A stretch of DNA of 64,000 bases from an uncultured Actinomycetota bacterium (GTDB taxonomy: Bacteria; Actinomycetota; Thermoleophilia; RBG-16-64-13), in NCBI GenBank assembly GCA_963701105.1, contig OY969565.1:102396-166395 (forward strand), read 5' to 3'. A model generated the notes under the pieces. It made no database searches. It was not told where the DNA came from and was given only the letters and a program-made list of their open reading frames with translations. The position numbers were made by a program, and so were the translations under genes. Below are positions 1 to 64,000 of the stretch, piece by piece; position 1 is the first letter of the stretch, and the number at the start of each line of letters is the position of its first letter.

Positions 1-911
1 TCCCGCATAATGCGCTTGACGAGTGCGTTGCCTATTATCCCGGTGAGGGAGAAGGCGGCGGTGACAACCCCGAGCAGCCACACGTAGTCGCGGCCCAGCA
101 GGTCGAGGATGTAAGGCTGCCACGAATACCAGGCGAATATGAAGAATATGCCGCTGGTGCCCGAACCCCAGAGGAGCGGACGGATCACGGGGCTGTGCCA
201 TCCGAAGGTCGCACCGGCGCGGAGGATGCGTCGAGACTCGCCTCCGAACGTGGAGAGCTTGAGCGGCCGGGGAGTGAAGCCGGCGTCTCGTATGAGGACA
301 GCCGTAACGACCAAGGCCACCCCCAGGAGGGCGGCCCGTATGATGTAGGGCCAGGACAGGCCGAATTGACCGATCACGCCCCCCAGCAGCGAACCCATGA
401 GCATCCCACCGCCGGCCGCCATCTGTCCCCAGGCGAACACCCGCTCCTTCGGCAGTTCCCATCCTGTAAAGTCGAGCGCGTCTACCAGCCACGCATCGAG
501 GGCCCCGGTCTGGAAGGTGAAACCGAGACCAAGGATGATGCTCGCTCCCAGGAATCCCCAAATCCCAAGCCCCCAGGTCGGCGTCCCAACGTAGAGCACG
601 GTCGAGATCAGCAGGGTCACCATACACAGCAGCAGGGACGCCCGGCGGCCGATGGTGTCGGCCACCACACCCGTAGGCACTTCGAAAACCATCTGCCCCA
701 CAGTGAACACCGAGTTCACGATCATGACTTCGAAGAGGCTCAGCCCGCCATTCCGGATCAGGAAGATGGTGTTGATGGCCCAGATCAGGGAAGAGGCCAA
801 GGTGAAGATGGTCTGGACGCCCAAATACCCGATGACGACCCGGCGCGACGTGTACGTCTCAGGGCCGTTCATCGCTCGTCCCCGCCAACCAAAGGTGTCT
901 CCCGTGGCCAT
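1..911 (-). CDS. MFS transporter, 3' end cut by window edge
   Basis: Absent from the ORF track because no stop lies inside the window. Reverse-strand reading from ATG at 911 gives MATGDTFGWRGRAMNGPETYTSRRVVIGYLGVQTIF...FEVPTGVVADTIGRRASLLL, with repeated hydrophobic helices and the MFS D-x-x-G-R-R loop. Alternative ATG at 872. Confidence 0.75.
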   Translation of the reverse strand, partial: MATGDTFGWRGRAMNGPETYTSRRVVIGYLGVQTIFTLASSLIWAINTIFLIRNGGLSLFEVMIVNSVFTVGQMVFEVPTGVVADTIGRRASLLLCMVTLLISTVLYVGTPTWGLGIWGFLGASIILGLGFTFQTGALDAWLVDALDFTGWELPKERVFAWGQMAAGGGMLMGSLLGGVIGQFGLSWPYIIRAALLGVALVVTAVLIRDAGFTPRPLKLSTFGGESRRILRAGATFGWHSPVIRPLLWGSGTSGIFFIFAWYSWQPYILDLLGRDYVWLLGVVTAAFSLTGIIGNALVKRIMR

Positions 912-1039
912 GGTTATCTATTCCCCGAAGGCTGTCGGGTCATTCAAGGCGGCTGAGGCGGCTCGCAGGGCCCTGTCAAAGCCGGCGGGCGCATGTAGCA
1001 CCATTTTAGAGTGCGCACACTGGGCGCCCCGCGGCGCGC

Positions 1040-1067
1040 TTGACTGACGACCGGGGTCACTTATACA
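1040..1067 (+). promoter_or_regulatory. putative sigma70-like promoter (TTGACT-16 nt-TATACA) upstream of the GNAT gene
   Basis: TTGACT at 1040-1045, 16-nt spacer, TATACA at 1062-1067, about 48 nt upstream of ATG 1116. Sequence pattern only. Confidence 0.3.
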
Positions 1068-1115
1068 GTCTGAACATCTGCCTCCACCAGCGACCTACGT
1101 ACGAGAGGAACTCCG

Positions 1116-1568
1116 ATGAGCGACGGTGCTATCCAGGTCAGACTCATGAAGCCCACGGATCTCGAGTCAATCATCAAGGTCGACGAAAGAGTCCTCAAGG
1201 TCCCACGGCGGGATTACTACTGCATGAAGTTCGAAAGGAACTTCGAACACAGGGATACCCTGCCGGCTTCAATGGTGGCGGAAGACGAAGAGGGCAATGT
1301 CGTTGGCTTTGTCATGGGGCACATCTACATGGGGGAGTATGGCATCTTCCAAGAAGAGGCGACTCTTGACACCATGGGTGTCGACCCCGATTATCAGGGC
1401 TTAGGCATCGGAGGGAAGCTGATTAGCGAATTCTTCGCCCACCTAAAGACCCTCGGTGTCCAGAAGATATACACCCTGGTCGGTTGGGATGACGCTCAAC
1501 TCGTGCGCTTCTTCAGCGCCAACGAGTTCATCCCATCAAGGACCATAAACCTTGAGAGGACTCTGTAG
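1116..1568 (+). CDS. GNAT family N-acetyltransferase
   Basis: 150 aa. Acetyl-CoA binding motif VDPDYQGLGIGGKL (Q/R-x-x-G-x-G/A) and typical GNAT length. Confidence 0.85.
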   Translation: MSDGAIQVRLMKPTDLESIIKVDERVLKVPRRDYYCMKFERNFEHRDTLPASMVAEDEEGNVVGFVMGHIYMGEYGIFQEEATLDTMGVDPDYQGLGIGGKLISEFFAHLKTLGVQKIYTLVGWDDAQLVRFFSANEFIPSRTINLERTL

Positions 1569-1637
1569 CTTCCACCTCTCCTTCCTGGCCGGCGGCTGTA
1601 GAGTCGTCGCTGTCGTCGCTGTTTTATCCGGGTGATA

Positions 1638-1665
1638 TTGACATCGTTTTCTACCCGGGTATAAT
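1638..1665 (+). promoter_or_regulatory. consensus sigma70-type promoter TTGACA-16 nt-TATAAT
   Basis: TTGACA at 1638-1643 and TATAAT at 1660-1665, both perfect hexamers, 39 nt upstream of ATG 1705. CCGGGT (1628-1633) and ACCCGG (1653-1658) form an inverted repeat bracketing the -35 element and spacer. Confidence 0.5.
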
Positions 1666-1704
1666 GCCTCGATTGATGGAGCAATCGGAGCCGAGGAGAG
1701 ATTC

Positions 1705-2328
1705 ATGGATGTCCCACAGCCACGGTCATGCACAGCCTTCGTCAACGTCGAGCGTGTCGCGTCCGGCGAACTGCAGGCCGTCGCCCTGGAGTGTAAGGCC
1801 CGTATCGACGCCGGCGAAAGCCGGCTCATACTGATCTACGACGACGCCACCGCCCAGCCCGTCGAGGTCGATCTCCGCGGCAGCGCAGACGACGTGCTGC
1901 GGCGCCTCGTCGAGGATCAAGAGCCGGATGGATTGCCGGCCGAGGCACCCGCAGGGCCGGGCACTTCGGAGAACGAGGCCGGACCTCGCGGTCCAGGGCG
2001 TCCGAGATTGGGAGTGGTGGGGCGCGAGGTGACGCTGCTGCCCCGGCATTGGGAATGGTTGAATGCGCAGCCGGGGGGAGCATCGGTCGCCCTGCGCAAG
2101 TTGGTGGAGCAGGCTCGACGCGAGAACGCGGGCAAGGACCGTGTTCGACGGGCGCAAGAGGTTGCCTTCCGGTTCATGTCTGCGATGGTGGGAAACGAGT
2201 CCGGCTTCGAAGAAGCGACGCGGGCACTCTTCGCCGGAGACAGGGAGCGCTTCGAGAGCTACTCGGCCTCGTGGCCGGTGGACCTACGGGAATACGCGCG
2301 CGCCTTGGCGGCGGATGCGTTCGCCTGA
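1705..2328 (+). CDS. DUF2239 family protein
   Basis: 207 aa. The segment GRPRLGVVGREVTLLPRHWEWLNAQPGGASVALRKLVEQARR and the C-terminal FEEATRALFAGDRERF match my recollection of DUF2239. Needs HMM confirmation. Confidence 0.6.
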   Translation: MDVPQPRSCTAFVNVERVASGELQAVALECKARIDAGESRLILIYDDATAQPVEVDLRGSADDVLRRLVEDQEPDGLPAEAPAGPGTSENEAGPRGPGRPRLGVVGREVTLLPRHWEWLNAQPGGASVALRKLVEQARRENAGKDRVRRAQEVAFRFMSAMVGNESGFEEATRALFAGDRERFESYSASWPVDLREYARALAADAFA

Positions 2329-2399
2329 GGCCGCGGGTGCCGGACCGCGGCCCGATCGGGCTGGGGTCCGGCCCAGGCTGAGTCACCCGCGCGGCGGCT

Positions 2400-3194
2400 C
2401 TACTCGCGCGCGGCGTTCGCCACGATGGCATCGCACACGTACTGCGCCATGCCGGCGTGGATCTTCTCGTAGGTGGCCGTGAAGCGCGGGTCGGCCACGT
2501 ACATGCGCCCCAGGTTCTCGTGCATCTCGCGCGAGCAGGGGTAGAACCAACGGTCTATCTGCAGGCGGTGCCGTTCCACCTGATCCATGGCGCGGGGATC
2601 ATCGGGCGGGACACCCTCGTCCATGAGCTCAGCGATAGCCGCGTTGATCTCCTCGCTCTCCGCTTTGAACCTCTCCCAATCCGCTTTCGTATAGCCCTTG
2701 GTGCGCCGCGCCGACTCCTTGTAGGCCTCGGTGTGTCCCCAGCGCTCCTTGACCTCTTCCTCGTGCTCGGCCGGGTCGAAGCCGTCGAACACCTCGAACA
2801 TCTCCTCTTTGGTCATGCCGAACCCTCCTTCCAGGGATACCAGTGTCTTGTCGATGAGACCGAGGAGCGCCCCCAAGCGGGCCATCTGCTCGTGCAGGAG
2901 GCTGCGCTGCTCGAGCAACGCCTCGCGGCGGTCGAACGCAGGGTCGGCCATGAGCTCCCGGATCTCGTCCAGCGAGAAGCCGAGCTCCTTGTAGAAGAGC
3001 ACATTCTGCAGCCGTTCCAGGTCGTCCGGCGTGTAGAGCCGGTACCCCGAATCCGAGCGTGCCGAAGGCGTCAGAAGGCCCACCTGGTCGTAGTGGTGCA
3101 GCGTGCGGACGCTCACGTGCGCCAGCCGTGCCACTTCACCCACCTTGAAGAAAGGCTCGGGCGCTGTCTGAGGTCGTGTCTTCGGTCTCACCAT
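2400..3194 (-). CDS. MerR family transcriptional regulator with TipAS-like C-terminal antibiotic-recognition domain
   Basis: 264 aa. N-terminal MerR HTH FKVGEVARLAHVSVRTLHHYDQVGLL, a coiled-coil linker, and a TipAS-like C-terminus (WGHTEAYKES...FTATYEKIHAGMAQY). Confidence 0.9.
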   Translation of the reverse strand: MVRPKTRPQTAPEPFFKVGEVARLAHVSVRTLHHYDQVGLLTPSARSDSGYRLYTPDDLERLQNVLFYKELGFSLDEIRELMADPAFDRREALLEQRSLLHEQMARLGALLGLIDKTLVSLEGGFGMTKEEMFEVFDGFDPAEHEEEVKERWGHTEAYKESARRTKGYTKADWERFKAESEEINAAIAELMDEGVPPDDPRAMDQVERHRLQIDRWFYPCSREMHENLGRMYVADPRFTATYEKIHAGMAQYVCDAIVANAARE

Positions 3195-3200
3195 GAGAAT

Positions 3201-3231
3201 AGCTTAGACCATGACGTTACGTCAGGGTCAA
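3201..3231 (-). promoter_or_regulatory. MerR-type promoter with 19-nt spacer holding a perfect palindrome; predicts leaderless merR mRNA
   Basis: On the minus strand: TTGACC (3226-3231), 19-nt spacer containing TGACGTaACGTCA (palindrome 3212-3224), TAAGCT (3201-3206), then 6 nt to ATG at 3194. Confidence 0.5.
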
Positions 3232-3387
3232 GCCCGGTCCCAAGATGGGAGGCTTGGTCTCGTTCCTGCGGTTCATGGGAGGTCTCAGCAGGACGTGGTC
3301 TGGTCTGGTCCGGATGGATACAATGTGCGGGCGTCTACGAAGAGGTGCGGGCATGGGGCCGGCCCTCAAGCACGATGGGAGTTGAGG

Positions 3388-4470
3388 ATGCGCTACGACA
3401 TCGCGGTGCTGCCCGGCGACGGCACGGGCCCGGAGGTGGTGCGGGAGGGTCTGAAAGTCCTGCGCGCCGCGGGCGAGCGGGCCGGGTTCTCCTACGATCT
3501 GCACGAGTACGACTTCGGCGCGGACCGGTACCTCCGCAGCGGTGAGACTCTTCCCGATTCAGGCGTGAAGGAGTTGGCGGGCCACGACGCCATATTCCTT
3601 GGCGCCATCGGTCATCCGGATGTGAAGCCGGGCATCCTCGAACAAGGCATATTGCTCAAAGCCCGCTTCGCTCTCGATCTCTACATCAACCTGAGGCCGG
3701 TAAAACTGTATCCAGGTGTGGAGACGCCGCTCAGAGACAAGGGTCCCGCCGACATCGACTTCGTGGTGGTACGCGAGAACACCGAGGGCCTCTACGCGTC
3801 CACGGGAGGCTTTCTCAAGAAGGGCACTCCCGACGAGATCGCCGTGCAGGAGAGCGTGAACACGCGCAAGGGGGCCGAACGCTGCATCCGGTACGCGTAC
3901 GAGTACGCCGGCCGACCCGATCGTCACGGCAAGCTCACGCTCTGCGGCAAGACGAACGTGCTCACGTACGCGTGGGATTTGTGGTGGAGAGCGTTCAACG
4001 AGGTAGGTGAAGCCGACTACCCCGGCATCACCCGTGACTACGCGCACGTGGACGCCATCGTCATGTGGTTCGTGAAGAACCCGGAGTGGTTCGACGTGAT
4101 CGTCACCGACAACATGTTCGGCGACATCATCACCGACTTGGCCGCCATGATCCAAGGCGGCCTGGGCATCGCCGCGGGAGGCAACATCAACCCCGAGGGC
4201 ACGGCCATGTTCGAGCCCATGGGCGGATCGGCCCCCAAGTACGCCGGCCAGAACGCCATCAACCCGCTGGCCGCCATCTCCGCTTTGCAGATGATGCTCG
4301 ATCACCTCGGTCAAAAAGAGGCGGCGCGCTGGGTGGAGGCGGGTATCATCCACGCCATAAGCCGTATGGACTCACTGGCCGCGGGCAAGATGGGCATGAC
4401 CACCAGCGACGTGGGCGATGTGGTGGCACGTCACGTAGCCGAGGGCGCGGTCACGGAAGCCGGGTGGTAG
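3388..4470 (+). CDS. leuB: 3-isopropylmalate dehydrogenase (isocitrate/isopropylmalate dehydrogenase family)
   Basis: Track ORF 3211-4470 trimmed to ATG 3388, which is preceded by GGAGTTGAGG. MRYDIAVLPGDGTGPEVV, NLRPVKLYPG, VVRENTEGLY and NMFGDIITDLAA are family motifs, close to actinobacterial LeuB. Adjacent to cimA. Confidence 0.85.
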   Translation: MRYDIAVLPGDGTGPEVVREGLKVLRAAGERAGFSYDLHEYDFGADRYLRSGETLPDSGVKELAGHDAIFLGAIGHPDVKPGILEQGILLKARFALDLYINLRPVKLYPGVETPLRDKGPADIDFVVVRENTEGLYASTGGFLKKGTPDEIAVQESVNTRKGAERCIRYAYEYAGRPDRHGKLTLCGKTNVLTYAWDLWWRAFNEVGEADYPGITRDYAHVDAIVMWFVKNPEWFDVIVTDNMFGDIITDLAAMIQGGLGIAAGGNINPEGTAMFEPMGGSAPKYAGQNAINPLAAISALQMMLDHLGQKEAARWVEAGIIHAISRMDSLAAGKMGMTTSDVGDVVARHVAEGAVTEAGW

Positions 4471-4568
4471 GAGCGCGAGGCCTGGTGGGCGCGCGAGGCC
4501 CAGTGCGCACGTCCGCGCGCCGTCCGTGCGCAGTCCGCGCCATGTGTTAGCGTATCCATTCTGATCGC

Positions 4569-6155
4569 ATGAACACGCCCCGAGACATAGTCCTCTACGA
4601 CACCACCTTGCGCGACGGCATGCAGCGCGAGGGCATGAGCGTGTCGGTGGAGGAGAAGATCCGTATCGCCCAGCGCCTGGCGGCCATAGGCATCCACGTG
4701 GTCGAGGGCGGTTTCCCGGGATCCAATCCCAAAGACGCCGAGTTCTTCGCCCGCATGGCCAACGTCGATCTGGGCAGCACCAGAGTGAGCGCCTTCGGCA
4801 TGACGCGGGCACGAGGCGTCTCGGCCGCCGACGACCCGGTGGTGCGCACCCTCGCCGAGAGCTGGGCACCCATCTCCTGCGTGGTGGGCAAGACCTGGGC
4901 TTTACACGTGGAGAAGGTGCTCAAGGTCGATCGCGACGAGAACCTGCGCATGATCGACGAGTCGATCCGCTTCCTGCGCGGTGAGGGCAAAGAGGTGGTC
5001 TACGACGCCGAACACTTCTTCGACGCCTACGCGGAGCATCCCGACTATGCTCTCGAGTGCGTGCGCGCCGCGGCGAACGCCGGGGCGGGCACCGTGGTCC
5101 TGTGCGACACCAACGGGGCCACGCTGCCGGTCGCCCTGGGGGAGGTAGTCGCCGAGGTGAGACGCGTCATCGGCGATACGGTCTATCTGGGCATACACGC
5201 GCACAACGACAGCGCCTGCGCGGTGGCGAACTCCCTGGTGGCGGTGGAGAAGGGCGTGACCCACGTGCAGGGCACCATCAACGGCTACGGAGAGCGCTGC
5301 GGCAACGCCGATCTCTGCGCGATCATCCCCTCTTTGAAGTTGAAGATGGGCCGCGACTGCATGACCGACGAGAATCTGGCGAGGCTCACCGATACGTCGC
5401 ACTTCGTCGCCGAACTCTGCAACGTGTCGCCGGATCCCCACCAGGCCTACGTGGGCAGGAACGCCTTCGCGCACAAGGGCGGATTGCACGTCTCCGGCAT
5501 CTCCGTGGATCCGCGCACCTTCGAGCACGTGCCGCCCAGCGCTGTGGGGAATGTGCCGCACATCCTGGTATCGGAGTTGTCGGGGAGAGGGACCGTGCGC
5601 CGGCGACTCGAGGACCTGGGCGTACAGGTGGAATCGGGCGACCAGGTGGTGGAGCGGCTGCTCCAGCGGCTCAAGCAGAAGGAGCATGAGGGCTACCACT
5701 ACGAGGCGGCCGACGCCTCGTTCGAGTTGCTCCTGCTGGCCGAGTTGGGGCAGCGCATCGAGTACTTCCGGCTGGAGAGTTTCCGCATCATCGTGGAGAA
5801 GCGCGCCGACGGCGCGGTGATGACCGAAGCCACCATCAAGGTGCACGTCGACGGTGATCGGGTTATCCAGACGGCCGAAGGGAACGGTCCCGTGAACGCC
5901 CTCGACAAGGCCCTCCGCCTGGCCATAGAGAGCAAGTATCCCCATCTAGGCGAGATCCACCTGGTGAACTTCAAGGTGCGCATCCTCGACGAGAACAAAG
6001 GCACGGGGGCCGTGACTCGGGTGCTCATCGACTCCTCCGACGGCAGCGACTCGTGGGGCAGCGTCGGGGTGAGCGAGAACCTCGTGGAAGCCTCCTGGCA
6101 GGCCTTGGTCGACTCGCTGAATTATGGCCTCTACCGCCCGCGGATGACCGACTGA
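4569..6155 (+). CDS. cimA: citramalate synthase / LeuA-related 2-alkylmalate synthase
   Basis: 528 aa. LYDTTLRDGMQREG HMGL-like N-terminus, HAHNDSACAVANSL, and a LeuA-type C-terminal dimerisation domain. The length fits the CimA subgroup. Confidence 0.75.
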   Translation: MNTPRDIVLYDTTLRDGMQREGMSVSVEEKIRIAQRLAAIGIHVVEGGFPGSNPKDAEFFARMANVDLGSTRVSAFGMTRARGVSAADDPVVRTLAESWAPISCVVGKTWALHVEKVLKVDRDENLRMIDESIRFLRGEGKEVVYDAEHFFDAYAEHPDYALECVRAAANAGAGTVVLCDTNGATLPVALGEVVAEVRRVIGDTVYLGIHAHNDSACAVANSLVAVEKGVTHVQGTINGYGERCGNADLCAIIPSLKLKMGRDCMTDENLARLTDTSHFVAELCNVSPDPHQAYVGRNAFAHKGGLHVSGISVDPRTFEHVPPSAVGNVPHILVSELSGRGTVRRRLEDLGVQVESGDQVVERLLQRLKQKEHEGYHYEAADASFELLLLAELGQRIEYFRLESFRIIVEKRADGAVMTEATIKVHVDGDRVIQTAEGNGPVNALDKALRLAIESKYPHLGEIHLVNFKVRILDENKGTGAVTRVLIDSSDGSDSWGSVGVSENLVEASWQALVDSLNYGLYRPRMTD

Positions 6156-6185
6156 TCCTCTGGTTCGGGGTGGTTTTCGAACCTC

Positions 6186-6214
6186 TTGACAGAGCAGCTC
6201 GCGAAGCGTACACT
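6186..6214 (+). promoter_or_regulatory. putative promoter TTGACA-17 nt-TACACT upstream of feoAB
   Basis: TTGACA at 6186-6191, 17-nt spacer, TACACT at 6209-6214. Pattern only. Confidence 0.4.
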
Positions 6215-6285
6215 TCTGCCTGTGATTAGGGTATCCTAAGAACTGGTTATTGGAAACCCTCCTAGTGGCTCGGGGGCATTCAGAT

Positions 6286-6609
6286 ATGACGCTTCTTCAG
6301 GCAAAGAAAGGCTGTCCGGTGCGGATCCTCGAGATCCCCGACGATCGGGCGCGCGCTCAATGCGTACGCTTCGGCATCGGTGAAGGCACGCTCGTGGATT
6401 CGGCAGAGACCCTGATGGCCGGCCCGGTTCTCGTGCGTCACTGCAACCAAGAGATCTGTGTGGGCCGCAAACTGGCTTCGAGCATCCTGGTGGAAGCCGA
6501 CACGAAAGCTGCGACCCCGAACGATACGGGGGCACCTGAGACGGCCGGCCGGCGCGCAGGGACCTTCGCGCGCCGCCGTCACCGCGGCCTTCGGGGCCGC
6601 CGGGCATGA
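6286..6609 (+). CDS. feoA: ferrous iron transport protein A (FeoA domain)
   Basis: MTLLQAKKGCPVRILEIPDDRARAQCVRFGIGEGTLVD...VGRKLASSILVE is FeoA-like. Stop overlaps the feoB ATG (ATGA at 6606-6609). Start chosen at Met13 of track ORF 6250. Confidence 0.75.
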   Translation: MTLLQAKKGCPVRILEIPDDRARAQCVRFGIGEGTLVDSAETLMAGPVLVRHCNQEICVGRKLASSILVEADTKAATPNDTGAPETAGRRAGTFARRRHRGLRGRRA

Positions 6610-8486
6610 CCCCGGAGGTCGCGTCGCACCACGCCTGCCACGGAGCTCCGGTGGTCCAGGCTCCGGAAGGCGCGCGCAAGATCGTCCTCGCCGGCAACCC
6701 CAACGTCGGCAAGTCGCTGTTCTTCAACGCTTTCACCGGGCTCTACGTCGACGTCTCGAACTTCCCCGGCACGACGGTGGCAGTGTCGAGCGGTGTCATG
6801 GGCGACGACGTGGTGCTCGATACGCCCGGCGTCTACGGCGTCTCCTCCTTCAACGACGAGGAGACGGTGGCCCGCGACATCATCACCGAGGCCGACGTGG
6901 TGCTGAACGTCGCGGACGCGGTGCACCTGGAGCGCGACCTTTTCCTCACCGTCCAACTCATCGACATGGGGCTTCCCGTGGTGGTGGCCCTCAACATGAT
7001 GGACGAGGCCGAGCAGCACGGCATGAGCATCGACGTGGAAGCCCTGTCCGCTCGCCTGGGGGTGGAAGTGATCCCCACTGTGGCCACCTCGCGCAAGGGC
7101 TTCGAAGAGGCGAAAGAGGCTCTTTTCCGGGCCCATCCGGGCGCCTTGGACCCGGTGCTGCAGGACCGCATCCTCGGCCTGCTCGACCGCGTAGGCACGA
7201 CCGCGGAGGCGCTGCTGGTGCTGGAGGGCGATCCGTTCGTGGCCGAGCGCCACGGCATCGAGCCTCTGGGAGCGCGAGACGAGATCTACATGGATCGGCG
7301 CCGTCGGGTCAACGACATCGTCGCGGCGGTGGTGCGCCAAAGAGACCGCAGTCTCGACCTGCGTACGCGTTTGGGTCACGCCCTGATGCGCCCGCTCACG
7401 GGGCTGCCCGTATTGGCCGTCGTTCTGTGGCTGATGTACGAAGTGATCGGTGTGGTGGTGGCTCAGACCGTCGTTGGTTTCACCGAGGGGACGGTCATGC
7501 AGGGCTACGTCGAACCCGCGATCCGCTCGGCGATCGAGAGCGTGGCGGGCACCGGTGTGGCCTATAAACTGCTGGCCGGCGAGTTCGGCGTGGTCACCCT
7601 CACGCTCACCTACATACTCGGGCTGCTCCTGCCGTTGGTCATCGGTTTCTACCTGCTGCTTTCGGTGCTCGAGGACTCCGGCTACCTGCCCCGCATCGCC
7701 GCCCTGACCGACCGGATGATGACCGCCATCGGCCTGAACGGTCGCGCGATCATCCCCATAATCCTCGGTTTCGGCTGCATCACCATGGCCACCATCACCA
7801 CGCGCATCTTAGGCAACGAGCGGGAGAGGAAGATCGCGACGGCCCTCATGGCCTTCGCCATCCCCTGCTCGGCGCAGCTCGGTGTGATCGTGGCCTTGCT
7901 GGCCGCGGCGGGCGGGCTGGGCATCACCATCGCCTACGGGGCCATCATGTTCCTGGTCTTCGGCCTTGTGGGACTGGGGCTTGCCCGTTACCTGCCGGGC
8001 ACATCGACCGACCTCCTGATAGACCTGCCTCCGCTGCGTCTCCCGCGGCCCGTGAACGTGCTGCAGAAGACCTACCACAAGACCGTGATGTTCGTGCGCG
8101 AGGTGTGGCTCTACTTCGCCGCCGGGGCCCTGCTGCTTGGGGTCCTGCAGGTGACGGGGATACTGGAGGCCGCTCAGGGCGCGCTAGCGCCCCTCACCGA
8201 GAACTGGCTCCACCTTCCCCGTGAGGCCGCCACCGCCTTCATCATGGGCTTCGTGCGCCGGGACTTCGGCGCTGCCGGGCTCTACGACCTCGGGCTGAGC
8301 GGCGGAGGTATCCTCGTAGCTCTGGTCACCATCACTCTGTTCGTCCCCTGCATCGCCTCGGTGCTTGTGATCATGAAGGAACGCGGCCGGGCCTTCACCG
8401 TGTTCACGTGGGTGGGGAGCGTGGCGTTGGCGTTCACGGTGGGCGGGCTCATCGCCCAGGCTATCTCCTGGCTGGGGGCGGCTTGA
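6606..8486 (+). CDS. feoB: ferrous iron transporter FeoB
   Basis: 626 aa. G-domain GNPNVGKSLFFN...FPGTTV...DTPG, followed by a polytopic membrane domain. Confidence 0.95.
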   Translation: MTPEVASHHACHGAPVVQAPEGARKIVLAGNPNVGKSLFFNAFTGLYVDVSNFPGTTVAVSSGVMGDDVVLDTPGVYGVSSFNDEETVARDIITEADVVLNVADAVHLERDLFLTVQLIDMGLPVVVALNMMDEAEQHGMSIDVEALSARLGVEVIPTVATSRKGFEEAKEALFRAHPGALDPVLQDRILGLLDRVGTTAEALLVLEGDPFVAERHGIEPLGARDEIYMDRRRRVNDIVAAVVRQRDRSLDLRTRLGHALMRPLTGLPVLAVVLWLMYEVIGVVVAQTVVGFTEGTVMQGYVEPAIRSAIESVAGTGVAYKLLAGEFGVVTLTLTYILGLLLPLVIGFYLLLSVLEDSGYLPRIAALTDRMMTAIGLNGRAIIPIILGFGCITMATITTRILGNERERKIATALMAFAIPCSAQLGVIVALLAAAGGLGITIAYGAIMFLVFGLVGLGLARYLPGTSTDLLIDLPPLRLPRPVNVLQKTYHKTVMFVREVWLYFAAGALLLGVLQVTGILEAAQGALAPLTENWLHLPREAATAFIMGFVRRDFGAAGLYDLGLSGGGILVALVTITLFVPCIASVLVIMKERGRAFTVFTWVGSVALAFTVGGLIAQAISWLGAA

Positions 8487-8487
8487 C

Positions 8488-8727
8488 ATGGCGGCCTCTC
8501 GGGCGAAACCCGTTTCTTCGGACCTCGGGGCATCGAGTCCGCGCCCAGCGGATCCCGCATCCTGTTCGGTCCACATAACCTGTCCGCGGTGCGGGCTCCA
8601 GATGGGAGTCATCGCACTCGTGTGCCCGCGCTGCCGCGAGCCGCTCTCCCTTGGCTGCGACGGGGATTGCTCCGCGTGTCACTCCAAGAGTGTGCCTTCC
8701 GACGCCTGCCTTTCCGAGGACGCTTAG
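8488..8727 (+). CDS. small Cys-rich (zinc-ribbon-like) protein downstream of feoB
   Basis: 79 aa starting 2 nt after the feoB stop. CPRCG...CPRC plus GCDGDCSAC. GC-rich third codon positions. No homology established. Confidence 0.35.
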   Translation: MAASRAKPVSSDLGASSPRPADPASCSVHITCPRCGLQMGVIALVCPRCREPLSLGCDGDCSACHSKSVPSDACLSEDA

Positions 8728-8860
8728 AGTCCTCCGCCTTCCTCCCGACGCGTCTGACCCGGCCCGTTCCGGAGCCGCTGAGAGCGGACAGAGCACCGCT
8801 GGTGGTCTTCTTCGCGCTTGAGGTCCTCGAGGGATACGGGTAGAATCGTAAGGTCGTCGC

Positions 8861-11800
8861 GTGGCCCGGCACGTTCCGACTGAGTCGCCTTCGGTACCAA
8901 TGGCAGGCGCCCCGCATCAGCCTTCGACGAGAGGAACCGAACAGTCTGTGGAATCGAGCAAGGCGACCAGCGAGCCGGCGGGTAGAGCCTCTTTCTGCCA
9001 CCTGCACGTGCACTCCGATTTCTCGGCGCTCGACGGCGCCTGCAAGATAGAAGACCTGGTGGCTCAGGCGGTGCGTAACGGCATGCCGGCCGTGGCGGTC
9101 ACCGACCACGGCGTTCTGAGCGGGGCGGTACAGCTCTACCAGAAGGCCAAAGCGGCGGGGGTGAAGCCGATCATAGGGCTGGAAGCCTACGTGGTCGAAG
9201 ACCGCTTTCGCAAGGAGACCGGCCACCGCGAAGAGCGCTGGCACCTCACCCTGCTGGCCCGCGACGACGCCGGCTACCGCAACCTGCTCGGACTCTCCAG
9301 CAAGGCCTTCCTCGAAGGCTACTACGGCAAGCCGCGGGCGGACTATGAGCTGCTCCGTGAGCACGCCGAAGGTCTGATCTGCCTCTCGGGTTGTCCTACG
9401 GGCCGCCTATCGAAGGCCCTCGAACAGGGGCGCGACCGCGACGCCGACCTGGAGATCGCGCGACTCGTTGATATCTTCGGCCGAGAGAACGTGTACATCG
9501 AGATCCAGATCACGGGCATCGACGAACTCGCGCACGTGCCCGCGCTGCTGGCCGAGTTGGCCGCCCGGGTGGACTTGCCCCTGGTAGCCACCAACGACAT
9601 CCACTATCTGCGGGCTTCCGATGCGGCCGCCCACGACGCACTCCTGTGCGTGCAGACGGGGGCACGCCTCGGGGAGGAGAAGCGCATGCGCTTCTCCTCC
9701 GAAGAGTTCTACTTCAAGACCGAGGCCGAGATGCTCGAGGCCTTCCGCGACTATCCCGAAGCCGTCAGCAACACGGTCCTGGTAGCGGAGCGCTGCAACG
9801 TGTCCATGGACTTCGACCGCATCCTGCTGCCGCAGTACACCGTGCCCGAGGGTTTCGACGGCGAGCCGGCCTACCTGCGCCATCTGTGCGAGGAGGGTCT
9901 CACCCGCCGCTATCGGGGCTCGCCGTCGCCCGAGGTGCTGGAGCGCTTGGAGATGGAACTCCGGGTCATCGAGGAGATGGGCTTCCCGCCTTACTTCCTC
10001 ATCGTGTGGGATTTCGTCTCCTTCGCCAAGCAGTCGGGCATCCCGGTGGGTCCGGGCCGCGGCTCGGCGGCGGGCTCCTTGGTGTCATACCTGCTCGGCA
10101 TAACCGATCTCGACCCGCTCGAATACGATCTGCTCTTCGAGCGCTTCCTGAATCCCGCCCGCATCAGCATGCCCGACATCGACATCGATTTCTCGGTGGA
10201 AGGGCGGGAGAAGGTCATCGACTACGTCGCCCAGAAGTACGGGCGCGACCGTGTGGCGCAGATCGCCACCTTCGGCACCATCAAGGCCCGTCAGGCCATC
10301 CGCGACGCGGCCCGGGTCATGGACGTGCCCTACAACGTAGCCGATCGCATCGCCAAACTCATCCCGGAGGGGCCGAAGGCCACGCTGGACGATTGTATGC
10401 GCGAGAAGCAGGACCTGCGCATCGAGTACGATAAGAACGACGGGGACGACACGGTGCGCCGGGTGGTGGACGTGGCCCGGACGCTCGAGGGGTTGATCCG
10501 CCAGGACTCCATCCACGCGGCCGGCGTGGTCATATCCGACAAACCGCTCACCGATTACCTGCCGCTCATGCAGAAGGGCGACGCCGAAGTGGTCACCCAG
10601 GTCCCGATGGGCGACGTGGAGAAGCTGGGCCTGCTCAAGATGGACTTCCTCGGGCTCCGTAACCTGGACGTGCTCGCCGGGGCTGAGGTCATCATCAGAG
10701 AAGCCGGTCATCCGGAGTTCGACTTGGAGGCGCTGCCCCTCGACGACATGCGCACCTACGAGATGCTCGCCGCCGGCGACTCCGAGGGCGTGTTCCAGTT
10801 CGAGTCGAGCGGCATGCGTGAGGCTCTTCGAGAAGTGGGTCCCACTCGTTTCGAGGACTTGATCGCCCTGGTGGCCCTCTACCGTCCGGGGCCCATGGAA
10901 TACATCCCTCAGTATGCCCGTAACAAGCGCAACCCCGAGGGCATCAAGTTCCCCGACGAGCGGCTCGAGCCCATCCTGCGGCCCACCTACGGGGTGGCCA
11001 TCTATCAGGAACAGCTGATGGAGATCGCGAAGCGCATCGGCGGCTTCTCGCCGGCCGAGGCCGACGATCTGCGCAAGGGCATCGGCAAGAAGATCAGAGC
11101 CGTCCTCGACCGTTTGGAGCCTCAGTTCCGCGCGGGGGCCCTGGCGGGCGGCACCAAGAAGCCGGTGGTCGATCACTTGTGGTCGCTCATGGAGAAGGCC
11201 GGCGACTACTCCTTCAACAAGAGCCACGCGGCCTGCTACGCCCTCATCGCCTACCGCACCGCCTACCTCAAAGCCAACTTCCCCGTGGAATACATGGCGG
11301 CTCTCATCTCCAGCGTCATGAACACCAAGGACAAGGTGCCGTATTACGTGGGCGTGGCCAACGACATGGGCATTGAGGTGCTGCCGCCCGACGTGAACGA
11401 ATCGGCGCTCGACTTCCGCGTGGTGGAGGGGCGCATCCGTTTCGGTCTGAACGCCGTGAAGAACGTAGGAGAGGGCGCTATCAGGCTCATCATCGCGGCG
11501 CGGGAGAGTGGCGGTCCCTTCCGCGACATCTTCGATTTCTGCGAGCGCGTCGACCCGGGCGTGGTGAACAAACGGGCGCTCGAGAGTCTGATCAAGGCCG
11601 GAGGTCTGGACTCCACGGGCTCGTCGCGCAAAGGCATGCTGCACGTGCTGGCCCAAGCCATGGCCAACGGCCAGAAGAGGCTGGCCGACGATGCCGCCGG
11701 ACAGGGCTCGATCTTCGACTTGTTGGGGTCGTCCGACGGTCTCGCTCGGGAGGCAAGTGCAGGGAGTGAGCGGGCGCAACCGGTGCCCATCCCGGAGGAG

Positions 11801-12454
11801 GATTTCACCAAGGACGAACTCTTGCGGTTGGAGAAGGAGACGCTCGGCATCTTCCTCACCTCTCATCCCTTACGCGACCTGCGCCGCCAGATCCGCGACG
11901 AAGCCGAACACATGGTGGGCGAGTTGAGTGGCCTGAGCGACGGCCAGATCACAACGATCATCGGCATGGTGGCCCGTGTCAAGAAGTTGGCCACCAAGTC
12001 AGGCGACCAGATGGCTTTCGTGATCATCCAGGGGATCGAGGACTCGATCGAACTCACCTGTTTCCCCAAGTTGTACTCCGACTCGCGCGACCTGCTGGTG
12101 GAGGATCGCTTGGTCAAGATCAAGGGTCGGGTGGAGCGGCGCGAGGAGAGCGAGGCGAAGTTCATACCCTTCACCATCGAGCGCTTCATACCGAAGACGG
12201 GCACGGAACCCGTGTGCATCAAGTTGGACGCCGTCAACCTCCAGCGCACCATCCTGGACGATCTCAAGTCCATCCTGGCCAACTTCCCGGGGCCGTGCCC
12301 GGTCGAGTTGCACCTCGACACCGAGCAGGGCCGCGTGCGCATGCAGTGCGGCAGGAACTACCAGGTGGATCCGCAGACCAGTCTGTTCGCCGAACTCCGG
12401 GTACTGCTCGGCGAAGCCGGCGTCTTCCGCTACGATCCGGCGCTGACCGCCTAG
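8861..12454 (+). CDS. dnaE: DNA polymerase III subunit alpha
   Basis: 1197 aa. PHP domain FCHLHVHSDFSALDG, then polymerase core, OB fold and C-terminal region. Exact start uncertain (GTG 8861 or ATG 8900). Confidence 0.95.
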   Translation: MARHVPTESPSVPMAGAPHQPSTRGTEQSVESSKATSEPAGRASFCHLHVHSDFSALDGACKIEDLVAQAVRNGMPAVAVTDHGVLSGAVQLYQKAKAAGVKPIIGLEAYVVEDRFRKETGHREERWHLTLLARDDAGYRNLLGLSSKAFLEGYYGKPRADYELLREHAEGLICLSGCPTGRLSKALEQGRDRDADLEIARLVDIFGRENVYIEIQITGIDELAHVPALLAELAARVDLPLVATNDIHYLRASDAAAHDALLCVQTGARLGEEKRMRFSSEEFYFKTEAEMLEAFRDYPEAVSNTVLVAERCNVSMDFDRILLPQYTVPEGFDGEPAYLRHLCEEGLTRRYRGSPSPEVLERLEMELRVIEEMGFPPYFLIVWDFVSFAKQSGIPVGPGRGSAAGSLVSYLLGITDLDPLEYDLLFERFLNPARISMPDIDIDFSVEGREKVIDYVAQKYGRDRVAQIATFGTIKARQAIRDAARVMDVPYNVADRIAKLIPEGPKATLDDCMREKQDLRIEYDKNDGDDTVRRVVDVARTLEGLIRQDSIHAAGVVISDKPLTDYLPLMQKGDAEVVTQVPMGDVEKLGLLKMDFLGLRNLDVLAGAEVIIREAGHPEFDLEALPLDDMRTYEMLAAGDSEGVFQFESSGMREALREVGPTRFEDLIALVALYRPGPMEYIPQYARNKRNPEGIKFPDERLEPILRPTYGVAIYQEQLMEIAKRIGGFSPAEADDLRKGIGKKIRAVLDRLEPQFRAGALAGGTKKPVVDHLWSLMEKAGDYSFNKSHAACYALIAYRTAYLKANFPVEYMAALISSVMNTKDKVPYYVGVANDMGIEVLPPDVNESALDFRVVEGRIRFGLNAVKNVGEGAIRLIIAARESGGPFRDIFDFCERVDPGVVNKRALESLIKAGGLDSTGSSRKGMLHVLAQAMANGQKRLADDAAGQGSIFDLLGSSDGLAREASAGSERAQPVPIPEEDFTKDELLRLEKETLGIFLTSHPLRDLRRQIRDEAEHMVGELSGLSDGQITTIIGMVARVKKLATKSGDQMAFVIIQGIEDSIELTCFPKLYSDSRDLLVEDRLVKIKGRVERREESEAKFIPFTIERFIPKTGTEPVCIKLDAVNLQRTILDDLKSILANFPGPCPVELHLDTEQGRVRMQCGRNYQVDPQTSLFAELRVLLGEAGVFRYDPALTA

Positions 12455-12760
12455 GGTCCGCTCCGAGCGGGAGCCCCGGTCGCGGCGGCCGCCTCGTCGG
12501 GGCGGCGCTGTGGGGCGGTCGATCAGGTCGAGCCGCTGTCGATCGGGGGCGCGCCGCCGCCGGCACTCCCGTGCTCAGCCGGAGCCGGTCCTTGTTGAGC
12601 GCGGCGCTCCGCTGGGATCGGGCGGGCGCGGCGATCGCGCCCGGCATCTCGCCCCGCCCTCCCGGCGCCGCGGCCCGCGCCCACTGTGCGGTCGCGAAGC
12701 CGCTCCGGCCGCGCACGCTCACCGTGCGCTACTATTGGCGTCTACCATCTGGAGGTGCTC

Positions 12761-14062
12761 GTGACCGTCTTGCGTACTCCCCCTGGGACTAAAGACGTGC
12801 TGCCCGTCGAAGCCGCTGAGCTTCGGCTCATCGAGGACGCCGTGCGCACGGTGTTCCACGAGTTCGGCTACGGAGAGGTGATCACTCCCGCCCTGGAGTA
12901 TGAGGAGGTGCTGGCCCTCTCCGAGGAGAAGGCCTTTCTCACCGGCTTCAGATTGCTCGACGAGTCGGGCAAGGTGCTGATCCTGCGCCCCGATCTCACC
13001 ACGCCCATCGCCCGCTTGGTGGGCAGCCGCCTGCGGGCGGGCGAGACCCCACACCGCGTGTTCTCTATCTCTGACATCTTCCGGCGCAACAGCCCGCAGC
13101 GCGGCCAGGAGAACGAGTTCCGGCAGGCGGGTGCCGAACTCTTGGGTTCGTCGCTGCCGCAGGCCGACGCCGAAGTGGTGGCGGTGGCCTGCCGCGCGCT
13201 GGAGCGCGCGGGCCTCGAGGACTTCCGCGTAGGCTTGGGCCAAGTGAGCTTCTTCAAGGCCCTCCTCGACGGCGTTACCGGGGACGCGGCCCTCAAGGCC
13301 CGCCTTACCACCGACTTGGTGGGCAAGGACCTCGTGGGCTATCGGGTGGCGGTGGAGCAGGCCGGACTGCAGGCGGAGGATCAGGCGGCCTTGCTCGAGG
13401 TGCCCGATCTGCGCGGGGACTCGGCCGTCCTGGAGCGGGCGGCGGAGTACGTGAGGAGTGAGCAGATGGAGGCGGCCCTGGCCCATCTTCGGGCCGTGGC
13501 CGCCGCCTTGGCCGATTACGGCTACGCCGACCGTCTGCTATTCGACCTGGGCATCTTCCGCAACCTCGATTACTACACCGGCATCGTCTTCGAGGTGTAT
13601 GCGCCCGGTCTCGGCTTCACGCTGGGCGGCGGGGGACGCTACGACGCCCTGCTCTCGGCCTACGGCGCTCCCATGCCTGCCGTGGGGGTGGGGCTCGGTC
13701 TCGACCGGGTCCACGTGGCTCTGGTCGAACAGGGCAGACCACCCGCGGCAGAGGAGCCGCTCGCGCTCCTGGTCGGCGGGCTCGACGTGCACGTCGCAGT
13801 AGCCGACCTGCTCCGCTCCGCCTGCGTCGGCGTCTTCGCCCTGCCGCTCGAGACCTCCTCGGAGTCGCTGCTGAAGCTGGCCCGTCAGAAGAGCATCCCG
13901 CTTCTGGTGGAGCCCGTCGCCGGATCCGCAGGTGAGCGCTGGATGGTCACCGACCTGCGGGGCTCGGGCGCGGTCGAGTCGTGCCCGCTCGCCGACATCG
14001 TGCGCGTCGTCTGTCACTCCGCCTTCGAACACGAGGACCCGGCCGAAGGGAGGGACCGCTGA
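12761..14062 (+). CDS. hisZ: ATP phosphoribosyltransferase regulatory subunit (HisRS paralog)
   Basis: GTG 12761 preceded by GGAGG (12751-12755). LRTPPGTKDVLP...GYGEVITPALEYEEV is HisZ/HisS-like. It lies directly upstream of a short-form hisG. Confidence 0.85.
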   Translation: MTVLRTPPGTKDVLPVEAAELRLIEDAVRTVFHEFGYGEVITPALEYEEVLALSEEKAFLTGFRLLDESGKVLILRPDLTTPIARLVGSRLRAGETPHRVFSISDIFRRNSPQRGQENEFRQAGAELLGSSLPQADAEVVAVACRALERAGLEDFRVGLGQVSFFKALLDGVTGDAALKARLTTDLVGKDLVGYRVAVEQAGLQAEDQAALLEVPDLRGDSAVLERAAEYVRSEQMEAALAHLRAVAAALADYGYADRLLFDLGIFRNLDYYTGIVFEVYAPGLGFTLGGGGRYDALLSAYGAPMPAVGVGLGLDRVHVALVEQGRPPAAEEPLALLVGGLDVHVAVADLLRSACVGVFALPLETSSESLLKLARQKSIPLLVEPVAGSAGERWMVTDLRGSGAVESCPLADIVRVVCHSAFEHEDPAEGRDR

Positions 14063-14706
14063 AGACGCTGCGTATAGCCATCTGTCGCGGAGCTATCTTC
14101 GAGGAGACCGCGCGGCTGCTCGAAGAGATCGGGTTCGACCTCGCAGAAGTGCGCGCGAACACGCGCAAGCTGATCTTCGATACCGCGGACGGCACGAGGT
14201 TCATCACCACGCGGCCCACGGACGTCCCCACCTACGTGGAGAACGGGGCGGCCGACGTGGGTTTCGTGGGCAAGGACGTGCTGCTCGAATCGGGCAAGAA
14301 CGTCTACGAAGTGCTCGATCTCGGTATCGGGCGGTGCCGCATGGTGTTCGCCACGCCGGCCGGTGTCGACCGCTCGATGGAGACGCTGCGGCACCTGGGC
14401 ACCTTCCGCGTGGCCACCAAGTACCCCAACGTCACCCGTGAGTTCTTCCAGGAGCGCGGCATCAGCCCGGAGATCATCAAGCTGCATGGATCCATCGAGC
14501 TGGCGCCGCTCGTGGGCCTGGCCGAGGGCATCGTCGACCTCACCAGCACCGGCACGACCATGCGGGAGAACCGGTTGGAAGAACGGTTCCTCCTGCACGA
14601 GTGCACCACGCGCATGATCGTGAACCGCGTCTCGCACAAGCTGCTGGGACCACAGGTGAGCGAACTCGCCCACCGGCTGCGCGCAGCGGTGGGCGCCGGC
14701 TCGTGA
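14059..14706 (+). CDS. hisG: ATP phosphoribosyltransferase, short form
   Basis: LKTLRIAICRGAIFEETARLLEEIGF...TGTTMRENRL. No ATG/GTG/TTG sits at the conserved N-terminus. CTG 14059 overlaps the hisZ stop (cTGA) after GGGAGGG. CTG 14068 is an alternative. Confidence 0.8.
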   Translation: MKTLRIAICRGAIFEETARLLEEIGFDLAEVRANTRKLIFDTADGTRFITTRPTDVPTYVENGAADVGFVGKDVLLESGKNVYEVLDLGIGRCRMVFATPAGVDRSMETLRHLGTFRVATKYPNVTREFFQERGISPEIIKLHGSIELAPLVGLAEGIVDLTSTGTTMRENRLEERFLLHECTTRMIVNRVSHKLLGPQVSELAHRLRAAVGAGS

Positions 14707-16013
14707 AGATAGCCCCGCTCACCCGGGCGGGGATCGCGGCGGCGGTCGCGTCGCTGCGCCCCAGCCGCGACCGTGACCATGAGGTGGGCCGCGCGGTCGC
14801 GCAGATACTCGACGACGTGCGGGCCGGGGGAGACGTCGCGGTGGCGGAGGTCACCGTCCGCTTGGACTGGGCCGGTGCGACGGCTGAGACGCTGCGCGTG
14901 CCGGTCTCCGAGCTGCGGGCGGCCTTCGAGGGCCTCGATCCCGGTCTGCTGGAGTCGCTCGAGTTCGCCCACCGCAACTGCACCTGGTTCCACTCGCACG
15001 AGTTGCGTGAGAGCTGGGAGGCCGAAGGTCCGAGCGGCCAGCGCTTGGGCATCCGCTACCTGCCGGTGGAGCGCGCCGGGCTGTACGTGCCCGGGGGACT
15101 GGGAGCGTACGCCTCCACGGTGATAATGAACTCGGTGCCGGCTCAGGTGGCAGGCGTGCCCAGTCTCTTCATCTGCACTCCTCCGGGCCCCGACGGCTCC
15201 GTCAACGCCTCGGTCCTGGCCGCGGCGCACCTGGTGGGTATCGACGAGGTCCACCGCGTGGGTGGCGCGCAGGCCATTGCTGCCATGGCCTTCGGCACCG
15301 AGACCATCCGGCGCGCCGACGTCATCTGCGGCCCCGGGAACGCGTTCGTCACTGAGGCCAAACGCCAAGTGTTCGGCGCCGTGGGCATCGACGGTCTGGC
15401 GGGGCCGAGCGAGGTGGTGGTGGTCGCCGACCTCGACTGCGACCCGAGGCTCGTGGCCTTGGACATGCTGGCTCAAGAGGAGCACGGCAGTGGAGCGTCG
15501 GCCGTGCTCGTGGCTCCCTCGCTGCAGGTGTGCCGGGACGTGGCCTCGGAGATCGACTCGCTGCGGTCTACGTTCGGGGGCCGGTCCGCCGGCGGCCTTT
15601 TCGCCTTCCACCCGGTCGAGGGAGAGTCGTTCCCCGCTCTCGCGGGCGGACTGGTAGAGGCATACGCCCCCGAGCACCTGGAGATCCATCTCGAGAACCC
15701 CAGAGACTTCCTGGAGAACGTCCGCTCCGCCGGGGCGATCTTTCTGGGGAGCCATACTCCGGCCGCTTTCGGCGACTACGTGGCCGGCTCGAACCACGTC
15801 CTGCCCACCGGCGGGGCTGCACGCTTCTCTTCGCCGTTGTCGGTAGACACCTTCGTGCGCCGATCGTCGGTCGTCGAGGTGGGTCCCGCAGCGGCCGGGG
15901 CGTTGGGGGGACACGCGGCCCGTATGGCCCACAGCGAAGGGTTCGACTATCATCGGCTATCGGTCGAAGCTCGGGTCCGCGCAGCTTCCGACCCGCCCGT
16001 CAGGCCGTCCTGA
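14703..16013 (+). CDS. hisD: histidinol dehydrogenase
   Basis: GTG 14703 overlaps the hisG stop (GTGA). GGAQAIAAMAFGTETI, QEEHG and GDYVAGSNHVLPT motifs. Confidence 0.95.
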   Translation: MKIAPLTRAGIAAAVASLRPSRDRDHEVGRAVAQILDDVRAGGDVAVAEVTVRLDWAGATAETLRVPVSELRAAFEGLDPGLLESLEFAHRNCTWFHSHELRESWEAEGPSGQRLGIRYLPVERAGLYVPGGLGAYASTVIMNSVPAQVAGVPSLFICTPPGPDGSVNASVLAAAHLVGIDEVHRVGGAQAIAAMAFGTETIRRADVICGPGNAFVTEAKRQVFGAVGIDGLAGPSEVVVVADLDCDPRLVALDMLAQEEHGSGASAVLVAPSLQVCRDVASEIDSLRSTFGGRSAGGLFAFHPVEGESFPALAGGLVEAYAPEHLEIHLENPRDFLENVRSAGAIFLGSHTPAAFGDYVAGSNHVLPTGGAARFSSPLSVDTFVRRSSVVEVGPAAAGALGGHAARMAHSEGFDYHRLSVEARVRAASDPPVRPS

Positions 16014-16089
16014 GCCGGCAAGACGTTATGCTATTCTGCACGGGCGGTCCGACTCCAGGCCGGAGCGGGGGCGCAACGGGGAGGGAACC

Positions 16090-16695
16090 GTGACACCAAC
16101 ATCATCAGAGAACCGCACCGCTACGGTCGAGCGTCGCACGCGGGAGACCGAGGTGTCGGTGACCCTCGGGCTGGATGGCGGCACCGTGCGCGACATCTCC
16201 ACGGGCATCGGTTTCCTCGACCACATGCTCGATCTGTTCGCGGCTCACGGTCGTTTCGACCTGCAGGTGAAGGCCGTCGGCGACCTTCAGACCGGCGGAC
16301 ACCACACGGTCGAAGACGTGGGCATCTGCCTGGGCTCTGCCCTCGCTCAAGCCTTGGGAGACAACCGAGGGATCGTCCGCTACGGCAGTGTGCAGCTGCC
16401 TATGGATGAGGCACTGGCCCTGGTGAGCATGGACATCAGCGGTCGTCCCTATCTGGCCTACAACGTCGACCTCTCGCCCGCCAATATCGGAGGATTCGAT
16501 CTCGACCTCGCGCTGGAGTTCTTCCAGGCGCTGGTGAACAACGCGCGTATCACCCTGCATGTAAGGCTCCTCGCCGGCTCGAACCCGCATCACATCATCG
16601 AAGCTGTGTTCAAAGGATTCGGCAGGGCTCTCGACCAAGCGACCCGCTTCGACACCCGAGTCCAAGACGTGCCTTCGACGAAGGGAGTGCTCTAG
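16090..16695 (+). CDS. hisB: imidazoleglycerol-phosphate dehydratase
   Basis: 201 aa. RETEVSVTLGLDG, GIGFLDHMLDLF and HHIIEAVFKGFGRAL. Confidence 0.95.
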   Translation: MTPTSSENRTATVERRTRETEVSVTLGLDGGTVRDISTGIGFLDHMLDLFAAHGRFDLQVKAVGDLQTGGHHTVEDVGICLGSALAQALGDNRGIVRYGSVQLPMDEALALVSMDISGRPYLAYNVDLSPANIGGFDLDLALEFFQALVNNARITLHVRLLAGSNPHHIIEAVFKGFGRALDQATRFDTRVQDVPSTKGVL

Positions 16696-16700
16696 TCCCC

Positions 16701-17312
16701 GTGCTGTATGTGGTGGACTACGGCTCCGGGAACCTACGCTCGGTGCAAAAGGCGTTCGAGCACGTGGGCGCGCACGCAGAGGTGGGGTCCGACGTGCGTC
16801 GGATACGCGATGCGGCCGGACTCGTATTACCCGGCGTCGGTGCCTTCGGGGCGGCCATGGCCGAATTGGAGGCACGCGGTCTCGCCGAGATCCTGCGCGA
16901 GCGGGTCGATGCCGGCGTGCCGTTCCTGGGCATCTGCCTCGGGTTGCAGCTGCTCTTCGAGGGCAGCGAGGAGAGCCCGGGGGTCGAGGGACTGGGTCTG
17001 GTGCGGGGCCAGGTGCGGCGTCTGCCGCCGGGCCCCAAGATACCGCACATCGGCTGGAACCAGGTGGAGATGGTCAAGGACTCGTACCTGTTGGAGGATG
17101 TTCCCGACATGTCGGCCTTCTACTTCGTGCACAGCTACGTCGTGGTGCCCACGCGACCGGAAGACGTGCTCACCATCACCGAATACGGTTGCACCTTCGT
17201 CTCGGGTGTGGAGCGCGAGAACGTCGCCGCCTTCCAATTCCATCCAGAGAAATCGAGTGCTCTGGGGCTGCGCATCTACGAGAACTTCGCGCGGCACGTG
17301 AGCGGAGGCTGA
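16701..17312 (+). CDS. hisH: imidazole glycerol phosphate synthase, glutamine amidotransferase subunit
   Basis: 203 aa. VVDYGSGNLRSV, GICLGLQLLF and FQFHPEKS. Confidence 0.95.
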   Translation: MLYVVDYGSGNLRSVQKAFEHVGAHAEVGSDVRRIRDAAGLVLPGVGAFGAAMAELEARGLAEILRERVDAGVPFLGICLGLQLLFEGSEESPGVEGLGLVRGQVRRLPPGPKIPHIGWNQVEMVKDSYLLEDVPDMSAFYFVHSYVVVPTRPEDVLTITEYGCTFVSGVERENVAAFQFHPEKSSALGLRIYENFARHVSGG

Positions 17313-17320
17313 GGCAGAGG

Positions 17321-18067
17321 ATGCGGCTCTTCCCCGCCATAGACATCCAGGGGGGTCGCTGCGTGCGCCTGCGGCGGGGCGACTTCGCCGACGAGACGGT
17401 CTTCAGCGACGACCCGGTGGACATGGCCCGAATCTGGGTGGCGGCCGGCGCGCGCTGGTTGCACGTGGTGGATCTCGACGGCGCGCGTTTGGGTGACATG
17501 CGTAACCTGCACCTCGTCGACGCCATAGCCGAGACGGTCCCCGTGCCGGTGCAGTTCGGGGGCGGCATACGTTCCCTCGGGGCTCTCGAGCGGATCAAGG
17601 CCACCCGGGTGGAGAGGATCGTCATCGGCACGAGCGCACTGCTCGACGATTCCTTCCTGCGCACCGCCCTGGCTGAGTGGGGCCCCCGGCTGGTCGTGGC
17701 GGTGGACGCCGCCGATGGTTACGTGAGCACGCACGGGTGGCGGGAACGGAGTGGGATGTCGGCGAAGAGTTTCGTGCGTCAGCTGGCCGAGATGGGCATC
17801 GAAGAGGTCATCTACACGGACATCGCGCGCGACGGCATGCTGGGCGGCATGAACCTTACGGCGACCGAGGAGTTGGCCCGCGAGGTGCCCGGAGTGCAGG
17901 TCATCGCCAGTGGCGGACTCACCTCGTTGGAAGATCTGCGCCGGCTGAAGAAGTTGGAGCCGCTCGGGGTCACCGGCGTGATCGCCGGCCGGGCGTTGTA
18001 CGAGAAGGCCTTCACCCTGCAGGAGGCGCTCGAAGTCCTCGACGCGCCCGACGAGACGGAGGAGTGA
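17321..18067 (+). CDS. hisA: ProFAR isomerase HisA (possibly bifunctional PriA-type)
   Basis: ATG 17321 inside track ORF 17189. [17 protein letters not shown], and [10 protein letters not shown] at the C-terminus. Confidence 0.9.
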
Positions 18068-18068
18068 C

Positions 18069-18833
18069 GTGCACCTGAAGCGCGTGATCCCCTGTCTCGA
18101 CGTCGATAAAGGGCGGGTGGTCAAGGGCACCAACTTCGTGGACATCCGTGACGCCGGCGATCCTGTGGAACTTGCCGCCTTCTACGACCGCGAAGGCGCC
18201 GACGAGTTGGTCTTCCTGGACATCACGGCCTCACACGAGCGTCGCGACACCATCGTGGAGCTGGCCCGCCGGTGCGCGGAGGAACTCTTCATACCCTTCA
18301 CCATCGGCGGAGGCATCGGCAGCGAAGACGACGTGCGCGCCCTGCTCTCCGCGGGCGCCGACAAGGTCTCGCTGAACTCGGCCGTGTTGCGCGACCCCAC
18401 CCTCATCGAAGCCTGCGCCCGACGATTCGGATCGCAGTGCGTGGTAGTTGCCATCGACGCGAAACGGATACCCGGGGACGCACCGCGCTGGGAGGTCTTC
18501 GTCAACGGCGGACGGGTCACCACGGGTTGGGACGCGGTCGACTGGGCGCGGGAGGCGGTGCGGCGCGGGGCGGGGGAGATACTCCTCACCTCCATGGACC
18601 GCGACGGCACCAAGGACGGGTATGACCTGGAACTCACCCGCGCCGTCGCGCAGGCGGTGGAGGTGCCCGTGATCGCGAGCGGAGGCGCCGGCAACCTCGA
18701 TCACCTGGCGCAGGTGATCCTCGAGACCGGCGCCGACGCCGTGCTGGCCGCGTCCATATTCCACTACGGCGAGTACACCATCAGGCAGGCCAAGGAACGG
18801 ATGGCCGCCGCCGGCGTGCCCGTCCGCCTCTAG
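18069..18833 (+). CDS. hisF: imidazole glycerol phosphate synthase cyclase subunit
   Basis: 254 aa. [27 protein letters not shown] and IASGGAG. Confidence 0.95.
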
Positions 18834-18846
18834 ACCGCCCGCTCGA

Positions 18847-20091
18847 GTGCGTCCGTCCGCGCTCTCCGGTCGTCTTACGACCATCTTCGACCGGCGCACG
18901 GCCATCTTCGGCCTCTTCACCGCCGCCTACTTCCTCTCCTACTTCTTCCGCTCAGCCAACGCGGTCATCGCTCCCGATCTGTCTCGCGACCTCCATCTAG
19001 GGGCCGAGCAGCTCGGTCTGATGACCAGCCTCTTCTACGCCGCCTTCGCCGCCGTGCAGGTCCCACTGGGGGCCGCTCTCGATCGGTTCGGACCTCGGCT
19101 GGTGACCCCCGGCTTGATGCTCGTCACCGCCGTCGGAGCCGTCGTGTTCGCGACGTCTCATTCGTTCGCTCAATTGGCTCTCGGCCGGGCCCTGATCGGC
19201 ATGGGCATGGCCGGTGTGTTCATGGGATCACTCAAGGTGTTCAGCCAGTGGTTCTCGGTGCGGAGGTTCGCCCGCGTATCGGGATACCTGGTGGGCCTCG
19301 GAGCCATGGGCGCCCTGGCCGCGGCGACTCCGCTCGCGCTGGTGGTGCAGGCCGTCGGGTGGCGCGCCGTTTTCGTTGGCGGAGCCGTCCTGGTGGGGTT
19401 GAGTTCGCTCAGCGTCTTCACATGGGCACGGAACGCTCCGGAGGGTGTGGAGTGGAAAACGAGCGGCGGACCCCGGGGCAGCGTCGCCCAGGTGTTCCGC
19501 GACGGGCGCTTCTGGCGCATCGCCGCCTTGGACTTCTTCCTGGTGGGGACCCTCCTTTCCATGCAGGGCTTGTGGGGCGGCCCGTTCCTCTACGACGTCT
19601 TCGGCCTTCCCCAGGTGCAGGCGGGCAACCTGTTGGTCTCTCTCTCCCTTGGCGGCTTCTTCGGATACATAGCGAGCGGGTCGTTCGCCGAGCGATACGG
19701 GGCGTCGCGGGTGGTGCAATGGGCGTCGGCGGTGTTCCTGGCGGCCCAGGTGGGCATGATCGTGGGAGGGCTCTCCGGACAGTTGTGGGTGGTGTGGATC
19801 GCCTACCCGGCCTTCGGCTTCGCCGGGGCCTTCAACATCCTGCTCATGGCGCACGCCCGCTCCGTCTTCCCTACATCCATGACGGGACGCGCCGTGACCG
19901 CCGTCAACCTCTTCGGTATCGGCGGCACCGCCCTGATCCAGTGGGGCATGGGAGTGGTGATCGGGTCGTTCGGGCGGGACTCGGCCGGTCACTACCCTCC
20001 GGAAGCCTACGCCACGGCGATGGCGGTGACCGTCGCGGGCGGCGTGGCGAGTCTTCTCTGGTATCGATCCTTGGCGCGTCGCGGGCCGTGA
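18847..20091 (+). CDS. MFS transporter
   Basis: 414 aa, about 12 predicted helices. LGAALDRFGPR loop motif. Confidence 0.8.
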   Translation: MRPSALSGRLTTIFDRRTAIFGLFTAAYFLSYFFRSANAVIAPDLSRDLHLGAEQLGLMTSLFYAAFAAVQVPLGAALDRFGPRLVTPGLMLVTAVGAVVFATSHSFAQLALGRALIGMGMAGVFMGSLKVFSQWFSVRRFARVSGYLVGLGAMGALAAATPLALVVQAVGWRAVFVGGAVLVGLSSLSVFTWARNAPEGVEWKTSGGPRGSVAQVFRDGRFWRIAALDFFLVGTLLSMQGLWGGPFLYDVFGLPQVQAGNLLVSLSLGGFFGYIASGSFAERYGASRVVQWASAVFLAAQVGMIVGGLSGQLWVVWIAYPAFGFAGAFNILLMAHARSVFPTSMTGRAVTAVNLFGIGGTALIQWGMGVVIGSFGRDSAGHYPPEAYATAMAVTVAGGVASLLWYRSLARRGP

Positions 20092-20361
20092 TGGGGGCCT
20101 TCCGTCTGCCCGTCCGCCGTTGTAGTGATATTCTGCGCGTATGTCCGTCTCGGTAGAAGTGCCATCCAGATGAGGGGATCAAGCGTGGAGAGCACGGGGG
20201 TGCTTCCGTGACGTCTGCGGGTGCCATGCAGGTGGTCGCGATACTCCTAGCACTCTGTGCGTTGGCGTTTGTCGCCTTCTCGACCGCCTACTACGTCCGG
20301 AATCGCAGGATGGCGATGGCGGCCCGCGAATCCGGAAAGTGTGCGGAGAAGGAGGGTCCCC

Positions 20362-21312
20362 ATGGGAGCAGGTGACGGTCGGCGCGTCGACGCCTCGCTT
20401 CGAGCGGCGCGGGCACCGAGCGCGCGCTCGGCGCGCGGGCGCCGCTCGCCCTGGTTGCCGCTGGCCGCGCTGGCCGTGGCCCTCCTGCTGCCGCTCCTTG
20501 CGGGGTGCAAGATCCAGATGAATCTGGACACGACCATAGGGTCCGACGGATCCGGGAGCGTGGGCGTGCACCTCTCCGCCGACAAAGAGATCCAGGACCT
20601 CATGGCGTCTCAAGGAGGCGGCGGAGATCTCTTCAGCGAGTTCGCGGCCGGAGTGCCGGAAGGTTGGGACTCGGATTCCGGCACGGATCCCGACGGCACC
20701 CGGTGGGTGAAAGCCTCCCGCACGTTCGACGATCCATCTGAGATCATGTCGTTCCTTCAGCAGGGAGACACCTCTCCCGCCGAAAGCCTCGGGGCCCAGG
20801 AGTTCTCGCTGACCCAGGAGAAGGGCCCGCTCTCGGTGAAGACCGTCTTCTCCGCCAAGTGGGACATGAGCTCCGCACTGGCGGCCACGGGCGAGCAGGC
20901 TCCCGAGGGGATGGACCCCGCCGCCCTGTCGAGCATCTTCGAGGTGCAGAACCGGCTGACCTTGCCCGGATCGATCAAAGAGAACAACGCCGACGAGGTC
21001 GACGGGAACACGCTGATATGGCGTCCGTCCCTGTCCGGGGCCACGGAGATGAACGCGGTCAGCGTCGCGTACAGGTGGCCCGTCATAGGAGGGATAGTCG
21101 CGGCCGTCCTCGTGCTTCTGGCCTTGATCATTGGGATAGTGCTGATTCTGCGTAGGGGAAGGCACGGGACGGTGCCCCTGCCCACCTCACCCGGCTACAC
21201 GCCTCCCACCGGGCCGCTCGAACCGAACCGGATGCCGGTTCCACCGACAGACAGTACGCCGGTCGAGACGCCGCCGTGGTCGCCGCCGCCACCCCCGGAG
21301 CAACCGAGCTAG
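20362..21312 (+). CDS. LppM/DUF3153-like lipoprotein with C-terminal membrane anchor and Pro-rich tail
   Basis: ATG 20362 after AGGAGGG. Signal peptide with lipobox LLAGC. Body resembles mycobacterial LppM (EVDGNTLIWRPSLSGATEMNAVSV). C-terminal TM helix VIGGIVAAVLVLLALIIGIVLIL. Confidence 0.55.
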   Translation: MGAGDGRRVDASLRAARAPSARSARGRRSPWLPLAALAVALLLPLLAGCKIQMNLDTTIGSDGSGSVGVHLSADKEIQDLMASQGGGGDLFSEFAAGVPEGWDSDSGTDPDGTRWVKASRTFDDPSEIMSFLQQGDTSPAESLGAQEFSLTQEKGPLSVKTVFSAKWDMSSALAATGEQAPEGMDPAALSSIFEVQNRLTLPGSIKENNADEVDGNTLIWRPSLSGATEMNAVSVAYRWPVIGGIVAAVLVLLALIIGIVLILRRGRHGTVPLPTSPGYTPPTGPLEPNRMPVPPTDSTPVETPPWSPPPPPEQPS

Positions 21313-22488
21313 GTGGGGCGACTACCAGTGCGCGTGCTAAGGACCAGGAGATACGCAGGCGCCTCTCGGCTCGGGCCGCGACGTCGGCTCTGGACGAACC
21401 CCGCCCGAGGCGCCGCGGCTCTCGGGCTGGTCGCGCTCGGCTTTCTCTCCATGTTCCCGGCCAGCGCTCAAGGCTCGAAGCTATCGGACACCCGTAGCGA
21501 CCTCGCGGCCGCCCGCAGTCAACTGGGAAGACTGCAGGCTGAAGTCGACGAGTTGGCCGGGACCTACGCGCGCTCCGAGGCGCGGCTCTACGAGTTGGAC
21601 GATGCCGTCGAGGCGGCCGAGAAAGACGAGGCCCGCTCCCGTGGGGACCTCGATCTCATGCAGGCCCAGCTGACCAAGCGTGTGGTCCATCTCTACAAGG
21701 ACAGGAGCGGGATGGTCCCCCTGTTCCTCGAGGTGCTCTTCGATTCCGGCGACTTCTCGGCCGTCATGCAGCGCTTCGGTCTGCTCAACAGGGTCGCGGC
21801 TCAAGATCGAGAGACGCTCGAACAGGTGGATACGCACTTGGCGAAGGTTCTGGTGCTCGAGAAAGATCTCGCGCAGAAGAAGCTCGAGCAGGAGCAGAAG
21901 ATGGCCGAGTTGAAGACCGCACGCCAGACCATGGAGACGCGCATGCAGGCGGTTGCGGTCGAGTACCGCAGGCTGAAGACGAGGGTCGCCACACTCGAGG
22001 AGGAGGCCCGCCGAGCGGCTGAAGCCGAGAGGGCCCGCGCCAAGGCCTCCGTGGCCTCGAGCAGGGGCGCCAGCGTCGCGGCGAAAGGTTTCGTGTTCCC
22101 CGTCGATGGGCCGCACTCATACATCAACGATTGGGGCTTCGCGCGATCGGGGGGCCGTTCGCACAAGGGCACCGACATCATGGCGCCGCGGGGCACCGCC
22201 GTCGTGGCTGTGGTGGGCGGCAGGATACGTCGCTCGGCCTACGGTTCGGGACTCGGCGGCACGATCGTGTGGCTCGACGGCAGTAACGGGTCCAGTTACT
22301 ACTTCGCACACCTGGACAGCATCGCGGGCGGCATCCGCTCGGGCGTTTCGGTCCGCGCCGGCCAACTCATCGGACGAGTAGGCAGCAGCGGCAACGCGCG
22401 GGGAGGGTCACCGCATCTGCATTTTGAGATACACCCGGGGGGCGGAGGGGCTATCAACCCCTACTTCATCCTCAGAGCCTCGGACTGA
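21313..22488 (+). CDS. M23 family metallopeptidase with N-terminal coiled coil
   Basis: 391 aa. Signal peptide, long coiled coil, then HKGTDIMAPRGTAVVAV...SPHLHFEIH (H-x-x-x-D and H-x-H motifs). Confidence 0.85.
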   Translation: MGRLPVRVLRTRRYAGASRLGPRRRLWTNPARGAAALGLVALGFLSMFPASAQGSKLSDTRSDLAAARSQLGRLQAEVDELAGTYARSEARLYELDDAVEAAEKDEARSRGDLDLMQAQLTKRVVHLYKDRSGMVPLFLEVLFDSGDFSAVMQRFGLLNRVAAQDRETLEQVDTHLAKVLVLEKDLAQKKLEQEQKMAELKTARQTMETRMQAVAVEYRRLKTRVATLEEEARRAAEAERARAKASVASSRGASVAAKGFVFPVDGPHSYINDWGFARSGGRSHKGTDIMAPRGTAVVAVVGGRIRRSAYGSGLGGTIVWLDGSNGSSYYFAHLDSIAGGIRSGVSVRAGQLIGRVGSSGNARGGSPHLHFEIHPGGGGAINPYFILRASD

Positions 22489-22565
22489 GAGCGGAGCCTC
22501 CGAGACCGACCCCGACTGCGCGGCTCGATCCCCAGCGTAGGCGCTCGATCCCTCACCGAGCTTTC

Positions 22566-23675
22566 TCAGGCGCGCAGTACGGGCGGCTGCAGAGGCGTCT
22601 CCGAGTAGAGTTCCAGCCAGACCAAGAACAGGTCTTCGGCGAGCCCCATGATGTAGTCGCGTCCTCTGGGTCCGCCTTCGAGCTGATCGAGCCAGCGGGC
22701 CGGCCAGAGCCCCGACCCGTGGTAGGCGCCGGAGAGGGCTCCGGTCATGGCTGCGATCGTGTCCGTGTCTCCCCCCAGGGAGACCGCGTGGATCAGGCTC
22801 TGTTCCGGGTAGTTCGCGTTCGCCAGGAAGCAGTAGAGGGCGGTGGGCACCGAGTGGAAGGCCCGCGCGTCGTTTCCGAGAACTGCTGAGACCTGCTCGG
22901 CGGCGGCCAGCCGTTTGTCGCTCGAGTCCCCCGGCTGGGGGGCGGGACAGTAGCGGAGCATGTGACTGACCTTCTCCAGTGATTCGCCGTAGAGACCTTC
23001 GTTCTCCTGCAACGCCAGGCGCACGAGACTCAGGAAGGCCTCCGTGTCGATGGGACCCTCCATCTCCACACCCCAACGAAGGGCCACAGCTACGCTGGTG
23101 GCCATGATGGCGGCACCGGCCCGACCCAAGGGGTGACAGTGCGTTATGTCGCTCTGTTCGCGGGCCACCTGCACGGCCCGATCGATATCCCTGTGGAAGA
23201 GGAGTCCCACGGGCGCCACGCGCATCGCCGAGCCGTTTCCAAAGGAGCCGCTGCCGTACGTGTGCGCGCCCGCACAGTCCCAAGAAACGCCGGCCGCGAT
23301 GCGCTCCAGCGCCTCGATGGTACCTCGGCCGTACCCGCGCCTCCGATCCAGCCGCGAGACGAAGGTGGAGGCGGCATGGGCGCCATCGAAGCCGCGACGC
23401 GCCACCAAGGATTCGGCCAGCGCTGCCATCATCTGCGTGTCGTCCGTGTAGGTGCCGCGGCCGAGGCGGGCTTCGAGCATGTCTTGGATGACCCCGTGCC
23501 GGTGTCGGATCGCCGCCGGGTTCATGCCTTCCACCGGCATCCCCAGGGCGTCGCCCAAGAACGTCCCCAGCATGCTGCCTACGAAGCGGTCTCGCACGGC
23601 CTCCTCGTGGTCCCGCGGGAATCGCGGGGGGACCGTGCGGAACTCTGTCTCGGCGTGTGGCGTACCGGCATTCAC
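22566..23675 (-). CDS. ADP-ribosylglycohydrolase family protein
   Basis: 369 aa. GTFLGDALGMPVEG near the N-terminus and GGDTDTIAAMTGALSGAYHG near the C-terminus. Confidence 0.85.
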   Translation of the reverse strand: MNAGTPHAETEFRTVPPRFPRDHEEAVRDRFVGSMLGTFLGDALGMPVEGMNPAAIRHRHGVIQDMLEARLGRGTYTDDTQMMAALAESLVARRGFDGAHAASTFVSRLDRRRGYGRGTIEALERIAAGVSWDCAGAHTYGSGSFGNGSAMRVAPVGLLFHRDIDRAVQVAREQSDITHCHPLGRAGAAIMATSVAVALRWGVEMEGPIDTEAFLSLVRLALQENEGLYGESLEKVSHMLRYCPAPQPGDSSDKRLAAAEQVSAVLGNDARAFHSVPTALYCFLANANYPEQSLIHAVSLGGDTDTIAAMTGALSGAYHGSGLWPARWLDQLEGGPRGRDYIMGLAEDLFLVWLELYSETPLQPPVLRA

Positions 23676-23787
23676 GTAGGATAGTCTACGCCGTCGCCCG
23701 AGTTGCGGCTACCTTCCGGCACCCCCATCGTCTGTTGGCTTGAGATTTGGTGGAAGGTCCGGCAAGAATTGAAAAAGGGGGACTAAA

Positions 23788-23814
23788 GGTACAAAATGGT
23801 CATAATAATGTACC
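23788..23814. promoter_or_regulatory. inverted repeat GGTACA-15 nt-TGTACC upstream of the antitoxin gene (candidate operator)
   Basis: GGTACA at 23788-23793 and TGTACC at 23809-23814 in an AT-rich stretch containing CATAAT/TAATAAT, 23 nt upstream of ATG 23837. Confidence 0.3.
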
Positions 23815-23836
23815 GTTTTGCCTGGGAGGGAGCGCG

Positions 23837-24091
23837 ATGACCACAGTCACCGCTAAACAGCTGAAGGAAGCTTCGGCTGATGTCTTGAGCCGCGTCCAAT
23901 ACGGACATGAACGCATCGTAGTCACGCGTCATGGCAAGGAAGTCGCAGCTGTGGTCTCGATTGAAGACGCTCGTCTGCTTGACCGCCTGCAGGACGTGCT
24001 CGACGTTCATGATGCTCTCGCAGCGATTGAAGAGGCCGAGCGCGAAGGCACAGTCAGCCTCGGCGACTTGCGCAAGAAGCTCGGCCGCTGA
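23837..24091 (+). CDS. type II antitoxin, Phd/YefM family
   Basis: 84 aa from ATG 23837 after GGGAGGG. AKQLKEASADVLSRVQYGHERIVVTRHGKEVAAVVSIED is Phd/YefM-like. Confidence 0.85.
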   Translation: MTTVTAKQLKEASADVLSRVQYGHERIVVTRHGKEVAAVVSIEDARLLDRLQDVLDVHDALAAIEEAEREGTVSLGDLRKKLGR

Positions 24092-24097
24092 CGGTCC

Positions 24098-24394
24098 GTG
24101 GCTTACGAGATACGGATAGCGCCCGCCGCAGAGCGAGCAATCGGGAAACTGTCCGCTCAGATTCAGGTTGCGGTCCTAGAAAAGCTTGAGGAACTCGCCG
24201 AAGATCCCCGACCGCCCGCCTGCGAAAAGGTGAAAGAGCTGGCGCAGTACGGTGTGTTTCGCGTGAAGGTGGGAAAGGACCATCGCATCTTGTACCAGGT
24301 GAAGGACGAGGTCGCCTTGATTCTCGTTGTGAAGGTTGCCGATCGGGAGGAAATCTACCAGCGCCTGGCTGATTTGAAGCGTCTGTTGAAGTAG
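24098..24394 (+). CDS. type II toxin, RelE/ParE family
   Basis: 98 aa, 6 nt after the antitoxin. FRVKVGKDHRILYQVKDEVALILVVKVADREEIY is RelE/StbE-like. Confidence 0.8.
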   Translation: MAYEIRIAPAAERAIGKLSAQIQVAVLEKLEELAEDPRPPACEKVKELAQYGVFRVKVGKDHRILYQVKDEVALILVVKVADREEIYQRLADLKRLLK

Positions 24395-24514
24395 CCCCCT
24401 GTCGGGCGACCCTCCTGCGCCAATGTCCGGAGCCCTCCAGGGGGACGTTCAGTCTGATATTGTCAGCCCAACGTCACCCCACGCGGCGGAGTCATCCGAA
24501 CTAGGCGAGGGATT

Positions 24515-24742
24515 ATGACTTTTGGCGAGTATGCTCTTGCTGCCCTTGTCGCGTTTGGCGATTTCCTGGTCTTCTTGGGCGCATGGCTCATGATGCTCTT
24601 CGCCTGGAGACGATTCCGGACCAGAAAGAAGCGATCCTTATCTAGTTATCTCCTGCTTTTCGCCTTCCCCGTGGGGATGATAATCATTTGGCTCACTGTC
24701 GGTCTCATGTACATCCTCTTCTTTGGAATACCGGAAGGGTAG
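24515..24742 (+). CDS. small membrane protein, two TM helices, unknown function
   Basis: 75 aa. Two hydrophobic helices flank RRFRTRKKR. Lower-GC islet. Confidence 0.45.
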   Translation: MTFGEYALAALVAFGDFLVFLGAWLMMLFAWRRFRTRKKRSLSSYLLLFAFPVGMIIIWLTVGLMYILFFGIPEG

Positions 24743-24750
24743 GTGAATGA

Positions 24751-25665
24751 GTGAGTCAATATGAGATGAATCGCATATGGAGCTGGAGGCCTTCGGTTAG
24801 AGTGAAGATCGTTCTCTTAGTGATCCCGATCGCCCTCGCGGCAGGGTTGGTGCTCGGACAGCACTCGAACGGGTCGGCGTCAGGATCACCGGAGGAGGCC
24901 GTCAGAGTGTATCTGGGTGCATTGGCGAGCGGGGACAAAGTCGCTGCGGATGCTGTGCTCTCCTCGCAAACGAGAGGTCATGCGTCCGAAGCAGAGGAAG
25001 ATGAGGCCTTCAACCTTGGGGGCATTGCAGCCTCCGGGGAGATCTCCGTCAACGGCTCCCGCCCCTTGGATGCAGTCAACGTTCTCGTCAAAGTTGGGTT
25101 CGTCGGCCGCGACGGAACTACTCAGACGCTTGAGATCCCCTCTGCGCTCGAAGACGGGTCGTGGCGGGTGAAGCCGATCACCAAGTCCATGATGACTCGT
25201 AGGCTCGAGGGGCCCTATCCGGCGGAGGCGCAGATGGCCAACGGAACACTGCGCGTCGCGGTGGGAGGGCTTGTGTTCTGGAAAGACCGGCCGTCCATCG
25301 GCCTGGACATCGAAGGAATCAATGTTGACGACAAGGTGATTCAAGTTTCGTGGCGGAAGTTCACAGCCACCCTCTCTGACGGGCAGACAACGTGGGCCGG
25401 AGACGTTTCCGTCTATTCGGACAACAACCCATATGGTCCGCGCGACCCGGCGGATGTCAGTCCTCCTCCTCTTGCTCCGGGGGGCCACATGATCATGCAT
25501 TTCGAGCTGGGCGGCGGGCAGCAACTGTCTGCCTCTGGGCCCTGGGCAGTGACCGTCCGCGACGGCGACGGAGAAACAGCCGAGATGAAGATGGAGCCTG
25601 CCATGTCGGATGCGCTGGTGATGGACCGTTGGCTCACGCTGTCCGGTGAGGAGAAGGCTTTCTGA
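24751..25665 (+). CDS. membrane-anchored hypothetical protein
   Basis: 304 aa. N-terminal TM anchor KIVLLVIPIALAAGLVLG. An EEAVRVYLGALASGD segment resembles DUF4878-type domains. The C-terminal beta-rich half is unassigned. Confidence 0.55.
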   Translation: MSQYEMNRIWSWRPSVRVKIVLLVIPIALAAGLVLGQHSNGSASGSPEEAVRVYLGALASGDKVAADAVLSSQTRGHASEAEEDEAFNLGGIAASGEISVNGSRPLDAVNVLVKVGFVGRDGTTQTLEIPSALEDGSWRVKPITKSMMTRRLEGPYPAEAQMANGTLRVAVGGLVFWKDRPSIGLDIEGINVDDKVIQVSWRKFTATLSDGQTTWAGDVSVYSDNNPYGPRDPADVSPPPLAPGGHMIMHFELGGGQQLSASGPWAVTVRDGDGETAEMKMEPAMSDALVMDRWLTLSGEEKAF

Positions 25666-25908
25666 GCGACGGCGTCTTCCGTGGTTCGGCTGCTCGGAAC
25701 CTAGGCCGGTTCCGCAGTTGGGGGCTGAGCGCTCGGAGCCGGCTGACGCCGGTCGAAAAAGAGATCATGGTGGCGCCACCTGACGGCGGCTGACTGGACG
25801 ATTAGCATCAGGCGGGGGCGCGCCGCCACGATCTGTGGGTCGTGCGGTTAGGTCGCGCCTGCGCCGGGTACCGCCAACGAGAACACAGACGAGAAGGAAG
25901 GGGTCCCG

Positions 25909-27048
25909 TTGGAGCTTCGCCAGGTCGACCACGCCGCCATCGCTCCGATGCGCGAGCAGAAGCTGCTTCACTATCACCTCCCGTTGCTCCCCGATTTCCA
26001 CACCCATCTCGCTCATCACGCCGAGGCCTGGCAGATCTGGGACGCCGAGAGCGCGGTCGGTTACGTGCTCGCTCTAAGAGAACCGCAGGGAGACCACGAG
26101 CACGTCACCCTCATCGAACTCTTCCTGACCCCGCCCTACCGCGACTCGTACGAGGACGCCGTGGCCGCGACCAGGGATCAGATCGAGCCGCGCGCTTATC
26201 TGGTACGCAGCGACGACTGCACGTACGTGACCGCCCTCCTGGCTTCGGGGTATCAGATGGAGGTGAGCATGGCGGTGATGGCGGCGAAGGTCGTAATGCG
26301 GCCTCAAGAAGAGCACGGTCTGAACCTGACGCCGCTCGACTATCCGCATCTGCGGGCGGCGCACGATCTGTATCTGCACGTGCGGGGAGTGGAGCAGGCT
26401 CCGACCTACTCCGAGTTGGAGGCCCGCATCGAGGACGACGCGCTGTGGGTGCTCACCGACCACGACCAGCCCATAGGACTGGTGGCGAGGGAGCCCAGCG
26501 AAGGGGACCGGTACTGTCTGCTCGATATCATCGCGCCGCACGCCAGGAGGGAAGCGCAGCTGTGGGGACTGCTCACTGCCGGCATCATGATCGACGAGGA
26601 AGGTCGCACGGCGGCGGCGCTCCTGGACATGCGCGATATGGACAAGATCGACGTCTATCGGCTTGCTGGATACTACACGGCTGCGACCTACTTGGTCTTC
26701 TACGACGCGGAGGCCGGCCGCCCCAGCGTGCCCATCATCGAACGAGCCGAGCTGTGGGAGATGATCCAAGCGGACGAGCCCTTCCACCTCATCGACGTGC
26801 TTGGCAAAGAACACTGGGCTGAGGGTCATCTGCCCGGCGCCGAATGGGCGGACTTCAAGAGTCTCGTGAAGAAGATGCGCCGCTACAAGAAGGACGAGAA
26901 GATCGTCCTCTACTGTAACGACTACATATGAGAGGCTTCAGGCATCGCAGCCGATAAGCTGCGACAGTTAGGCTACACCGACGTGTCAGAATACAGGGCC
27001 GGGCTGGACGACTGGGTGAGGGCAGGCCTGCCTGTGGAGAGGGGCTGA
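25909..27048 (+). CDS. selenoprotein: tandem GNAT-like repeats fused to a rhodanese domain with C-x4-U active-site loop (TGA 26929-26931 read as Sec)
   Basis: Track ORF 25909-26931 stops at TGA inside a rhodanese domain. Reading through in frame gives ...HLIDVLGKEHWAEGHLPGAEW...KIVLYCNDYI-U-EASGIAADKLRQLGYTDVSEYRAGLDDWVRAGLPVERG*, the intact C-terminal half of the rhodanese fold. Hairpin 13 nt downstream. The same window carries a Sec-type selD. TTG 25909 start is tentative (ATG 25948 alternative). Confidence 0.7.
26945..26964 (+). promoter_or_regulatory. candidate SECIS hairpin for the rhodanese selenoprotein
   Basis: TCGCAGC-CGATAA-GCTGCGA, a 7-bp perfect stem with 6-nt loop, starting 13 nt after UGA 26929-26931. 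Confidence 0.45.
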
Positions 27049-27423
27049 ATGGGACTCTTTGAGCGCATACTGGGGCGGCGGCCTGCAGATTCGGTCGTCC
27101 TCTACCATTCCCCCACCTGAGGGGACTGCCACGAAGCCAGAAGGTTCTTCTCGGCACATGGAGTACAGGTGGTGGCCCACGACGTCACCGCGGGCGAGGA
27201 GGTGCGACGTCGCATGGAGGCGCAACTCGGGCGGGTGGCCACGCCCGCCATCGTGATCGGGCAGCGCGTGTTCTGGGGATTCGAAGACAACAAGCGTGAT
27301 ATCGCCCAACTCCTGGGAGTCGGCATGGACGCCGACGGGAGCGAGTCTGCGCCCGACGCCGCCGCCTCCGACGTAGCCGGGGCGTCCGATGCCGCGGCCT
27401 CCGATCCTGGGGCACCGTCGTGA
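27049..27423 (+). CDS. selenoprotein: glutaredoxin/NrdH-like protein with U-x-x-C redox motif (TGA 27118-27120 read as Sec)
   Basis: ATG 27049 directly abuts the upstream stop (TGAATG). MGLFERILGRRPADSVVLYHSPT-U-GDCHEARRFFSAHGVQVVAHDVTAGEEVRRRMEAQLGRVATPAIVIGQRVFWGFEDNK has the Grx fold pattern: beta1-CxxC position, cis-Pro TP, GF. Track ORF 27169-27423 is only its C-terminal part. Confidence 0.75.
27136..27155 (+). promoter_or_regulatory. candidate SECIS hairpin for the Grx-like selenoprotein
   Basis: GCCAGAAG-GUU-CUUCU(C)GGC, an 8-bp stem with one bulged C and a 3-nt loop, starting 15 nt after UGA 27118-27120. Confidence 0.4.
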
Positions 27424-28410
27424 CTTCCCTCGTCGACCGTCGCGAGGTGGAGAAACTGCTGGTGCTTGGCGCTGCTCTCCGGGCGGGGCTCGTAGATGCC
27501 ATAGACGTGCCAGGGGGTCGCACTGCGGAGCAGGTCGCGGCGACTGTGGGAGGCGACGTCCACGCGTGCGGGGTCTTGCTTCATGCACTCACCTCGCTGG
27601 GCGTCGCTGAGGAAACAGAGGGATCGTTCAGGTTGACCCCCTTGGGGCGCCTCCATCTCGTCGAGCCACCTCCCGGCGATCCCGTGCCACCGGAGTTAGA
27701 ACGCTCCTCGCTCTTGCACCAACTCCACAAGTTCGGAGGGTGGTTGCGCCTGCCGGAGATCGTGGCCGGCGACCGCGGGCAGTCGCGCGTCAAAGAGCCG
27801 GAACGCCTCCGTTCTTTCGTGCGCACGATGGGGGAGGGCGGTCCCGCCGTGCCGGAGGAAGTGGTCGACGTGGTGTCTGGCGTACGCGAAGGAAGGAAAC
27901 GACCAGCGCGAGCCCAGGGACATGATCGACGTTGGCGGCGCCGTGGGCCATATGGCCCGGGCCTTCGCCGACCGGGGCCTGCGAGCCACGCTCTTCGACC
28001 GGCCCGATGTGCTTCCCGAGGCCCGCGAGTTCCTGGGCGCGGGTGCCGAGGACATAGCCATGGAAGGCGGGGATTTCAACGTCTCTCTGCCCGCGGGCCC
28101 CTTCGACTTGGCCTACCTCGGTAACGTGTACCACATCTACGGGCCTGAGAAGCTTCAGGCGCTCACCCTCCGCGTGTTCCAGGCGCTCCGCCCGGGTGGC
28201 GTGATCTGCGTGCGTGACTACGTGTGGGGGCGGAGCCCGCGGGCAGCCATGTTCGCCGTCAACATGTTGCAGGCGACCGCGGACGGGGGCGTATGGCGTG
28301 ACGACCAGTATCGTGCTTGGTTCGAGGCCGCGGGATTCGAAGACGTGCGCGTCGTCGACTTGGAGCGCTCTCCGAATCAGCTGATCCTGGGTCGGCGTCC
28401 GCCTGCGTGA
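27420..28410 (+). pseudogene. O-methyltransferase (family 2 type: wHTH dimerisation domain + class I SAM MTase), apparent +1 frameshift near 27874
   Basis: Track ORF 27420 (frame 0) encodes the N-terminal domain up to ...PEEVVDVV. Track ORF 27922 (frame +1) extends upstream as ...LAYAKEGNDQREPRDMIDVGGAVGHMARAF...DRPDVL...LRPGGVICVRD (SAM-binding motif). Deleting one nt in GTGTCTG near 27874 restores one ~330-aa protein. GTG 27420 overlaps the Grx-like stop (GTGA). Confidence 0.65.
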
Positions 28411-28536
28411 CCTCGGCGTGGAGCCCTACCGTTCTGTTAGACTGGACTGGGCCCGAAGAGCGGGCCCGCGCCAATTCTCGATGGCCGGCTCCGCACGGGA
28501 GGGTCGCGATTCGAACGCACCGAAAGGAGATCATCT

Positions 28537-29034
28537 GTGGCCGACACAATGACGAACCTCGCTGATGCTTTTGCCGGGGAATCCCAGGCGAATCGGAAGT
28601 ATCTGGCCTTTGCGAAGAAGGCCGAGGAAGAGGGAATGCCGCAAGTCGCCAAGCGCTTTCGCGTGGCGGCATCTTCGGAGACCATTCATGCCCATGAGCA
28701 CCTCAAGGCGATGGGCGAGTTGAAGGATACGAGCGCCAATCTGGCTGCTGCGATCGGCGGCGAGAACTACGAACACAGCGCGATGTATCCGGAGTTCATG
28801 GAGATCGCAGTGAAGGAAGACAATGAGGATGCGAGGTTTTCGTTCTTCGCGGCCAACATGGCCGAGAAGTTCCACGAGAACATGTTCAGAGAGGCCGCCG
28901 AGAAGATGTCGGACCTTCAAGACAGTCGCTTTTTCGTGTGCCAGGTGTGCGGGATGACGTATGAACACGAAACGCCCGACGCATGCGTGGTCTGCTCCTC
29001 ACCGAAGCACCGCATCGAAGAGTTCGTCGAGTAG
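28537..29034 (+). CDS. rbr: rubrerythrin
   Basis: 165 aa. Diiron ferritin-like domain (E-x-x-H pairs: ESQANRKY, ETIHAHEH, ENYEHSAMY) and a C-terminal rubredoxin-like CQVCG...CVVCS. Confidence 0.9.
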   Translation: MADTMTNLADAFAGESQANRKYLAFAKKAEEEGMPQVAKRFRVAASSETIHAHEHLKAMGELKDTSANLAAAIGGENYEHSAMYPEFMEIAVKEDNEDARFSFFAANMAEKFHENMFREAAEKMSDLQDSRFFVCQVCGMTYEHETPDACVVCSSPKHRIEEFVE

Positions 29035-29041
29035 GGCGACT

Positions 29042-29251
29042 GTGCCGGCGGTCCCCGACACCCTCGAAGACGCCGCCCGCTGTGTCTGTGGCAGTTGTCC
29101 CAGTAAGCCGGAGGAGCTGAAGGGCTTCTATTGTGCGCGCGGTGCGAGCAGGAGCACGGTGCTGCGTCGAGGTTGCCTCTGCAATCAGTGCGACGTGCAG
29201 CTCGACTTCGATCTCACGACCGAGTACTACTGCGAGGGCAACGCGTCCTAG
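29042..29251 (+). CDS. DUF2769-like small Cys-rich protein
   Basis: 69 aa from GTG 29042. CVCGSCPSKPEELKGFYCARG...GCLCNQCDVQLDFDLTTEYYCEG matches the DUF2769 Cys pattern as I recall it. Confidence 0.55.
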   Translation: MPAVPDTLEDAARCVCGSCPSKPEELKGFYCARGASRSTVLRRGCLCNQCDVQLDFDLTTEYYCEGNAS

Positions 29252-29389
29252 GCGGGTGTGGCCGGCGCCCAAGGTGGTCGGGGTCGGCATCTCGACCGTG
29301 TAGCGTACATCCGCGTTGCGTATACTGTGAGCCGGCGGCCCCATCGGGCCGCCGGTCCCACGTAGAGCGCATGGAATCCGAGGTGCTTC

Positions 29390-30598
29390 ATGGAGCGGTA
29401 TCTACTGAAGGAAAACATATGGTGGGTGGGGGCGATCGACTGGAACTGCCGTGACTTCCATGGTTACGAGACACCACGAGGCACCACCTACAATTCGTAC
29501 CTGATCACCGATCAGAAGACCGTCTTGGTCGACGGGGTCCGCTCGGGCTTCGGCTCGGAAACGCTGCGGCGCATCAACAGCTGTTGCGACCCGCGTGGAA
29601 TCGACTACTTGGTCATCAATCACGTGGAGATGGATCACTCCGGGGCCATCCCGGGACTCGTCCGCGAGATGTCGCCGGTCAAGATCTTCTGCTCCAAACG
29701 GGCGAAAGACGCACTCGCTATCCTTTATGCCGAGGAAGGCTTCGGGGAGTGGGATATCGAGGTGGTGGCCACGGGCGACGAGATCTCACTCGGCACCTAC
29801 ACGCTCACCTTCCTGGAAGTACCCATGCTTCATTGGCCGGACAGCATGCTTACCTACATCAAAGAGGCCAAGGTGCTACTGGCCAACGACGGCTTCGGCC
29901 AGCACTTGGCCACATCGAAGCGATTCGCCGACGAGGTCGATCTGTCCGTGGCGATGGATGAGGCGGCCAAGTACTACGCCAACATCCTCATGCCTTTCGG
30001 TGCCCAGGTGCAGAAACTAGTGAAGACGGTGGGCGAGATGGGTCTGGAACTGGATGTCATCGCCCCCAGCCACGGAGTCATCTGGCGGCGTCCGCAGGAC
30101 GTGCAGGCCATCATCCAGTCATACGTCGATTGGAGCTCCTTCAAGGCGGAGCCGTCGGTGGCCTTGATCTTCGACACCATGTGGCATTCGACGGAGAAGA
30201 TGACGCGGGCCATCGAAGACGGCGTGGCGCAAGAGGGAGTCGCCTGCTCGGTCATCAAGCTCAGCAAGACCCCGCTGGCGGACGCCATTCAGACCATACA
30301 GGCCTGCCGCGGCTTCTTCGTGGGCACTCCCACGCTCAACAACACCATGTTGCCGTCGGTAGGTGCGTTCATGACCTACATCAAGGGGCTCCGTCCCAAG
30401 CAGCGCGTGACGGGTGCTTACGGTTCCTTCGGCTGGGGCGGCGGCGGCGTGAAGCAGGTAGACGCCGGGCTGCGCGAGCTTGGGCTCGAGGTGGTCGATC
30501 CGCTCGAGTTCAAGTACGTGCCCTCGAGCGCGGATCTGGCCGCCTGTGAAGAATACGGGCGCGAGATCGCCCGCCGCGTCAAGGCCTGGGAGGCCTGA
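29390..30598 (+). CDS. FprA-type flavodiiron protein (A-type flavoprotein)
   Basis: 402 aa. Metallo-beta-lactamase-like diiron domain (NSYLI, INHVEMDHSGA) plus a C-terminal flavodoxin-like domain. Confidence 0.9.
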   Translation: MERYLLKENIWWVGAIDWNCRDFHGYETPRGTTYNSYLITDQKTVLVDGVRSGFGSETLRRINSCCDPRGIDYLVINHVEMDHSGAIPGLVREMSPVKIFCSKRAKDALAILYAEEGFGEWDIEVVATGDEISLGTYTLTFLEVPMLHWPDSMLTYIKEAKVLLANDGFGQHLATSKRFADEVDLSVAMDEAAKYYANILMPFGAQVQKLVKTVGEMGLELDVIAPSHGVIWRRPQDVQAIIQSYVDWSSFKAEPSVALIFDTMWHSTEKMTRAIEDGVAQEGVACSVIKLSKTPLADAIQTIQACRGFFVGTPTLNNTMLPSVGAFMTYIKGLRPKQRVTGAYGSFGWGGGGVKQVDAGLRELGLEVVDPLEFKYVPSSADLAACEEYGREIARRVKAWEA

Positions 30599-30637
30599 GG
30601 GCACAGTAGGACCGGACCTAGTAGGACCGAAGCGGCA

Positions 30638-30677
30638 GAATTCAGAACGGGGGCCCAGTGGCCCCCGTTCTGAATTC
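30638..30677. terminator. perfect 18-bp stem / 4-nt loop hairpin between convergent genes (bidirectional terminator candidate)
   Basis: GAATTCAGAACGGGGGCC-CAGT-GGCCCCCGTTCTGAATTC lies between the fprA stop (30598) and the convergent gene stop (30721). No U-tract. Confidence 0.5.
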
Positions 30678-30720
30678 GTACTGGTTCGCCGGGTGCTCCG
30701 GCGTGCTTCCTCTGCGTGTC

Positions 30721-31368
30721 TTAGCGTTCTCCGCGCATAACGCCAGGACGTTGGATCGCCGAGTGGTTCTTGGGAGGCCTGATCTCGCGGAACTTGTCCA
30801 ACTCGTCGAGGGAGTCGAGGCGGTTGTAGATCTCGACCCAGATGCAGGGCTTCTCGCTGTCCACCTCGCACATGCCGTGGTTGGTGCCTCCGCATGGACC
30901 GTTCAGCAACCCCTTGGGGCAGCGGGTCACCGGGCAGATGCCCCCGGTCCAGTCGAGGATGCACTCTCCGCAGGTGGAACACTTCTCTTCGAAGTTCATG
31001 TGCCGCTGGGAGTTGCCCAGGAACAGACTGTCGTTCGACGGGTAGACTGGGAGATCGGTGGCCTCGACGACGGACTGCACGCCGGCGCCGCAACTCATGA
31101 CTACGACCGCGTCGGCCTTGGCCAGCTGCTCCTTATGCTTGCGGAAGTGGCGTTTGACGTCCAGTTCGTGGCAGGGGGCATAGACCACCGAGGACCCAAC
31201 GGTATGGTGTCCGTCTTCCTCGAGGATCTTGCCGAGTTCCTCGACCTCCCACTCACCGCCGGTTTGGCACTGAGAGGAGCACTGTCCGCAGCCCACGAAG
31301 AAGATGTTCTTGTGCTTCTCAAGCATCTGCGAGATCTCTTCGATGGGCTTCTGCTTGGTGATGATCAT
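30721..31368 (-). CDS. methylenetetrahydrofolate reductase C-terminal domain-containing protein (MetV-like, Cys-rich)
   Basis: ATG 31368 after GGAGG. FFVGCGQCSSQCQTGG and CPKGLLNGPCGG are typical of the MTHFR_C family. No metF is adjacent. Confidence 0.75.
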   Translation of the reverse strand: MIITKQKPIEEISQMLEKHKNIFFVGCGQCSSQCQTGGEWEVEELGKILEEDGHHTVGSSVVYAPCHELDVKRHFRKHKEQLAKADAVVVMSCGAGVQSVVEATDLPVYPSNDSLFLGNSQRHMNFEEKCSTCGECILDWTGGICPVTRCPKGLLNGPCGGTNHGMCEVDSEKPCIWVEIYNRLDSLDELDKFREIRPPKNHSAIQRPGVMRGER

Positions 31369-32141
31369 GCGTCGTCCTCCGAGTTGTTGCTGCCCGTATC
31401 CGTCTGTGCCGCTTCTGACCGGAGCCGCTCGGCGGCGCCGTTTGTTACTGCTTCGAAAACAAGAGTGCATACGTCATGCTCGCCGCGACGCTTGTGCTCC
31501 GCCAGGGCGAAGGGGCGGTCGCCGTTGGAGAGCAGACCGGCCACGATGGCCTTGTCGAGGAGACACACCAGGCGCGGCTGCCGGGTGGCGACCTCACGGA
31601 ACAGGCAGTTGCCGGTGTGCACCGTCACGCGATCAGCCTCTACCTCGAAATGGATGTCGGCCCCCGCTTGAGAGAGCGGAGCCAGCCGTTCCTCGACCGA
31701 GCCGTCGTTGGGCGCGGTAGAGGCGAGTTGACGTCCGAAGTCGCGCCCGATCTCGCCCACCAAGATCTCGCCGGCCTCTCCGAACCGTTCAAGAGTATTC
31801 AGCAGGAGTTCCGCCAGCATCTGGTACTGCCGCACGGGTTCCTGCAGATCGAGCCGCGTATCGCTCCGCCGGTAGACCTTAGGGGGTCGCCCGCCCTCCG
31901 CTCGGTGCAGGAAATCCGACACAAGTAGGCCCGTGTCGGTGAGCTTCTCGAGGTGAGCCCTCGCGACCGTCCGGTGCACCCCGAACGTGGCTCCCACATC
32001 CGCGGCGGTGACGGGTTCGGCAGAATCTGCAACGTACTTGAAGATGCCTCTGCGCGTTGGATCGCCGAGCGCGTCCGCAAGCACATCCAATTGAGAGTCG
32101 GCCGGCAGAGACAGAGATGTGTTGAGTCGTGGCCTCTTCAT
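31365..32141 (-). CDS. ArsR-like winged-helix transcriptional regulator with extended C-terminal domain
   Basis: 258 aa. LADALGDPTRRGIFKYV...VTAADVGATFGVHRTVARAHLEKLTDTGLL is an ArsR-type wHTH. Stop overlaps the downstream ATG (ATGA). Confidence 0.7.
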   Translation of the reverse strand: MKRPRLNTSLSLPADSQLDVLADALGDPTRRGIFKYVADSAEPVTAADVGATFGVHRTVARAHLEKLTDTGLLVSDFLHRAEGGRPPKVYRRSDTRLDLQEPVRQYQMLAELLLNTLERFGEAGEILVGEIGRDFGRQLASTAPNDGSVEERLAPLSQAGADIHFEVEADRVTVHTGNCLFREVATRQPRLVCLLDKAIVAGLLSNGDRPFALAEHKRRGEHDVCTLVFEAVTNGAAERLRSEAAQTDTGSNNSEDDA

Positions 32142-32314
32142 GCAGGTAGTCTAGCCTATGGTGACCGTCCGCACAAGGGTTTTGTGTGTGGATATGCACG
32201 TAACCTCGCGCGCAGGAGTGGCGCACCCCGGCCGTGGGCGTCGCTTTGGGTCTACTGGTACAATGGCTCCGCTGCTGGCGAAGGCCGCGAACGGTGCATG
32301 GAAGGAGTCATGGG

Positions 32315-33673
32315 ATGGCGAAGTACGTGATCGTCGGGAACGGTGTCACAGGTACACGGGCCGCAGAAGTGATCAGGCGCACGGATGAGTCGGCCGACGT
32401 GACCATCCTCACGGAAGAGCCGCACCCGTTCTATCGCCGTCCCCAGTTGGCGGACTTCGCCTCCGGCGACATCGGTGAGGCGCGTATGTGGGCCCGCAAG
32501 ACCTCCTTCTACGACGATAACCGGCTGGATCTGAGGCTCTCGACGAAGGTCGTGGGCCTAGATGTCGATGCGCACACGCTTGCGCTGGCCGACGGAGGCT
32601 CCGTCCCCTACGACCGGCTGTTGGTGGCCACGGGACGCGACGTCACCTCGGCGGGGCTATCGGGCGGCGACCTCGCCGGCGTCAACCATTTCAAGACCCT
32701 GGACGAAGCTCGGGCGATCCGCGACCTTGATGGCTCCGGCAAGACGGGGGTGGTGTTCGGCAACGGCATGGTCGCCCTGGAGTTGGTGCGCGCCCTTACC
32801 GCGTCCGGCTTCTCGACCACCTATCTTGTCCCCACCGATAGCCTCTGGCCGGAGGTGCTCGACAAGGATGCAGCGGACATAGCCCTCAGTCGCCTGCATG
32901 CGGCGGGCGCGCGGGTGGTCTTCGGCGCCGGGATCGAGACGGCGCGCTCCTCCGACGGGTGCGCCGGAGAGGTCGTCCTCGCTGGTGGGGATGTGCTGCG
33001 CGCCGACGTGTTGGGCCTCTGCTCGGGATACACTCCCGCCATCGGCTTTCTGCCCGACGGCGGTGCCGGCTTGGTTGCGGGCGCCGGGTTCGCAAGCCCG
33101 TGGGCCGATGTGTTCGTGGCCGGCGACGTGACGGTCGACGCCGGGAAGAACTACTTCAACTGGCTGCGTTCGTGGCGGCAGGGAGCAGCGGCCGGAACCC
33201 TCATGGCAGGCGGCGCCGGGGCTGACGAGCCGGCTGCCATAGACACCTTGAACATGCAGGTCCTCGGTCTCAGTCTCGTGACGCTGGGGCGTACCATCGC
33301 CCCCTACCGCTCGGGCTATTCCGAGATGCGCGGGGATTACCCGTACGGGGAGTTCTACAAGAAGTTGGTCTTCTCATCTGACGACGTGCTGGTGGGGGCA
33401 CTGCTGCTCGGCAATGTGGCAGAAGCCGCGGCTCTCGAGCAGGCCATCCGCGCGGGGACGAAGAAGGCCGATCTCCCCGATGACCTGCTCCACCAGATGT
33501 TCGACGTGACCTACAAGACGACGTACGTGGGTGTGCAGTGTCCGGTGTGCCGTCACGAGATGCAGTTGGCGAAAGGTGCCGTGGCAGGCGACCTGGTGAC
33601 GTGCCCGGTGTGCGGCACTGATTTCAACCTCGTGCAGGGCGACGTGGGCTTCAAAGCCCGCATCGCCAGGTGA
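32315..33673 (+). CDS. NAD(P)/FAD-dependent oxidoreductase (pyridine nucleotide-disulfide oxidoreductase fold) with C-terminal CxxC...CxxC zinc-ribbon/rubredoxin-like tail
   Basis: ATG 32315 after GAAGGAG. KYVIVGNGVTGTRAAE (FAD GxGxxG), GVVFGNGMVALE (NAD GxGxxA) and a C-terminal QCPVCRHEMQL...TCPVCGTDF. Confidence 0.8.
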   Translation: MAKYVIVGNGVTGTRAAEVIRRTDESADVTILTEEPHPFYRRPQLADFASGDIGEARMWARKTSFYDDNRLDLRLSTKVVGLDVDAHTLALADGGSVPYDRLLVATGRDVTSAGLSGGDLAGVNHFKTLDEARAIRDLDGSGKTGVVFGNGMVALELVRALTASGFSTTYLVPTDSLWPEVLDKDAADIALSRLHAAGARVVFGAGIETARSSDGCAGEVVLAGGDVLRADVLGLCSGYTPAIGFLPDGGAGLVAGAGFASPWADVFVAGDVTVDAGKNYFNWLRSWRQGAAAGTLMAGGAGADEPAAIDTLNMQVLGLSLVTLGRTIAPYRSGYSEMRGDYPYGEFYKKLVFSSDDVLVGALLLGNVAEAAALEQAIRAGTKKADLPDDLLHQMFDVTYKTTYVGVQCPVCRHEMQLAKGAVAGDLVTCPVCGTDFNLVQGDVGFKARIAR

Positions 33674-33680
33674 TGATCGC

Positions 33681-34265
33681 ATGGCTGTGACCGTCCTCGG
33701 CCTCGCGGGCAGTCCCCGGAGGAAGGGCAACACCGAGACCCTCCTGGACTGGACCCTGGCCGCCGCCGAGGCGGCGGGTGCCGAGGTGTTGAAGTTCCGC
33801 CTGCGTGAATTGGATGTGGGATGCTGCATAGCCTGCGACGGCTGCGCGGACACGGGCCAGTGCATCGTGGATGACGGGATGGACGCCATCTTCCCTCACC
33901 TCCGGTCGGCGGACAGCATCGTTCTCGCGGCCCCGATCTTCTCCATGGGCTTGGCCGCGCAGGCCAAGGCGATGGTAGACCGGTGCCAACCGTTCTGGGC
34001 CCTGAAGTACGTCCTCAAGCAACCGGTGCGCCCCGAGGGTTCCATGGAGCGTCGAGGCGCCTTCCTGTCGTGCGCCGGCACCACCTACAAGACCGTCTTC
34101 GACGGAGCCAGGCAGGTCGTCAGCTACTTCTGGCACGTGCTCGACGTGCACCCCGTCGGGGATCTTCTCTGCCCCGGCGTGGACGCCAAAGGTGAGATCT
34201 TCGACCATCCCTCCGCCAAGGAGATAGCCGAGGACATCGGGCGCCGCCTGGCGGAGCCTCGGTAG
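33681..34265 (+). CDS. flavodoxin-like fold FMN reductase / iron-sulfur flavoprotein-like
   Basis: 194 aa. VLGLAGSPRRKGNTETL (NADPH-dependent FMN reductase signature) and Cys cluster CCIACDGCADTGQC as in Isf-type proteins. Confidence 0.8.
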   Translation: MAVTVLGLAGSPRRKGNTETLLDWTLAAAEAAGAEVLKFRLRELDVGCCIACDGCADTGQCIVDDGMDAIFPHLRSADSIVLAAPIFSMGLAAQAKAMVDRCQPFWALKYVLKQPVRPEGSMERRGAFLSCAGTTYKTVFDGARQVVSYFWHVLDVHPVGDLLCPGVDAKGEIFDHPSAKEIAEDIGRRLAEPR

Positions 34266-34302
34266 GCCGAGAGAGGGCCGCGTCTGCGGCTTCGGAGGCG
34301 GC

Positions 34303-35001
34303 ATGGCGGCACCGATACGCATCCTGGTCGTCGACGACGACGACAACGTCCGTCGCCTGGTGGCCGCCTATCTTGAGCGCGAGGGCTACGACGTCTCCCA
34401 GGCAGCGGACGGCAACGCCGCCATCAGGTCGGTCGAGACCGCGGCGCCCGACCTGCTCATCCTCGATCTCATGCTGCCCGGCCCGGGCGGACTCCAGGTC
34501 GCCCGTCGGCTGAAAGACTCCGTAGGAGTGCCGGTGATCATGCTCACCGCCCGCGGCGAGGAAGACGACGTCCTGCGGGGTTTCGAGGCCGGGGCCGACG
34601 ATTACCTGGTGAAGCCGTTCAGCCCCAAGGTTCTGGTGGCCCGCGTGCGCGCCGTGCTGCGGCGCGCCGGTATCGGCACCGACGACGACACCGCCCCTCT
34701 GGTGCGAGGACCGCTGGTCATGGACGAGCGTAGCCGCATGGTGACGGTCGACGAGACTCCCATCGAACTCACGGCCATCGAGTTCGACCTCTTACGCGCC
34801 CTCGCCGACCATCCCGGCTGGGTGTACTCACGCGAGCAGCTGCTCGAGCGCGTCTGGGGCTACGACCATCTGGGCGATTCGCGCGTCGTGGACGTGCATG
34901 TGGCGAATCTCCGCAAGAAGATCGGCGACGATCCCTCCCAACCCCGTTTCATCCGCACCGTGCGGGGCGTCGGCTACAAATTCCTGGTGCCCGAGGAATG
35001 A
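34303..35001 (+). CDS. OmpR/PhoB family response regulator
   Basis: 232 aa. ILVVDDD...DLLILDLMLPG receiver domain plus a winged-helix C-terminus (RTVRGVGYKF). Confidence 0.9.
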   Translation: MAAPIRILVVDDDDNVRRLVAAYLEREGYDVSQAADGNAAIRSVETAAPDLLILDLMLPGPGGLQVARRLKDSVGVPVIMLTARGEEDDVLRGFEAGADDYLVKPFSPKVLVARVRAVLRRAGIGTDDDTAPLVRGPLVMDERSRMVTVDETPIELTAIEFDLLRALADHPGWVYSREQLLERVWGYDHLGDSRVVDVHVANLRKKIGDDPSQPRFIRTVRGVGYKFLVPEE

Positions 35002-36134
35002 AGCTGCGGGCGAAGCTCTTCTTTGCCTTTCTCGGGGTGATCGCCGTGGTCGTCGTGGTCGTGGCCGCTCTGGTGCGGAGCATCGCCGTGGGAGCCGTCT
35101 CCTCTCACATGGGCTCCGGCATGAGCGGGATGATGGGCGGGATGATGAGCGATCTGGAGACGGCGGTTGCGCGCGGAGTGAACGAAGCCCTGCTGTGGGG
35201 AGCGTTGGCGGCGGTGGTGGTGGCGGCGGCGGCCAGCTACGTGCTGTCAGGCGTCATCACGGGGACGATCGGTGACATGGCCGCCGCCGCCCGGCGGATC
35301 GCGGCGGGCGAATACGGCCAGCGCGTCGCCCACCCCGCCGACGACGAGATCGGAGAGTTCGCGGACGCCTTCAACGAGATGGCCTCGCGCCTGGAGGCGA
35401 CCGAACGCGTGAGGCGCGAACTCCTGGCCACCATCTCGCACGAGCTTAGGACGCCGCTCACGAGCATCCAGGGCTACATGGAGGGACTGCTCGACGGGGT
35501 GATCTCCGAGGAGCCCGAGACCTACCAATTGGTTCACCGAGAAGCGGCCCGCCTCTCTCGTTTGGTGGCCGACATCGAGAATCTGTCACGCATCGAAGCA
35601 GGGGCCGAGCGCATCGCCCCGGTCGACTTGGAGGTAGCTCCCGTTCTCGAAGGTGTGGCCGACCGCGTGCGTCCTCAATTCGAGCAGAAGCCGATCGCGC
35701 TCAGCGTGGTCGTGGAACCTCTGACGCCGGCCGTCAGGGCCGACGAGGACCGCCTGCTGCAGGTGTTGCTCAACGTCGTGGGCAATGCCTTCAAGTACAC
35801 ACCGCCGGGCGGAGAGGTGACCCTGCGGGCTTCACCTGCGCCCGCCACCCCAACAGACGCTCTCCGGGGTTCGCCTCCCGCGGAACGGATCCTCATTCGG
35901 GTTGAAGACAGCGGTATCGGCATCCCGGCGGCCGATCTCCCTCACGTCTTCGAGCGCTTCTACCGCGTGGATAAGTCGCGGTCGGCTACCGGAGGCGGTC
36001 TGGGTATCGGGCTGGCGGTCGCACGCAGCCTGGTTGAACAGATGGGCGGGTCCATGACCATCGCGAGCGCCCCCGGGCGCGGGACCACCGTCTCCCTCAC
36101 CCTGCCCGCCGCCCGCCCCGCCACGGACAGTTGA
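34998..36134 (+). CDS. sensor histidine kinase (TM-HAMP-HisKA-HATPase)
   Basis: 378 aa. Overlaps the regulator stop. H-box ISHELRTPLTSI, N-box LLNVVGNAFKYTP, G-boxes DSGIGI and GGLGIGLAV. Confidence 0.9.
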   Translation: MKLRAKLFFAFLGVIAVVVVVVAALVRSIAVGAVSSHMGSGMSGMMGGMMSDLETAVARGVNEALLWGALAAVVVAAAASYVLSGVITGTIGDMAAAARRIAAGEYGQRVAHPADDEIGEFADAFNEMASRLEATERVRRELLATISHELRTPLTSIQGYMEGLLDGVISEEPETYQLVHREAARLSRLVADIENLSRIEAGAERIAPVDLEVAPVLEGVADRVRPQFEQKPIALSVVVEPLTPAVRADEDRLLQVLLNVVGNAFKYTPPGGEVTLRASPAPATPTDALRGSPPAERILIRVEDSGIGIPAADLPHVFERFYRVDKSRSATGGGLGIGLAVARSLVEQMGGSMTIASAPGRGTTVSLTLPAARPATDS

Positions 36135-36260
36135 CGACGGAACCCGTGCGGCGGTGGTGTCCGGGGGGCTCGTGGGGCCCGCGCGGCCGGTAGGGTCGTT
36201 GCGGCCGCGGAGCCCGCGCAGCCGGTCGGGCCCGCCGGGCCTGGGAGCCTGGCTGACCCT

Positions 36261-36995
36261 CTAAGCCCGTCCCCGGCGGCCGTGGGGGCAGACCGCCACG
36301 CAGACGCCGCAGATCTCGGTGCCGCTTTCCTGCTTGGCCTCTTCTCGGTAGCGCCTGCAGGCCGCGACGTCCATACGCGACTCGATAGGTTCCGTCGGAT
36401 CGAACGGGCGACCGGTAAAGGCTCGAGCCGGACAGGCGTCCACGCAGAGCGTGCAGGCCCCGCAGTCGCGCGCAAGAGGGGCTCCCGCCTCGAGTGGGGC
36501 GTCCGTGAGCACCGTCACCAGCCGCACTCGGGGGCCGGCCTCCGGGGTCACGAGCAGGCAGCTCCTCCCGATCCAGCCGAGCCCGGCCCTGCCGGCAACC
36601 AGCTTGTGTGAGAGGGGGCCTCGATAACCGGCCGCGTCGATAGCGAGTGAGGTGGGGATGGACATGGCGGCGTGACCTGCCTCCTGCAGAGCTGCCGCCA
36701 CCAGGGTCGCCGCCTGGTCGAGCAGCCCGTTGACGATCTTGTAGATGTGGAAGCCGTAAGTCTTGGCCACCAGGGGCGCTCTGTGTTCCTCGGGGAGGCG
36801 GTCCACCACCGTGTCCTGGAGGCGGAAGACGATGGATACGGCGCGTGGGAAGGCGGCCAGCTCCTCGTCTCCCTGGGCGCGCACCGCGGCCGAGACGGCA
36901 TCGTCTTCGAGCGAGGCTATCCCCACGCGGTGCGCGCCTAGTTGCACAGCGATGCGCGTCACGCGCGCGGTGAGATCGTGTGGGTCCGGTGTCAC
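36261..36995 (-). CDS. 4Fe-4S dicluster protein, QueG/reductive-dehalogenase-related fold
   Basis: 244 aa. LGWIGRSCLLVTPEAGPRVRL, CGACTLCVDACP and CGVCVAVCP motifs. Confidence 0.65.
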   Translation of the reverse strand: MTPDPHDLTARVTRIAVQLGAHRVGIASLEDDAVSAAVRAQGDEELAAFPRAVSIVFRLQDTVVDRLPEEHRAPLVAKTYGFHIYKIVNGLLDQAATLVAAALQEAGHAAMSIPTSLAIDAAGYRGPLSHKLVAGRAGLGWIGRSCLLVTPEAGPRVRLVTVLTDAPLEAGAPLARDCGACTLCVDACPARAFTGRPFDPTEPIESRMDVAACRRYREEAKQESGTEICGVCVAVCPHGRRGRA

Positions 36996-37053
36996 GATCC
37001 CCCTCCGACGATTCCCCCTCCGACAGTGCCCCCTCCGACGACGAGCACGATCA

Positions 37054-37632
37054 TCAGGTCTCGACTCCGGTCCCGAACGACTTCCACATGCGCGATTCCG
37101 TGGGCCCTTCTTGTCCTTGGTACTTGCTCTCCATGGCCTCGCAACCGTACGGTCGCGCGGCCGGCGAGGAGAGGCGCGCGAACGAGAGCTGGCCGATGGG
37201 CATGCCCGGGTAGATGCGGATGGGAAGGTTGGCCACGTTGGAGAGTTCCAGCGTGATGTGGCCGGAGAAGCCCGGGTCTATCCACCCGGCGGTGGCATGG
37301 CACATGAGGCCCAGGCGGCCGAGCGAACTCTTCCCTTCCAACCTGGCGACGTAGGCCGACCCCAAGGTGACCCGCTCGACCGTGGATCCCAGCACGAACT
37401 CGCCGGGATGGAGCACGAACGAGCCGGTGTCGGATATCTGCACGAGCTCGGTGAGATCGTCCTGGCGCTCCCGCGGGTCGATGCAGGTATAGAGGTGGTT
37501 AGAGAAGATCCTGAAGCGGGCATCTACTCGGATATCGATGCTCGCAGGCTGAAGCATGCTCTGCTCGAAGGGTTCGAGGGAGATGTCTCCGGCCTCGAGT
37601 GCGGCTAAGATGTCCGAGTCCGAGAGGATCAG
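37054..37632 (-). CDS. dcd: dCTP deaminase
   Basis: (L)[20 protein letters not shown]...ASIDIRVD...[17 protein letters not shown]. No ATG/GTG/TTG at the conserved N-terminus. CTG at 37632 follows GGAAGG, so the start is uncertain. Confidence 0.8.
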
Positions 37633-37819
37633 GAGCTTCTGCCTTCCATCGCTGTCTGGTAGCCTGCATGGTGTGGCGGGTGGCAGCGAGCGGCGGTGAC
37701 GCGGAACTGAACCGCCGCTGACGGCCCCGTCGCTGACGATTCTATCGTGGCGGCCGTGCAGGGGCCAGACGGTTGGGTGCGGGTTCTCGAGAGAACCGCC
37801 TTGGCGAGGCCTCAGACGA

Positions 37820-38023
37820 ATGGAGAACGCGGTGACGAACACCCTTAAGACGTGTATAGAGTGCGGCAAGCCCATGGTGGATCGGGTCGAGGAAGAGGAG
37901 CGCACTGGGACCGGTGGCAGTCTGTCGACGGGAGAGTGTGACACGTACCGCATCTGGTCCTGCCAGAACAAGGACTGCGTGTTCTACGGGAGCGATATGT
38001 ACCGGGAGCAGATAGCACAGTAG
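37820..38023 (+). CDS. small zinc-ribbon-like protein, unknown function
   Basis: 67 aa. CIECG...C...CQNKDC. GC-rich third codon positions support coding. No homology established. Confidence 0.35.
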
Positions 38024-38115
38024 AATCGAGCAGCTGAAGTGACAGCCCAGCCGGGCGCCGGGTCCGGTGGCGCCGGAGTCGGTCGCGACGGTCCCATTTA
38101 CAGGAGGTCCATAAG

Positions 38116-38352
38116 ATGGTCGAGATACACTATTGCGAGAACTGCGACGAGCACGCTGCTGAAGTCGTGCTCAGCGGACCAGGGGGAGAGTCAACCTACC
38201 TCTGCACGTCCCCGGAATGCATGATGGCCGCCGGTATCTGTCCGAGCTGTCAGATAGATCTGGAAGTGCACGATTCTGAGACGGGAGAGAAACTCTACTC
38301 CTGTCCACAGTGTGACTATGAACGCACCTACGAGGAGATCGGGCAGCCGTAG
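38116..38352 (+). CDS. small Cys-rich protein (two CxxC pairs), unknown function
   Basis: 78 aa. AGGAGG 8 nt upstream. YCENC...CTSPEC...CPSCQ...CPQC. Confidence 0.4.
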   Translation: MVEIHYCENCDEHAAEVVLSGPGGESTYLCTSPECMMAAGICPSCQIDLEVHDSETGEKLYSCPQCDYERTYEEIGQP

Positions 38353-38369
38353 CGGGAAAGGAGTTATCG

Positions 38370-38558
38370 ATGGCCGGCAAGAGGTTGTACAGGTCACGCA
38401 CTGAGAAGATGCTGGGCGGCGTATGCGGCGGGCTGGCGGACTACCTGGATATCGACGTCACCATCATACGAGTGCTCTGGGTGCTCGCGAGTATCCTGGG
38501 CGGCAGTGGCGCCCTTGCCTACCTCGTCCTGTGGATCGTCATACCGCGGGAGCCGTGA
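38370..38558 (+). CDS. PspC domain-containing membrane protein
   Basis: 62 aa. LYRSRTEKMLGGVCGGLADYLDIDVTIIRVLWVL is the PspC domain signature. Confidence 0.8.
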   Translation: MAGKRLYRSRTEKMLGGVCGGLADYLDIDVTIIRVLWVLASILGGSGALAYLVLWIVIPREP

Positions 38559-39090
38559 CGGCGGCAAGCGGTTGCTGCACCTGCACGTGCATGAGTCCCG
38601 CGGCCAATGTGCCGGGCTCGGCGAGGTAGATCTCGCGGGGCGGACCCTGCGGTTCATAGCCGGCCAGCTCGATCCACGATCGCAGACGTTCGTAGACTTC
38701 GGGAGAATCCGCGCTCGGACCCTCGTATTCCACGACGGCGGCGGGCACTGCTGAGAACTCCACCAGCGAGATGAGGTCGCCTGACGCTGGGGCCCGCGCC
38801 GCCGCCTCGGTGGGGGCTAGTGCATCCGTCGACCCGAGCGCCCGCTGCGCGTCCGCGAGTGCCGCAGGGTCGAGGGGGTAGCAGATGCTGTAGCGGGTCT
38901 CGGCGGAGGGCACGGAGGCGGGGTCGTCGTAGAAGAGCCCCAGAGCCGCTCCGCTCGGCTCCAGACCGGCGTCGGCCAGCCAGGTACGTATCCGTGTGAA
39001 GGCCGGGGACAGCTTCCAGTAGGGGCCTCGAGTGGTGAGACCCACGGCGGTGAAGGCGTCTATGTCTTTTCTCTCGATGGCGCCGATCAT
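38539..39090 (-). CDS. GyrI-like small-molecule-binding domain protein
   Basis: 183 aa. Duplicated beta-alpha-beta-beta pattern (FTAVGLTTRGPYW...LGLFYDDP... / AAVVEYEGP...REIYL), as in GyrI/SbmC-like effector-binding domains. Confidence 0.65.
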   Translation of the reverse strand: MIGAIERKDIDAFTAVGLTTRGPYWKLSPAFTRIRTWLADAGLEPSGAALGLFYDDPASVPSAETRYSICYPLDPAALADAQRALGSTDALAPTEAAARAPASGDLISLVEFSAVPAAVVEYEGPSADSPEVYERLRSWIELAGYEPQGPPREIYLAEPGTLAAGLMHVQVQQPLAAVTAPAV

Positions 39091-39265
39091 GTCCCCGTGA
39101 ATCTAGTGCCGCTGGGTATGTGTGTCAAGCAGGAGTGGCAGCCCGCGAGTGAGCATCGGTGGCGCGCTGAGGCGGCCGCCTTGACGGCCCGACTCTACGC
39201 CCGGCTCGACGTCCCGTCTTGACGCCCCGCCTTGGCGGCCCGCCCGCTTGTCTGGTAGCTTTGTC

Positions 39266-39289
39266 CACCGGCTCATGTGGGAGCCGGTG
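39266..39289 (+). promoter_or_regulatory. strong hairpin in the selD 5' region
   Basis: CACCGGCTC-ATGTGG-GAGCCGGTG, a 9-bp perfect stem ending 32 nt before ATG 39322. Function unknown. Confidence 0.3.
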
Positions 39290-39321
39290 CCCTGTGTCCG
39301 CATCTCGAGGAAGGAGGGTCG

Positions 39322-40389
39322 ATGCCGCAGAAGCCACCACGGTTGACTACGCTTTCGCACGGTTCCGGCTGAGCGTGCAAGATCGGCCCCAAGGACTTGG
39401 GGCGAATCATAGCCCAGCTGCCCCCGGCTGATGACCCTGCGCTACTGGTGGGCACCAACACGGCGGACGATGCCGCGGTCTACCGTCTTAGCGACGAATT
39501 GGCCCTGGTGCAGACCGTGGACTTCTTCACCCCGGTGGTGGACGACCCATACGACTTCGGGCGTATTGCCGCGGTGAACGCACTCTCGGACATATACGCG
39601 ATGGGCGCCACGCCCCTCATAGCCCTGAACATCGTCGCGTTTCCGGTGGACATCCTGCCCCTCGACCACCTGGCGCAGATCCTGCGGGGCGGAGCAGACG
39701 TGGCTCGAGATGCGGGCATGACCATCGTGGGGGGGCACACCATCGACGACCGCGAACCCAAGTATGGGCTCGCGGTCACAGGGACGGTGCACCCCTCGGC
39801 TTACGTCACGAACGCGACGGCGAAACCCGGCAACGTGTTGGTCCTGACCAAACCCTTGGGCACGGGCATCGTGGCCACCGCCATCAAACGAGGAGTGGCC
39901 GACCCCGAGGTCGTGGCGGCGGCCACGCGTTCCATGACCGAGTTGAATCGCGACGCGGCCGCGGCCGCCCTGACGGCGGCCGCGGATTCCATGACCGACG
40001 TCACCGGCTTCGGCCTGCTGGGGCACCTTCTGGAGATGTGCGACGGCAGCGCTTTGACCGCCGAGTTGTGGTTCGAGGCCCTGCCTTGGCTCCCCGGAGC
40101 CGTGGACTTGGCCATAAGCGGGGCCGTGCCCGGTGGCACCCGGAGGAATCTGGACTACGTCTCCCCCCGCGTCGAGTGGGGCGACGGCTTCCAGGAGCAC
40201 GAGAAGCTCCTTGCCGCCGATGCGCAGACCTCCGGGGGAATGCTCATAGCAGTGCCGGAGGAGCGGCTGGACTCGCTCCTCGCCGACCTGAAAGCGCGAG
40301 GGACGTCGGCGTGCGCGGTCGTGGGTCGCATGCGCGAGAGGATCGACCCCGCGATCGTGGTGCGTCGCTCCTCCGGCGGGGGAGAATGA
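39322..40389 (+). CDS. selD: selenide, water dikinase (selenophosphate synthetase), selenocysteine-containing form (TGA 39370-39372 = U17)
   Basis: The track starts at TTG 39397, but the frame is open upstream apart from one TGA. ATG 39322 after AAGGAGGG gives MPQKPPRLTTLSHGSG-U-ACKIGPKDLGRII..., which aligns with E. coli SelD RLTQYSHGAGC17GC19K20. Hairpin 13 nt after the UGA. Confidence 0.9.
39386..39403 (+). promoter_or_regulatory. candidate SECIS hairpin for selD
   Basis: GCCCCAA-GGAC-TTGGGGC, a 7-bp perfect stem with 4-nt loop, starting 13 nt after UGA. Confidence 0.5.
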
Positions 40390-41927
40390 AACCGGCCCCT
40401 GGGGCCCCTGTCGATCCCCGGTCCCTCGTGCCGGATGCATCCACTCGAAGATTGGCCAAGTGGTGGGTACTCGCCACCGTGATGGTGGGCACGTTCATGG
40501 GGCCGCTCGACAGCAGCGTGGTCAACATCGCGCTGCCTACGCTCACCCGCCATTTCGGTGTGCCGATCACCTCGGTGGAGTGGGTAGTGTTGGCCTACCT
40601 GCTCACTATCAGCACCCTGCTCCTCACCTTCGGCCGCTTGGGCGACATCATCGGCCTCAAGCCCCTCTACCTCACCGGATTCGCCATCTTCGTGGTGGGG
40701 TCGGCCACCTGCGCTCTCGCGTGGGACATCTGGGCGTTGGTGGCCTCTCGCGCAGTCCAGGGCATCGGGGCGGGCATGCTCTTCGCCGTGGGCCCGGCGA
40801 TCATCACCCAGACCTTCCCGCCCACGGAGAGGGGAAAGGCTCTCGGATTGGTGGGAATATCCGTGTCGGCAGGGCTGGCCGTGGGCCCCACCCTCGGCGG
40901 CCTCTTGATCGCGGCCGGCGGGTGGCGGCTGGTGTTCCTCATCAACCTTCCTATCGGTATCGCGGCCTTCTCGCTTGCTCTGCGGGTGCTCGATCTAGAG
41001 AAGCCGCGCGCCCAGCGCTTCGATCCCTACGGAGCCGTACTCTCGTTCCTCGCCTTGTTCCCGCTGCTACTCGCGCTTTCTGAGGGTGACAGCTGGGGTT
41101 GGGGGTCACCGTTGGTCCTCGGCCTTCTCGGGGCCGCGCTGGCAGGCGCGGTTCTCTTCGTCGTCGCTGAGACGAACGTCGCGCAGCCGGTCCTGGACCT
41201 CACCCTGTTCCGCAACCGTCTCTTCAGCGCGGCGACGTCGAGCGCACTCGCGAGTTACGTGGTCGTGGCGTCGGTCATCTTCCTCATGCCCTTCTACTTC
41301 ACCGAGACGAGGGGCTTCACGGTGGCTCACGCCGGACTGTTGCTTACGCCCATCCCGGCTGCCATGGCGCTGTTGGGGCCCGTATCCGGGGCTGTGTCCG
41401 ATCGCATAGGTTCGCGTCTGCTGAGCACTACTGGGCTGCTCGTGAGCGCGGGCGGACTGGTGGCACTCACGCGCCTGAGCGTGGACACCGGCGTGATGGG
41501 CATTCTTCTGCGGTTGTTGACGGTGGGCGTGGGCATGGCCCTCTTCCAATCCCCGAACTCCAGCGCCTTGATGGGTTCCGTGCCTCGCCACCGGCTGGGC
41601 ATAGCCTCGGGGATGGTGGCCATGGCCCGCAACGTGGGGATGGTGCTCGGCGTGTCGCTGGCCGCCGTAGTGCTCGCCGTTCGGGAGCCCGGCTACCTGC
41701 AGCAGCCGTCGATCGCCGCCCTGGGACCCGAACAGGCCGCGAGGCAGGCCTTCCTGAGCGCCGCCCACGACGTCTTCTGGATAGCAGTGATCATTTGCCT
41801 TCTGGGAGCCGTGGCCTCTCTAGTGCGAGGGCCCACTGTAGGGGCGCAGGGGCCGGGAGCCGCGCCACCTCCGGATCCGGCGAGGGCCGTCCGGGCGGGG
41901 TCCACCACCGAGGTGAGCCGCGATTGA
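40386..41927 (+). CDS. MFS transporter, DHA2 (EmrB/QacA, 14-TMS) type
   Basis: ATG 40386 overlaps the selD stop (ATGA). WWVLATVMVGTFMGPLDSSVVNIALPTL is the DHA2 N-terminal signature. About 14 helices. Confidence 0.85.
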   Translation: MKPAPGAPVDPRSLVPDASTRRLAKWWVLATVMVGTFMGPLDSSVVNIALPTLTRHFGVPITSVEWVVLAYLLTISTLLLTFGRLGDIIGLKPLYLTGFAIFVVGSATCALAWDIWALVASRAVQGIGAGMLFAVGPAIITQTFPPTERGKALGLVGISVSAGLAVGPTLGGLLIAAGGWRLVFLINLPIGIAAFSLALRVLDLEKPRAQRFDPYGAVLSFLALFPLLLALSEGDSWGWGSPLVLGLLGAALAGAVLFVVAETNVAQPVLDLTLFRNRLFSAATSSALASYVVVASVIFLMPFYFTETRGFTVAHAGLLLTPIPAAMALLGPVSGAVSDRIGSRLLSTTGLLVSAGGLVALTRLSVDTGVMGILLRLLTVGVGMALFQSPNSSALMGSVPRHRLGIASGMVAMARNVGMVLGVSLAAVVLAVREPGYLQQPSIAALGPEQAARQAFLSAAHDVFWIAVIICLLGAVASLVRGPTVGAQGPGAAPPPDPARAVRAGSTTEVSRD

Positions 41928-41930
41928 GCT

Positions 41931-42335
41931 TCAGAGAAGGAGCGAGAGAGCGACTTTGGTGCCGCCGCGTGCGGTCTTCGAGATGCACACCTCGTCCATG
42001 AGCGCCACCATGAGGGGGAGGCCGAGCCCCCGATTGTCCCGGCCGGAGCGGAGCTGAGCGGCCGGTACGCGGAAGTCACCGCTGTCACTGACCTCAAAGA
42101 CGATCCGGTCGGAGTATATGAACGCGCAGACCTCGAGAGGTTCGTGGTCACCGCCGGAGTGCTCGACCGCGTTGGCGCAGGCTTCGGAGACCGCCACCTT
42201 GAGGTCGAAGATCTTCTCATCGCCGAGGACCGCCTCCGCCGCCGTCTCCTCGACGAAGCGTCGAATCTCTGCGAGTCGGACCGGGTCGGGCGCTACGGAG
42301 ATCATGCGGCAGCGCGAAGTGTGACTCATATTCAA
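41931..42335 (-). CDS. anti-sigma regulatory factor (RsbW/SpoIIAB-like Ser/Thr kinase, HATPase_c_2)
   Basis: 134 aa. KVAVSEACANAVEH...NRGLGLPLM. Overlaps the STAS gene stop. Confidence 0.75.
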   Translation of the reverse strand: MNMSHTSRCRMISVAPDPVRLAEIRRFVEETAAEAVLGDEKIFDLKVAVSEACANAVEHSGGDHEPLEVCAFIYSDRIVFEVSDSGDFRVPAAQLRSGRDNRGLGLPLMVALMDEVCISKTARGGTKVALSLLL

Positions 42336-42706
42336 CGTTCCGTCTGCTTCTGGACAGCAGCTGCAGCTGCTTCTCTGTCGTCGAACAGCCGGAAACCCTG
42401 ATCCACCTGGAGCCCCACTATCTCGAAGAGTCTGCGCACGTTCGCATTCGGGTTGACGGCCGCCAGCCAGCCTTCGTCACGCAGCCGACGGACGGTGGAT
42501 AGCAGTACCGAGATTCCTCCGGAGTCGATGTAGGTGACGTCGCTGAGGTCAAGTAGGATCGTCTTCGCCCCCTCGTCGAGGATGGGATCCAGTTCTGCCT
42601 GGAGGGTCCCCGAACTCCCGTGGTCGATCTCTCCGCTCACAATGACCAACGGCAGGCCGTCCAGACTCTCGGTCGAAACCAGCATCTCACTCCTTCTGTA
42701 GCCCAC
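42332..42706 (-). CDS. STAS domain anti-sigma-factor antagonist
   Basis: 124 aa. ILLDLSDVTYIDSGGISVLL carries the phosphorylatable Ser motif. Confidence 0.85.
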   Translation of the reverse strand: MGYRRSEMLVSTESLDGLPLVIVSGEIDHGSSGTLQAELDPILDEGAKTILLDLSDVTYIDSGGISVLLSTVRRLRDEGWLAAVNPNANVRRLFEIVGLQVDQGFRLFDDREAAAAAVQKQTER

Positions 42707-42800
42707 TCCCCCGCAACGACCCGCTTGGGCCGCGTCATTCGGACTGTCTATTTCCCGGACGGTGTGAGTCCAAACTCGACACCATCGGTACGTAAGATAT

Positions 42801-43964
42801 TCAATCTGTAAGGTGTTGCACGGTGGTCAGGGCGTAGCCCTCGTTCAGCAGCCAATCGATGACCGTGGGTAGAGCTGCGACCGTTTGCGATCTGTCGCCC
42901 CCACCATCGTGCATCAGTATCACGGCTCCGGGGCGGACCGCCGCCTGCACGCGCGACACGATGGAGGATGCCTCGCGGATCTTCCAATCGAGCGTGTCCA
43001 CATCCCACAGCACCAATCGTTGCCCGAGCGCGCTCGCCTGTTCCGCGACGGTCGTGTTATAGGCGCCGTAGGGGGGCCGCAGGAAGCGGGTGCCGCCAAG
43101 CGTCTGCTCGGCACGGGAGATCTCGGACTTGATGGCCTCTGGGCTGAGCTTGGTGAGGTCGGCGTGGCTCCACGAATGGTTCTCGACCTCGTGCCCGGCA
43201 TTGCGGGCGGTGCCGATCATCCCGGGCCGGCCGGCGGCGACGTTGCCCACCCAGAAGAAGGTGGCGGAGACGCCCTTCTCGGCCAGCACCGCCAAGATCT
43301 GGGGAGTGTAGGTGCTGGGGCCGTCGTCGAAGGTCAAAGCGACTGTTTTTTGGCCGGCCGTCACCCCGGGACTGCGCCGCAACACCGCGTCCACGGGTTG
43401 GCGGGTGACGAACTCCGCCACCTTGCGATTCGTCGTGTCTCCCACGAACGTCTCGCGCTCGCCGTCGGAGCCCTTCTGTACCAAGGCAACCACGACCCCG
43501 CTGCCTTCCGAGCGCGACTCGTGGGGGATGGCGGCGGTCTCTCTGACTAAGCGTTCGAAGCGGTCGCCTCCGCGCCGGGTGGTTATCACCGACCCGTCGA
43601 GGAGGGCCAGATCGAGCGGGGCCACCGATGAATCCACCTCGACCGTACCCGGGCCGCCCCCGCCGAGAACGATCACGTCGCCGGCCACGTCGAGCTTCGC
43701 GCCTTGCGCCGGGGCGACGTGGCGCGCCTCGGCCACCTGTGCCACCGTCGTCCCCGGGCCCACCATCACGGGCGTGCCGTCGACGAGCAAGAATCGGGCC
43801 GAGCCCAGGCCCGGCGCCGGCCACGCGACGGTCAGGATCAGGGCCAGCACGATGGCGGTGATCAGCACTCTGAGGCCGGCGCGCCACCAGGCGCCCGACC
43901 TCGGCGCCCGGCGGCGCCGCGCGTCTTCGCCGGCGGCGCGGCGGTATGCCGGGTCCGTGGTCAC
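42801..43964 (-). CDS. membrane-anchored polysaccharide deacetylase (NodB homology domain) with N-terminal DUF348-like region
   Basis: 387 aa. TM anchor, VALTFDDGPSTYTPQIL, HEVENHSWSH and ILMHDGGGDR. GTG 43964 overlaps the nuoI-fusion stop (GTGA). Confidence 0.85.
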   Translation of the reverse strand: MTTDPAYRRAAGEDARRRRAPRSGAWWRAGLRVLITAIVLALILTVAWPAPGLGSARFLLVDGTPVMVGPGTTVAQVAEARHVAPAQGAKLDVAGDVIVLGGGGPGTVEVDSSVAPLDLALLDGSVITTRRGGDRFERLVRETAAIPHESRSEGSGVVVALVQKGSDGERETFVGDTTNRKVAEFVTRQPVDAVLRRSPGVTAGQKTVALTFDDGPSTYTPQILAVLAEKGVSATFFWVGNVAAGRPGMIGTARNAGHEVENHSWSHADLTKLSPEAIKSEISRAEQTLGGTRFLRPPYGAYNTTVAEQASALGQRLVLWDVDTLDWKIREASSIVSRVQAAVRPGAVILMHDGGGDRSQTVAALPTVIDWLLNEGYALTTVQHLTD

Positions 43965-45931
43965 GGAAGGCCGTCCTTGTTCGGCATCTCGTCGGGCTTG
44001 TCGAAAGGCCGGAGCATCTTCTCCCGGTCGTAGAAGAGATCGCGTCGTCCTCTCTCGGCATAGTCGAAGTCAGCGGCCAAGCTCAACGTCTGAGTGGGGC
44101 ACGCGTCCTGGCAGAATCCGCAGAAGCAGCACCACTCCATCATGAAGTCGTAACGCTCTACGCGACGCTCGAACCCGGTGTCGTAGCCGGCCACGTCGAT
44201 GCAGTTGTCGGGGCACACCCGTGCGCACAGGGTGCATGCCACGCACACGTGCGTCTGGCAGCGCATGCAGCGTATGGCTTCACGGTGTCCGTCACCTTTG
44301 GGCCATCCCAGTTCCACCTGTTCACCCGTGCGGACGCGGGTACGGGGGTTCGATTCGGGCATGTGGACCCGGCGGCCACCCGGCCCAAAATGCTCGAAAT
44401 CAGGCGGGTTGGGAGCATAGGGTTGCTGTAGGTAGTACTCAGGCGGGTGTACCGGCGGGCGCCGATCTTCCGTGAGGGGCAGCCCCTGGATATGACGGTG
44501 CACGGACAGCGCCGTCTCGTGCGCTTGGCCGATGGCGATGATGATGGTGCGGGGACCGGTGGCGAGGTCGCCCGCGAGGAAGACTCCGTCGAGCGCCGTG
44601 GCTCCGGTGCTCTGGTCGCACACGGGCCGACCCAGTGCGTCGAACTCCACGCCCGATCCCTGCAGGAAACCCACGTCCAGCCTCTGGCCGACGGCGAAGA
44701 TCACACTCTGGCAGGCGATCTCCGTGACCTCATCGGAGTACTTGAGATTCCACTTGCCGCTGGCATCGAAACGCGAGGCCACCTTCCGGAGGCGTATGCC
44801 CGCCACCTTGCCCTTCTCCACGAGGATCTCGTCTGGTCCCCACTCGGACAGGAGCACGACGCCCTCCTCGATCGCGCCTGAGACCTCCACGTCCTGAGCG
44901 GGCATGCCCTCTCGATCCTCCACGTGCGCCTGCAGGGACAGGCTGGCTCCGCACCTGAGAGCACTGCGTGAGCAATCGCATCCCACATCGCCTCCGCCGA
45001 TGATCACCGCCTCCGGACCCACCTTCGGATCCTCGCCCATGCAGTAGGCGTAGAGGAAGTCGATCGCCGACCATACGCCTTCGGCCTCGTGGCCGGGTAT
45101 GGGGAGTATGCGGCCGCCCGAGTAACCGACGGCGACGACCACCGCGTCATGCTCGGCTCGGAGTCGTTCGAAGGTAATGTCGACACCCACCTTGACCCCG
45201 AACTTGAACTCGACGCCCAGTTCGGCGATGTCGGCGATCTCTCGGGCCACGACACTCCGGTCGAGACGGTACAGGGGCACGCTCGTGACCAGCAACCCCC
45301 CAGGCAGCCGTTCACGTTCATAGACGGTGACGCGGTAGCCCATCTGGACTAAGTCGTAAGCGGCAGCGATGCCGGCCGGCCCCGCGCCGATGACGGCCAC
45401 GTGCTCCTGGCGATGCACGAGGTTCTCGAGGTGTCCCGGGAAGCGCGCCTCGCGATCGTAGACTTCGTAGCAATCCCGGTGGAGTTGTCTGATGGCGATG
45501 GGGTCGTCGAGATAGGATCGACGGCACACGTCCTCGCACGGGTTGTTGCACACATAGCCGAGGACCGCGGGCAGGACGTTCCGGCGGCGCACGAGGTTAT
45601 AGGCCTCGATGTATCGCCCGGCAGCGACCAGAGCGTTCTGGCCGCGGGCGTCCACGTTGGCCGGGCAGCCGCCCTGGCACGGGGCGATCCGGCGTTGCTC
45701 GTGCAACTCGGTCATGAGGTCGTTGAATTCGAGCGGTTCGGCATCGGTCACGGGGGGCGGTTCGTCGTCCATGACGCCACGCAGACGCAGTGGTCCGCGC
45801 CAGCGGGGCGAAAGCTGCGCCGGTTCCTTCGGATACATGCGGGTGACCGGAGGGGAGACCATCTGTTTCAGGGTCTCCATGTGGCCGCGGGCCATACCCA
45901 CCCAAGGTTTCAGCAGGCTTTCCCAGCTCAC
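43961..45931 (-). CDS. nuoI: NuoI (complex I 2x[4Fe-4S] subunit) carrying an internal GltD-like NAD(P)H/FAD oxidoreductase insertion
   Basis: 656 aa from GTG 45931, which overlaps the nuoD stop. The N-terminal 50 aa, VSWESLLKPWVGMARGHMETLKQMVSPPVTRMYPKEPAQLSPRWRGPLRL, are NuoI-like. The C-terminal ~104 aa, CMRC..CVACTLCARVCP...YDFMMEWCCFCGFCQDACPTQTLSLAADFDYAERGRRDLFYDREKML, are the NuoI ferredoxin core. Between them (about nt 44297-45775) lies PCQGGCPANVD...GYVCNNPCEDVC (GltD Fe-S region), VAVIGAGPAGIAAAYDL (FAD), VIIGGGDVGCDCS (NAD(P)H) and VFLAGDLATGPRTII. Confidence 0.8.
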   Translation of the reverse strand: MSWESLLKPWVGMARGHMETLKQMVSPPVTRMYPKEPAQLSPRWRGPLRLRGVMDDEPPPVTDAEPLEFNDLMTELHEQRRIAPCQGGCPANVDARGQNALVAAGRYIEAYNLVRRRNVLPAVLGYVCNNPCEDVCRRSYLDDPIAIRQLHRDCYEVYDREARFPGHLENLVHRQEHVAVIGAGPAGIAAAYDLVQMGYRVTVYERERLPGGLLVTSVPLYRLDRSVVAREIADIAELGVEFKFGVKVGVDITFERLRAEHDAVVVAVGYSGGRILPIPGHEAEGVWSAIDFLYAYCMGEDPKVGPEAVIIGGGDVGCDCSRSALRCGASLSLQAHVEDREGMPAQDVEVSGAIEEGVVLLSEWGPDEILVEKGKVAGIRLRKVASRFDASGKWNLKYSDEVTEIACQSVIFAVGQRLDVGFLQGSGVEFDALGRPVCDQSTGATALDGVFLAGDLATGPRTIIIAIGQAHETALSVHRHIQGLPLTEDRRPPVHPPEYYLQQPYAPNPPDFEHFGPGGRRVHMPESNPRTRVRTGEQVELGWPKGDGHREAIRCMRCQTHVCVACTLCARVCPDNCIDVAGYDTGFERRVERYDFMMEWCCFCGFCQDACPTQTLSLAADFDYAERGRRDLFYDREKMLRPFDKPDEMPNKDGLP

Positions 45932-47118
45932 CTGTCCACGTCTCCCATCACCGGGTCGAGAGTCCCCACGATGTTGATGAGGTCCGACAAGGTGTATCCC
46001 ACCGCCAGGGCTGGCAGCATGGCTACGTTGTGGAACGAGGCTCCCCGCCACTTCATGCGGTAGGGCTTCGGACCCCCGTCGCTCACCAGGTAGCACCCGA
46101 TCTCTCCTCGGGGCGACTCCAGGCGGGCGTAGGCTTCCCCAGGCGCCGGTGTGGGGATGCGCGGGATGCGATCTGCCAGGAAAGGGCCTTCGGGGATATC
46201 GTCGATGGCCTGTTGAATGATCTTGGCGCTCTCGATCATCTCGTCGACACGGACTTCGGTGCGGTCGTAGACGTCGCCGGTGGTCCCCACGGGTACGTCG
46301 AAGTCGAAACGGTCGTAGATGGAGTAGGGCATGTCTTTGCGCAGATCCCAGCGGTATCCGGTGGCCCGCAGCACCGGGCCCTGCGCTCCGATGCGCAGGG
46401 CCTCCTCGGGCGTCAAGGTGCTTATGCCCTTCGAGCGCTCGTGCCAGATGTAGTTGTCGTGGAAGAGCCTGCGGTACGAGGGGAACTCGTCGATCACGGA
46501 GCGCAGCGCGCCCCTCACTCGTTCGAACCAGCCCGGAGGCGCGTCATAGATGACGCCGCCCAGCCTCATGTACACGTAGGTGAGGCGCGCTCCGCAGATC
46601 TCCTCCAAGAGACGCACCAGGCGTTCGCGGGCCTCGAAGCACCAGAGGAAGTAGGTCGGGGCGCCTGTGTCGAGACCGAGGGCTCCGATGGAGATCAGGT
46701 GACTCGCCATGCGGTTGATCTCGGCCACGATCACACGCAGATATTCTGCGCGCTCCGGAACGGTGATGCCCAGGAGACGCTCGGCCGCCAAGCAGTACAC
46801 CCAATCGTTGTGCATGGCCGCCAGATAGTCGGCAGTGCGGTCAGTGAAAGCGATGACCTGGGGATAGGTGCGGTTTTCGACGATCTTCTCCAAGGAGCGG
46901 TGCATATAGCCGATGCGTACGTCCAGGCCCGCGACCTTCTCGCCGTCGAGACGGGTGACAAGCCGCATGACGCCGTGGGTGCCCGGGTGGTGGGGGCCGA
47001 TGTTGATGAGGAAATCCTGGACGTCGTCCGCAGCCTGGGAATCCCCCTCGGGAACCGCCCTTTCGGGGATATCGGGAGGCATCTGCCGGTTGGGTCCCAT
47101 CGGGGTCTCCATAGGCAT
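45928..47118 (-). CDS. nuoD: NADH-quinone oxidoreductase subunit D
   Basis: ATG 47118 (MPMETPMG...) overlaps the frame-corrected nuoC stop. INIGPHHPGTHGVMRL, ESPRGEIGCY and C-terminal DPVMGDVDR. The NiFe-hydrogenase Cys ligands are absent, so this is NuoD-type. Confidence 0.9.
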   Translation of the reverse strand: MPMETPMGPNRQMPPDIPERAVPEGDSQAADDVQDFLINIGPHHPGTHGVMRLVTRLDGEKVAGLDVRIGYMHRSLEKIVENRTYPQVIAFTDRTADYLAAMHNDWVYCLAAERLLGITVPERAEYLRVIVAEINRMASHLISIGALGLDTGAPTYFLWCFEARERLVRLLEEICGARLTYVYMRLGGVIYDAPPGWFERVRGALRSVIDEFPSYRRLFHDNYIWHERSKGISTLTPEEALRIGAQGPVLRATGYRWDLRKDMPYSIYDRFDFDVPVGTTGDVYDRTEVRVDEMIESAKIIQQAIDDIPEGPFLADRIPRIPTPAPGEAYARLESPRGEIGCYLVSDGGPKPYRMKWRGASFHNVAMLPALAVGYTLSDLINIVGTLDPVMGDVDR

Positions 47119-47664
47119 CAGAAGTACTGGGGCCGGGATATCGCCACTCGGTCCACGTAGTCTTTCCGCAGCGGGTGCCCTTCCCAGCCGTCCGGGTTCA
47201 GGATGCGTCGCAGATCCGGATGGCCGGCAAAAGACGAGGCCGAACTGGTCGTATGTCTCCCGCTCCTCCCAATCGGCCAGCGCCCACAGATCCGTCACGG
47301 TGGCGACTTCCTCCCCGTCACGAGCCACGCGTGTGCTCAGTCGCACCTGCAGTCGGTTCTCGATGCCGTAGGCCTGCAACGTGAGCGTCAGGTGGTGGCG
47401 CCAATCCACGCAGGTGATGAAATCGAGCCGATCGATCCCCTGTTCCCGCACTATCTCCGCGGCGTGCCGATAACCTGAGAGCTGCACCCGCAGGCACACC
47501 ACGCCGTCGTCGCCGTCGTGGTAGCCGATCAGGCCCGCGCCCAACTGCGTGCGGAGGGACTCGAGCAGCCTCTCCCGGCCGGCCTGAGTGGGGGAAGGCG
47601 GGACCGTCCCTGGCGGCATGACAGTGGGGTCGCCGGCTGCGGGTGGCGTGGCTGGTCCGCTCAC
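47118..47664 (-). pseudogene. nuoC: NADH-quinone oxidoreductase subunit C with 1-nt insertion in a T4 run (plus-strand AAAA 47229-47232)
   Basis: The track shows a single 578-aa NuoC-NuoD ORF. After ...[15 protein letters not shown] it reads [19 protein letters not shown]..., which is not NuoC-like. Skipping one T gives [36 protein letters not shown], the canonical NuoC C-terminus, ending at TGA 47118-47120 and overlapping the nuoD ATG. Confidence 0.75.
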
Positions 47665-48128
47665 GTCCAGTCCACCTCCGCCTTCTCGGTGATGATGCGC
47701 TCGAGTTCAAGGATACCGTCGATGAGCGCCTCCGGGCGGGGCGGGCAGCCCGACACGTAGACGTCTACCGGCACGATCTGGTCTACGCCCTTCACCACGC
47801 TGTACCCGTCGTGGTAGTAGAGACTGCCGGCCGTGGCGCAGTTGCCCATGGCGATGACCCAGCGGGGTTCCGGCATCTGCCGGTAGACGCGTTCTACCAT
47901 GCCGGCCACCTTGTAGGTGACCGTCCCCGAGACGATGAGCAGATCCGATTGCCTTGGTGACCCACGTGGCATGACGCCGAAGCGGTCGAGGTCGTAACGA
48001 GAAGCGTTCGCAGCCATCATCTCGATGGCGCAGCAGGCGAGGCCGAACATCATCTGCCACAATGATCGAGAACGAGCCAAGGAGATGGCGTGCTGGGCCG
48101 CCCCCAAGATGACCCCGGGGGCCACCAA
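47661..48128 (-). CDS. nuoB: NADH-quinone oxidoreductase subunit B
   Basis: 155 aa. [22 protein letters not shown] and GCPPRPE (N2 cluster ligands). Stop overlaps the nuoC GTG. Confidence 0.9.
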
Positions 48129-48418
48129 GAGCGGGCCGAACTCCCGATGCTCGGGTCGATCGAGCGGGACCAGGACCCCCCGGTCGATCCAGGGACGGGC
48201 GGGTATAGAGGGCGGACCGGTGCTGTTGGATTCTGCTATGTTGCCAACCTCCGTGGGCCGGGAGTCGTCTCGGGGCCGCGTTCGACCTCCGCAGGGTGCA
48301 GTGCCCGTTCAGGGCGCGGACGAAACCCGGGCCCTGCGGCCGTGACGTTGATTATGCCGTCGGCCATCAGGGTAAGCAACCCATGGTCGTCGAAGCGGGG
48401 AGGGTGGTATTGGCCGGG

Positions 48419-48778
48419 ATGTATCTTTCGGACGTGGTGTTCTTGCTGGGGTTCGCCCTTGCCGTTGTCTCCCTTCCAATACTGACACTCGCCTTTTTCA
48501 GCCTCCTCCGCCCGCGCCACGCCGAGTCGTTGAAGGGTGAGGCCTACGAGTCGGGTATGCCCCAGGCGAGCATCCCGCGCCGCCCCTTCCACATGGCCTA
48601 CTACAACTTCTCACTGGTCTTCATCGTGTTCGAGGTCGAGACGTTGCTGATCTTCGCCATCGCCCCGGTCCTGCGCGACGCGGGCTGGTGGGGACTGGCC
48701 GAAGTAGCGGTGTTCGTCGTCATGGTGACTCTCGGCCTTGCCTACGCCTGGCGTAAAGGAGCTCTGGTCTGGAAGTGA
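48419..48778 (+). CDS. nuoA: NADH-quinone oxidoreductase subunit A
   Basis: MYLSDVVFLLGFALAVVSLPILT...YESGMP...FIVFEVETLLIF...WRKGALVW. Start ATG 48419, or GTG 48404. Transcribed divergently from nuoB. Confidence 0.85.
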   Translation: MYLSDVVFLLGFALAVVSLPILTLAFFSLLRPRHAESLKGEAYESGMPQASIPRRPFHMAYYNFSLVFIVFEVETLLIFAIAPVLRDAGWWGLAEVAVFVVMVTLGLAYAWRKGALVWK

Positions 48779-49737
48779 GTCATCTGCTCACCTTCGCGCT
48801 CGGCCTTCTGCTGGGAGTGGTCGCATTCACCATCGTGGGCGCCCTGACTGCGATCTTGGTGCTCACAGAACGCAAGGTGGGCGCACGCATCCAGGGCCGC
48901 GTGGGACCCATGCACACCGGCCCGCAGGGTTCGCTGCAGACCATCGCCGACATGGTCAAACTGGTGATGAAGGAGGATGTGCGCCCGGCGCGGGCAGATG
49001 CCGTGGCGTTCAGAGTGGGCCCGTTGCTGGTGGCGGTGCCTGCCATCCTGTCCCTGGCCGTCATCCCCTTCGGCGGCCCCCTCATCATGCGCGACCTGAA
49101 CGTCGGCGTGCTCTACTTCCTCGCCGTTCCGGGAGTCACGGTGGTGGGCCTCCTTCTCGCCGGGTGGGCGAGCTACGACAACTACTCGTTCCTCGGCGGC
49201 CTGCGTTCATCGGCACAGTTCATCAGCTACGAGATCCCCCGCGGCCTGGCCGTAGTCACCGTGGTGATGCTGGCGGGCTCTTTGAGTACGGTCGACCTTC
49301 TGGAGGCTCAGAGCCGTGTCCCCTACATCCTGCTGCTGCCGCTCAGTTTCCTCATATACGCGATCACGTCGCTGGCGGAGGTCAACCGGATCCCGTTCGA
49401 CATCCCCGAGGCCGAATCCGAGTTGGTGGCCGGCTACCACACCGAATACTCGGGGTTCCGCTGGGCCCTCTTCTTCCTGGCCGAGTATGCCGGACTGTTC
49501 GCCGCCTCGGCCTTCGGCGCCTTGCTGTTCTTCGGCGGCGGGAACGGCCCGCTGCTGCCTCCGGTGGTCTGGCTCCTCCTCAAGACGTCCGCGCTCATGT
49601 TCGTGGGCATCTGGATCCGTTTCACACTCCCTCGATTCCGCGCTGATCAACTCATGAGGCTGGCTTGGAAGTTCTTTCTTCCGCTTTCGCTCGTGAACCT
49701 CGTGATCGCCGCCCTCGTGATGAAGGCAGTGGCGTGA
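48775..49737 (+). CDS. nuoH: NADH-quinone oxidoreductase subunit H
   Basis: 320 aa. LTERKVGARIQGRVGP, GSLQTIADMVKL and EAESELVAGYHTEYSG. Confidence 0.95.
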   Translation: MSHLLTFALGLLLGVVAFTIVGALTAILVLTERKVGARIQGRVGPMHTGPQGSLQTIADMVKLVMKEDVRPARADAVAFRVGPLLVAVPAILSLAVIPFGGPLIMRDLNVGVLYFLAVPGVTVVGLLLAGWASYDNYSFLGGLRSSAQFISYEIPRGLAVVTVVMLAGSLSTVDLLEAQSRVPYILLLPLSFLIYAITSLAEVNRIPFDIPEAESELVAGYHTEYSGFRWALFFLAEYAGLFAASAFGALLFFGGGNGPLLPPVVWLLLKTSALMFVGIWIRFTLPRFRADQLMRLAWKFFLPLSLVNLVIAALVMKAVA

Positions 49738-50225
49738 GTCTCCAGGACTCGCTCTTCGTCGGCTTCGGGCTGATCGCGGTGGCCGGGGCGCTGTACGCCG
49801 TGCTCACGCGTTCTTTGCTGCGCGCCATCGTGGCCCTCGGTGCTTTCCTCACGGCCGTGGCCGGGGAGTTCTACCTGCTGTCCGCCGACTTCGTCGCCGT
49901 CGTGCAGATCTTCGTGTACGTGGGAGGCGTGCTGGTCCTCATGCTGTTCGCGCTGATGCTCTCCGCTTCCGGAGTGCGTCATCCTCTTGCCGCCATCGAT
50001 CGCCCGGGGCTGGGGGCCGTACTCGCGTACGTCATCGGTGGCGGGCTGGTGTGGGCCTCGTTGACCGCCGGCACCTTCGTGCCGGCCGAGTTGCCCGAGG
50101 ATGCGGTGGGCGCCCTGGGGCGGGCCCTGCTGGGAGCGCAACTCGGCCCCTTCGAACTCATAGGCGTGATACTCCTCGCCTCGGTCATCGCCGCGCTCTC
50201 GATCGCGCGCAGGGAGCAGCCATGA
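49734..50225 (+). CDS. nuoJ: NADH-quinone oxidoreductase subunit J
   Basis: GTG 49734 overlaps the nuoH stop. FVAVVQIFVYVGGVLVLMLF. Confidence 0.85.
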   Translation: MSLQDSLFVGFGLIAVAGALYAVLTRSLLRAIVALGAFLTAVAGEFYLLSADFVAVVQIFVYVGGVLVLMLFALMLSASGVRHPLAAIDRPGLGAVLAYVIGGGLVWASLTAGTFVPAELPEDAVGALGRALLGAQLGPFELIGVILLASVIAALSIARREQP

Positions 50226-50524
50226 CCACCGCGGCCCTGGTGCTCTCCTCCGTACTCTTTGCCGTCGGGGTGTTCGGCGTGCTGACGCGCAGGAACGCCA
50301 TAACCCTGCTGGTGTCGGTGGAGATCATGATGAACGCCGCGAACATCAATTTCGTGGCGTTCTCGCGCGTCCACGAACCCGCGGCGATGACCGGGCAGGT
50401 CTTCGCGCTGCTCGGTATAGGCATCGCCGCCTGCGAGGCCGCCGTGGGGTTGGCCTTGATCTTGGCGGTGCGCCGCCGCTTCGGCGGCACCGACGTCCAT
50501 TCCATCGATCTGTTGAAGGGCTGA
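50222..50524 (+). CDS. nuoK: NADH-quinone oxidoreductase subunit K
   Basis: 100 aa. ATG 50222 overlaps the nuoJ stop. LLVSVEIMMNAANINFV and AACEAAVGLAL. Confidence 0.9.
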   Translation: MTTAALVLSSVLFAVGVFGVLTRRNAITLLVSVEIMMNAANINFVAFSRVHEPAAMTGQVFALLGIGIAACEAAVGLALILAVRRRFGGTDVHSIDLLKG

Positions 50525-50528
50525 CCGG

Positions 50529-52445
50529 GTGTCCGCCGTGCTCGTAGCCGTCTTCGCCGTTCCCCTGCTCGTGTGCCTGGCCCTGTTCGTGGGAGCGGCG
50601 GTCGCGTCCCGTCGGGGAGAGGGCCCCACACGCGAGTGGGGTCGCCTGGCCGGATGGATATCGTCCGCCGGCGCGCTCACCGCTCTCATCCTGGCGGTCA
50701 TCGCGTTCCTCTCCTACCGCGCGGGCACCGACGTATCGGTGAGCGCCGTATGGTTCCACGTGGGAGATCTGGAGGTACCGTTCAGCCTTAGACTCGACGG
50801 TCTGCAGGCGGTCATGGCCGTGGTGGTGGCCGCGGTCGCCTTCCTCGTGCACCTCTACTCCGTGGGATACATGCACGGCGACCGCGACGTCTCCGTGTAC
50901 TTCGCGGAGTTGTCCTTGTTCACAGCGGCCATGCTGCTCCTGGTGCTCTCGTCCAACTTCTTCTTGCTCTACCTGGCCTGGGAACTCGTCGGCGCGAGTT
51001 CCTACCTGCTGATCTCCTTCTACTTCGAGCGCCCGGCGGCCGCCGCCGCGGGCAAGAAGGCCTTTCTCACTACCAGGATCGGCGATCTGGGCCTGCTCAT
51101 CGCTCTGTTTTCCATCGTGTGGCAGACGGGCTCGCTGGACTACGACACGGTGTTCGCCTGGGCCGCGACTCCCGGCTTCCAGGGCGCGTGGGCGGTGGCC
51201 ATCCCCTTGTTGGTGTTCGCCGGTGCCGTGGGCAAGTCGGCGCAGTTCCCGCTGCACGTGTGGCTCCCGGACGCCATGGAGGGTCCCACGCCGGTCTCGG
51301 CCCTCATCCACGCCGCTACCATGGTGGCGGCCGGCGTGTATCTGGTGGCCCGAGCCTACCCTCTGTTCGAAGCGGCCCCCGCAGCCCTCGATGTGGTCGC
51401 CTACATAGGCGCCTTCACGGCGCTGATGTCGGCGACGGTGGCCGTCACCCAGAGCGACATCAAGAAGGTGCTCGCGTACTCCACCATCAGTCAACTGGGT
51501 TTCATGATGGCGGCGCTGGGCGCAGGCGCTCCGGAAGCGGGGGTCTTTCACCTCTTCACGCACGCGTGGTTCAAGGCCCTCCTGTTCCTGGGCGCGGGCA
51601 GCGTCATACACGCCACCGGGAGGCAGACGGTGCAGGAATTGGGGGGACTGGTGAGGACCATGCCGGTGACCGCGTGGACCTTTGCGGTGGGCGGCCTGGC
51701 CCTCGCCGGCATCCCGCCCTTCGCCGGCTTCTGGAGCAAGGAAGAGGTGCTCGGGTCGTTACTCGCACATCAGCCGGTGCTCGCCGTGGCCCTGCTGCTG
51801 GCGAGCTTCCTCACCGCCGTCTATATCGGGCGGCTGTTCCTCCTTGTGTTCTTGGGCCGGCCCCGTCTCGCGGATGACGCCCGCGCGAGGGGGCATGAGT
51901 CACCCTGGGTCATGACCGTGCCGCTGCTGGTGTTGGCCACGGCCTCGCTGGTCTCCGGCTTCTTCGGAGCCGGCTTCCTCGGGCAGCGCCTACAACACTT
52001 CCTCTCCATCGGGGCGGCCGGGGCCGAGGCTCAGGGCACCCCCGTGTGGTTCACAGCCCTGGCCATCACCGTGGGGTTCGCCGGTCTCGCCGCGGCGTGG
52101 CTCGGCTACGGGCGGTCCCCGGAGCGAGCGGGCGATGCCCTCGGTTTCGACATCCAACTGCGGGAGACACTGGGTCGCGCATACGGTGTCGTCGAGCGTG
52201 CCTACCTGGTGAACGAGTTCTACGGGCGGACGGTGGTGGGTCCGTTGGTGGCCGCGGGCCGTTTCCTGTGGTCGGGAGTCGACGGCCGGGTGATAGACCG
52301 CGCCGTCGACGGTCTGGCGCGCGTCATTCCCGGCCTCGGCGGCCTCGTCCGCCGCGTGCAGTCGGGTGAGGTCCGGGATTACCTCGCGGCGGTGGCTCTC
52401 GGCGTGATCCTGCTGGTGGCCCTGGCTCTGGGAGGGCTGAGGTGA
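50529..52445 (+). CDS. nuoL: NADH-quinone oxidoreductase subunit L
   Basis: 638 aa. WELVGASSYLLISF, GKSAQFPLHVWLPDAMEGPTPVSALIHAATMV, and a C-terminal lateral-helix region. Confidence 0.9.
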   Translation: MSAVLVAVFAVPLLVCLALFVGAAVASRRGEGPTREWGRLAGWISSAGALTALILAVIAFLSYRAGTDVSVSAVWFHVGDLEVPFSLRLDGLQAVMAVVVAAVAFLVHLYSVGYMHGDRDVSVYFAELSLFTAAMLLLVLSSNFFLLYLAWELVGASSYLLISFYFERPAAAAAGKKAFLTTRIGDLGLLIALFSIVWQTGSLDYDTVFAWAATPGFQGAWAVAIPLLVFAGAVGKSAQFPLHVWLPDAMEGPTPVSALIHAATMVAAGVYLVARAYPLFEAAPAALDVVAYIGAFTALMSATVAVTQSDIKKVLAYSTISQLGFMMAALGAGAPEAGVFHLFTHAWFKALLFLGAGSVIHATGRQTVQELGGLVRTMPVTAWTFAVGGLALAGIPPFAGFWSKEEVLGSLLAHQPVLAVALLLASFLTAVYIGRLFLLVFLGRPRLADDARARGHESPWVMTVPLLVLATASLVSGFFGAGFLGQRLQHFLSIGAAGAEAQGTPVWFTALAITVGFAGLAAAWLGYGRSPERAGDALGFDIQLRETLGRAYGVVERAYLVNEFYGRTVVGPLVAAGRFLWSGVDGRVIDRAVDGLARVIPGLGGLVRRVQSGEVRDYLAAVALGVILLVALALGGLR

Positions 52446-53904
52446 TCGGCCTACTCCTGCTCCTGCCCAAGGCGACCATCGGCATCGCCGCGCTGCTTGC
52501 CCTCCTGCTCGATTCGATCACGGGCGGGCGGGCGCGCCGCCGCGTGGTCCTCGCGGTCGTGGTGCTGCTCTCGGTCGGAGCGGTGGTTGCGATCGTAGGC
52601 ATAGGCCGGACCGGAGTGTTCTTGGAAGGTACGCTCGTGGTCGATCGCTTCTCCATCTTCGCCGACATCGTGCTCTTGGTCCTCGGCGCCGTAGTGGCGC
52701 TCGCGGCGCTTAACGGGGTGGGGTCGGAGAAAGAAGCCGGCGACTTCTACACCCTGTTCTTCCTCTCTCTTGCCGGAGCCTCGGTCCTCGCGTCCGCCGG
52801 CAGCCTCATCATGGTGTTCCTCGCCATCGAGCTCGCCCTCATCCCCACCTTCGCCCTCGTGGCGTTCAGGGCCGAAGACCGCCGAAGCTTCGAAGCGGCC
52901 CTCAAGTACTTCCTGCTCAGCGTCTTCGCGTCGGCCATCATGCTCTTCGGTTTCTCGCTCGTGTACGCCGCCGTGGGCACCGTCGCCCTCCCTCTTCCGG
53001 GCGACGCGCCTCCTCCGGCCTCCTCTTGGCCGGGATAGGACTGACGCTGGCCGGTTTCGGGTTCAAGATCGCCGCCTTTCCCTTCCACCAGTGGCTGCCC
53101 GACGCGTTCGAGGTGTCGCATCCGGAGGTAGCCGCCTTCCTTGCCGTGGGGCCGAAACTGGCGGCCATCGTGGCCCTCGTCCGGATCCTGGAGGGTCTGG
53201 CGGCCCAGAACGGTGCCTGGACGTCGGCCGTCGCCGCCATCGCGGTCCTGAGCATGGTGTGGGGGAATCTTGGCGCGTTCCGACAGCGGCGTCTCCCCAG
53301 ACTGCTCGCATACTCCGCGATCGCGCACGCCGGCTACGCGCTCGTGGGCCTTGCCGGGGGCGGCCCTCGGGGCATGGAGGGTGCCGTGGTGTACTTCGCG
53401 GCCTACAGCGCGGCTGCCGTGGGGGCCTTCCTGGTCGTAGGGATCCTGTCCCGTGGAGGCATCGGCGACAGCCTGGGCGACGTAGTCGGGCTGGGGCGGA
53501 GACGCCCCCTGGTGGCGGCCGCCATGACCGTCTTCATGATCTCACTGGTGGGCGTGCCTCTGTTCGCCGGCTTCTGGGGGAAGTTCTCGGTGTTCCTCGG
53601 GGCGGTGGAGGGTGGAGTGGTGTGGTTGGCGGTGGTGGGCGTGCTGAACAGCGCCATGTCCTTCGGATACTACGGTAACGTGATCCGCATCATGTACCTC
53701 GAGGGTGGCACCGACGCGGCGTCTGCGCGGTCCGCCGCCGGCGTGCCGGCCGGCGGGGTCTCGGCGCACGGTCAGACAGTCGTGGCCGGCGCTGAAGGTT
53801 GGGGCATCCGCGTCGCGCTGGGAGTCGCCGTAGCGCTCACGATGCTGCTGGGGATCGTGCCGGGAATACTCTTCGGAGCCCTGGGAGTGAGCGCGGGTCC
53901 TTGA
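52442..53904 (+). pseudogene. nuoN: NADH-quinone oxidoreductase subunit N, split by an apparent -1 frameshift around 52990-53030
   Basis: Track ORFs 52442-53038 and 53026-53904 are the N- and C-terminal parts of one NuoN: ...FLAIELALIPTFALVAF... then ...FGFKIAAFPFHQWLPDAFEVSHPEVAAFLAV.... The second frame reads ...SSGLLLAGIGLTLAGF upstream of its nominal start. The junction is a C/T-rich repetitive stretch (CCCTCCCTCTTCC...CCTCCTCC). Confidence 0.75.
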
Positions 53905-55087
53905 GCCTCTGCCTCGCCGGTCTGGTGTCCGGCACTTTGAGCCTCGAGCCCCTACCCACGTGCAGGCGCGTGCTGCGCCACGTGATGGTCCGGGTACGGT
54001 AGCCGGCCGCCCATATATACAGGAGCAGCAGATCGCGCAGCGGGGTCAGCAGCACGTGACGCGCCCGCAGCGGAGCGCCCATGAGTATCTGGCTCCCGGC
54101 GTCGAAGGCCATCTTCAGCCCCACGGCCGCGCCGGCGACAGCGATGGTGGGGTTCGCCGGCCCCCAGCCCGCGACGGCCGCCGCCGCGAGCGCCACGGCG
54201 ATGGCGGTAGGGTTGGCCAAAGGCTCGAGCAGATACATGGGGCCCGAGATGGTGCGGCGCATGGCGCTCCAACGCGTATACCGTCGCAGAAAGGTGAGGA
54301 CGCCGGTGTAAATCGCCACCCGATCGACCGGAGAGGGGGAGATGACCACCCGGAGACCAGCCCGCGCGAAGCGCGCGGCGAGGGCGAAATCCTCGGCCAG
54401 GTAGTCCTGCACGACTTCCAAGCCCCCCAGCGCCTCCAGGTCGCGCCGGCGCATGAGCATGGACTTGCCGATGACGCAACTGATGCCCAATCGATCGAAC
54501 AGCGCCACGGACCCCACTATGAACGAGTTGAGGTAGCCGTTGTCGAGATCGGCACCGAGAGTGGCCCCTTGGGCCCCGCGCACGACGTGACTCACCAGGC
54601 CTACACCGGGGTCGCGCATGTGCGAGACGGCCTCGCGTAGGTAACCGGCGTGCACACTGACGTTGGCGTCACTGATGAGCACAAGATCGTTGCGGGCGCG
54701 CCGGTATCCCGGGATGAGATTGCATATCTTCGGGTTCAGACCCTGGGAATAGTCGCCCACCACGATGCTCAGCGAGCGCGCAGGGTGGCGCAGTTGGAGC
54801 TCCCGCAGCAGAGTCACCGCGGGATCGTCCGCATCCTGCAGACAGAAGATGATCTCGTAGTCGGGATAGTCCTGGTGGATGAAGGTCTCGAGGTTGGCCT
54901 GGAGTCCGTCCTCCCACCCGGTAATGGGCTTCAGTATCGACACCGGGGGAGTCCATTCCCGGCCCGGGGTCCGCGCCGGCGTCCCCTTGGATCGCGTGGG
55001 AACGGCCAGGTGTCTCCAGGTGGCCACGAACTGCACGACGACGAATGTCATCGAGATGAGTAGGAGGATCTCGAGCGCAGCGATCAC
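53837..55087 (-). CDS. glycosyltransferase family 21-like (ceramide glucosyltransferase / HpnI-related)
   Basis: GTG 55087 overlaps the upstream stop (GTGA). N-terminal TM, VSILKPITGWEDGLQANLETF, LISDANV and CVIGKSMLMRRRDLEALGG (D-x-D / Q-x-x-R-W-type region). The 3' end overlaps convergent nuoN by 68 nt. Confidence 0.75.
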   Translation of the reverse strand: MIAALEILLLISMTFVVVQFVATWRHLAVPTRSKGTPARTPGREWTPPVSILKPITGWEDGLQANLETFIHQDYPDYEIIFCLQDADDPAVTLLRELQLRHPARSLSIVVGDYSQGLNPKICNLIPGYRRARNDLVLISDANVSVHAGYLREAVSHMRDPGVGLVSHVVRGAQGATLGADLDNGYLNSFIVGSVALFDRLGISCVIGKSMLMRRRDLEALGGLEVVQDYLAEDFALAARFARAGLRVVISPSPVDRVAIYTGVLTFLRRYTRWSAMRRTISGPMYLLEPLANPTAIAVALAAAAVAGWGPANPTIAVAGAAVGLKMAFDAGSQILMGAPLRARHVLLTPLRDLLLLYIWAAGYRTRTITWRSTRLHVGRGSRLKVPDTRPARQRLKDPRSLPGLRRVFPARSPAAS

Positions 55088-56436
55088 TGTTCTGCTCGCA
55101 TCTGCGGGGATGGGGGCGAGGCCCGCGGTGGGTGGGAGGGAACGTCCGTCCCGGCCTGCATTGTAGCAATTCCGGCCGCGGCCAGTCGCGCGAACTCGGC
55201 GGCGGCCCTCGTCGGGCGGCGTTCCAGGGTGTCGAAATCCACGTGGTAGAGACCGAATCTCGGACCAAGACCGACCAGCCACTCGAAGTTGTCCAGAAGC
55301 GACCACCAGAAGTAGCCGCGCACGTCTATCCCCTGTGCGCGGCAGCGCGCGACCTCAGCGACGTGCTTCCGGAGATAGGAGATCTTGCGTTCGTCGCTCG
55401 ACTCGGCGGTGCCGTTCTCGGTGATCACCAGGGGCACTCCCAGCGATGACACCCGGCGCAACATTTCCGTGAGTCCTTGCGGATACGTCTCCCAGCCCAT
55501 CTCGCTGAGGCCGTTGCCGGTGCGGTCGTCCCAGAAGTAGCGATGCCGTACGCGTTGAAACGGAGACAGGGTCACGAACGCACGGGTGTAGTAGTTCACA
55601 CCGAGGAAATCAAGCTTCCCCCGGAGCGGGAGGCCGCTGACCCTCGTGAAGGGGAACACCCGGAACCCCAGCATGCCGGTTCGGAACGCTTCGATCACCG
55701 CATCGTTGTAGAGGCGGTCGGCGACGCCCGTCGCCCAGCGGTCCAATCGGGAGCGTTCTCTATCGGGCGAGAAGCACAGCGTGTTGAGCGCGATGCCCAC
55801 CTGTGCCCCGGGCGTCACCGCGTGGATCACACCGAAGAGCCGTGCGTGAGCTCGGAGCATGTTGGCGAGCGCGCGGTGAGCCGCCAAGAACCCCCGTCTC
55901 CCGGGAGGGGTGAGCCCGGCGATGAACCCTCCGGCCACCTGTACGTTCGGCTCGTTGAGCGTGATCCACACTCGTACGTGACCCGCCAAGGCCTTAACGA
56001 TGGCCGTGGCGAAGCGCACGAACTCCTCGAGGAAGGCGTCGTGGGTCCAATCCAGTCCTTCGCGCGCGAGCCACGCCGGACTGGTGAAGTGGTGCAGGGT
56101 CACAACGGGCTCGATACCTCGTGCACGCAGCCCGGCAGCGATGCGCACGTAGCGCTCTACCTCGGGCGCGCTCCACAGGCCTCGGGCGGGCTCTACTCTG
56201 CTCCACTCCACCGAGAAACGGTAGGCGTTGCTCCCGATCTCATCGAGGAGGGCGAGGTCCTCTTGCTCATGCGTGCGGTGGTCCACGCCGCGGAGTCTGG
56301 CCGCCCGATCCCGGGAGTCTATTACCCCCCAGTCCGTCCAATCAGCGGTAGGCGAGCCTTCGATCTGAAAAGCCGACGTGGAGACGCCCCAGAGAAATCT
56401 TTGTGGATCGAGGGGGGAGGGCGTGTCGGGCGACAC
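55084..56436 (-). CDS. GH1 family beta-glucosidase
   Basis: GTG 56436 chosen 5 nt downstream of the upstream gene's stop. FLWGVSTSAFQIEG, YRFSVEWSRVEP, TLNEPN (acid/base Glu) and ITENG (nucleophile Glu). The upstream part of track ORF 55084-56997 is Arg-rich non-homologous sequence overlapping the neighbour. Confidence 0.9.
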   Translation of the reverse strand: MSPDTPSPLDPQRFLWGVSTSAFQIEGSPTADWTDWGVIDSRDRAARLRGVDHRTHEQEDLALLDEIGSNAYRFSVEWSRVEPARGLWSAPEVERYVRIAAGLRARGIEPVVTLHHFTSPAWLAREGLDWTHDAFLEEFVRFATAIVKALAGHVRVWITLNEPNVQVAGGFIAGLTPPGRRGFLAAHRALANMLRAHARLFGVIHAVTPGAQVGIALNTLCFSPDRERSRLDRWATGVADRLYNDAVIEAFRTGMLGFRVFPFTRVSGLPLRGKLDFLGVNYYTRAFVTLSPFQRVRHRYFWDDRTGNGLSEMGWETYPQGLTEMLRRVSSLGVPLVITENGTAESSDERKISYLRKHVAEVARCRAQGIDVRGYFWWSLLDNFEWLVGLGPRFGLYHVDFDTLERRPTRAAAEFARLAAAGIATMQAGTDVPSHPPRASPPSPQMRAEQ

Positions 56437-56441
56437 CGTCG

Positions 56442-57983
56442 CTACGACTGTGCCTGGTCGTGAACGCGGTCGCGCACGGCCTTGGCGGGAGGCCACCCCA
56501 TCCGCAGGTTCGGGTAGCGTCGGACGGCAGGCGTCGTTTCGCCGGGTGCACGGGTCGGCCCGTCGCCGGGGGGCTCGAGCCGTTCGTCGCCGCCGGACGC
56601 GGGCTGTCCATCGTCCCCCGGCTCGGCCTGCACTTCGTCGGCGCGGGCCGACCCGCCGCCCTGACGGGCGCAGCGATCGGCACGCATCCTCTCGATGACT
56701 GTGCGCATGGTGGCGCCGTCGACCGAGATCGCCTCGATGTCCGAGGGTGCGTCCTCGGCGACGAGGCCGTCCATCAGCCCGTCGAGCGCCTGCTGGGCGT
56801 CCGGCACGAATTCCGAGGTGAGCTCGTCGTCTGAGGCGCAGGCGAGGTCGGTGGCCGAGTGCGGCCACCAGGGATCCAGCTCCCCGCCACGCGCGATCTC
56901 CGCTGCCTCGGCAGTGTCGGGTATCCGGACCATGGTCGTGGCGGCGTGAACCAGTTGAGCCGTCTCGCCCCGCGAGATGGCGGCCGTGGCGTCCCATCCG
57001 CCGCCGAACCCCAACAACCCGGAGAGGAGCCCGCAGTACTCGGCCACGCGCAGGGCTCGGCTGCGCGCCGCGGCACCCTCACCCAACAGAGAGGCCACCT
57101 CGAACGACGAGACGAAATCCTGGGGAGGCAGGTCAAGCGTCCCGGGAGAGGACGATGTCAAGGCCTCGACGACCGCCTCGACCGCGGCCACCCTGGATAT
57201 CAGCCGTTCTCCGATCCCATCAGTCTGAGCACGCGCTTTGGGTGCCTGCGCGTGCCACAGGGTGGGGGAAGCGCGCGACAGGAAGTGAGTGCGGGTATGG
57301 GAGCTCGGCAACCGTGACAGAGCGTGCTCGAAATCCGCTATCCACACGGGAAGATCGGGAGCGAACAGGGCCTGCTTGCCGTTGGCGCTAACTGAGAATA
57401 CCCCGGCATCGGTCAACGACTGGATGGCGTCGCGGTAGGGATGCCAGAGGGGTACGTCGGCGAACTCGGCGTGAGCGGGTTTCGCGGGGTCTGCGCCGGC
57501 GATCGAGGAGGGACCGGCGATGCTGAGCCTGTACCGCTGAGGGAGCCCTCCGTCGCCACCTGCGACCCGGACATGCAGTAGGTGGAGTCCGCCGGCGTGA
57601 GCCAGCCGGGAGAGAGCGGCGCGTCCCTGAGCGTCCGTACGGGCCTCGGCGCAAGGGTGGCCGGGGTCGTCGGGGGAGAACAGGGTCAACTCGAGCGCAG
57701 AGCCCGGCACCGACGCCTCTGCCTCCACCTGTATCGGCTGCCACGCCAGCGCGTCGAAGCTGAACCAGGAGTGCCAATCCGACTCCGGGGAGTTGCTCAC
57801 CGAGAGGTCGTAGGTGTCCCAGGTGAGGCTGCTCTGCCACGGCGGTTCCACTCGTCGCGCGTAACCCCGCCCGTCAAGTTCCACCGTCCCGGCAGGGGGC
57901 TCCACCGGCCTTCTCTTCGCACGCGTCACCGACTCGACGGCCAGTCGCCAGGCTCTGTGCAGTCCCCAGAGGCGCACGGTCAT
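56442..57983 (-). CDS. hypothetical protein with SLH-like repeat segments
   Basis: 513 aa. FADVPLWHPYRDAIQSLTDAGVFS resembles an S-layer homology motif. The rest is unassigned. Confidence 0.45.
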   Translation of the reverse strand: MTVRLWGLHRAWRLAVESVTRAKRRPVEPPAGTVELDGRGYARRVEPPWQSSLTWDTYDLSVSNSPESDWHSWFSFDALAWQPIQVEAEASVPGSALELTLFSPDDPGHPCAEARTDAQGRAALSRLAHAGGLHLLHVRVAGGDGGLPQRYRLSIAGPSSIAGADPAKPAHAEFADVPLWHPYRDAIQSLTDAGVFSVSANGKQALFAPDLPVWIADFEHALSRLPSSHTRTHFLSRASPTLWHAQAPKARAQTDGIGERLISRVAAVEAVVEALTSSSPGTLDLPPQDFVSSFEVASLLGEGAAARSRALRVAEYCGLLSGLLGFGGGWDATAAISRGETAQLVHAATTMVRIPDTAEAAEIARGGELDPWWPHSATDLACASDDELTSEFVPDAQQALDGLMDGLVAEDAPSDIEAISVDGATMRTVIERMRADRCARQGGGSARADEVQAEPGDDGQPASGGDERLEPPGDGPTRAPGETTPAVRRYPNLRMGWPPAKAVRDRVHDQAQS

Positions 57984-58059
57984 CCCCGCTCGGTCAAAGT
58001 CCTCGACTCACAGTTGAATAGTACCACCCGACCACCCTGTCGAGTGCCTCATACGGGTC

Positions 58060-59685
58060 CTAATCCGTCGGAGCCGAGGGTGGCCCGCCACTGCCTTCCG
58101 GGTGCCAGCGGAGAACCGGGTGGCGGGCCGCCCGGGTCTCGTCAGGTCTGCGCACCGGCGTCGTATGCGGTGCGCTCGAGACCACGTCCGGATCCTCTCG
58201 GGCCTCGCGGTCGATGTCGAGCAGGATCTGGACGAAGCCGTCGAGGCTCTCCAGGCTCTCGGTCTCGGTGGGCTCGATCATGAGCGCTTCGGGAACGATG
58301 AGGGGAAAGTAGACGGTGGGCGCGTGGACGCCGAAATCCAGGATGCGTTTCGCGACGTCCCCGGCTTTGACGCCGGTTTCTTTCTTCAAGCGTGCGGCTG
58401 AGGCCACGAACTCGTGCATGCAGACGCGATCGTACGGCACGGGGTAGGTGTCCCCGATGCGGACCCTCAGGTAGTTCGCGTTGGTCACGGCGTCTTCAGA
58501 GGCCTGAGTGAGCCCGTCTCCGCCCATGCTGAGGATGTAGGCATACGCCCGTACCAGGACGCCCACGTTCCCGTAGAAGCCCCGCACGCGGCCGATGCTC
58601 GCAGGGCGATCGTACTCGAGGAAGAAGCGGTGCTTGTCGGGGTCGTCGGGCGCGCCTCCGCCGCTCCGGCCCACGGCGCTGCTCTTACTCTGGGCGCCGC
58701 CCGGGTTCTCCCCGCCGCTCCGGCCCTCCGCGCCGGCCTCGTCAGCGGACCGGAGCGACACCAACGGGGAGGGGAGGTAGGGCTCTAGCCTGGGGCATAC
58801 GGCCACCGGCCCGGCCCCGGGTCCTCCTCCTCCGTGGGGAGTGGAGAAGGTCTTGTGCAGATTCATGTGCACCACGTCCATGCCCATGTCTCCTGGACGG
58901 GCCTTGCCCATGATGGCGTTCAGGTTGGCGCCGTCGTAATAGACCAGAGCTCCGGCATCGTGTGCGAGCCGGGTTATCTCCAACACATCCTCTTCGAAGA
59001 GACCCAGGGTGTTCGGGTTCGTGAGCATGATGGCGGCCGTCTTCTCCGACAGAGCCGAGCGGAGAGTCTCTAGGTCTATGAGACCGCGTTCGGAGCTCTT
59101 GAGCTCCAGCACCCGGTAGCCGGCCATCGTCGCCGTGGCGAGATTCGTGCCGTGAGCCGAGTCGGGGACGATCACCGTGTCCCGGGACGATCCGCCGTGG
59201 TCGCGATGGAACGCCCGGATCATGAGGATCCCCACGAACTCTCCGTGCGCCCCGGCGGCCGGCTGCAGGGTGGCACGGCACATGCCTGTGACCGTCAGGA
59301 GAGCCTGCTCGAGGTCCCACATGAGCTCCAGCGTCCCCTGGACGTCCTCCTCAGCCTGATAGGGGTGCAGGGCGGTGAAACCAGGCACCGCGGCCAATTC
59401 GTCGTTGACCTTCGGGTTGTACTTCATCGTGCACGAGCCCAACGGATAGATGCCTAGGTCTATGGAGTGATTGAGTCGGGAGAGGCGCGTGTAGTAGCGC
59501 ACGATCTCGGGCTCGGAGAGTTCCGGCAGAGCGGGGGGGCGGTCACGCGGGGTCACCCCTGCCAGGAGTCCGGTCGTGGAGGCTGTCTCCACGCCCGCCT
59601 GAGGCACTGCCGCGCCCCGATGCCCGGCCCGCGATCTCTCGAAGGAGAGGGGTTCCAGTCTCGATACGCAGCCTTCATCGCCCAT
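58060..59685 (-). CDS. gcvPB: glycine dehydrogenase (aminomethyl-transferring) subunit 2
   Basis: 541 aa. PELSEPEIVRYYTRLS, NLHKTFSTPHGGGGPG (PLP-Lys region). Contains a Gly/Ser-rich insertion. Confidence 0.95.
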   Translation of the reverse strand: MGDEGCVSRLEPLSFERSRAGHRGAAVPQAGVETASTTGLLAGVTPRDRPPALPELSEPEIVRYYTRLSRLNHSIDLGIYPLGSCTMKYNPKVNDELAAVPGFTALHPYQAEEDVQGTLELMWDLEQALLTVTGMCRATLQPAAGAHGEFVGILMIRAFHRDHGGSSRDTVIVPDSAHGTNLATATMAGYRVLELKSSERGLIDLETLRSALSEKTAAIMLTNPNTLGLFEEDVLEITRLAHDAGALVYYDGANLNAIMGKARPGDMGMDVVHMNLHKTFSTPHGGGGPGAGPVAVCPRLEPYLPSPLVSLRSADEAGAEGRSGGENPGGAQSKSSAVGRSGGGAPDDPDKHRFFLEYDRPASIGRVRGFYGNVGVLVRAYAYILSMGGDGLTQASEDAVTNANYLRVRIGDTYPVPYDRVCMHEFVASAARLKKETGVKAGDVAKRILDFGVHAPTVYFPLIVPEALMIEPTETESLESLDGFVQILLDIDREAREDPDVVSSAPHTTPVRRPDETRAARHPVLRWHPEGSGGPPSAPTD

Positions 59686-61036
59686 GAGGGTCTCCTCCCG
59701 ACGAGAGGAAGTCTGTTGTGGCCTCGATGTACGCGTCGAGGTCGGCGGGGGCGTTCATCTCGGTCGCCGCTACGAGGAGTACGTCACTCCAGGCGGGATC
59801 GAATCGTCCAAGGGGGACCCCCGGGTCCACACCTCGGGCCCGTAACTCTGTGGCAAAGACGCCCGCGTCCACGGGGAGGCGGATGGCGAACTCATTGAAG
59901 AAGGGTGAGTCGTATGCCGGAGCGACTCCCGTGAGATCGACCAGACCTCGCTGCAGGTAATGGGCGCGCTGGACGCAGGTGGAGCCCAACTCCAAAAGAC
60001 CGCGTGGACCGAGCAGAGAGAGGTGTATCGTCGCGGCCAGGGCGACGAGGGCCTGATTCGAGCAGATGTTCGACGTGGCTTTGGCCCGGCGGATGTGTTG
60101 CTCGCGGGCCTGCATGGTGAGCGCAAAGCACCTGCGACCGTCCGCGTCTACGGTCTCGCCCACCAGGCGCCCGGGCAGTTCGTGTAGGTAGGCACTCTCG
60201 CAGGCCACGAACCCGGCCGAAGGACCGCCGAAACTAGACGGGGTGCCGAAGGGCTGCACGTCACCCACGGCCACGTCGGCCCCCACCTGACCCGGCGGAG
60301 CGAGCAGCCCGGCGGTGACGAGGTTCTGCCACACCACGAGGAGTGCGCCGGCGGCATGCGCCGCCTCGGCGAGCGGCCCGAGATCTTCTATCACTCCGAA
60401 GAAGTTGGGCTGCTGGACCAGGAGCGCCGCCGCGCCCTGCAGGTGTTCTTCCTCAGGAACCGCGGTCCGGCCCGAGGAGGGCTCGAGCGGTACGTCCGAG
60501 ACGGGGAGTCCGGGGCCGGACGCATATGTCTGCACCACTTCCCGCCCCTCCGGGTGCACACCCGCAGACACTAGTATCCGGTCTCGGGACGTGTGACGGA
60601 CGGCCAAGAAGGCGCCCTCCGCCAGGGCCGAGGCGGCGTCGTACATGGAGGCGTTCGCCACCGGCAGACCCGTGAGCTCCGAGATGGTCGTCTGGAACTC
60701 GAAGATGTGTTGGAGCGTGCCCTGGCTCACTTCGGCTTGGTAGGGCGTATACGACGTGGCGAATTCGCTCCGCCCAACCAGCGCGCGCACCGCCGCCGGC
60801 ACGTAGTGGTTGTAGCTCCCTGCTCCCAGGAAACTGCGTGATCCCCAGATGCGATTGCGCTCCGCGAGGGCAGACACGCGTGAGACCGTTTCACTCTCAG
60901 GCAATCCCGGGGGCAGATCAAGCCCTACCGTGCGCAATTCGGGCGGGATGGCCGCGAAGAGATCTTCGACGGAGTCCACCCCGATGACACTCAGCATCGC
61001 CGCACGGTCGGCGTCGGTGTGGATGGAGTAGCTCAT
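59675..61036 (-). CDS. gcvPA: glycine dehydrogenase (aminomethyl-transferring) subunit 1
   Basis: 453 aa. FLGAGSYNHYVPAAV and TSYTPYQAEVSQGTLQ. Confidence 0.95.
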   Translation of the reverse strand: MSYSIHTDADRAAMLSVIGVDSVEDLFAAIPPELRTVGLDLPPGLPESETVSRVSALAERNRIWGSRSFLGAGSYNHYVPAAVRALVGRSEFATSYTPYQAEVSQGTLQHIFEFQTTISELTGLPVANASMYDAASALAEGAFLAVRHTSRDRILVSAGVHPEGREVVQTYASGPGLPVSDVPLEPSSGRTAVPEEEHLQGAAALLVQQPNFFGVIEDLGPLAEAAHAAGALLVVWQNLVTAGLLAPPGQVGADVAVGDVQPFGTPSSFGGPSAGFVACESAYLHELPGRLVGETVDADGRRCFALTMQAREQHIRRAKATSNICSNQALVALAATIHLSLLGPRGLLELGSTCVQRAHYLQRGLVDLTGVAPAYDSPFFNEFAIRLPVDAGVFATELRARGVDPGVPLGRFDPAWSDVLLVAATEMNAPADLDAYIEATTDFLSSGGDPHGR

Positions 61037-62262
61037 GGTTCCACGTGGGCACGGCCGGCGCCCGCGGCGCCTGCGCCGCCGCGGCCCGCCGTGCGCCTCT
61101 TGCGATCCGGTATGGGAGTCACGCCCCGCTTGTAGAAGGGGCGGTCAACGATACGGGCGGGCGTGGCCTTGGACGATGCGATGATCGACACCTCCGATCC
61201 GCTCTGCGCGAGGTCGGCTTCGACGTAGCCGAGCGCGATGGGGTGGCCGAGGACCGGGCTGAGCGACCCGGAGGTGATCTTACCCACCGGGCGACCCGCG
61301 ATGTGCACGGTGTCCCCCGGTCGGGGAATGGTGTGGGCCTCGGTGGCGAAGCCCACCAGCAGGCGCGCCGGACCGCGGGCGGCCGCCCGGGCCAGAGCTT
61401 CGCGCCCCACGAAATCGGAGCCGTCCTTGCGCTCAAGATCCACCAACCAATCGAGGCGGGCCTCGTAGGGGGTGGTGTGTGCGTCGATGTCTCGGCCGTG
61501 GAGCAGAAGGGCCGCCTCCAACCTCAAGGTGTCACGGGCCCCGAGGCCACACGGCGTCACGGCGTCTCCGATGCCGCAGGCGAGGAGAGACCTCCACAGG
61601 CGGACGGCGTCCGCCTGATCCACGAGGAGTTCCACTCCCTGCTCGCCGGTGTAGCCGGTGCGCATGATGGTGGCCTCCACTCCGGCCACGTTGGCGGCGG
61701 TGAAAGTGAAGGGGGCGAGACGGGAGGCGCTCTCGGAGGAGACGGAATCCACGAGATCCAAGGCTGCCGGACCCTGCAGAGCGAACAGGCCGGTGATGTC
61801 GGTGAGGTCGTCCAGGACCGTGTCCCCCACCAGGTGATCTTGGATCCATTCTCGGTCGGCATCGGCGTTGCCGGCGTTGACGATCAGGAGCAGGCCGTCG
61901 TCGCGACGATACACGATGAGGTCGTCGAGGATACCGCCTTCGGGGGTGAGGAACAGAGTGTACTGCGCCAGCCCTGGATCGAGCCCGGAGATATCGGTTG
62001 CGACCAGACGCTGCACGGTGCGCACCGCGTCGAGGCCGCGCAGTAGGAGGCGCCCCATGTGCGAGACGTCGAAGAGTCCCGCCCCAGTGCGCACCCGCAA
62101 ATGCTCGTCGATGATGGACGTGTAGAAGGTGGGCATGCGCCACCCACCGAACGAGGCGAAGCGGGCGCCTAAGAGAGCGTGGTCGTTCTCCAGGAACAGG
62201 TGGCGCAGCCCGTCGCCTGCCGGTTCATACGTTCCCGTGTTGTCTTCATCGGGGGGGATCAC
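61033..62262 (-). CDS. gcvT: glycine cleavage system aminomethyltransferase T
   Basis: GTG 62262 preceded by AAGGAGG plus 4 nt. LLGARFASFGGWRMPTFY and GLFDVSHMGRL. Stop overlaps the gcvPA start. Confidence 0.9.
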   Translation of the reverse strand: MIPPDEDNTGTYEPAGDGLRHLFLENDHALLGARFASFGGWRMPTFYTSIIDEHLRVRTGAGLFDVSHMGRLLLRGLDAVRTVQRLVATDISGLDPGLAQYTLFLTPEGGILDDLIVYRRDDGLLLIVNAGNADADREWIQDHLVGDTVLDDLTDITGLFALQGPAALDLVDSVSSESASRLAPFTFTAANVAGVEATIMRTGYTGEQGVELLVDQADAVRLWRSLLACGIGDAVTPCGLGARDTLRLEAALLLHGRDIDAHTTPYEARLDWLVDLERKDGSDFVGREALARAAARGPARLLVGFATEAHTIPRPGDTVHIAGRPVGKITSGSLSPVLGHPIALGYVEADLAQSGSEVSIIASSKATPARIVDRPFYKRGVTPIPDRKRRTAGRGGAGAAGAGRAHVEP

Positions 62263-62432
62263 GCAGCCTCCTTGTTTGGTCACACCGTTCCTACCCTTGG
62301 CGGCCTTCCATCCATGCATCCGCGTTCTTGGCGACATCCTGCCTCTTCCCTAATAGTCTCATCATCTTCGACCTGCACACTGAGTAAGGCAACAGGTCCA
62401 ACGATCCCCCGAAGGGGGAAGGAGGAGTGCAT

Positions 62433-62999
62433 ATGAGGACACTAGCAGGTCACAGGTGGGCAGTCGGAGCGGCGGCCCTTATGCTCGTCTTCGCGCTCGG
62501 CGCGATTTCGTGGGCTGCGACGGGGGATGCAACGGCCGTCGATCCCACCCCCGACTCGGCTCTCGTACCTCCGGGCCCGGGATTCGGCATGCCCGGTCCT
62601 GGCGGGAACGCCCCCGAGGGCGACTTCGCGGCCTTCGGCCGATTGGGCGGCCACGGACGGATGGGCGGACCGCTCACCGACGAGATGAAGGCGCAGATAG
62701 AAGAGCGCCGCACGCAGATGGAAGCCCAGCGCAAAGCCTTCAACGATCTCATCCGCGAGAAGATGTCGGCCGATGACCAGGCCGCGTTCGATTCTCTGCT
62801 CGCGACCGCCCAGACGCAGCGAGACGAACTACAGAAGGCACAAGAGGCATTGCAGGGTACGACTTCCAAGATCCGAGACCTCGTCGGCAAGTACTTCCCG
62901 TTGGCCGACGCCGCAAGCGGGGCCACGAGCAGCACCACCGGCAGCACCGACACCACGGGCACGTCCGGCACGACCGGGACGACGAGCCTAGGACTCTGA
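62433..62999 (+). CDS. secreted Spy/CpxP-like (LTxxQ-type) protein with Thr/Ser/Gly-rich tail
   Basis: ATG 62433 lies 7 nt after GGAGG, whereas the track start GTG 62427 is too close to the RBS. Signal peptide AVGAAALMLVFALGAISWA. LTDEMKAQIEERR resembles the LTXXQ motif. Helical, Gln/Glu-rich. Sits next to a response regulator. Confidence 0.5.
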   Translation: MRTLAGHRWAVGAAALMLVFALGAISWAATGDATAVDPTPDSALVPPGPGFGMPGPGGNAPEGDFAAFGRLGGHGRMGGPLTDEMKAQIEERRTQMEAQRKAFNDLIREKMSADDQAAFDSLLATAQTQRDELQKAQEALQGTTSKIRDLVGKYFPLADAASGATSSTTGSTDTTGTSGTTGTTSLGL

Positions 63000-63016
63000 C
63001 AACGAAGGACTCCGGA

Positions 63017-63056
63017 GGGGAGCGCGCGGCAGGCCATCGCCTGCCGCGCGCTCCCC
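63017..63056 (+). terminator. 18-bp perfect stem / 4-nt loop hairpin after the Spy/CpxP-like gene
   Basis: GGGGAGCGCGCGGCAGGC-CATC-GCCTGCCGCGCGCTCCCC, 17 nt after the stop. No U-tract. Confidence 0.5.
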
Positions 63057-63212
63057 ACTTGGCGCCGAATCCGGCCGTCGTCATGGACACGCCTCCCCCC
63101 ATGCCTCTAAGATGGCCGGGTGGAGGCGTTCGGCGCGGTCGGTCGGGTGGACCCCGTCGCAGGCGGGCTCGGTCTGCGGAACGCGATAGATACTTACGAG
63201 AAGGAGGCCGCC

Positions 63213-63932
63213 GTGGTAGGGAGACGTGAAGGTGAACTCGGCACCATCGTCGTGGTCGAGGATGATCCTTCCATCTCCGAACTCCTAGAGCTGTACCTGG
63301 ATAACGAGGGCTACCTGGTGGTCTCCACATCGAGTGCCGTAGCCGCGCCCGAGCTGGTCAGAGCGAATTCGCCGGTGCTCGTGATACTCGATCTCATGCT
63401 GCCCGACGGCTCGGGGCTACGGGTGCTGAAGGATGTACGCGCGTTCTCTTCGGTGCCGGTGATCATCCTTACGGCGAAAGACGCCGACCAGGACAAGATC
63501 TTGGGCTTGGAGCTCGGGGCCGATGACTACATCACGAAGCCGTTCAACCCCGGCGAACTCGTCGCCCGCGTGCGGGCCGTCCTCCGACGCGCGGCACCGG
63601 CGGGCGAATCGGGAGTCCAGGTGTTGGGCGGGGTGGAGGTGCTGGTCGACGAGAGGGTGGTCAAAGTCGACGGCGTGCGGGTGGAGCTGACTCCTCGGGA
63701 GTTCGATCTGCTGCACTACCTCTTCGTGAACCGCGGCATCGCCCTGTCGCGAGAGCGGCTCCTTGAAGAAGTGTGGGGCTATTCGTTCTACGGCGACGCG
63801 CGGACCGTAGACGTGCACATACGGCAGGTGCGCAAGAAGATCGGGCGTTGGGCCGTGGTCATCCAGACAGTGTGGGGCGTCGGCTACCGTGCCGACGCCA
63901 CGGCCGTCCCGACTGAGGCCGTCCACGACTGA
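63213..63932 (+). CDS. OmpR/PhoB family response regulator
   Basis: GTG 63213 after GAAGGAGG plus 5 nt. VVVEDDPSISELL...VILDLMLPDG receiver domain plus a winged helix (VWGVGYR). Confidence 0.9.
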   Translation: MVGRREGELGTIVVVEDDPSISELLELYLDNEGYLVVSTSSAVAAPELVRANSPVLVILDLMLPDGSGLRVLKDVRAFSSVPVIILTAKDADQDKILGLELGADDYITKPFNPGELVARVRAVLRRAAPAGESGVQVLGGVEVLVDERVVKVDGVRVELTPREFDLLHYLFVNRGIALSRERLLEEVWGYSFYGDARTVDVHIRQVRKKIGRWAVVIQTVWGVGYRADATAVPTEAVHD

Positions 63933-64000
63933 GGACGCTCCGACTGAGGACGCCCCGCCCGGGGCAGCCGAGGGAGATGACGGGGACTGATGACGGAGTC

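Follow-up and report, generated by a model that had tools for sequence, protein, structure and literature searches.

The locus at positions 43961-53904 of the window (the whole 64-kb stretch of DNA that was analysed) raises the question of how electrons enter a complex I that lacks NuoE, NuoF and NuoG, and how many pump subunits such a complex carries when nuoM is missing from the operon. Overall, the locus was found to be a real and conserved variant of complex I in the Thermoleophilia, in which a flavoprotein domain in NuoI replaces the NuoEFG input and nuoM is gone from the operon. Direct observation covers the genes present, their domains, their conservation, the purifying selection acting on them, and the presence of ligand and catalytic residues.

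Searches with Pfam and NCBIfam identified ten nuo genes that diverge as two arms, with nuoB-C-D-I on the minus and nuoA-H-J-K-L-N on the plus strand; genes, strands and coordinates are essentially as given in the initial annotation. The minus arm comprised nuoB (47661-48239, with the canonical-start ORF from TTG at 47661-48128 and a probable N-terminal extension from 48239), nuoC (47118-47664, frameshifted by an extra T near 47232, repaired product of 181 aa), nuoD (45928-47118, 396 aa from the ATG at 47118; NF004739 with 442.6 bits against a cut-off of 360) and the nuoI fusion (43961-45931, 656 aa). The plus arm comprised nuoA (48419-48778, with an alternative in-frame ATG at 48383; the gene calls in loci L014 and L018 are 131 aa), nuoH (48775-49737, 320 aa; NF004741 with 338 bits against a cut-off of 305), nuoJ (49734-50225, 163 aa), nuoK (50222-50524, 100 aa, with both membrane Glu residues present), nuoL (50529-52445, 638 aa) and nuoN (52442-53904, with a 1-nt deletion near 53008 and a repaired product of 487 aa, the length found in relatives). 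NuoD, NuoH, NuoL, NuoK and NuoB exceeded the curated NCBIfam cut-offs; NuoH and NuoK scored above equivalog cut-offs, and NuoA and NuoJ passed Pfam thresholds only. All E-channel membrane subunits (NuoA, NuoH, NuoJ and NuoK) were present according to Pfam and NCBIfam. The 4-nt overlaps that had been described throughout each arm were found as GTGA or ATGA at the A/H, H/J, J/K, L/N, B/C and D/I junctions but not at K/L, which is a 4-nt gap, or at C/D, which is a 1-nt overlap after frame repair.

A polysaccharide deacetylase gene (42801-43964, minus strand) follows the minus arm, its GTG overlapping the stop of the nuoI fusion (GTGA). In L001, L002, L004, L007 and L008 the deacetylase likewise comes after the fusion gene, whereas L013 has a STAS gene there and no deacetylase among its called genes. 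The deacetylase is probably outside the complex. Pfam searches of the larger ORFs of the 64-kb window (about 40 in all) found no nuoE, nuoF, nuoG or third PF00361 gene, so that the absence of nuoEFG and nuoM held within the window; the other larger ORFs were housekeeping genes. An Rfam scan of the window found no RNA families. The window also encodes rubrerythrin, a flavodiiron-like protein and Fe-S proteins, which are markers of an anaerobic lifestyle.

The two arms diverge from a spacer that had been put at about 275 nt. The divergence was confirmed, but the distance between the first canonical starts is 290 nt and the spacer is probably about 180 nt, as nuoB seems to be translated from further upstream with an N-terminal extension. 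This extension is in frame and conserved, and its probable start is an ATA at 48239-48237 with GGAGGT before it. A promoter-like motif directed toward nuoB (TTGCTT-N17-CATAAT, 48353-48381, minus strand) was conserved in a spacer alignment of nine loci. A scan of the spacer for the generic sigma-70 consensus and for terminators found neither.

The Q-module subunits NuoB, NuoC, NuoD and NuoI, with the ligands of clusters N2 and N6a/b, were identified by Pfam, NCBIfam and motif inspection. NuoB carries the N2 ligands including the tandem CC, GNCA and GCPP motifs. NuoD keeps three residues of the quinone site, namely His (GPHHPGTHGV), Tyr (RIGYMHRSLEK) and Asp (LGLDTGA), and we take the His and Tyr to correspond to H38 and Y87 of the quinone site of T. 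thermophilus Nqo4. NuoD was also found on motif inspection to be without NiFe cysteine motifs and to end in DPVMGDVDR, as first described, and together with the Nuo-type subunits this upheld the assignment to a Nuo-type, non-hydrogenase complex. Membership in the Ech, Mbh, Mbx or Mbs families was rejected on the presence of NuoA and NuoJ, the Nuo type of L and N in NCBIfam and the NuoD without Cys motifs. Membership in the Fpo family was likewise rejected, as the Fpo models of NCBIfam scored below the Nuo models and far under their own cut-offs. The locus encodes none of the input subunits of Fpo or NDH-1 (FpoF; NdhS/O/V etc.).

In the NuoI of the locus, an inserted GltD/NfnB-like FAD and Fe-S module of about 500 aa separates the N-terminal segment from the ferredoxin domain with its two clusters. 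The NuoI N-terminus occupies residues ~1-50 (..TRMYPKEP..SPRWRGPLRL), and the segment VTRMYPKEP..SPRWRGPLRL resembles the canonical N-terminus as in E. coli NuoI. Residues ~78-540 comprise Fer4_20 (PF14691) and the FAD/NAD(P) domain Pyr_redox_2 (PF07992) in Pfam, and residues ~555-645 form the NuoI 2x[4Fe-4S] domain. In NCBIfam, PRK12771 covered residues 78-619 and TIGR01971 (NuoI) residues 559-639. The PDB sequence matches of the middle part were NfnABC, Stn, NfnB and GltD and those of residues 558-645 were NuoI/TYKY, and Foldseek returned the same NfnABC/Stn/NfnB/GltD families. The proposal of a GltD-like domain fused into NuoI was thus supported by Pfam, NCBIfam, PDB sequence matches and Foldseek, and homologues of the same 656-aa size exist.

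In 24 fusion homologues, C85, C89, C128, C132, E133, C136, C555, C558 and the eight NuoI cysteines were invariant, as were the two CxxCxxCxxxCP motifs that hold the N6a/b ligands. For the two [4Fe-4S] clusters expected in the N-terminal domain there are seven invariant cysteines and E133, with C555 and C558 lying past the flavin domain, where the structural model was too poor. The AlphaFold model had a pLDDT >90 over residues ~160-490 and <50 in the NuoI parts, which made it unusable for the pairing of C555/C558 with C85/C89. Where NADPH-type enzymes have YRR(S/T), past the second Rossmann beta-strand, the fusion has HVE (QAHVEDRE in the window). E338 was conserved in at least 90% of the fusion family, and YRR(S/T) is found in the Firmicutes member and in the PDB homologues. 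Since YRR(S/T) is replaced by H-V-E with a near-invariant Glu, the electron donor is probably NADH rather than NADPH.

The locus, the window and the related loci that include the plus arm contained only L and N as antiporter-like subunits, and a tblastn search of NuoL and NuoN against nine related loci (L001-L009) returned L and N genes only. NuoL scored 644 bits against NF005141 (cut-off 556) over profile positions 7-610 of 615 and aligned over its full length to M. smegmatis NuoL (8e9g_L). NuoN directly follows NuoL as had been reported, with an overlap of 4 nt, and scored 335 bits with TIGR01770 compared with 151 for the NuoM model; its best PDB matches were NuoN, ND2 and NdhB. Its identity was 35-49% to the gene at the N position of M-bearing relatives and 27-29% to their M genes. 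The possibility that the second antiporter gene is M was rejected on these profile scores, PDB matches and ortholog identities. The TM5 Glu and the TM7, TM8 and TM12 Lys were conserved in both NuoL and NuoN.

The architecture was conserved rather than a one-off, as the M-less layout recurred in at least nine loci of Thermoleophilia/Gaiellales, short-read assemblies included. The divergent M-less layout was seen in L002, L004, L007, L008, L009, L013 and L001+L014. The same NuoI fusion was also found in 11-gene loci that keep L, M and N, namely in a sister actinobacterial MAG (L011), a Coriobacteriia-like contig (L010) and a Firmicutes MAG (L012), and the Coriobacteriia-like and Firmicutes loci have the gene order nuoABCDHIJKLMN. 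NuoE, NuoF and NuoG, which as the N-module carry FMN and the clusters N1a, N1b and N3-N5, were absent from all fusion-type loci examined. The view of the complex as a distinct family member stood in that it is Nuo-type, EFG-less, M-less and fused, but the NuoI fusion is shared with 11-gene L/M/N complexes. Because M-bearing relatives carry the fusion, the input module and the loss of M are separate events. The fusion family is accordingly broader than the M-less clade, and the loss of M is derived.

On balance, the locus is considered somewhat likely to encode a complex I-family NAD(P)H:quinone oxidoreductase that sits in the membrane, pumps protons and takes up electrons through an input module made of one polypeptide, and whose operon has had nuoM deleted. 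The NuoEFG N-module would be replaced by the GltD/NfnB-like FAD and Fer4_20 Fe-S module inside NuoI, and electrons would pass from NAD(P)H to FAD, the GltD-type [4Fe-4S] clusters, N6a/N6b of NuoI and N2 of NuoB to menaquinone at the NuoD/NuoH site. Protons would be translocated through the NuoH/A/J/K channel, NuoN and NuoL. In the Thermoleophilia/Gaiellales subclade nuoM would have been cleanly deleted from the operon, with the result that nuoL overlaps nuoN. Taken at face value, this would give a 10-subunit enzyme with one pump module fewer and about 3 H+ per 2 e-, a ratio that would fit the small driving force from NADH to menaquinone. For the enzyme, we infer in this way which cofactors, substrates and subunits it has, its direction and its stoichiometry.

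Two genes carry frameshifts that the initial annotation had not noted and that bear on whether the window copy is functional. In nuoC a 1-nt insertion near 47232 (TTT to TTTT compared with L001) shifts nuoC into the nuoD frame, and in nuoN a 1-nt deletion near 53008, at a site that is not homopolymeric, splits the ORF into 52442-53038 and 53026-53904, so that nuoN is not the single intact ORF of the initial annotation. A NuoC-NuoD fusion (the 578-aa ORF) was rejected as a frameshift artefact, as the two are separate genes in relatives; the other frame still reads into the canonical NuoC C-terminus, and NuoD stands alone, at 390-407 aa, in close relatives. It is improbable that the locus is a decaying pseudogene cluster in which both frameshifts are real and inactivating. 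Such decay would agree with two uncompensated 1-nt coding indels that are the only ones in ~24 kb compared with the nearest relative and both lie inside the nuo locus, one of them outside any homopolymer. The nuo genes, however, make up nearly half of the compared coding sequence, so that both indels falling there by chance (probability of about 0.2) is not unlikely, and no further lesions were seen, with all other reading frames intact. The dN/dS was 0.05-0.11 for nuoH, nuoL, nuoN, nuoD and the fusion gene and was equal on either side of the nuoN frameshift (0.09 upstream, 0.10 downstream), and the nuoC tail was conserved in its original frame. In relatives from the 90% cluster, NuoN is intact at 487 aa and NuoD is encoded separately; an exact look-up in a protein collection found no verbatim copy of the repaired NuoN, NuoC or NuoD. 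The window was drawn from a 1.34-Mb contig, and a 685-kb sister ENA contig of the same clusters has many fragmented nuo genes, a pattern expected of indel-prone assemblies and typical of long-read ones. Given the low dN/dS, unchanged past the nuoN shift, and the intact genes of close relatives, the two frameshifts most probably reflect errors of assembly or mutations of very recent origin.

The direction of electron flow and the number of pumps were weighed as well. Very doubtful is an Mbx-type working, in which the complex is fed by ferredoxin or another low-potential donor and, while pumping ions, reduces NAD(P)+ at its GltD-like domain, or the reverse, in which quinol reduces NAD(P)+ at the expense of the pmf. 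A gltD-related flavoprotein at the NuoI position has been read as an NAD(P)+-reducing site in mbx-like operons of Thermotoga (PMC4758237), the NfnB-type flavins of the structures matched by the fusion act in ferredoxin-linked reactions, and the anaerobic markers of the window (rubrerythrin, flavodiiron-like protein, Fe-S proteins) would agree with it; but the membrane arm is Nuo-type (NuoA, H, J, K, L and N) and not Mrp-type, NuoD keeps the quinone-site His, Tyr and Asp and is without vestigial NiFe cysteines, the tandem-Cys N2 site of NuoB is typical of quinone-reducing complex I, and the locus is without a gene for a ferredoxin-docking subunit. On the pump number, the lateral helix (HL) of NuoL was considered, which in canonical complex I spans all three pump subunits (PMC3274701). 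An added M subunit accompanies a helix insertion of ~26 aa, and HL length has been linked to pump-subunit number (PMC9040806, citing Chadwick 2018). In the M-less clade, HL and TM16 of NuoL are full-length, well conserved and not shortened, and the distance from ES(P/G) to QSG is 149-155 aa compared with 137-144 aa in M-bearing fusion relatives. The proposed ten-subunit, two-antiporter complex held as far as L and N being alone in the locus and the window; that the enzyme assembles with two pumps is a possibility. NuoM might be encoded elsewhere, as a stand-alone gene or in a canonical operon, or NuoN might occupy two positions, so that three antiporter-like positions are kept; in that case, viewing a single locus would have produced the "10-subunit, two-pump" picture artificially. 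Besides the undiminished HL and TM16, cyanobacterial NDH-1 offers a parallel, as it employs antiporter-like subunits from outside its core cluster (PMC3144371). Even so, this is rather unlikely. No M-type gene was found in the 10 kb flanking the fusion on each side in L002, L004, L007, L008 and L013 or in the 64-kb window, and the closest M-bearing relatives have M between L and N in the operon, which makes relocation an extra step. A query with M from the nearest M-bearing relative gave, in its best 120 matches, none on a long contig from the M-less clade, which is a weak test, and two top matches that were inspected adjoin other nuo genes (a canonical EFG-containing operon, and a partial contig with a second antiporter-like gene next to the match) and are uninformative on M-less genomes. 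HL insertions also occur in complexes without an extra subunit, so that helix length is no strict counter (PMC9040806). A minimal complex I is tentatively held to be possible: ten subunits with L and N as the only pumps and a one-polypeptide NADH module in NuoI, arisen by NuoM deletion in menaquinone-using Thermoleophilia, with about 3 H+/2e- and an HL docking unlike that of all solved complexes.

A literature search for a NuoI-GltD fusion or an M-less complex I found only the remark on mbx-like operons of Thermotoga (PMC4758237); in that search a Nuo-type fusion of this kind was neither described nor characterised, and added pump modules were known but a Nuo-type enzyme with a pump removed was not found. 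The fusion family suggests a candidate answer to the question of the electron donor of EFG-less complex I. If the two-pump assembly is true, it would be a natural test of how H+/e- stoichiometry is adjusted to driving force (NADH to menaquinone) and of the role of the lateral helix, and studies of structure and mechanism would gain a complex I that is smaller and genetically simpler.

Compared with known systems, fusion residues ~80-490 belong to the same fold and sequence family as NfnB/NfnI-L, the GltD-like domains of NfnABC and StnC, GltD (the beta subunit of glutamate synthase) and the DPD N-terminal domains. The NfnB/GltD group and the fusion share the CxxxCE..C and PCxxxCP motifs, and the RCxxC past the flavin domain is as in 9bov_A; in contrast, the proteins of that group are soluble and have YRR(S/T), whereas the fusion has HVE and is embedded in a subunit of a membrane complex. 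Thermotoga and proteobacterial mbx-like operons also have a GltD-like NAD(P)-binding flavoprotein at the NuoI position (Degli Esposti 2015, PMC4758237). By description, theirs are Mbx/Mrp-type with NuoD homologues with vestigial Cys and a proposed NAD(P)+ reduction, whereas the window complex is Nuo-type with a canonical quinone site (PMC4758237). The 11-subunit ('NUO11') complexes (archaeal Fpo/Fqo, cyanobacterial and chloroplast NDH-1, Campylobacter Nuo and the Nuo of Anaerosomatales OPB41) resemble the locus in having B, C, D and I with A, H, J, K, L and N, in being without NuoE/F/G and in their alternative electron input (PMC3144371, PMC4453560, PMC9686372). As the initial annotation had stated, the known EFG-less relatives (Fpo, cyanobacterial NDH-1 and Campylobacter Nuo) all keep L, M and N (PMC3144371, PMC4453560, PMC9686372). 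The known complexes use separate partners (FpoF; NdhS/ferredoxin; flavodoxin with Nuo-X/Y), whereas in the window the module lies inside NuoI and the operon is without nuoM. For the EFG-less Anaerosomatales, the reported order nuoABCDHIJKLMN is that of the Coriobacteriia-like and Firmicutes fusion loci; the likeness is one of gene order, and their donor has only been guessed, e.g. ferredoxin. Finally, the Nitrospira '2M', the 'green' complex I and the Manganitrophus Complex_I_3 are Nuo-type variants that show that the number of antiporter subunits varies naturally; they gain subunits with the ~26-aa HL insertion (PMC9040806), whereas the window locus loses a gene and keeps an unshortened HL.

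ORF listing and Pfam/NCBIfam scans of the window showed ten nuo genes, split between two arms that diverge. The minus strand carried nuoB (47661-48128), nuoC (47118-47664), nuoD (45928-47118) and a nuoI-type gene encoding 656 aa (43961-45931), while the plus strand carried nuoA (48419-48778), nuoH (48775-49737), nuoJ (49734-50225), nuoK (50222-50524), nuoL (50529-52445) and nuoN (52442-53904), with GTGA or ATGA overlaps at most nuo gene junctions. NuoD, NuoH, NuoL, NuoK and NuoB scored above the curated NCBIfam cut-offs for Nuo proteins, and the Fpo and hydrogenase models gave lower scores on the locus proteins than the Nuo models. The second antiporter-like gene scored 335 bits with TIGR01770 (above cut-off) versus 151 bits with the NuoM model, and the top PDB matches of its product were NuoN, ND2 and NdhB chains; judged by these scores, it is clearly N-type. 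No NuoE, NuoF, NuoG or third antiporter-like protein was found among the larger remaining window ORFs scanned, which were housekeeping genes including leuB/leuA-like, feoB, dnaE, hisS, hisF, gcvP/T, a two-component system and rubrerythrin. The initial annotation of a divergent ten-gene locus without nuoE/F/G and nuoM, in which nuoL is followed directly by nuoN, was thus borne out in gene content, but it had overlooked two single-base frameshifts (nuoC and nuoN).

The GltD-like domain previously proposed to be fused into NuoI was confirmed by Pfam, TIGR01971, and PDB sequence and fold matches. A GltD/NfnB-type module of ~500 aa (Pfam Fer4_20 and Pyr_redox_2) was located between two NuoI parts; residues ~1-50 (…VTRMYPKEPAQLSPRWRGPLRL…), which are similar to the N-terminus of canonical NuoI as in E. 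coli, and residues 558-645, which matched NuoI/TYKY chains and TIGR01971. The top PDB sequence and fold matches of the module were the GltD-like parts of NfnABC (9bov, 9n5u), StnC (8oh5), NfnI-L, NfnB, GltD and DPD. The AlphaFold model of the fusion was confident in the flavin and NAD domains, not in the NuoI parts. Conservation scored on an alignment of 24 full-length homologues showed that C85 and C89 (PCxGxCP), C128, C132, E133 and C136, C555 and C558 (RCxRC, C-terminal to the flavin domain) and all eight NuoI cysteines were invariant, consistent with two putative GltD-type [4Fe-4S] clusters plus N6a and N6b. The YRR(S/T) position of NADPH-dependent homologues and of the Firmicutes family member is occupied by H-V-E in the window, with the Glu kept in at least 90% of fusion family members; by the usual Rossmann-fold rule, this replacement suggests NADH rather than NADPH as the donor.

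Nine loci from Thermoleophilia, Gaiellales and unclassified Actinomycetota MAGs were matched by the fusion-protein genome scan, and all of those containing both arms shared the divergent arrangement of the window, a single N-type gene coming straight after nuoL. Short-read assemblies (L002, L004, L013 and L014) were among the loci with this M-less layout. More distant fusion carriers retained three antiporter-like genes. A sister actinobacterial MAG (GCA_020723435.1; fusion 50% identical to the window) had the same divergent layout with A-H-J-K-L-M-N, while a Coriobacteriia-like contig, L010 (~42%), and a Firmicutes MAG (38%) were colinear as A-B-C-D/H-I-J-K-L-M-N and A-B-C-D-H-I-J-K-L-M-N, respectively. 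On ENA metagenome contig k141_3179178 (33%), the fusion-type genes were ordered differently again, with C-D-I-A-H-J-K followed by an M/N-like gene (481 aa) and then an L-like gene (678 aa). Window NuoN had 35-49% identity to the N-position gene of the relatives and 27-29% to their M genes, which by sequence makes it the ortholog of the N-position gene of M-bearing relatives. From this orthology and the M-bearing distant carriers it follows that the NuoI-GltD fusion marks out a wider family of EFG-less complex I and that nuoM was lost later, by a clean deletion, in a single Thermoleophilia subclade. The M-less layout of the initial annotation recurs in related loci, and the fusion is not specific to it, being found in complexes keeping L, M and N as well. 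The M-less fusion-type locus, known here from its genes, is robust at gene level.

Against L001, which at 90% nucleotide identity is the nearest relative, nuoC of the window had one additional T at ~47232 (TTTT in place of TTT), which brings its frame into that of nuoD and produces a 578-aa ORF; the original frame still encodes an intact canonical NuoC C-terminus. In nuoN, one base was lost at ~53008 (GACGCTGCC in L014 and GACGCGCC in the window), splitting the gene into ORFs of 198 aa and 292 aa, and the repaired protein of 487 aa had the same length as NuoN of the relatives. The frameshifts may be real, with the locus inactivated in the window strain, and an exact look-up of the repaired proteins gave no match. 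However, dN/dS against L001 and L014 was 0.05-0.11 for nuoH, nuoL, nuoD and the fusion, and that of nuoN was the same upstream (0.09) and downstream (0.10) of the frameshift. NuoD was separate (390-407 aa) in all close relatives, the window is part of a 1.34-Mb contig, and many nuo genes were fragmented on a 685-kb sister ENA contig with the same protein clusters, which is a signature of indel-prone assembly. The frameshifts were therefore taken to be either errors of the assembly or mutations of very recent origin. Frame changes were also seen in L010, where a 692-aa gene call (7932-10010) joins NuoD and NuoH domains and another lies at the NuoL N-terminus, and within nuoN and the fusion gene of L007 and L008; indel errors of long-read MAGs, not biology, are the probable cause.

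In canonical complex I, the lateral helix (HL) of NuoL extends along almost the entire membrane arm, with TM15 and TM16 anchoring its two ends (PMC3274701), and where an additional NuoM has been gained, HL carries an insertion of ~26 aa (PMC9040806, citing Chadwick 2018). If M is simply gone, HL is expected to be about one subunit too long. End-to-end alignment with NuoL models and M. smegmatis NuoL showed that HL was not shortened in the M-less clade, with an ES(P/G)-to-QSG spacing of 149-155 aa versus 137-144 aa in M-bearing fusion-type relatives. This full-length HL is the main caveat to a simple absence of M; TM16 of M-less NuoL may dock elsewhere, NuoN may fill two antiporter positions, or an M-type subunit may be supplied from another locus. 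For the latter, the nearest M as query gave no match from the long contigs of the M-less clade among the best 120, which is a weak test. A two-pump enzyme, the most striking claim, may hold. Separately, NuoL of a canonical EFG-containing operon from an unrelated organism (L015:6072-7988; GC 51%) had a duplicated HL segment '(V)IDG.VNGV' and a spacing of 172 aa, ~28 aa above the others, although no antiporter-like gene beyond L, M and N is visible on the contig.

In the nuoA-nuoB spacer, an in-frame peptide was identified upstream of the first ATG/GTG/TTG of nuoB (48129-48308, minus), as in L002, L004 and L006-L009. Its amino acids are conserved while the codons vary synonymously at their third positions, and this N-terminal extension appears to be translated. 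Its sole conserved start candidate was AT(A/C) (window ATA 48239-48237), 7-8 nt 3' of a conserved GGAGGT, which suggests AUA/AUC initiation. A promoter-like motif directed at nuoB, TGGGTTGCTTACCC-N11-GGCATAATC (48353-48381, minus), was shared by 6 of the 9 spacers aligned, although a generic promoter scan of the spacer did not pick it up. With just ~40 nt between this motif and the start of nuoA, an overlap of the two divergent transcription units is probable.

Downstream, the start of a polysaccharide deacetylase gene (42801-43964, minus) overlaps the fusion stop as GTGA, and this gene also followed the fusion in L001, L002, L004, L007 and L008. A STAS anti-sigma antagonist and HATPase_c_2 kinase pair came next (41931-42706, minus); in L013 the pair directly follows the fusion gene. 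Elsewhere, 23676-25908 (~2.2 kb) had no long high-GC3 ORF and a G+C of 0.60 versus ~0.66 for the window, and ARAGORN called an 81-nt tRNA-Val(GAC) (12189-12269, minus), a probable false positive, within the C-terminal coding part of the dnaE ORF (8861-12454). Rubrerythrin, a DUF2769 protein, a flavodiiron-type protein (ODP/metallo-beta-lactamase and flavodoxin) and a Fer4_16 protein encoded at 28537-30598 and 36261-36995 give a hint of an anaerobic or microaerophilic host lifestyle.

The best-supported reading of the complex is electron transfer from NADH to menaquinone. NADH would reduce FAD in the GltD-like domain, and electrons would pass through the GltD-type clusters and N6a/N6b to N2 in the tandem-Cys NuoB and then to menaquinone at the canonical NuoD/NuoH site, with His, Tyr and Asp of NuoD in place. 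Protons would be transferred via the NuoH/A/J/K channel, NuoN and NuoL, whose conserved Glu and Lys are all present. The standard potentials of NAD+/NADH (-320 mV) and menaquinone (about -74 mV) yield about 0.49 eV per 2 e-, which covers roughly 3 H+ at normal pmf, and a three-channel enzyme would thus be thermodynamically sensible.

Literature searches showed no account of a NuoI-GltD fusion in Nuo-type complexes or of an M-less complex I. The closest known systems were the EFG-less 11-subunit complexes, namely Fpo, NDH-1, Campylobacter Nuo and the Anaerosomatales EFG-less Nuo (PMC9686372), and the Thermotoga 'mbx-like' operons, which have a gltD-related flavoprotein in the NuoI position (PMC4758237). 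Unlike the former, the window system has a covalent input module and is missing M; unlike the latter, it is Nuo-type with a quinone site.
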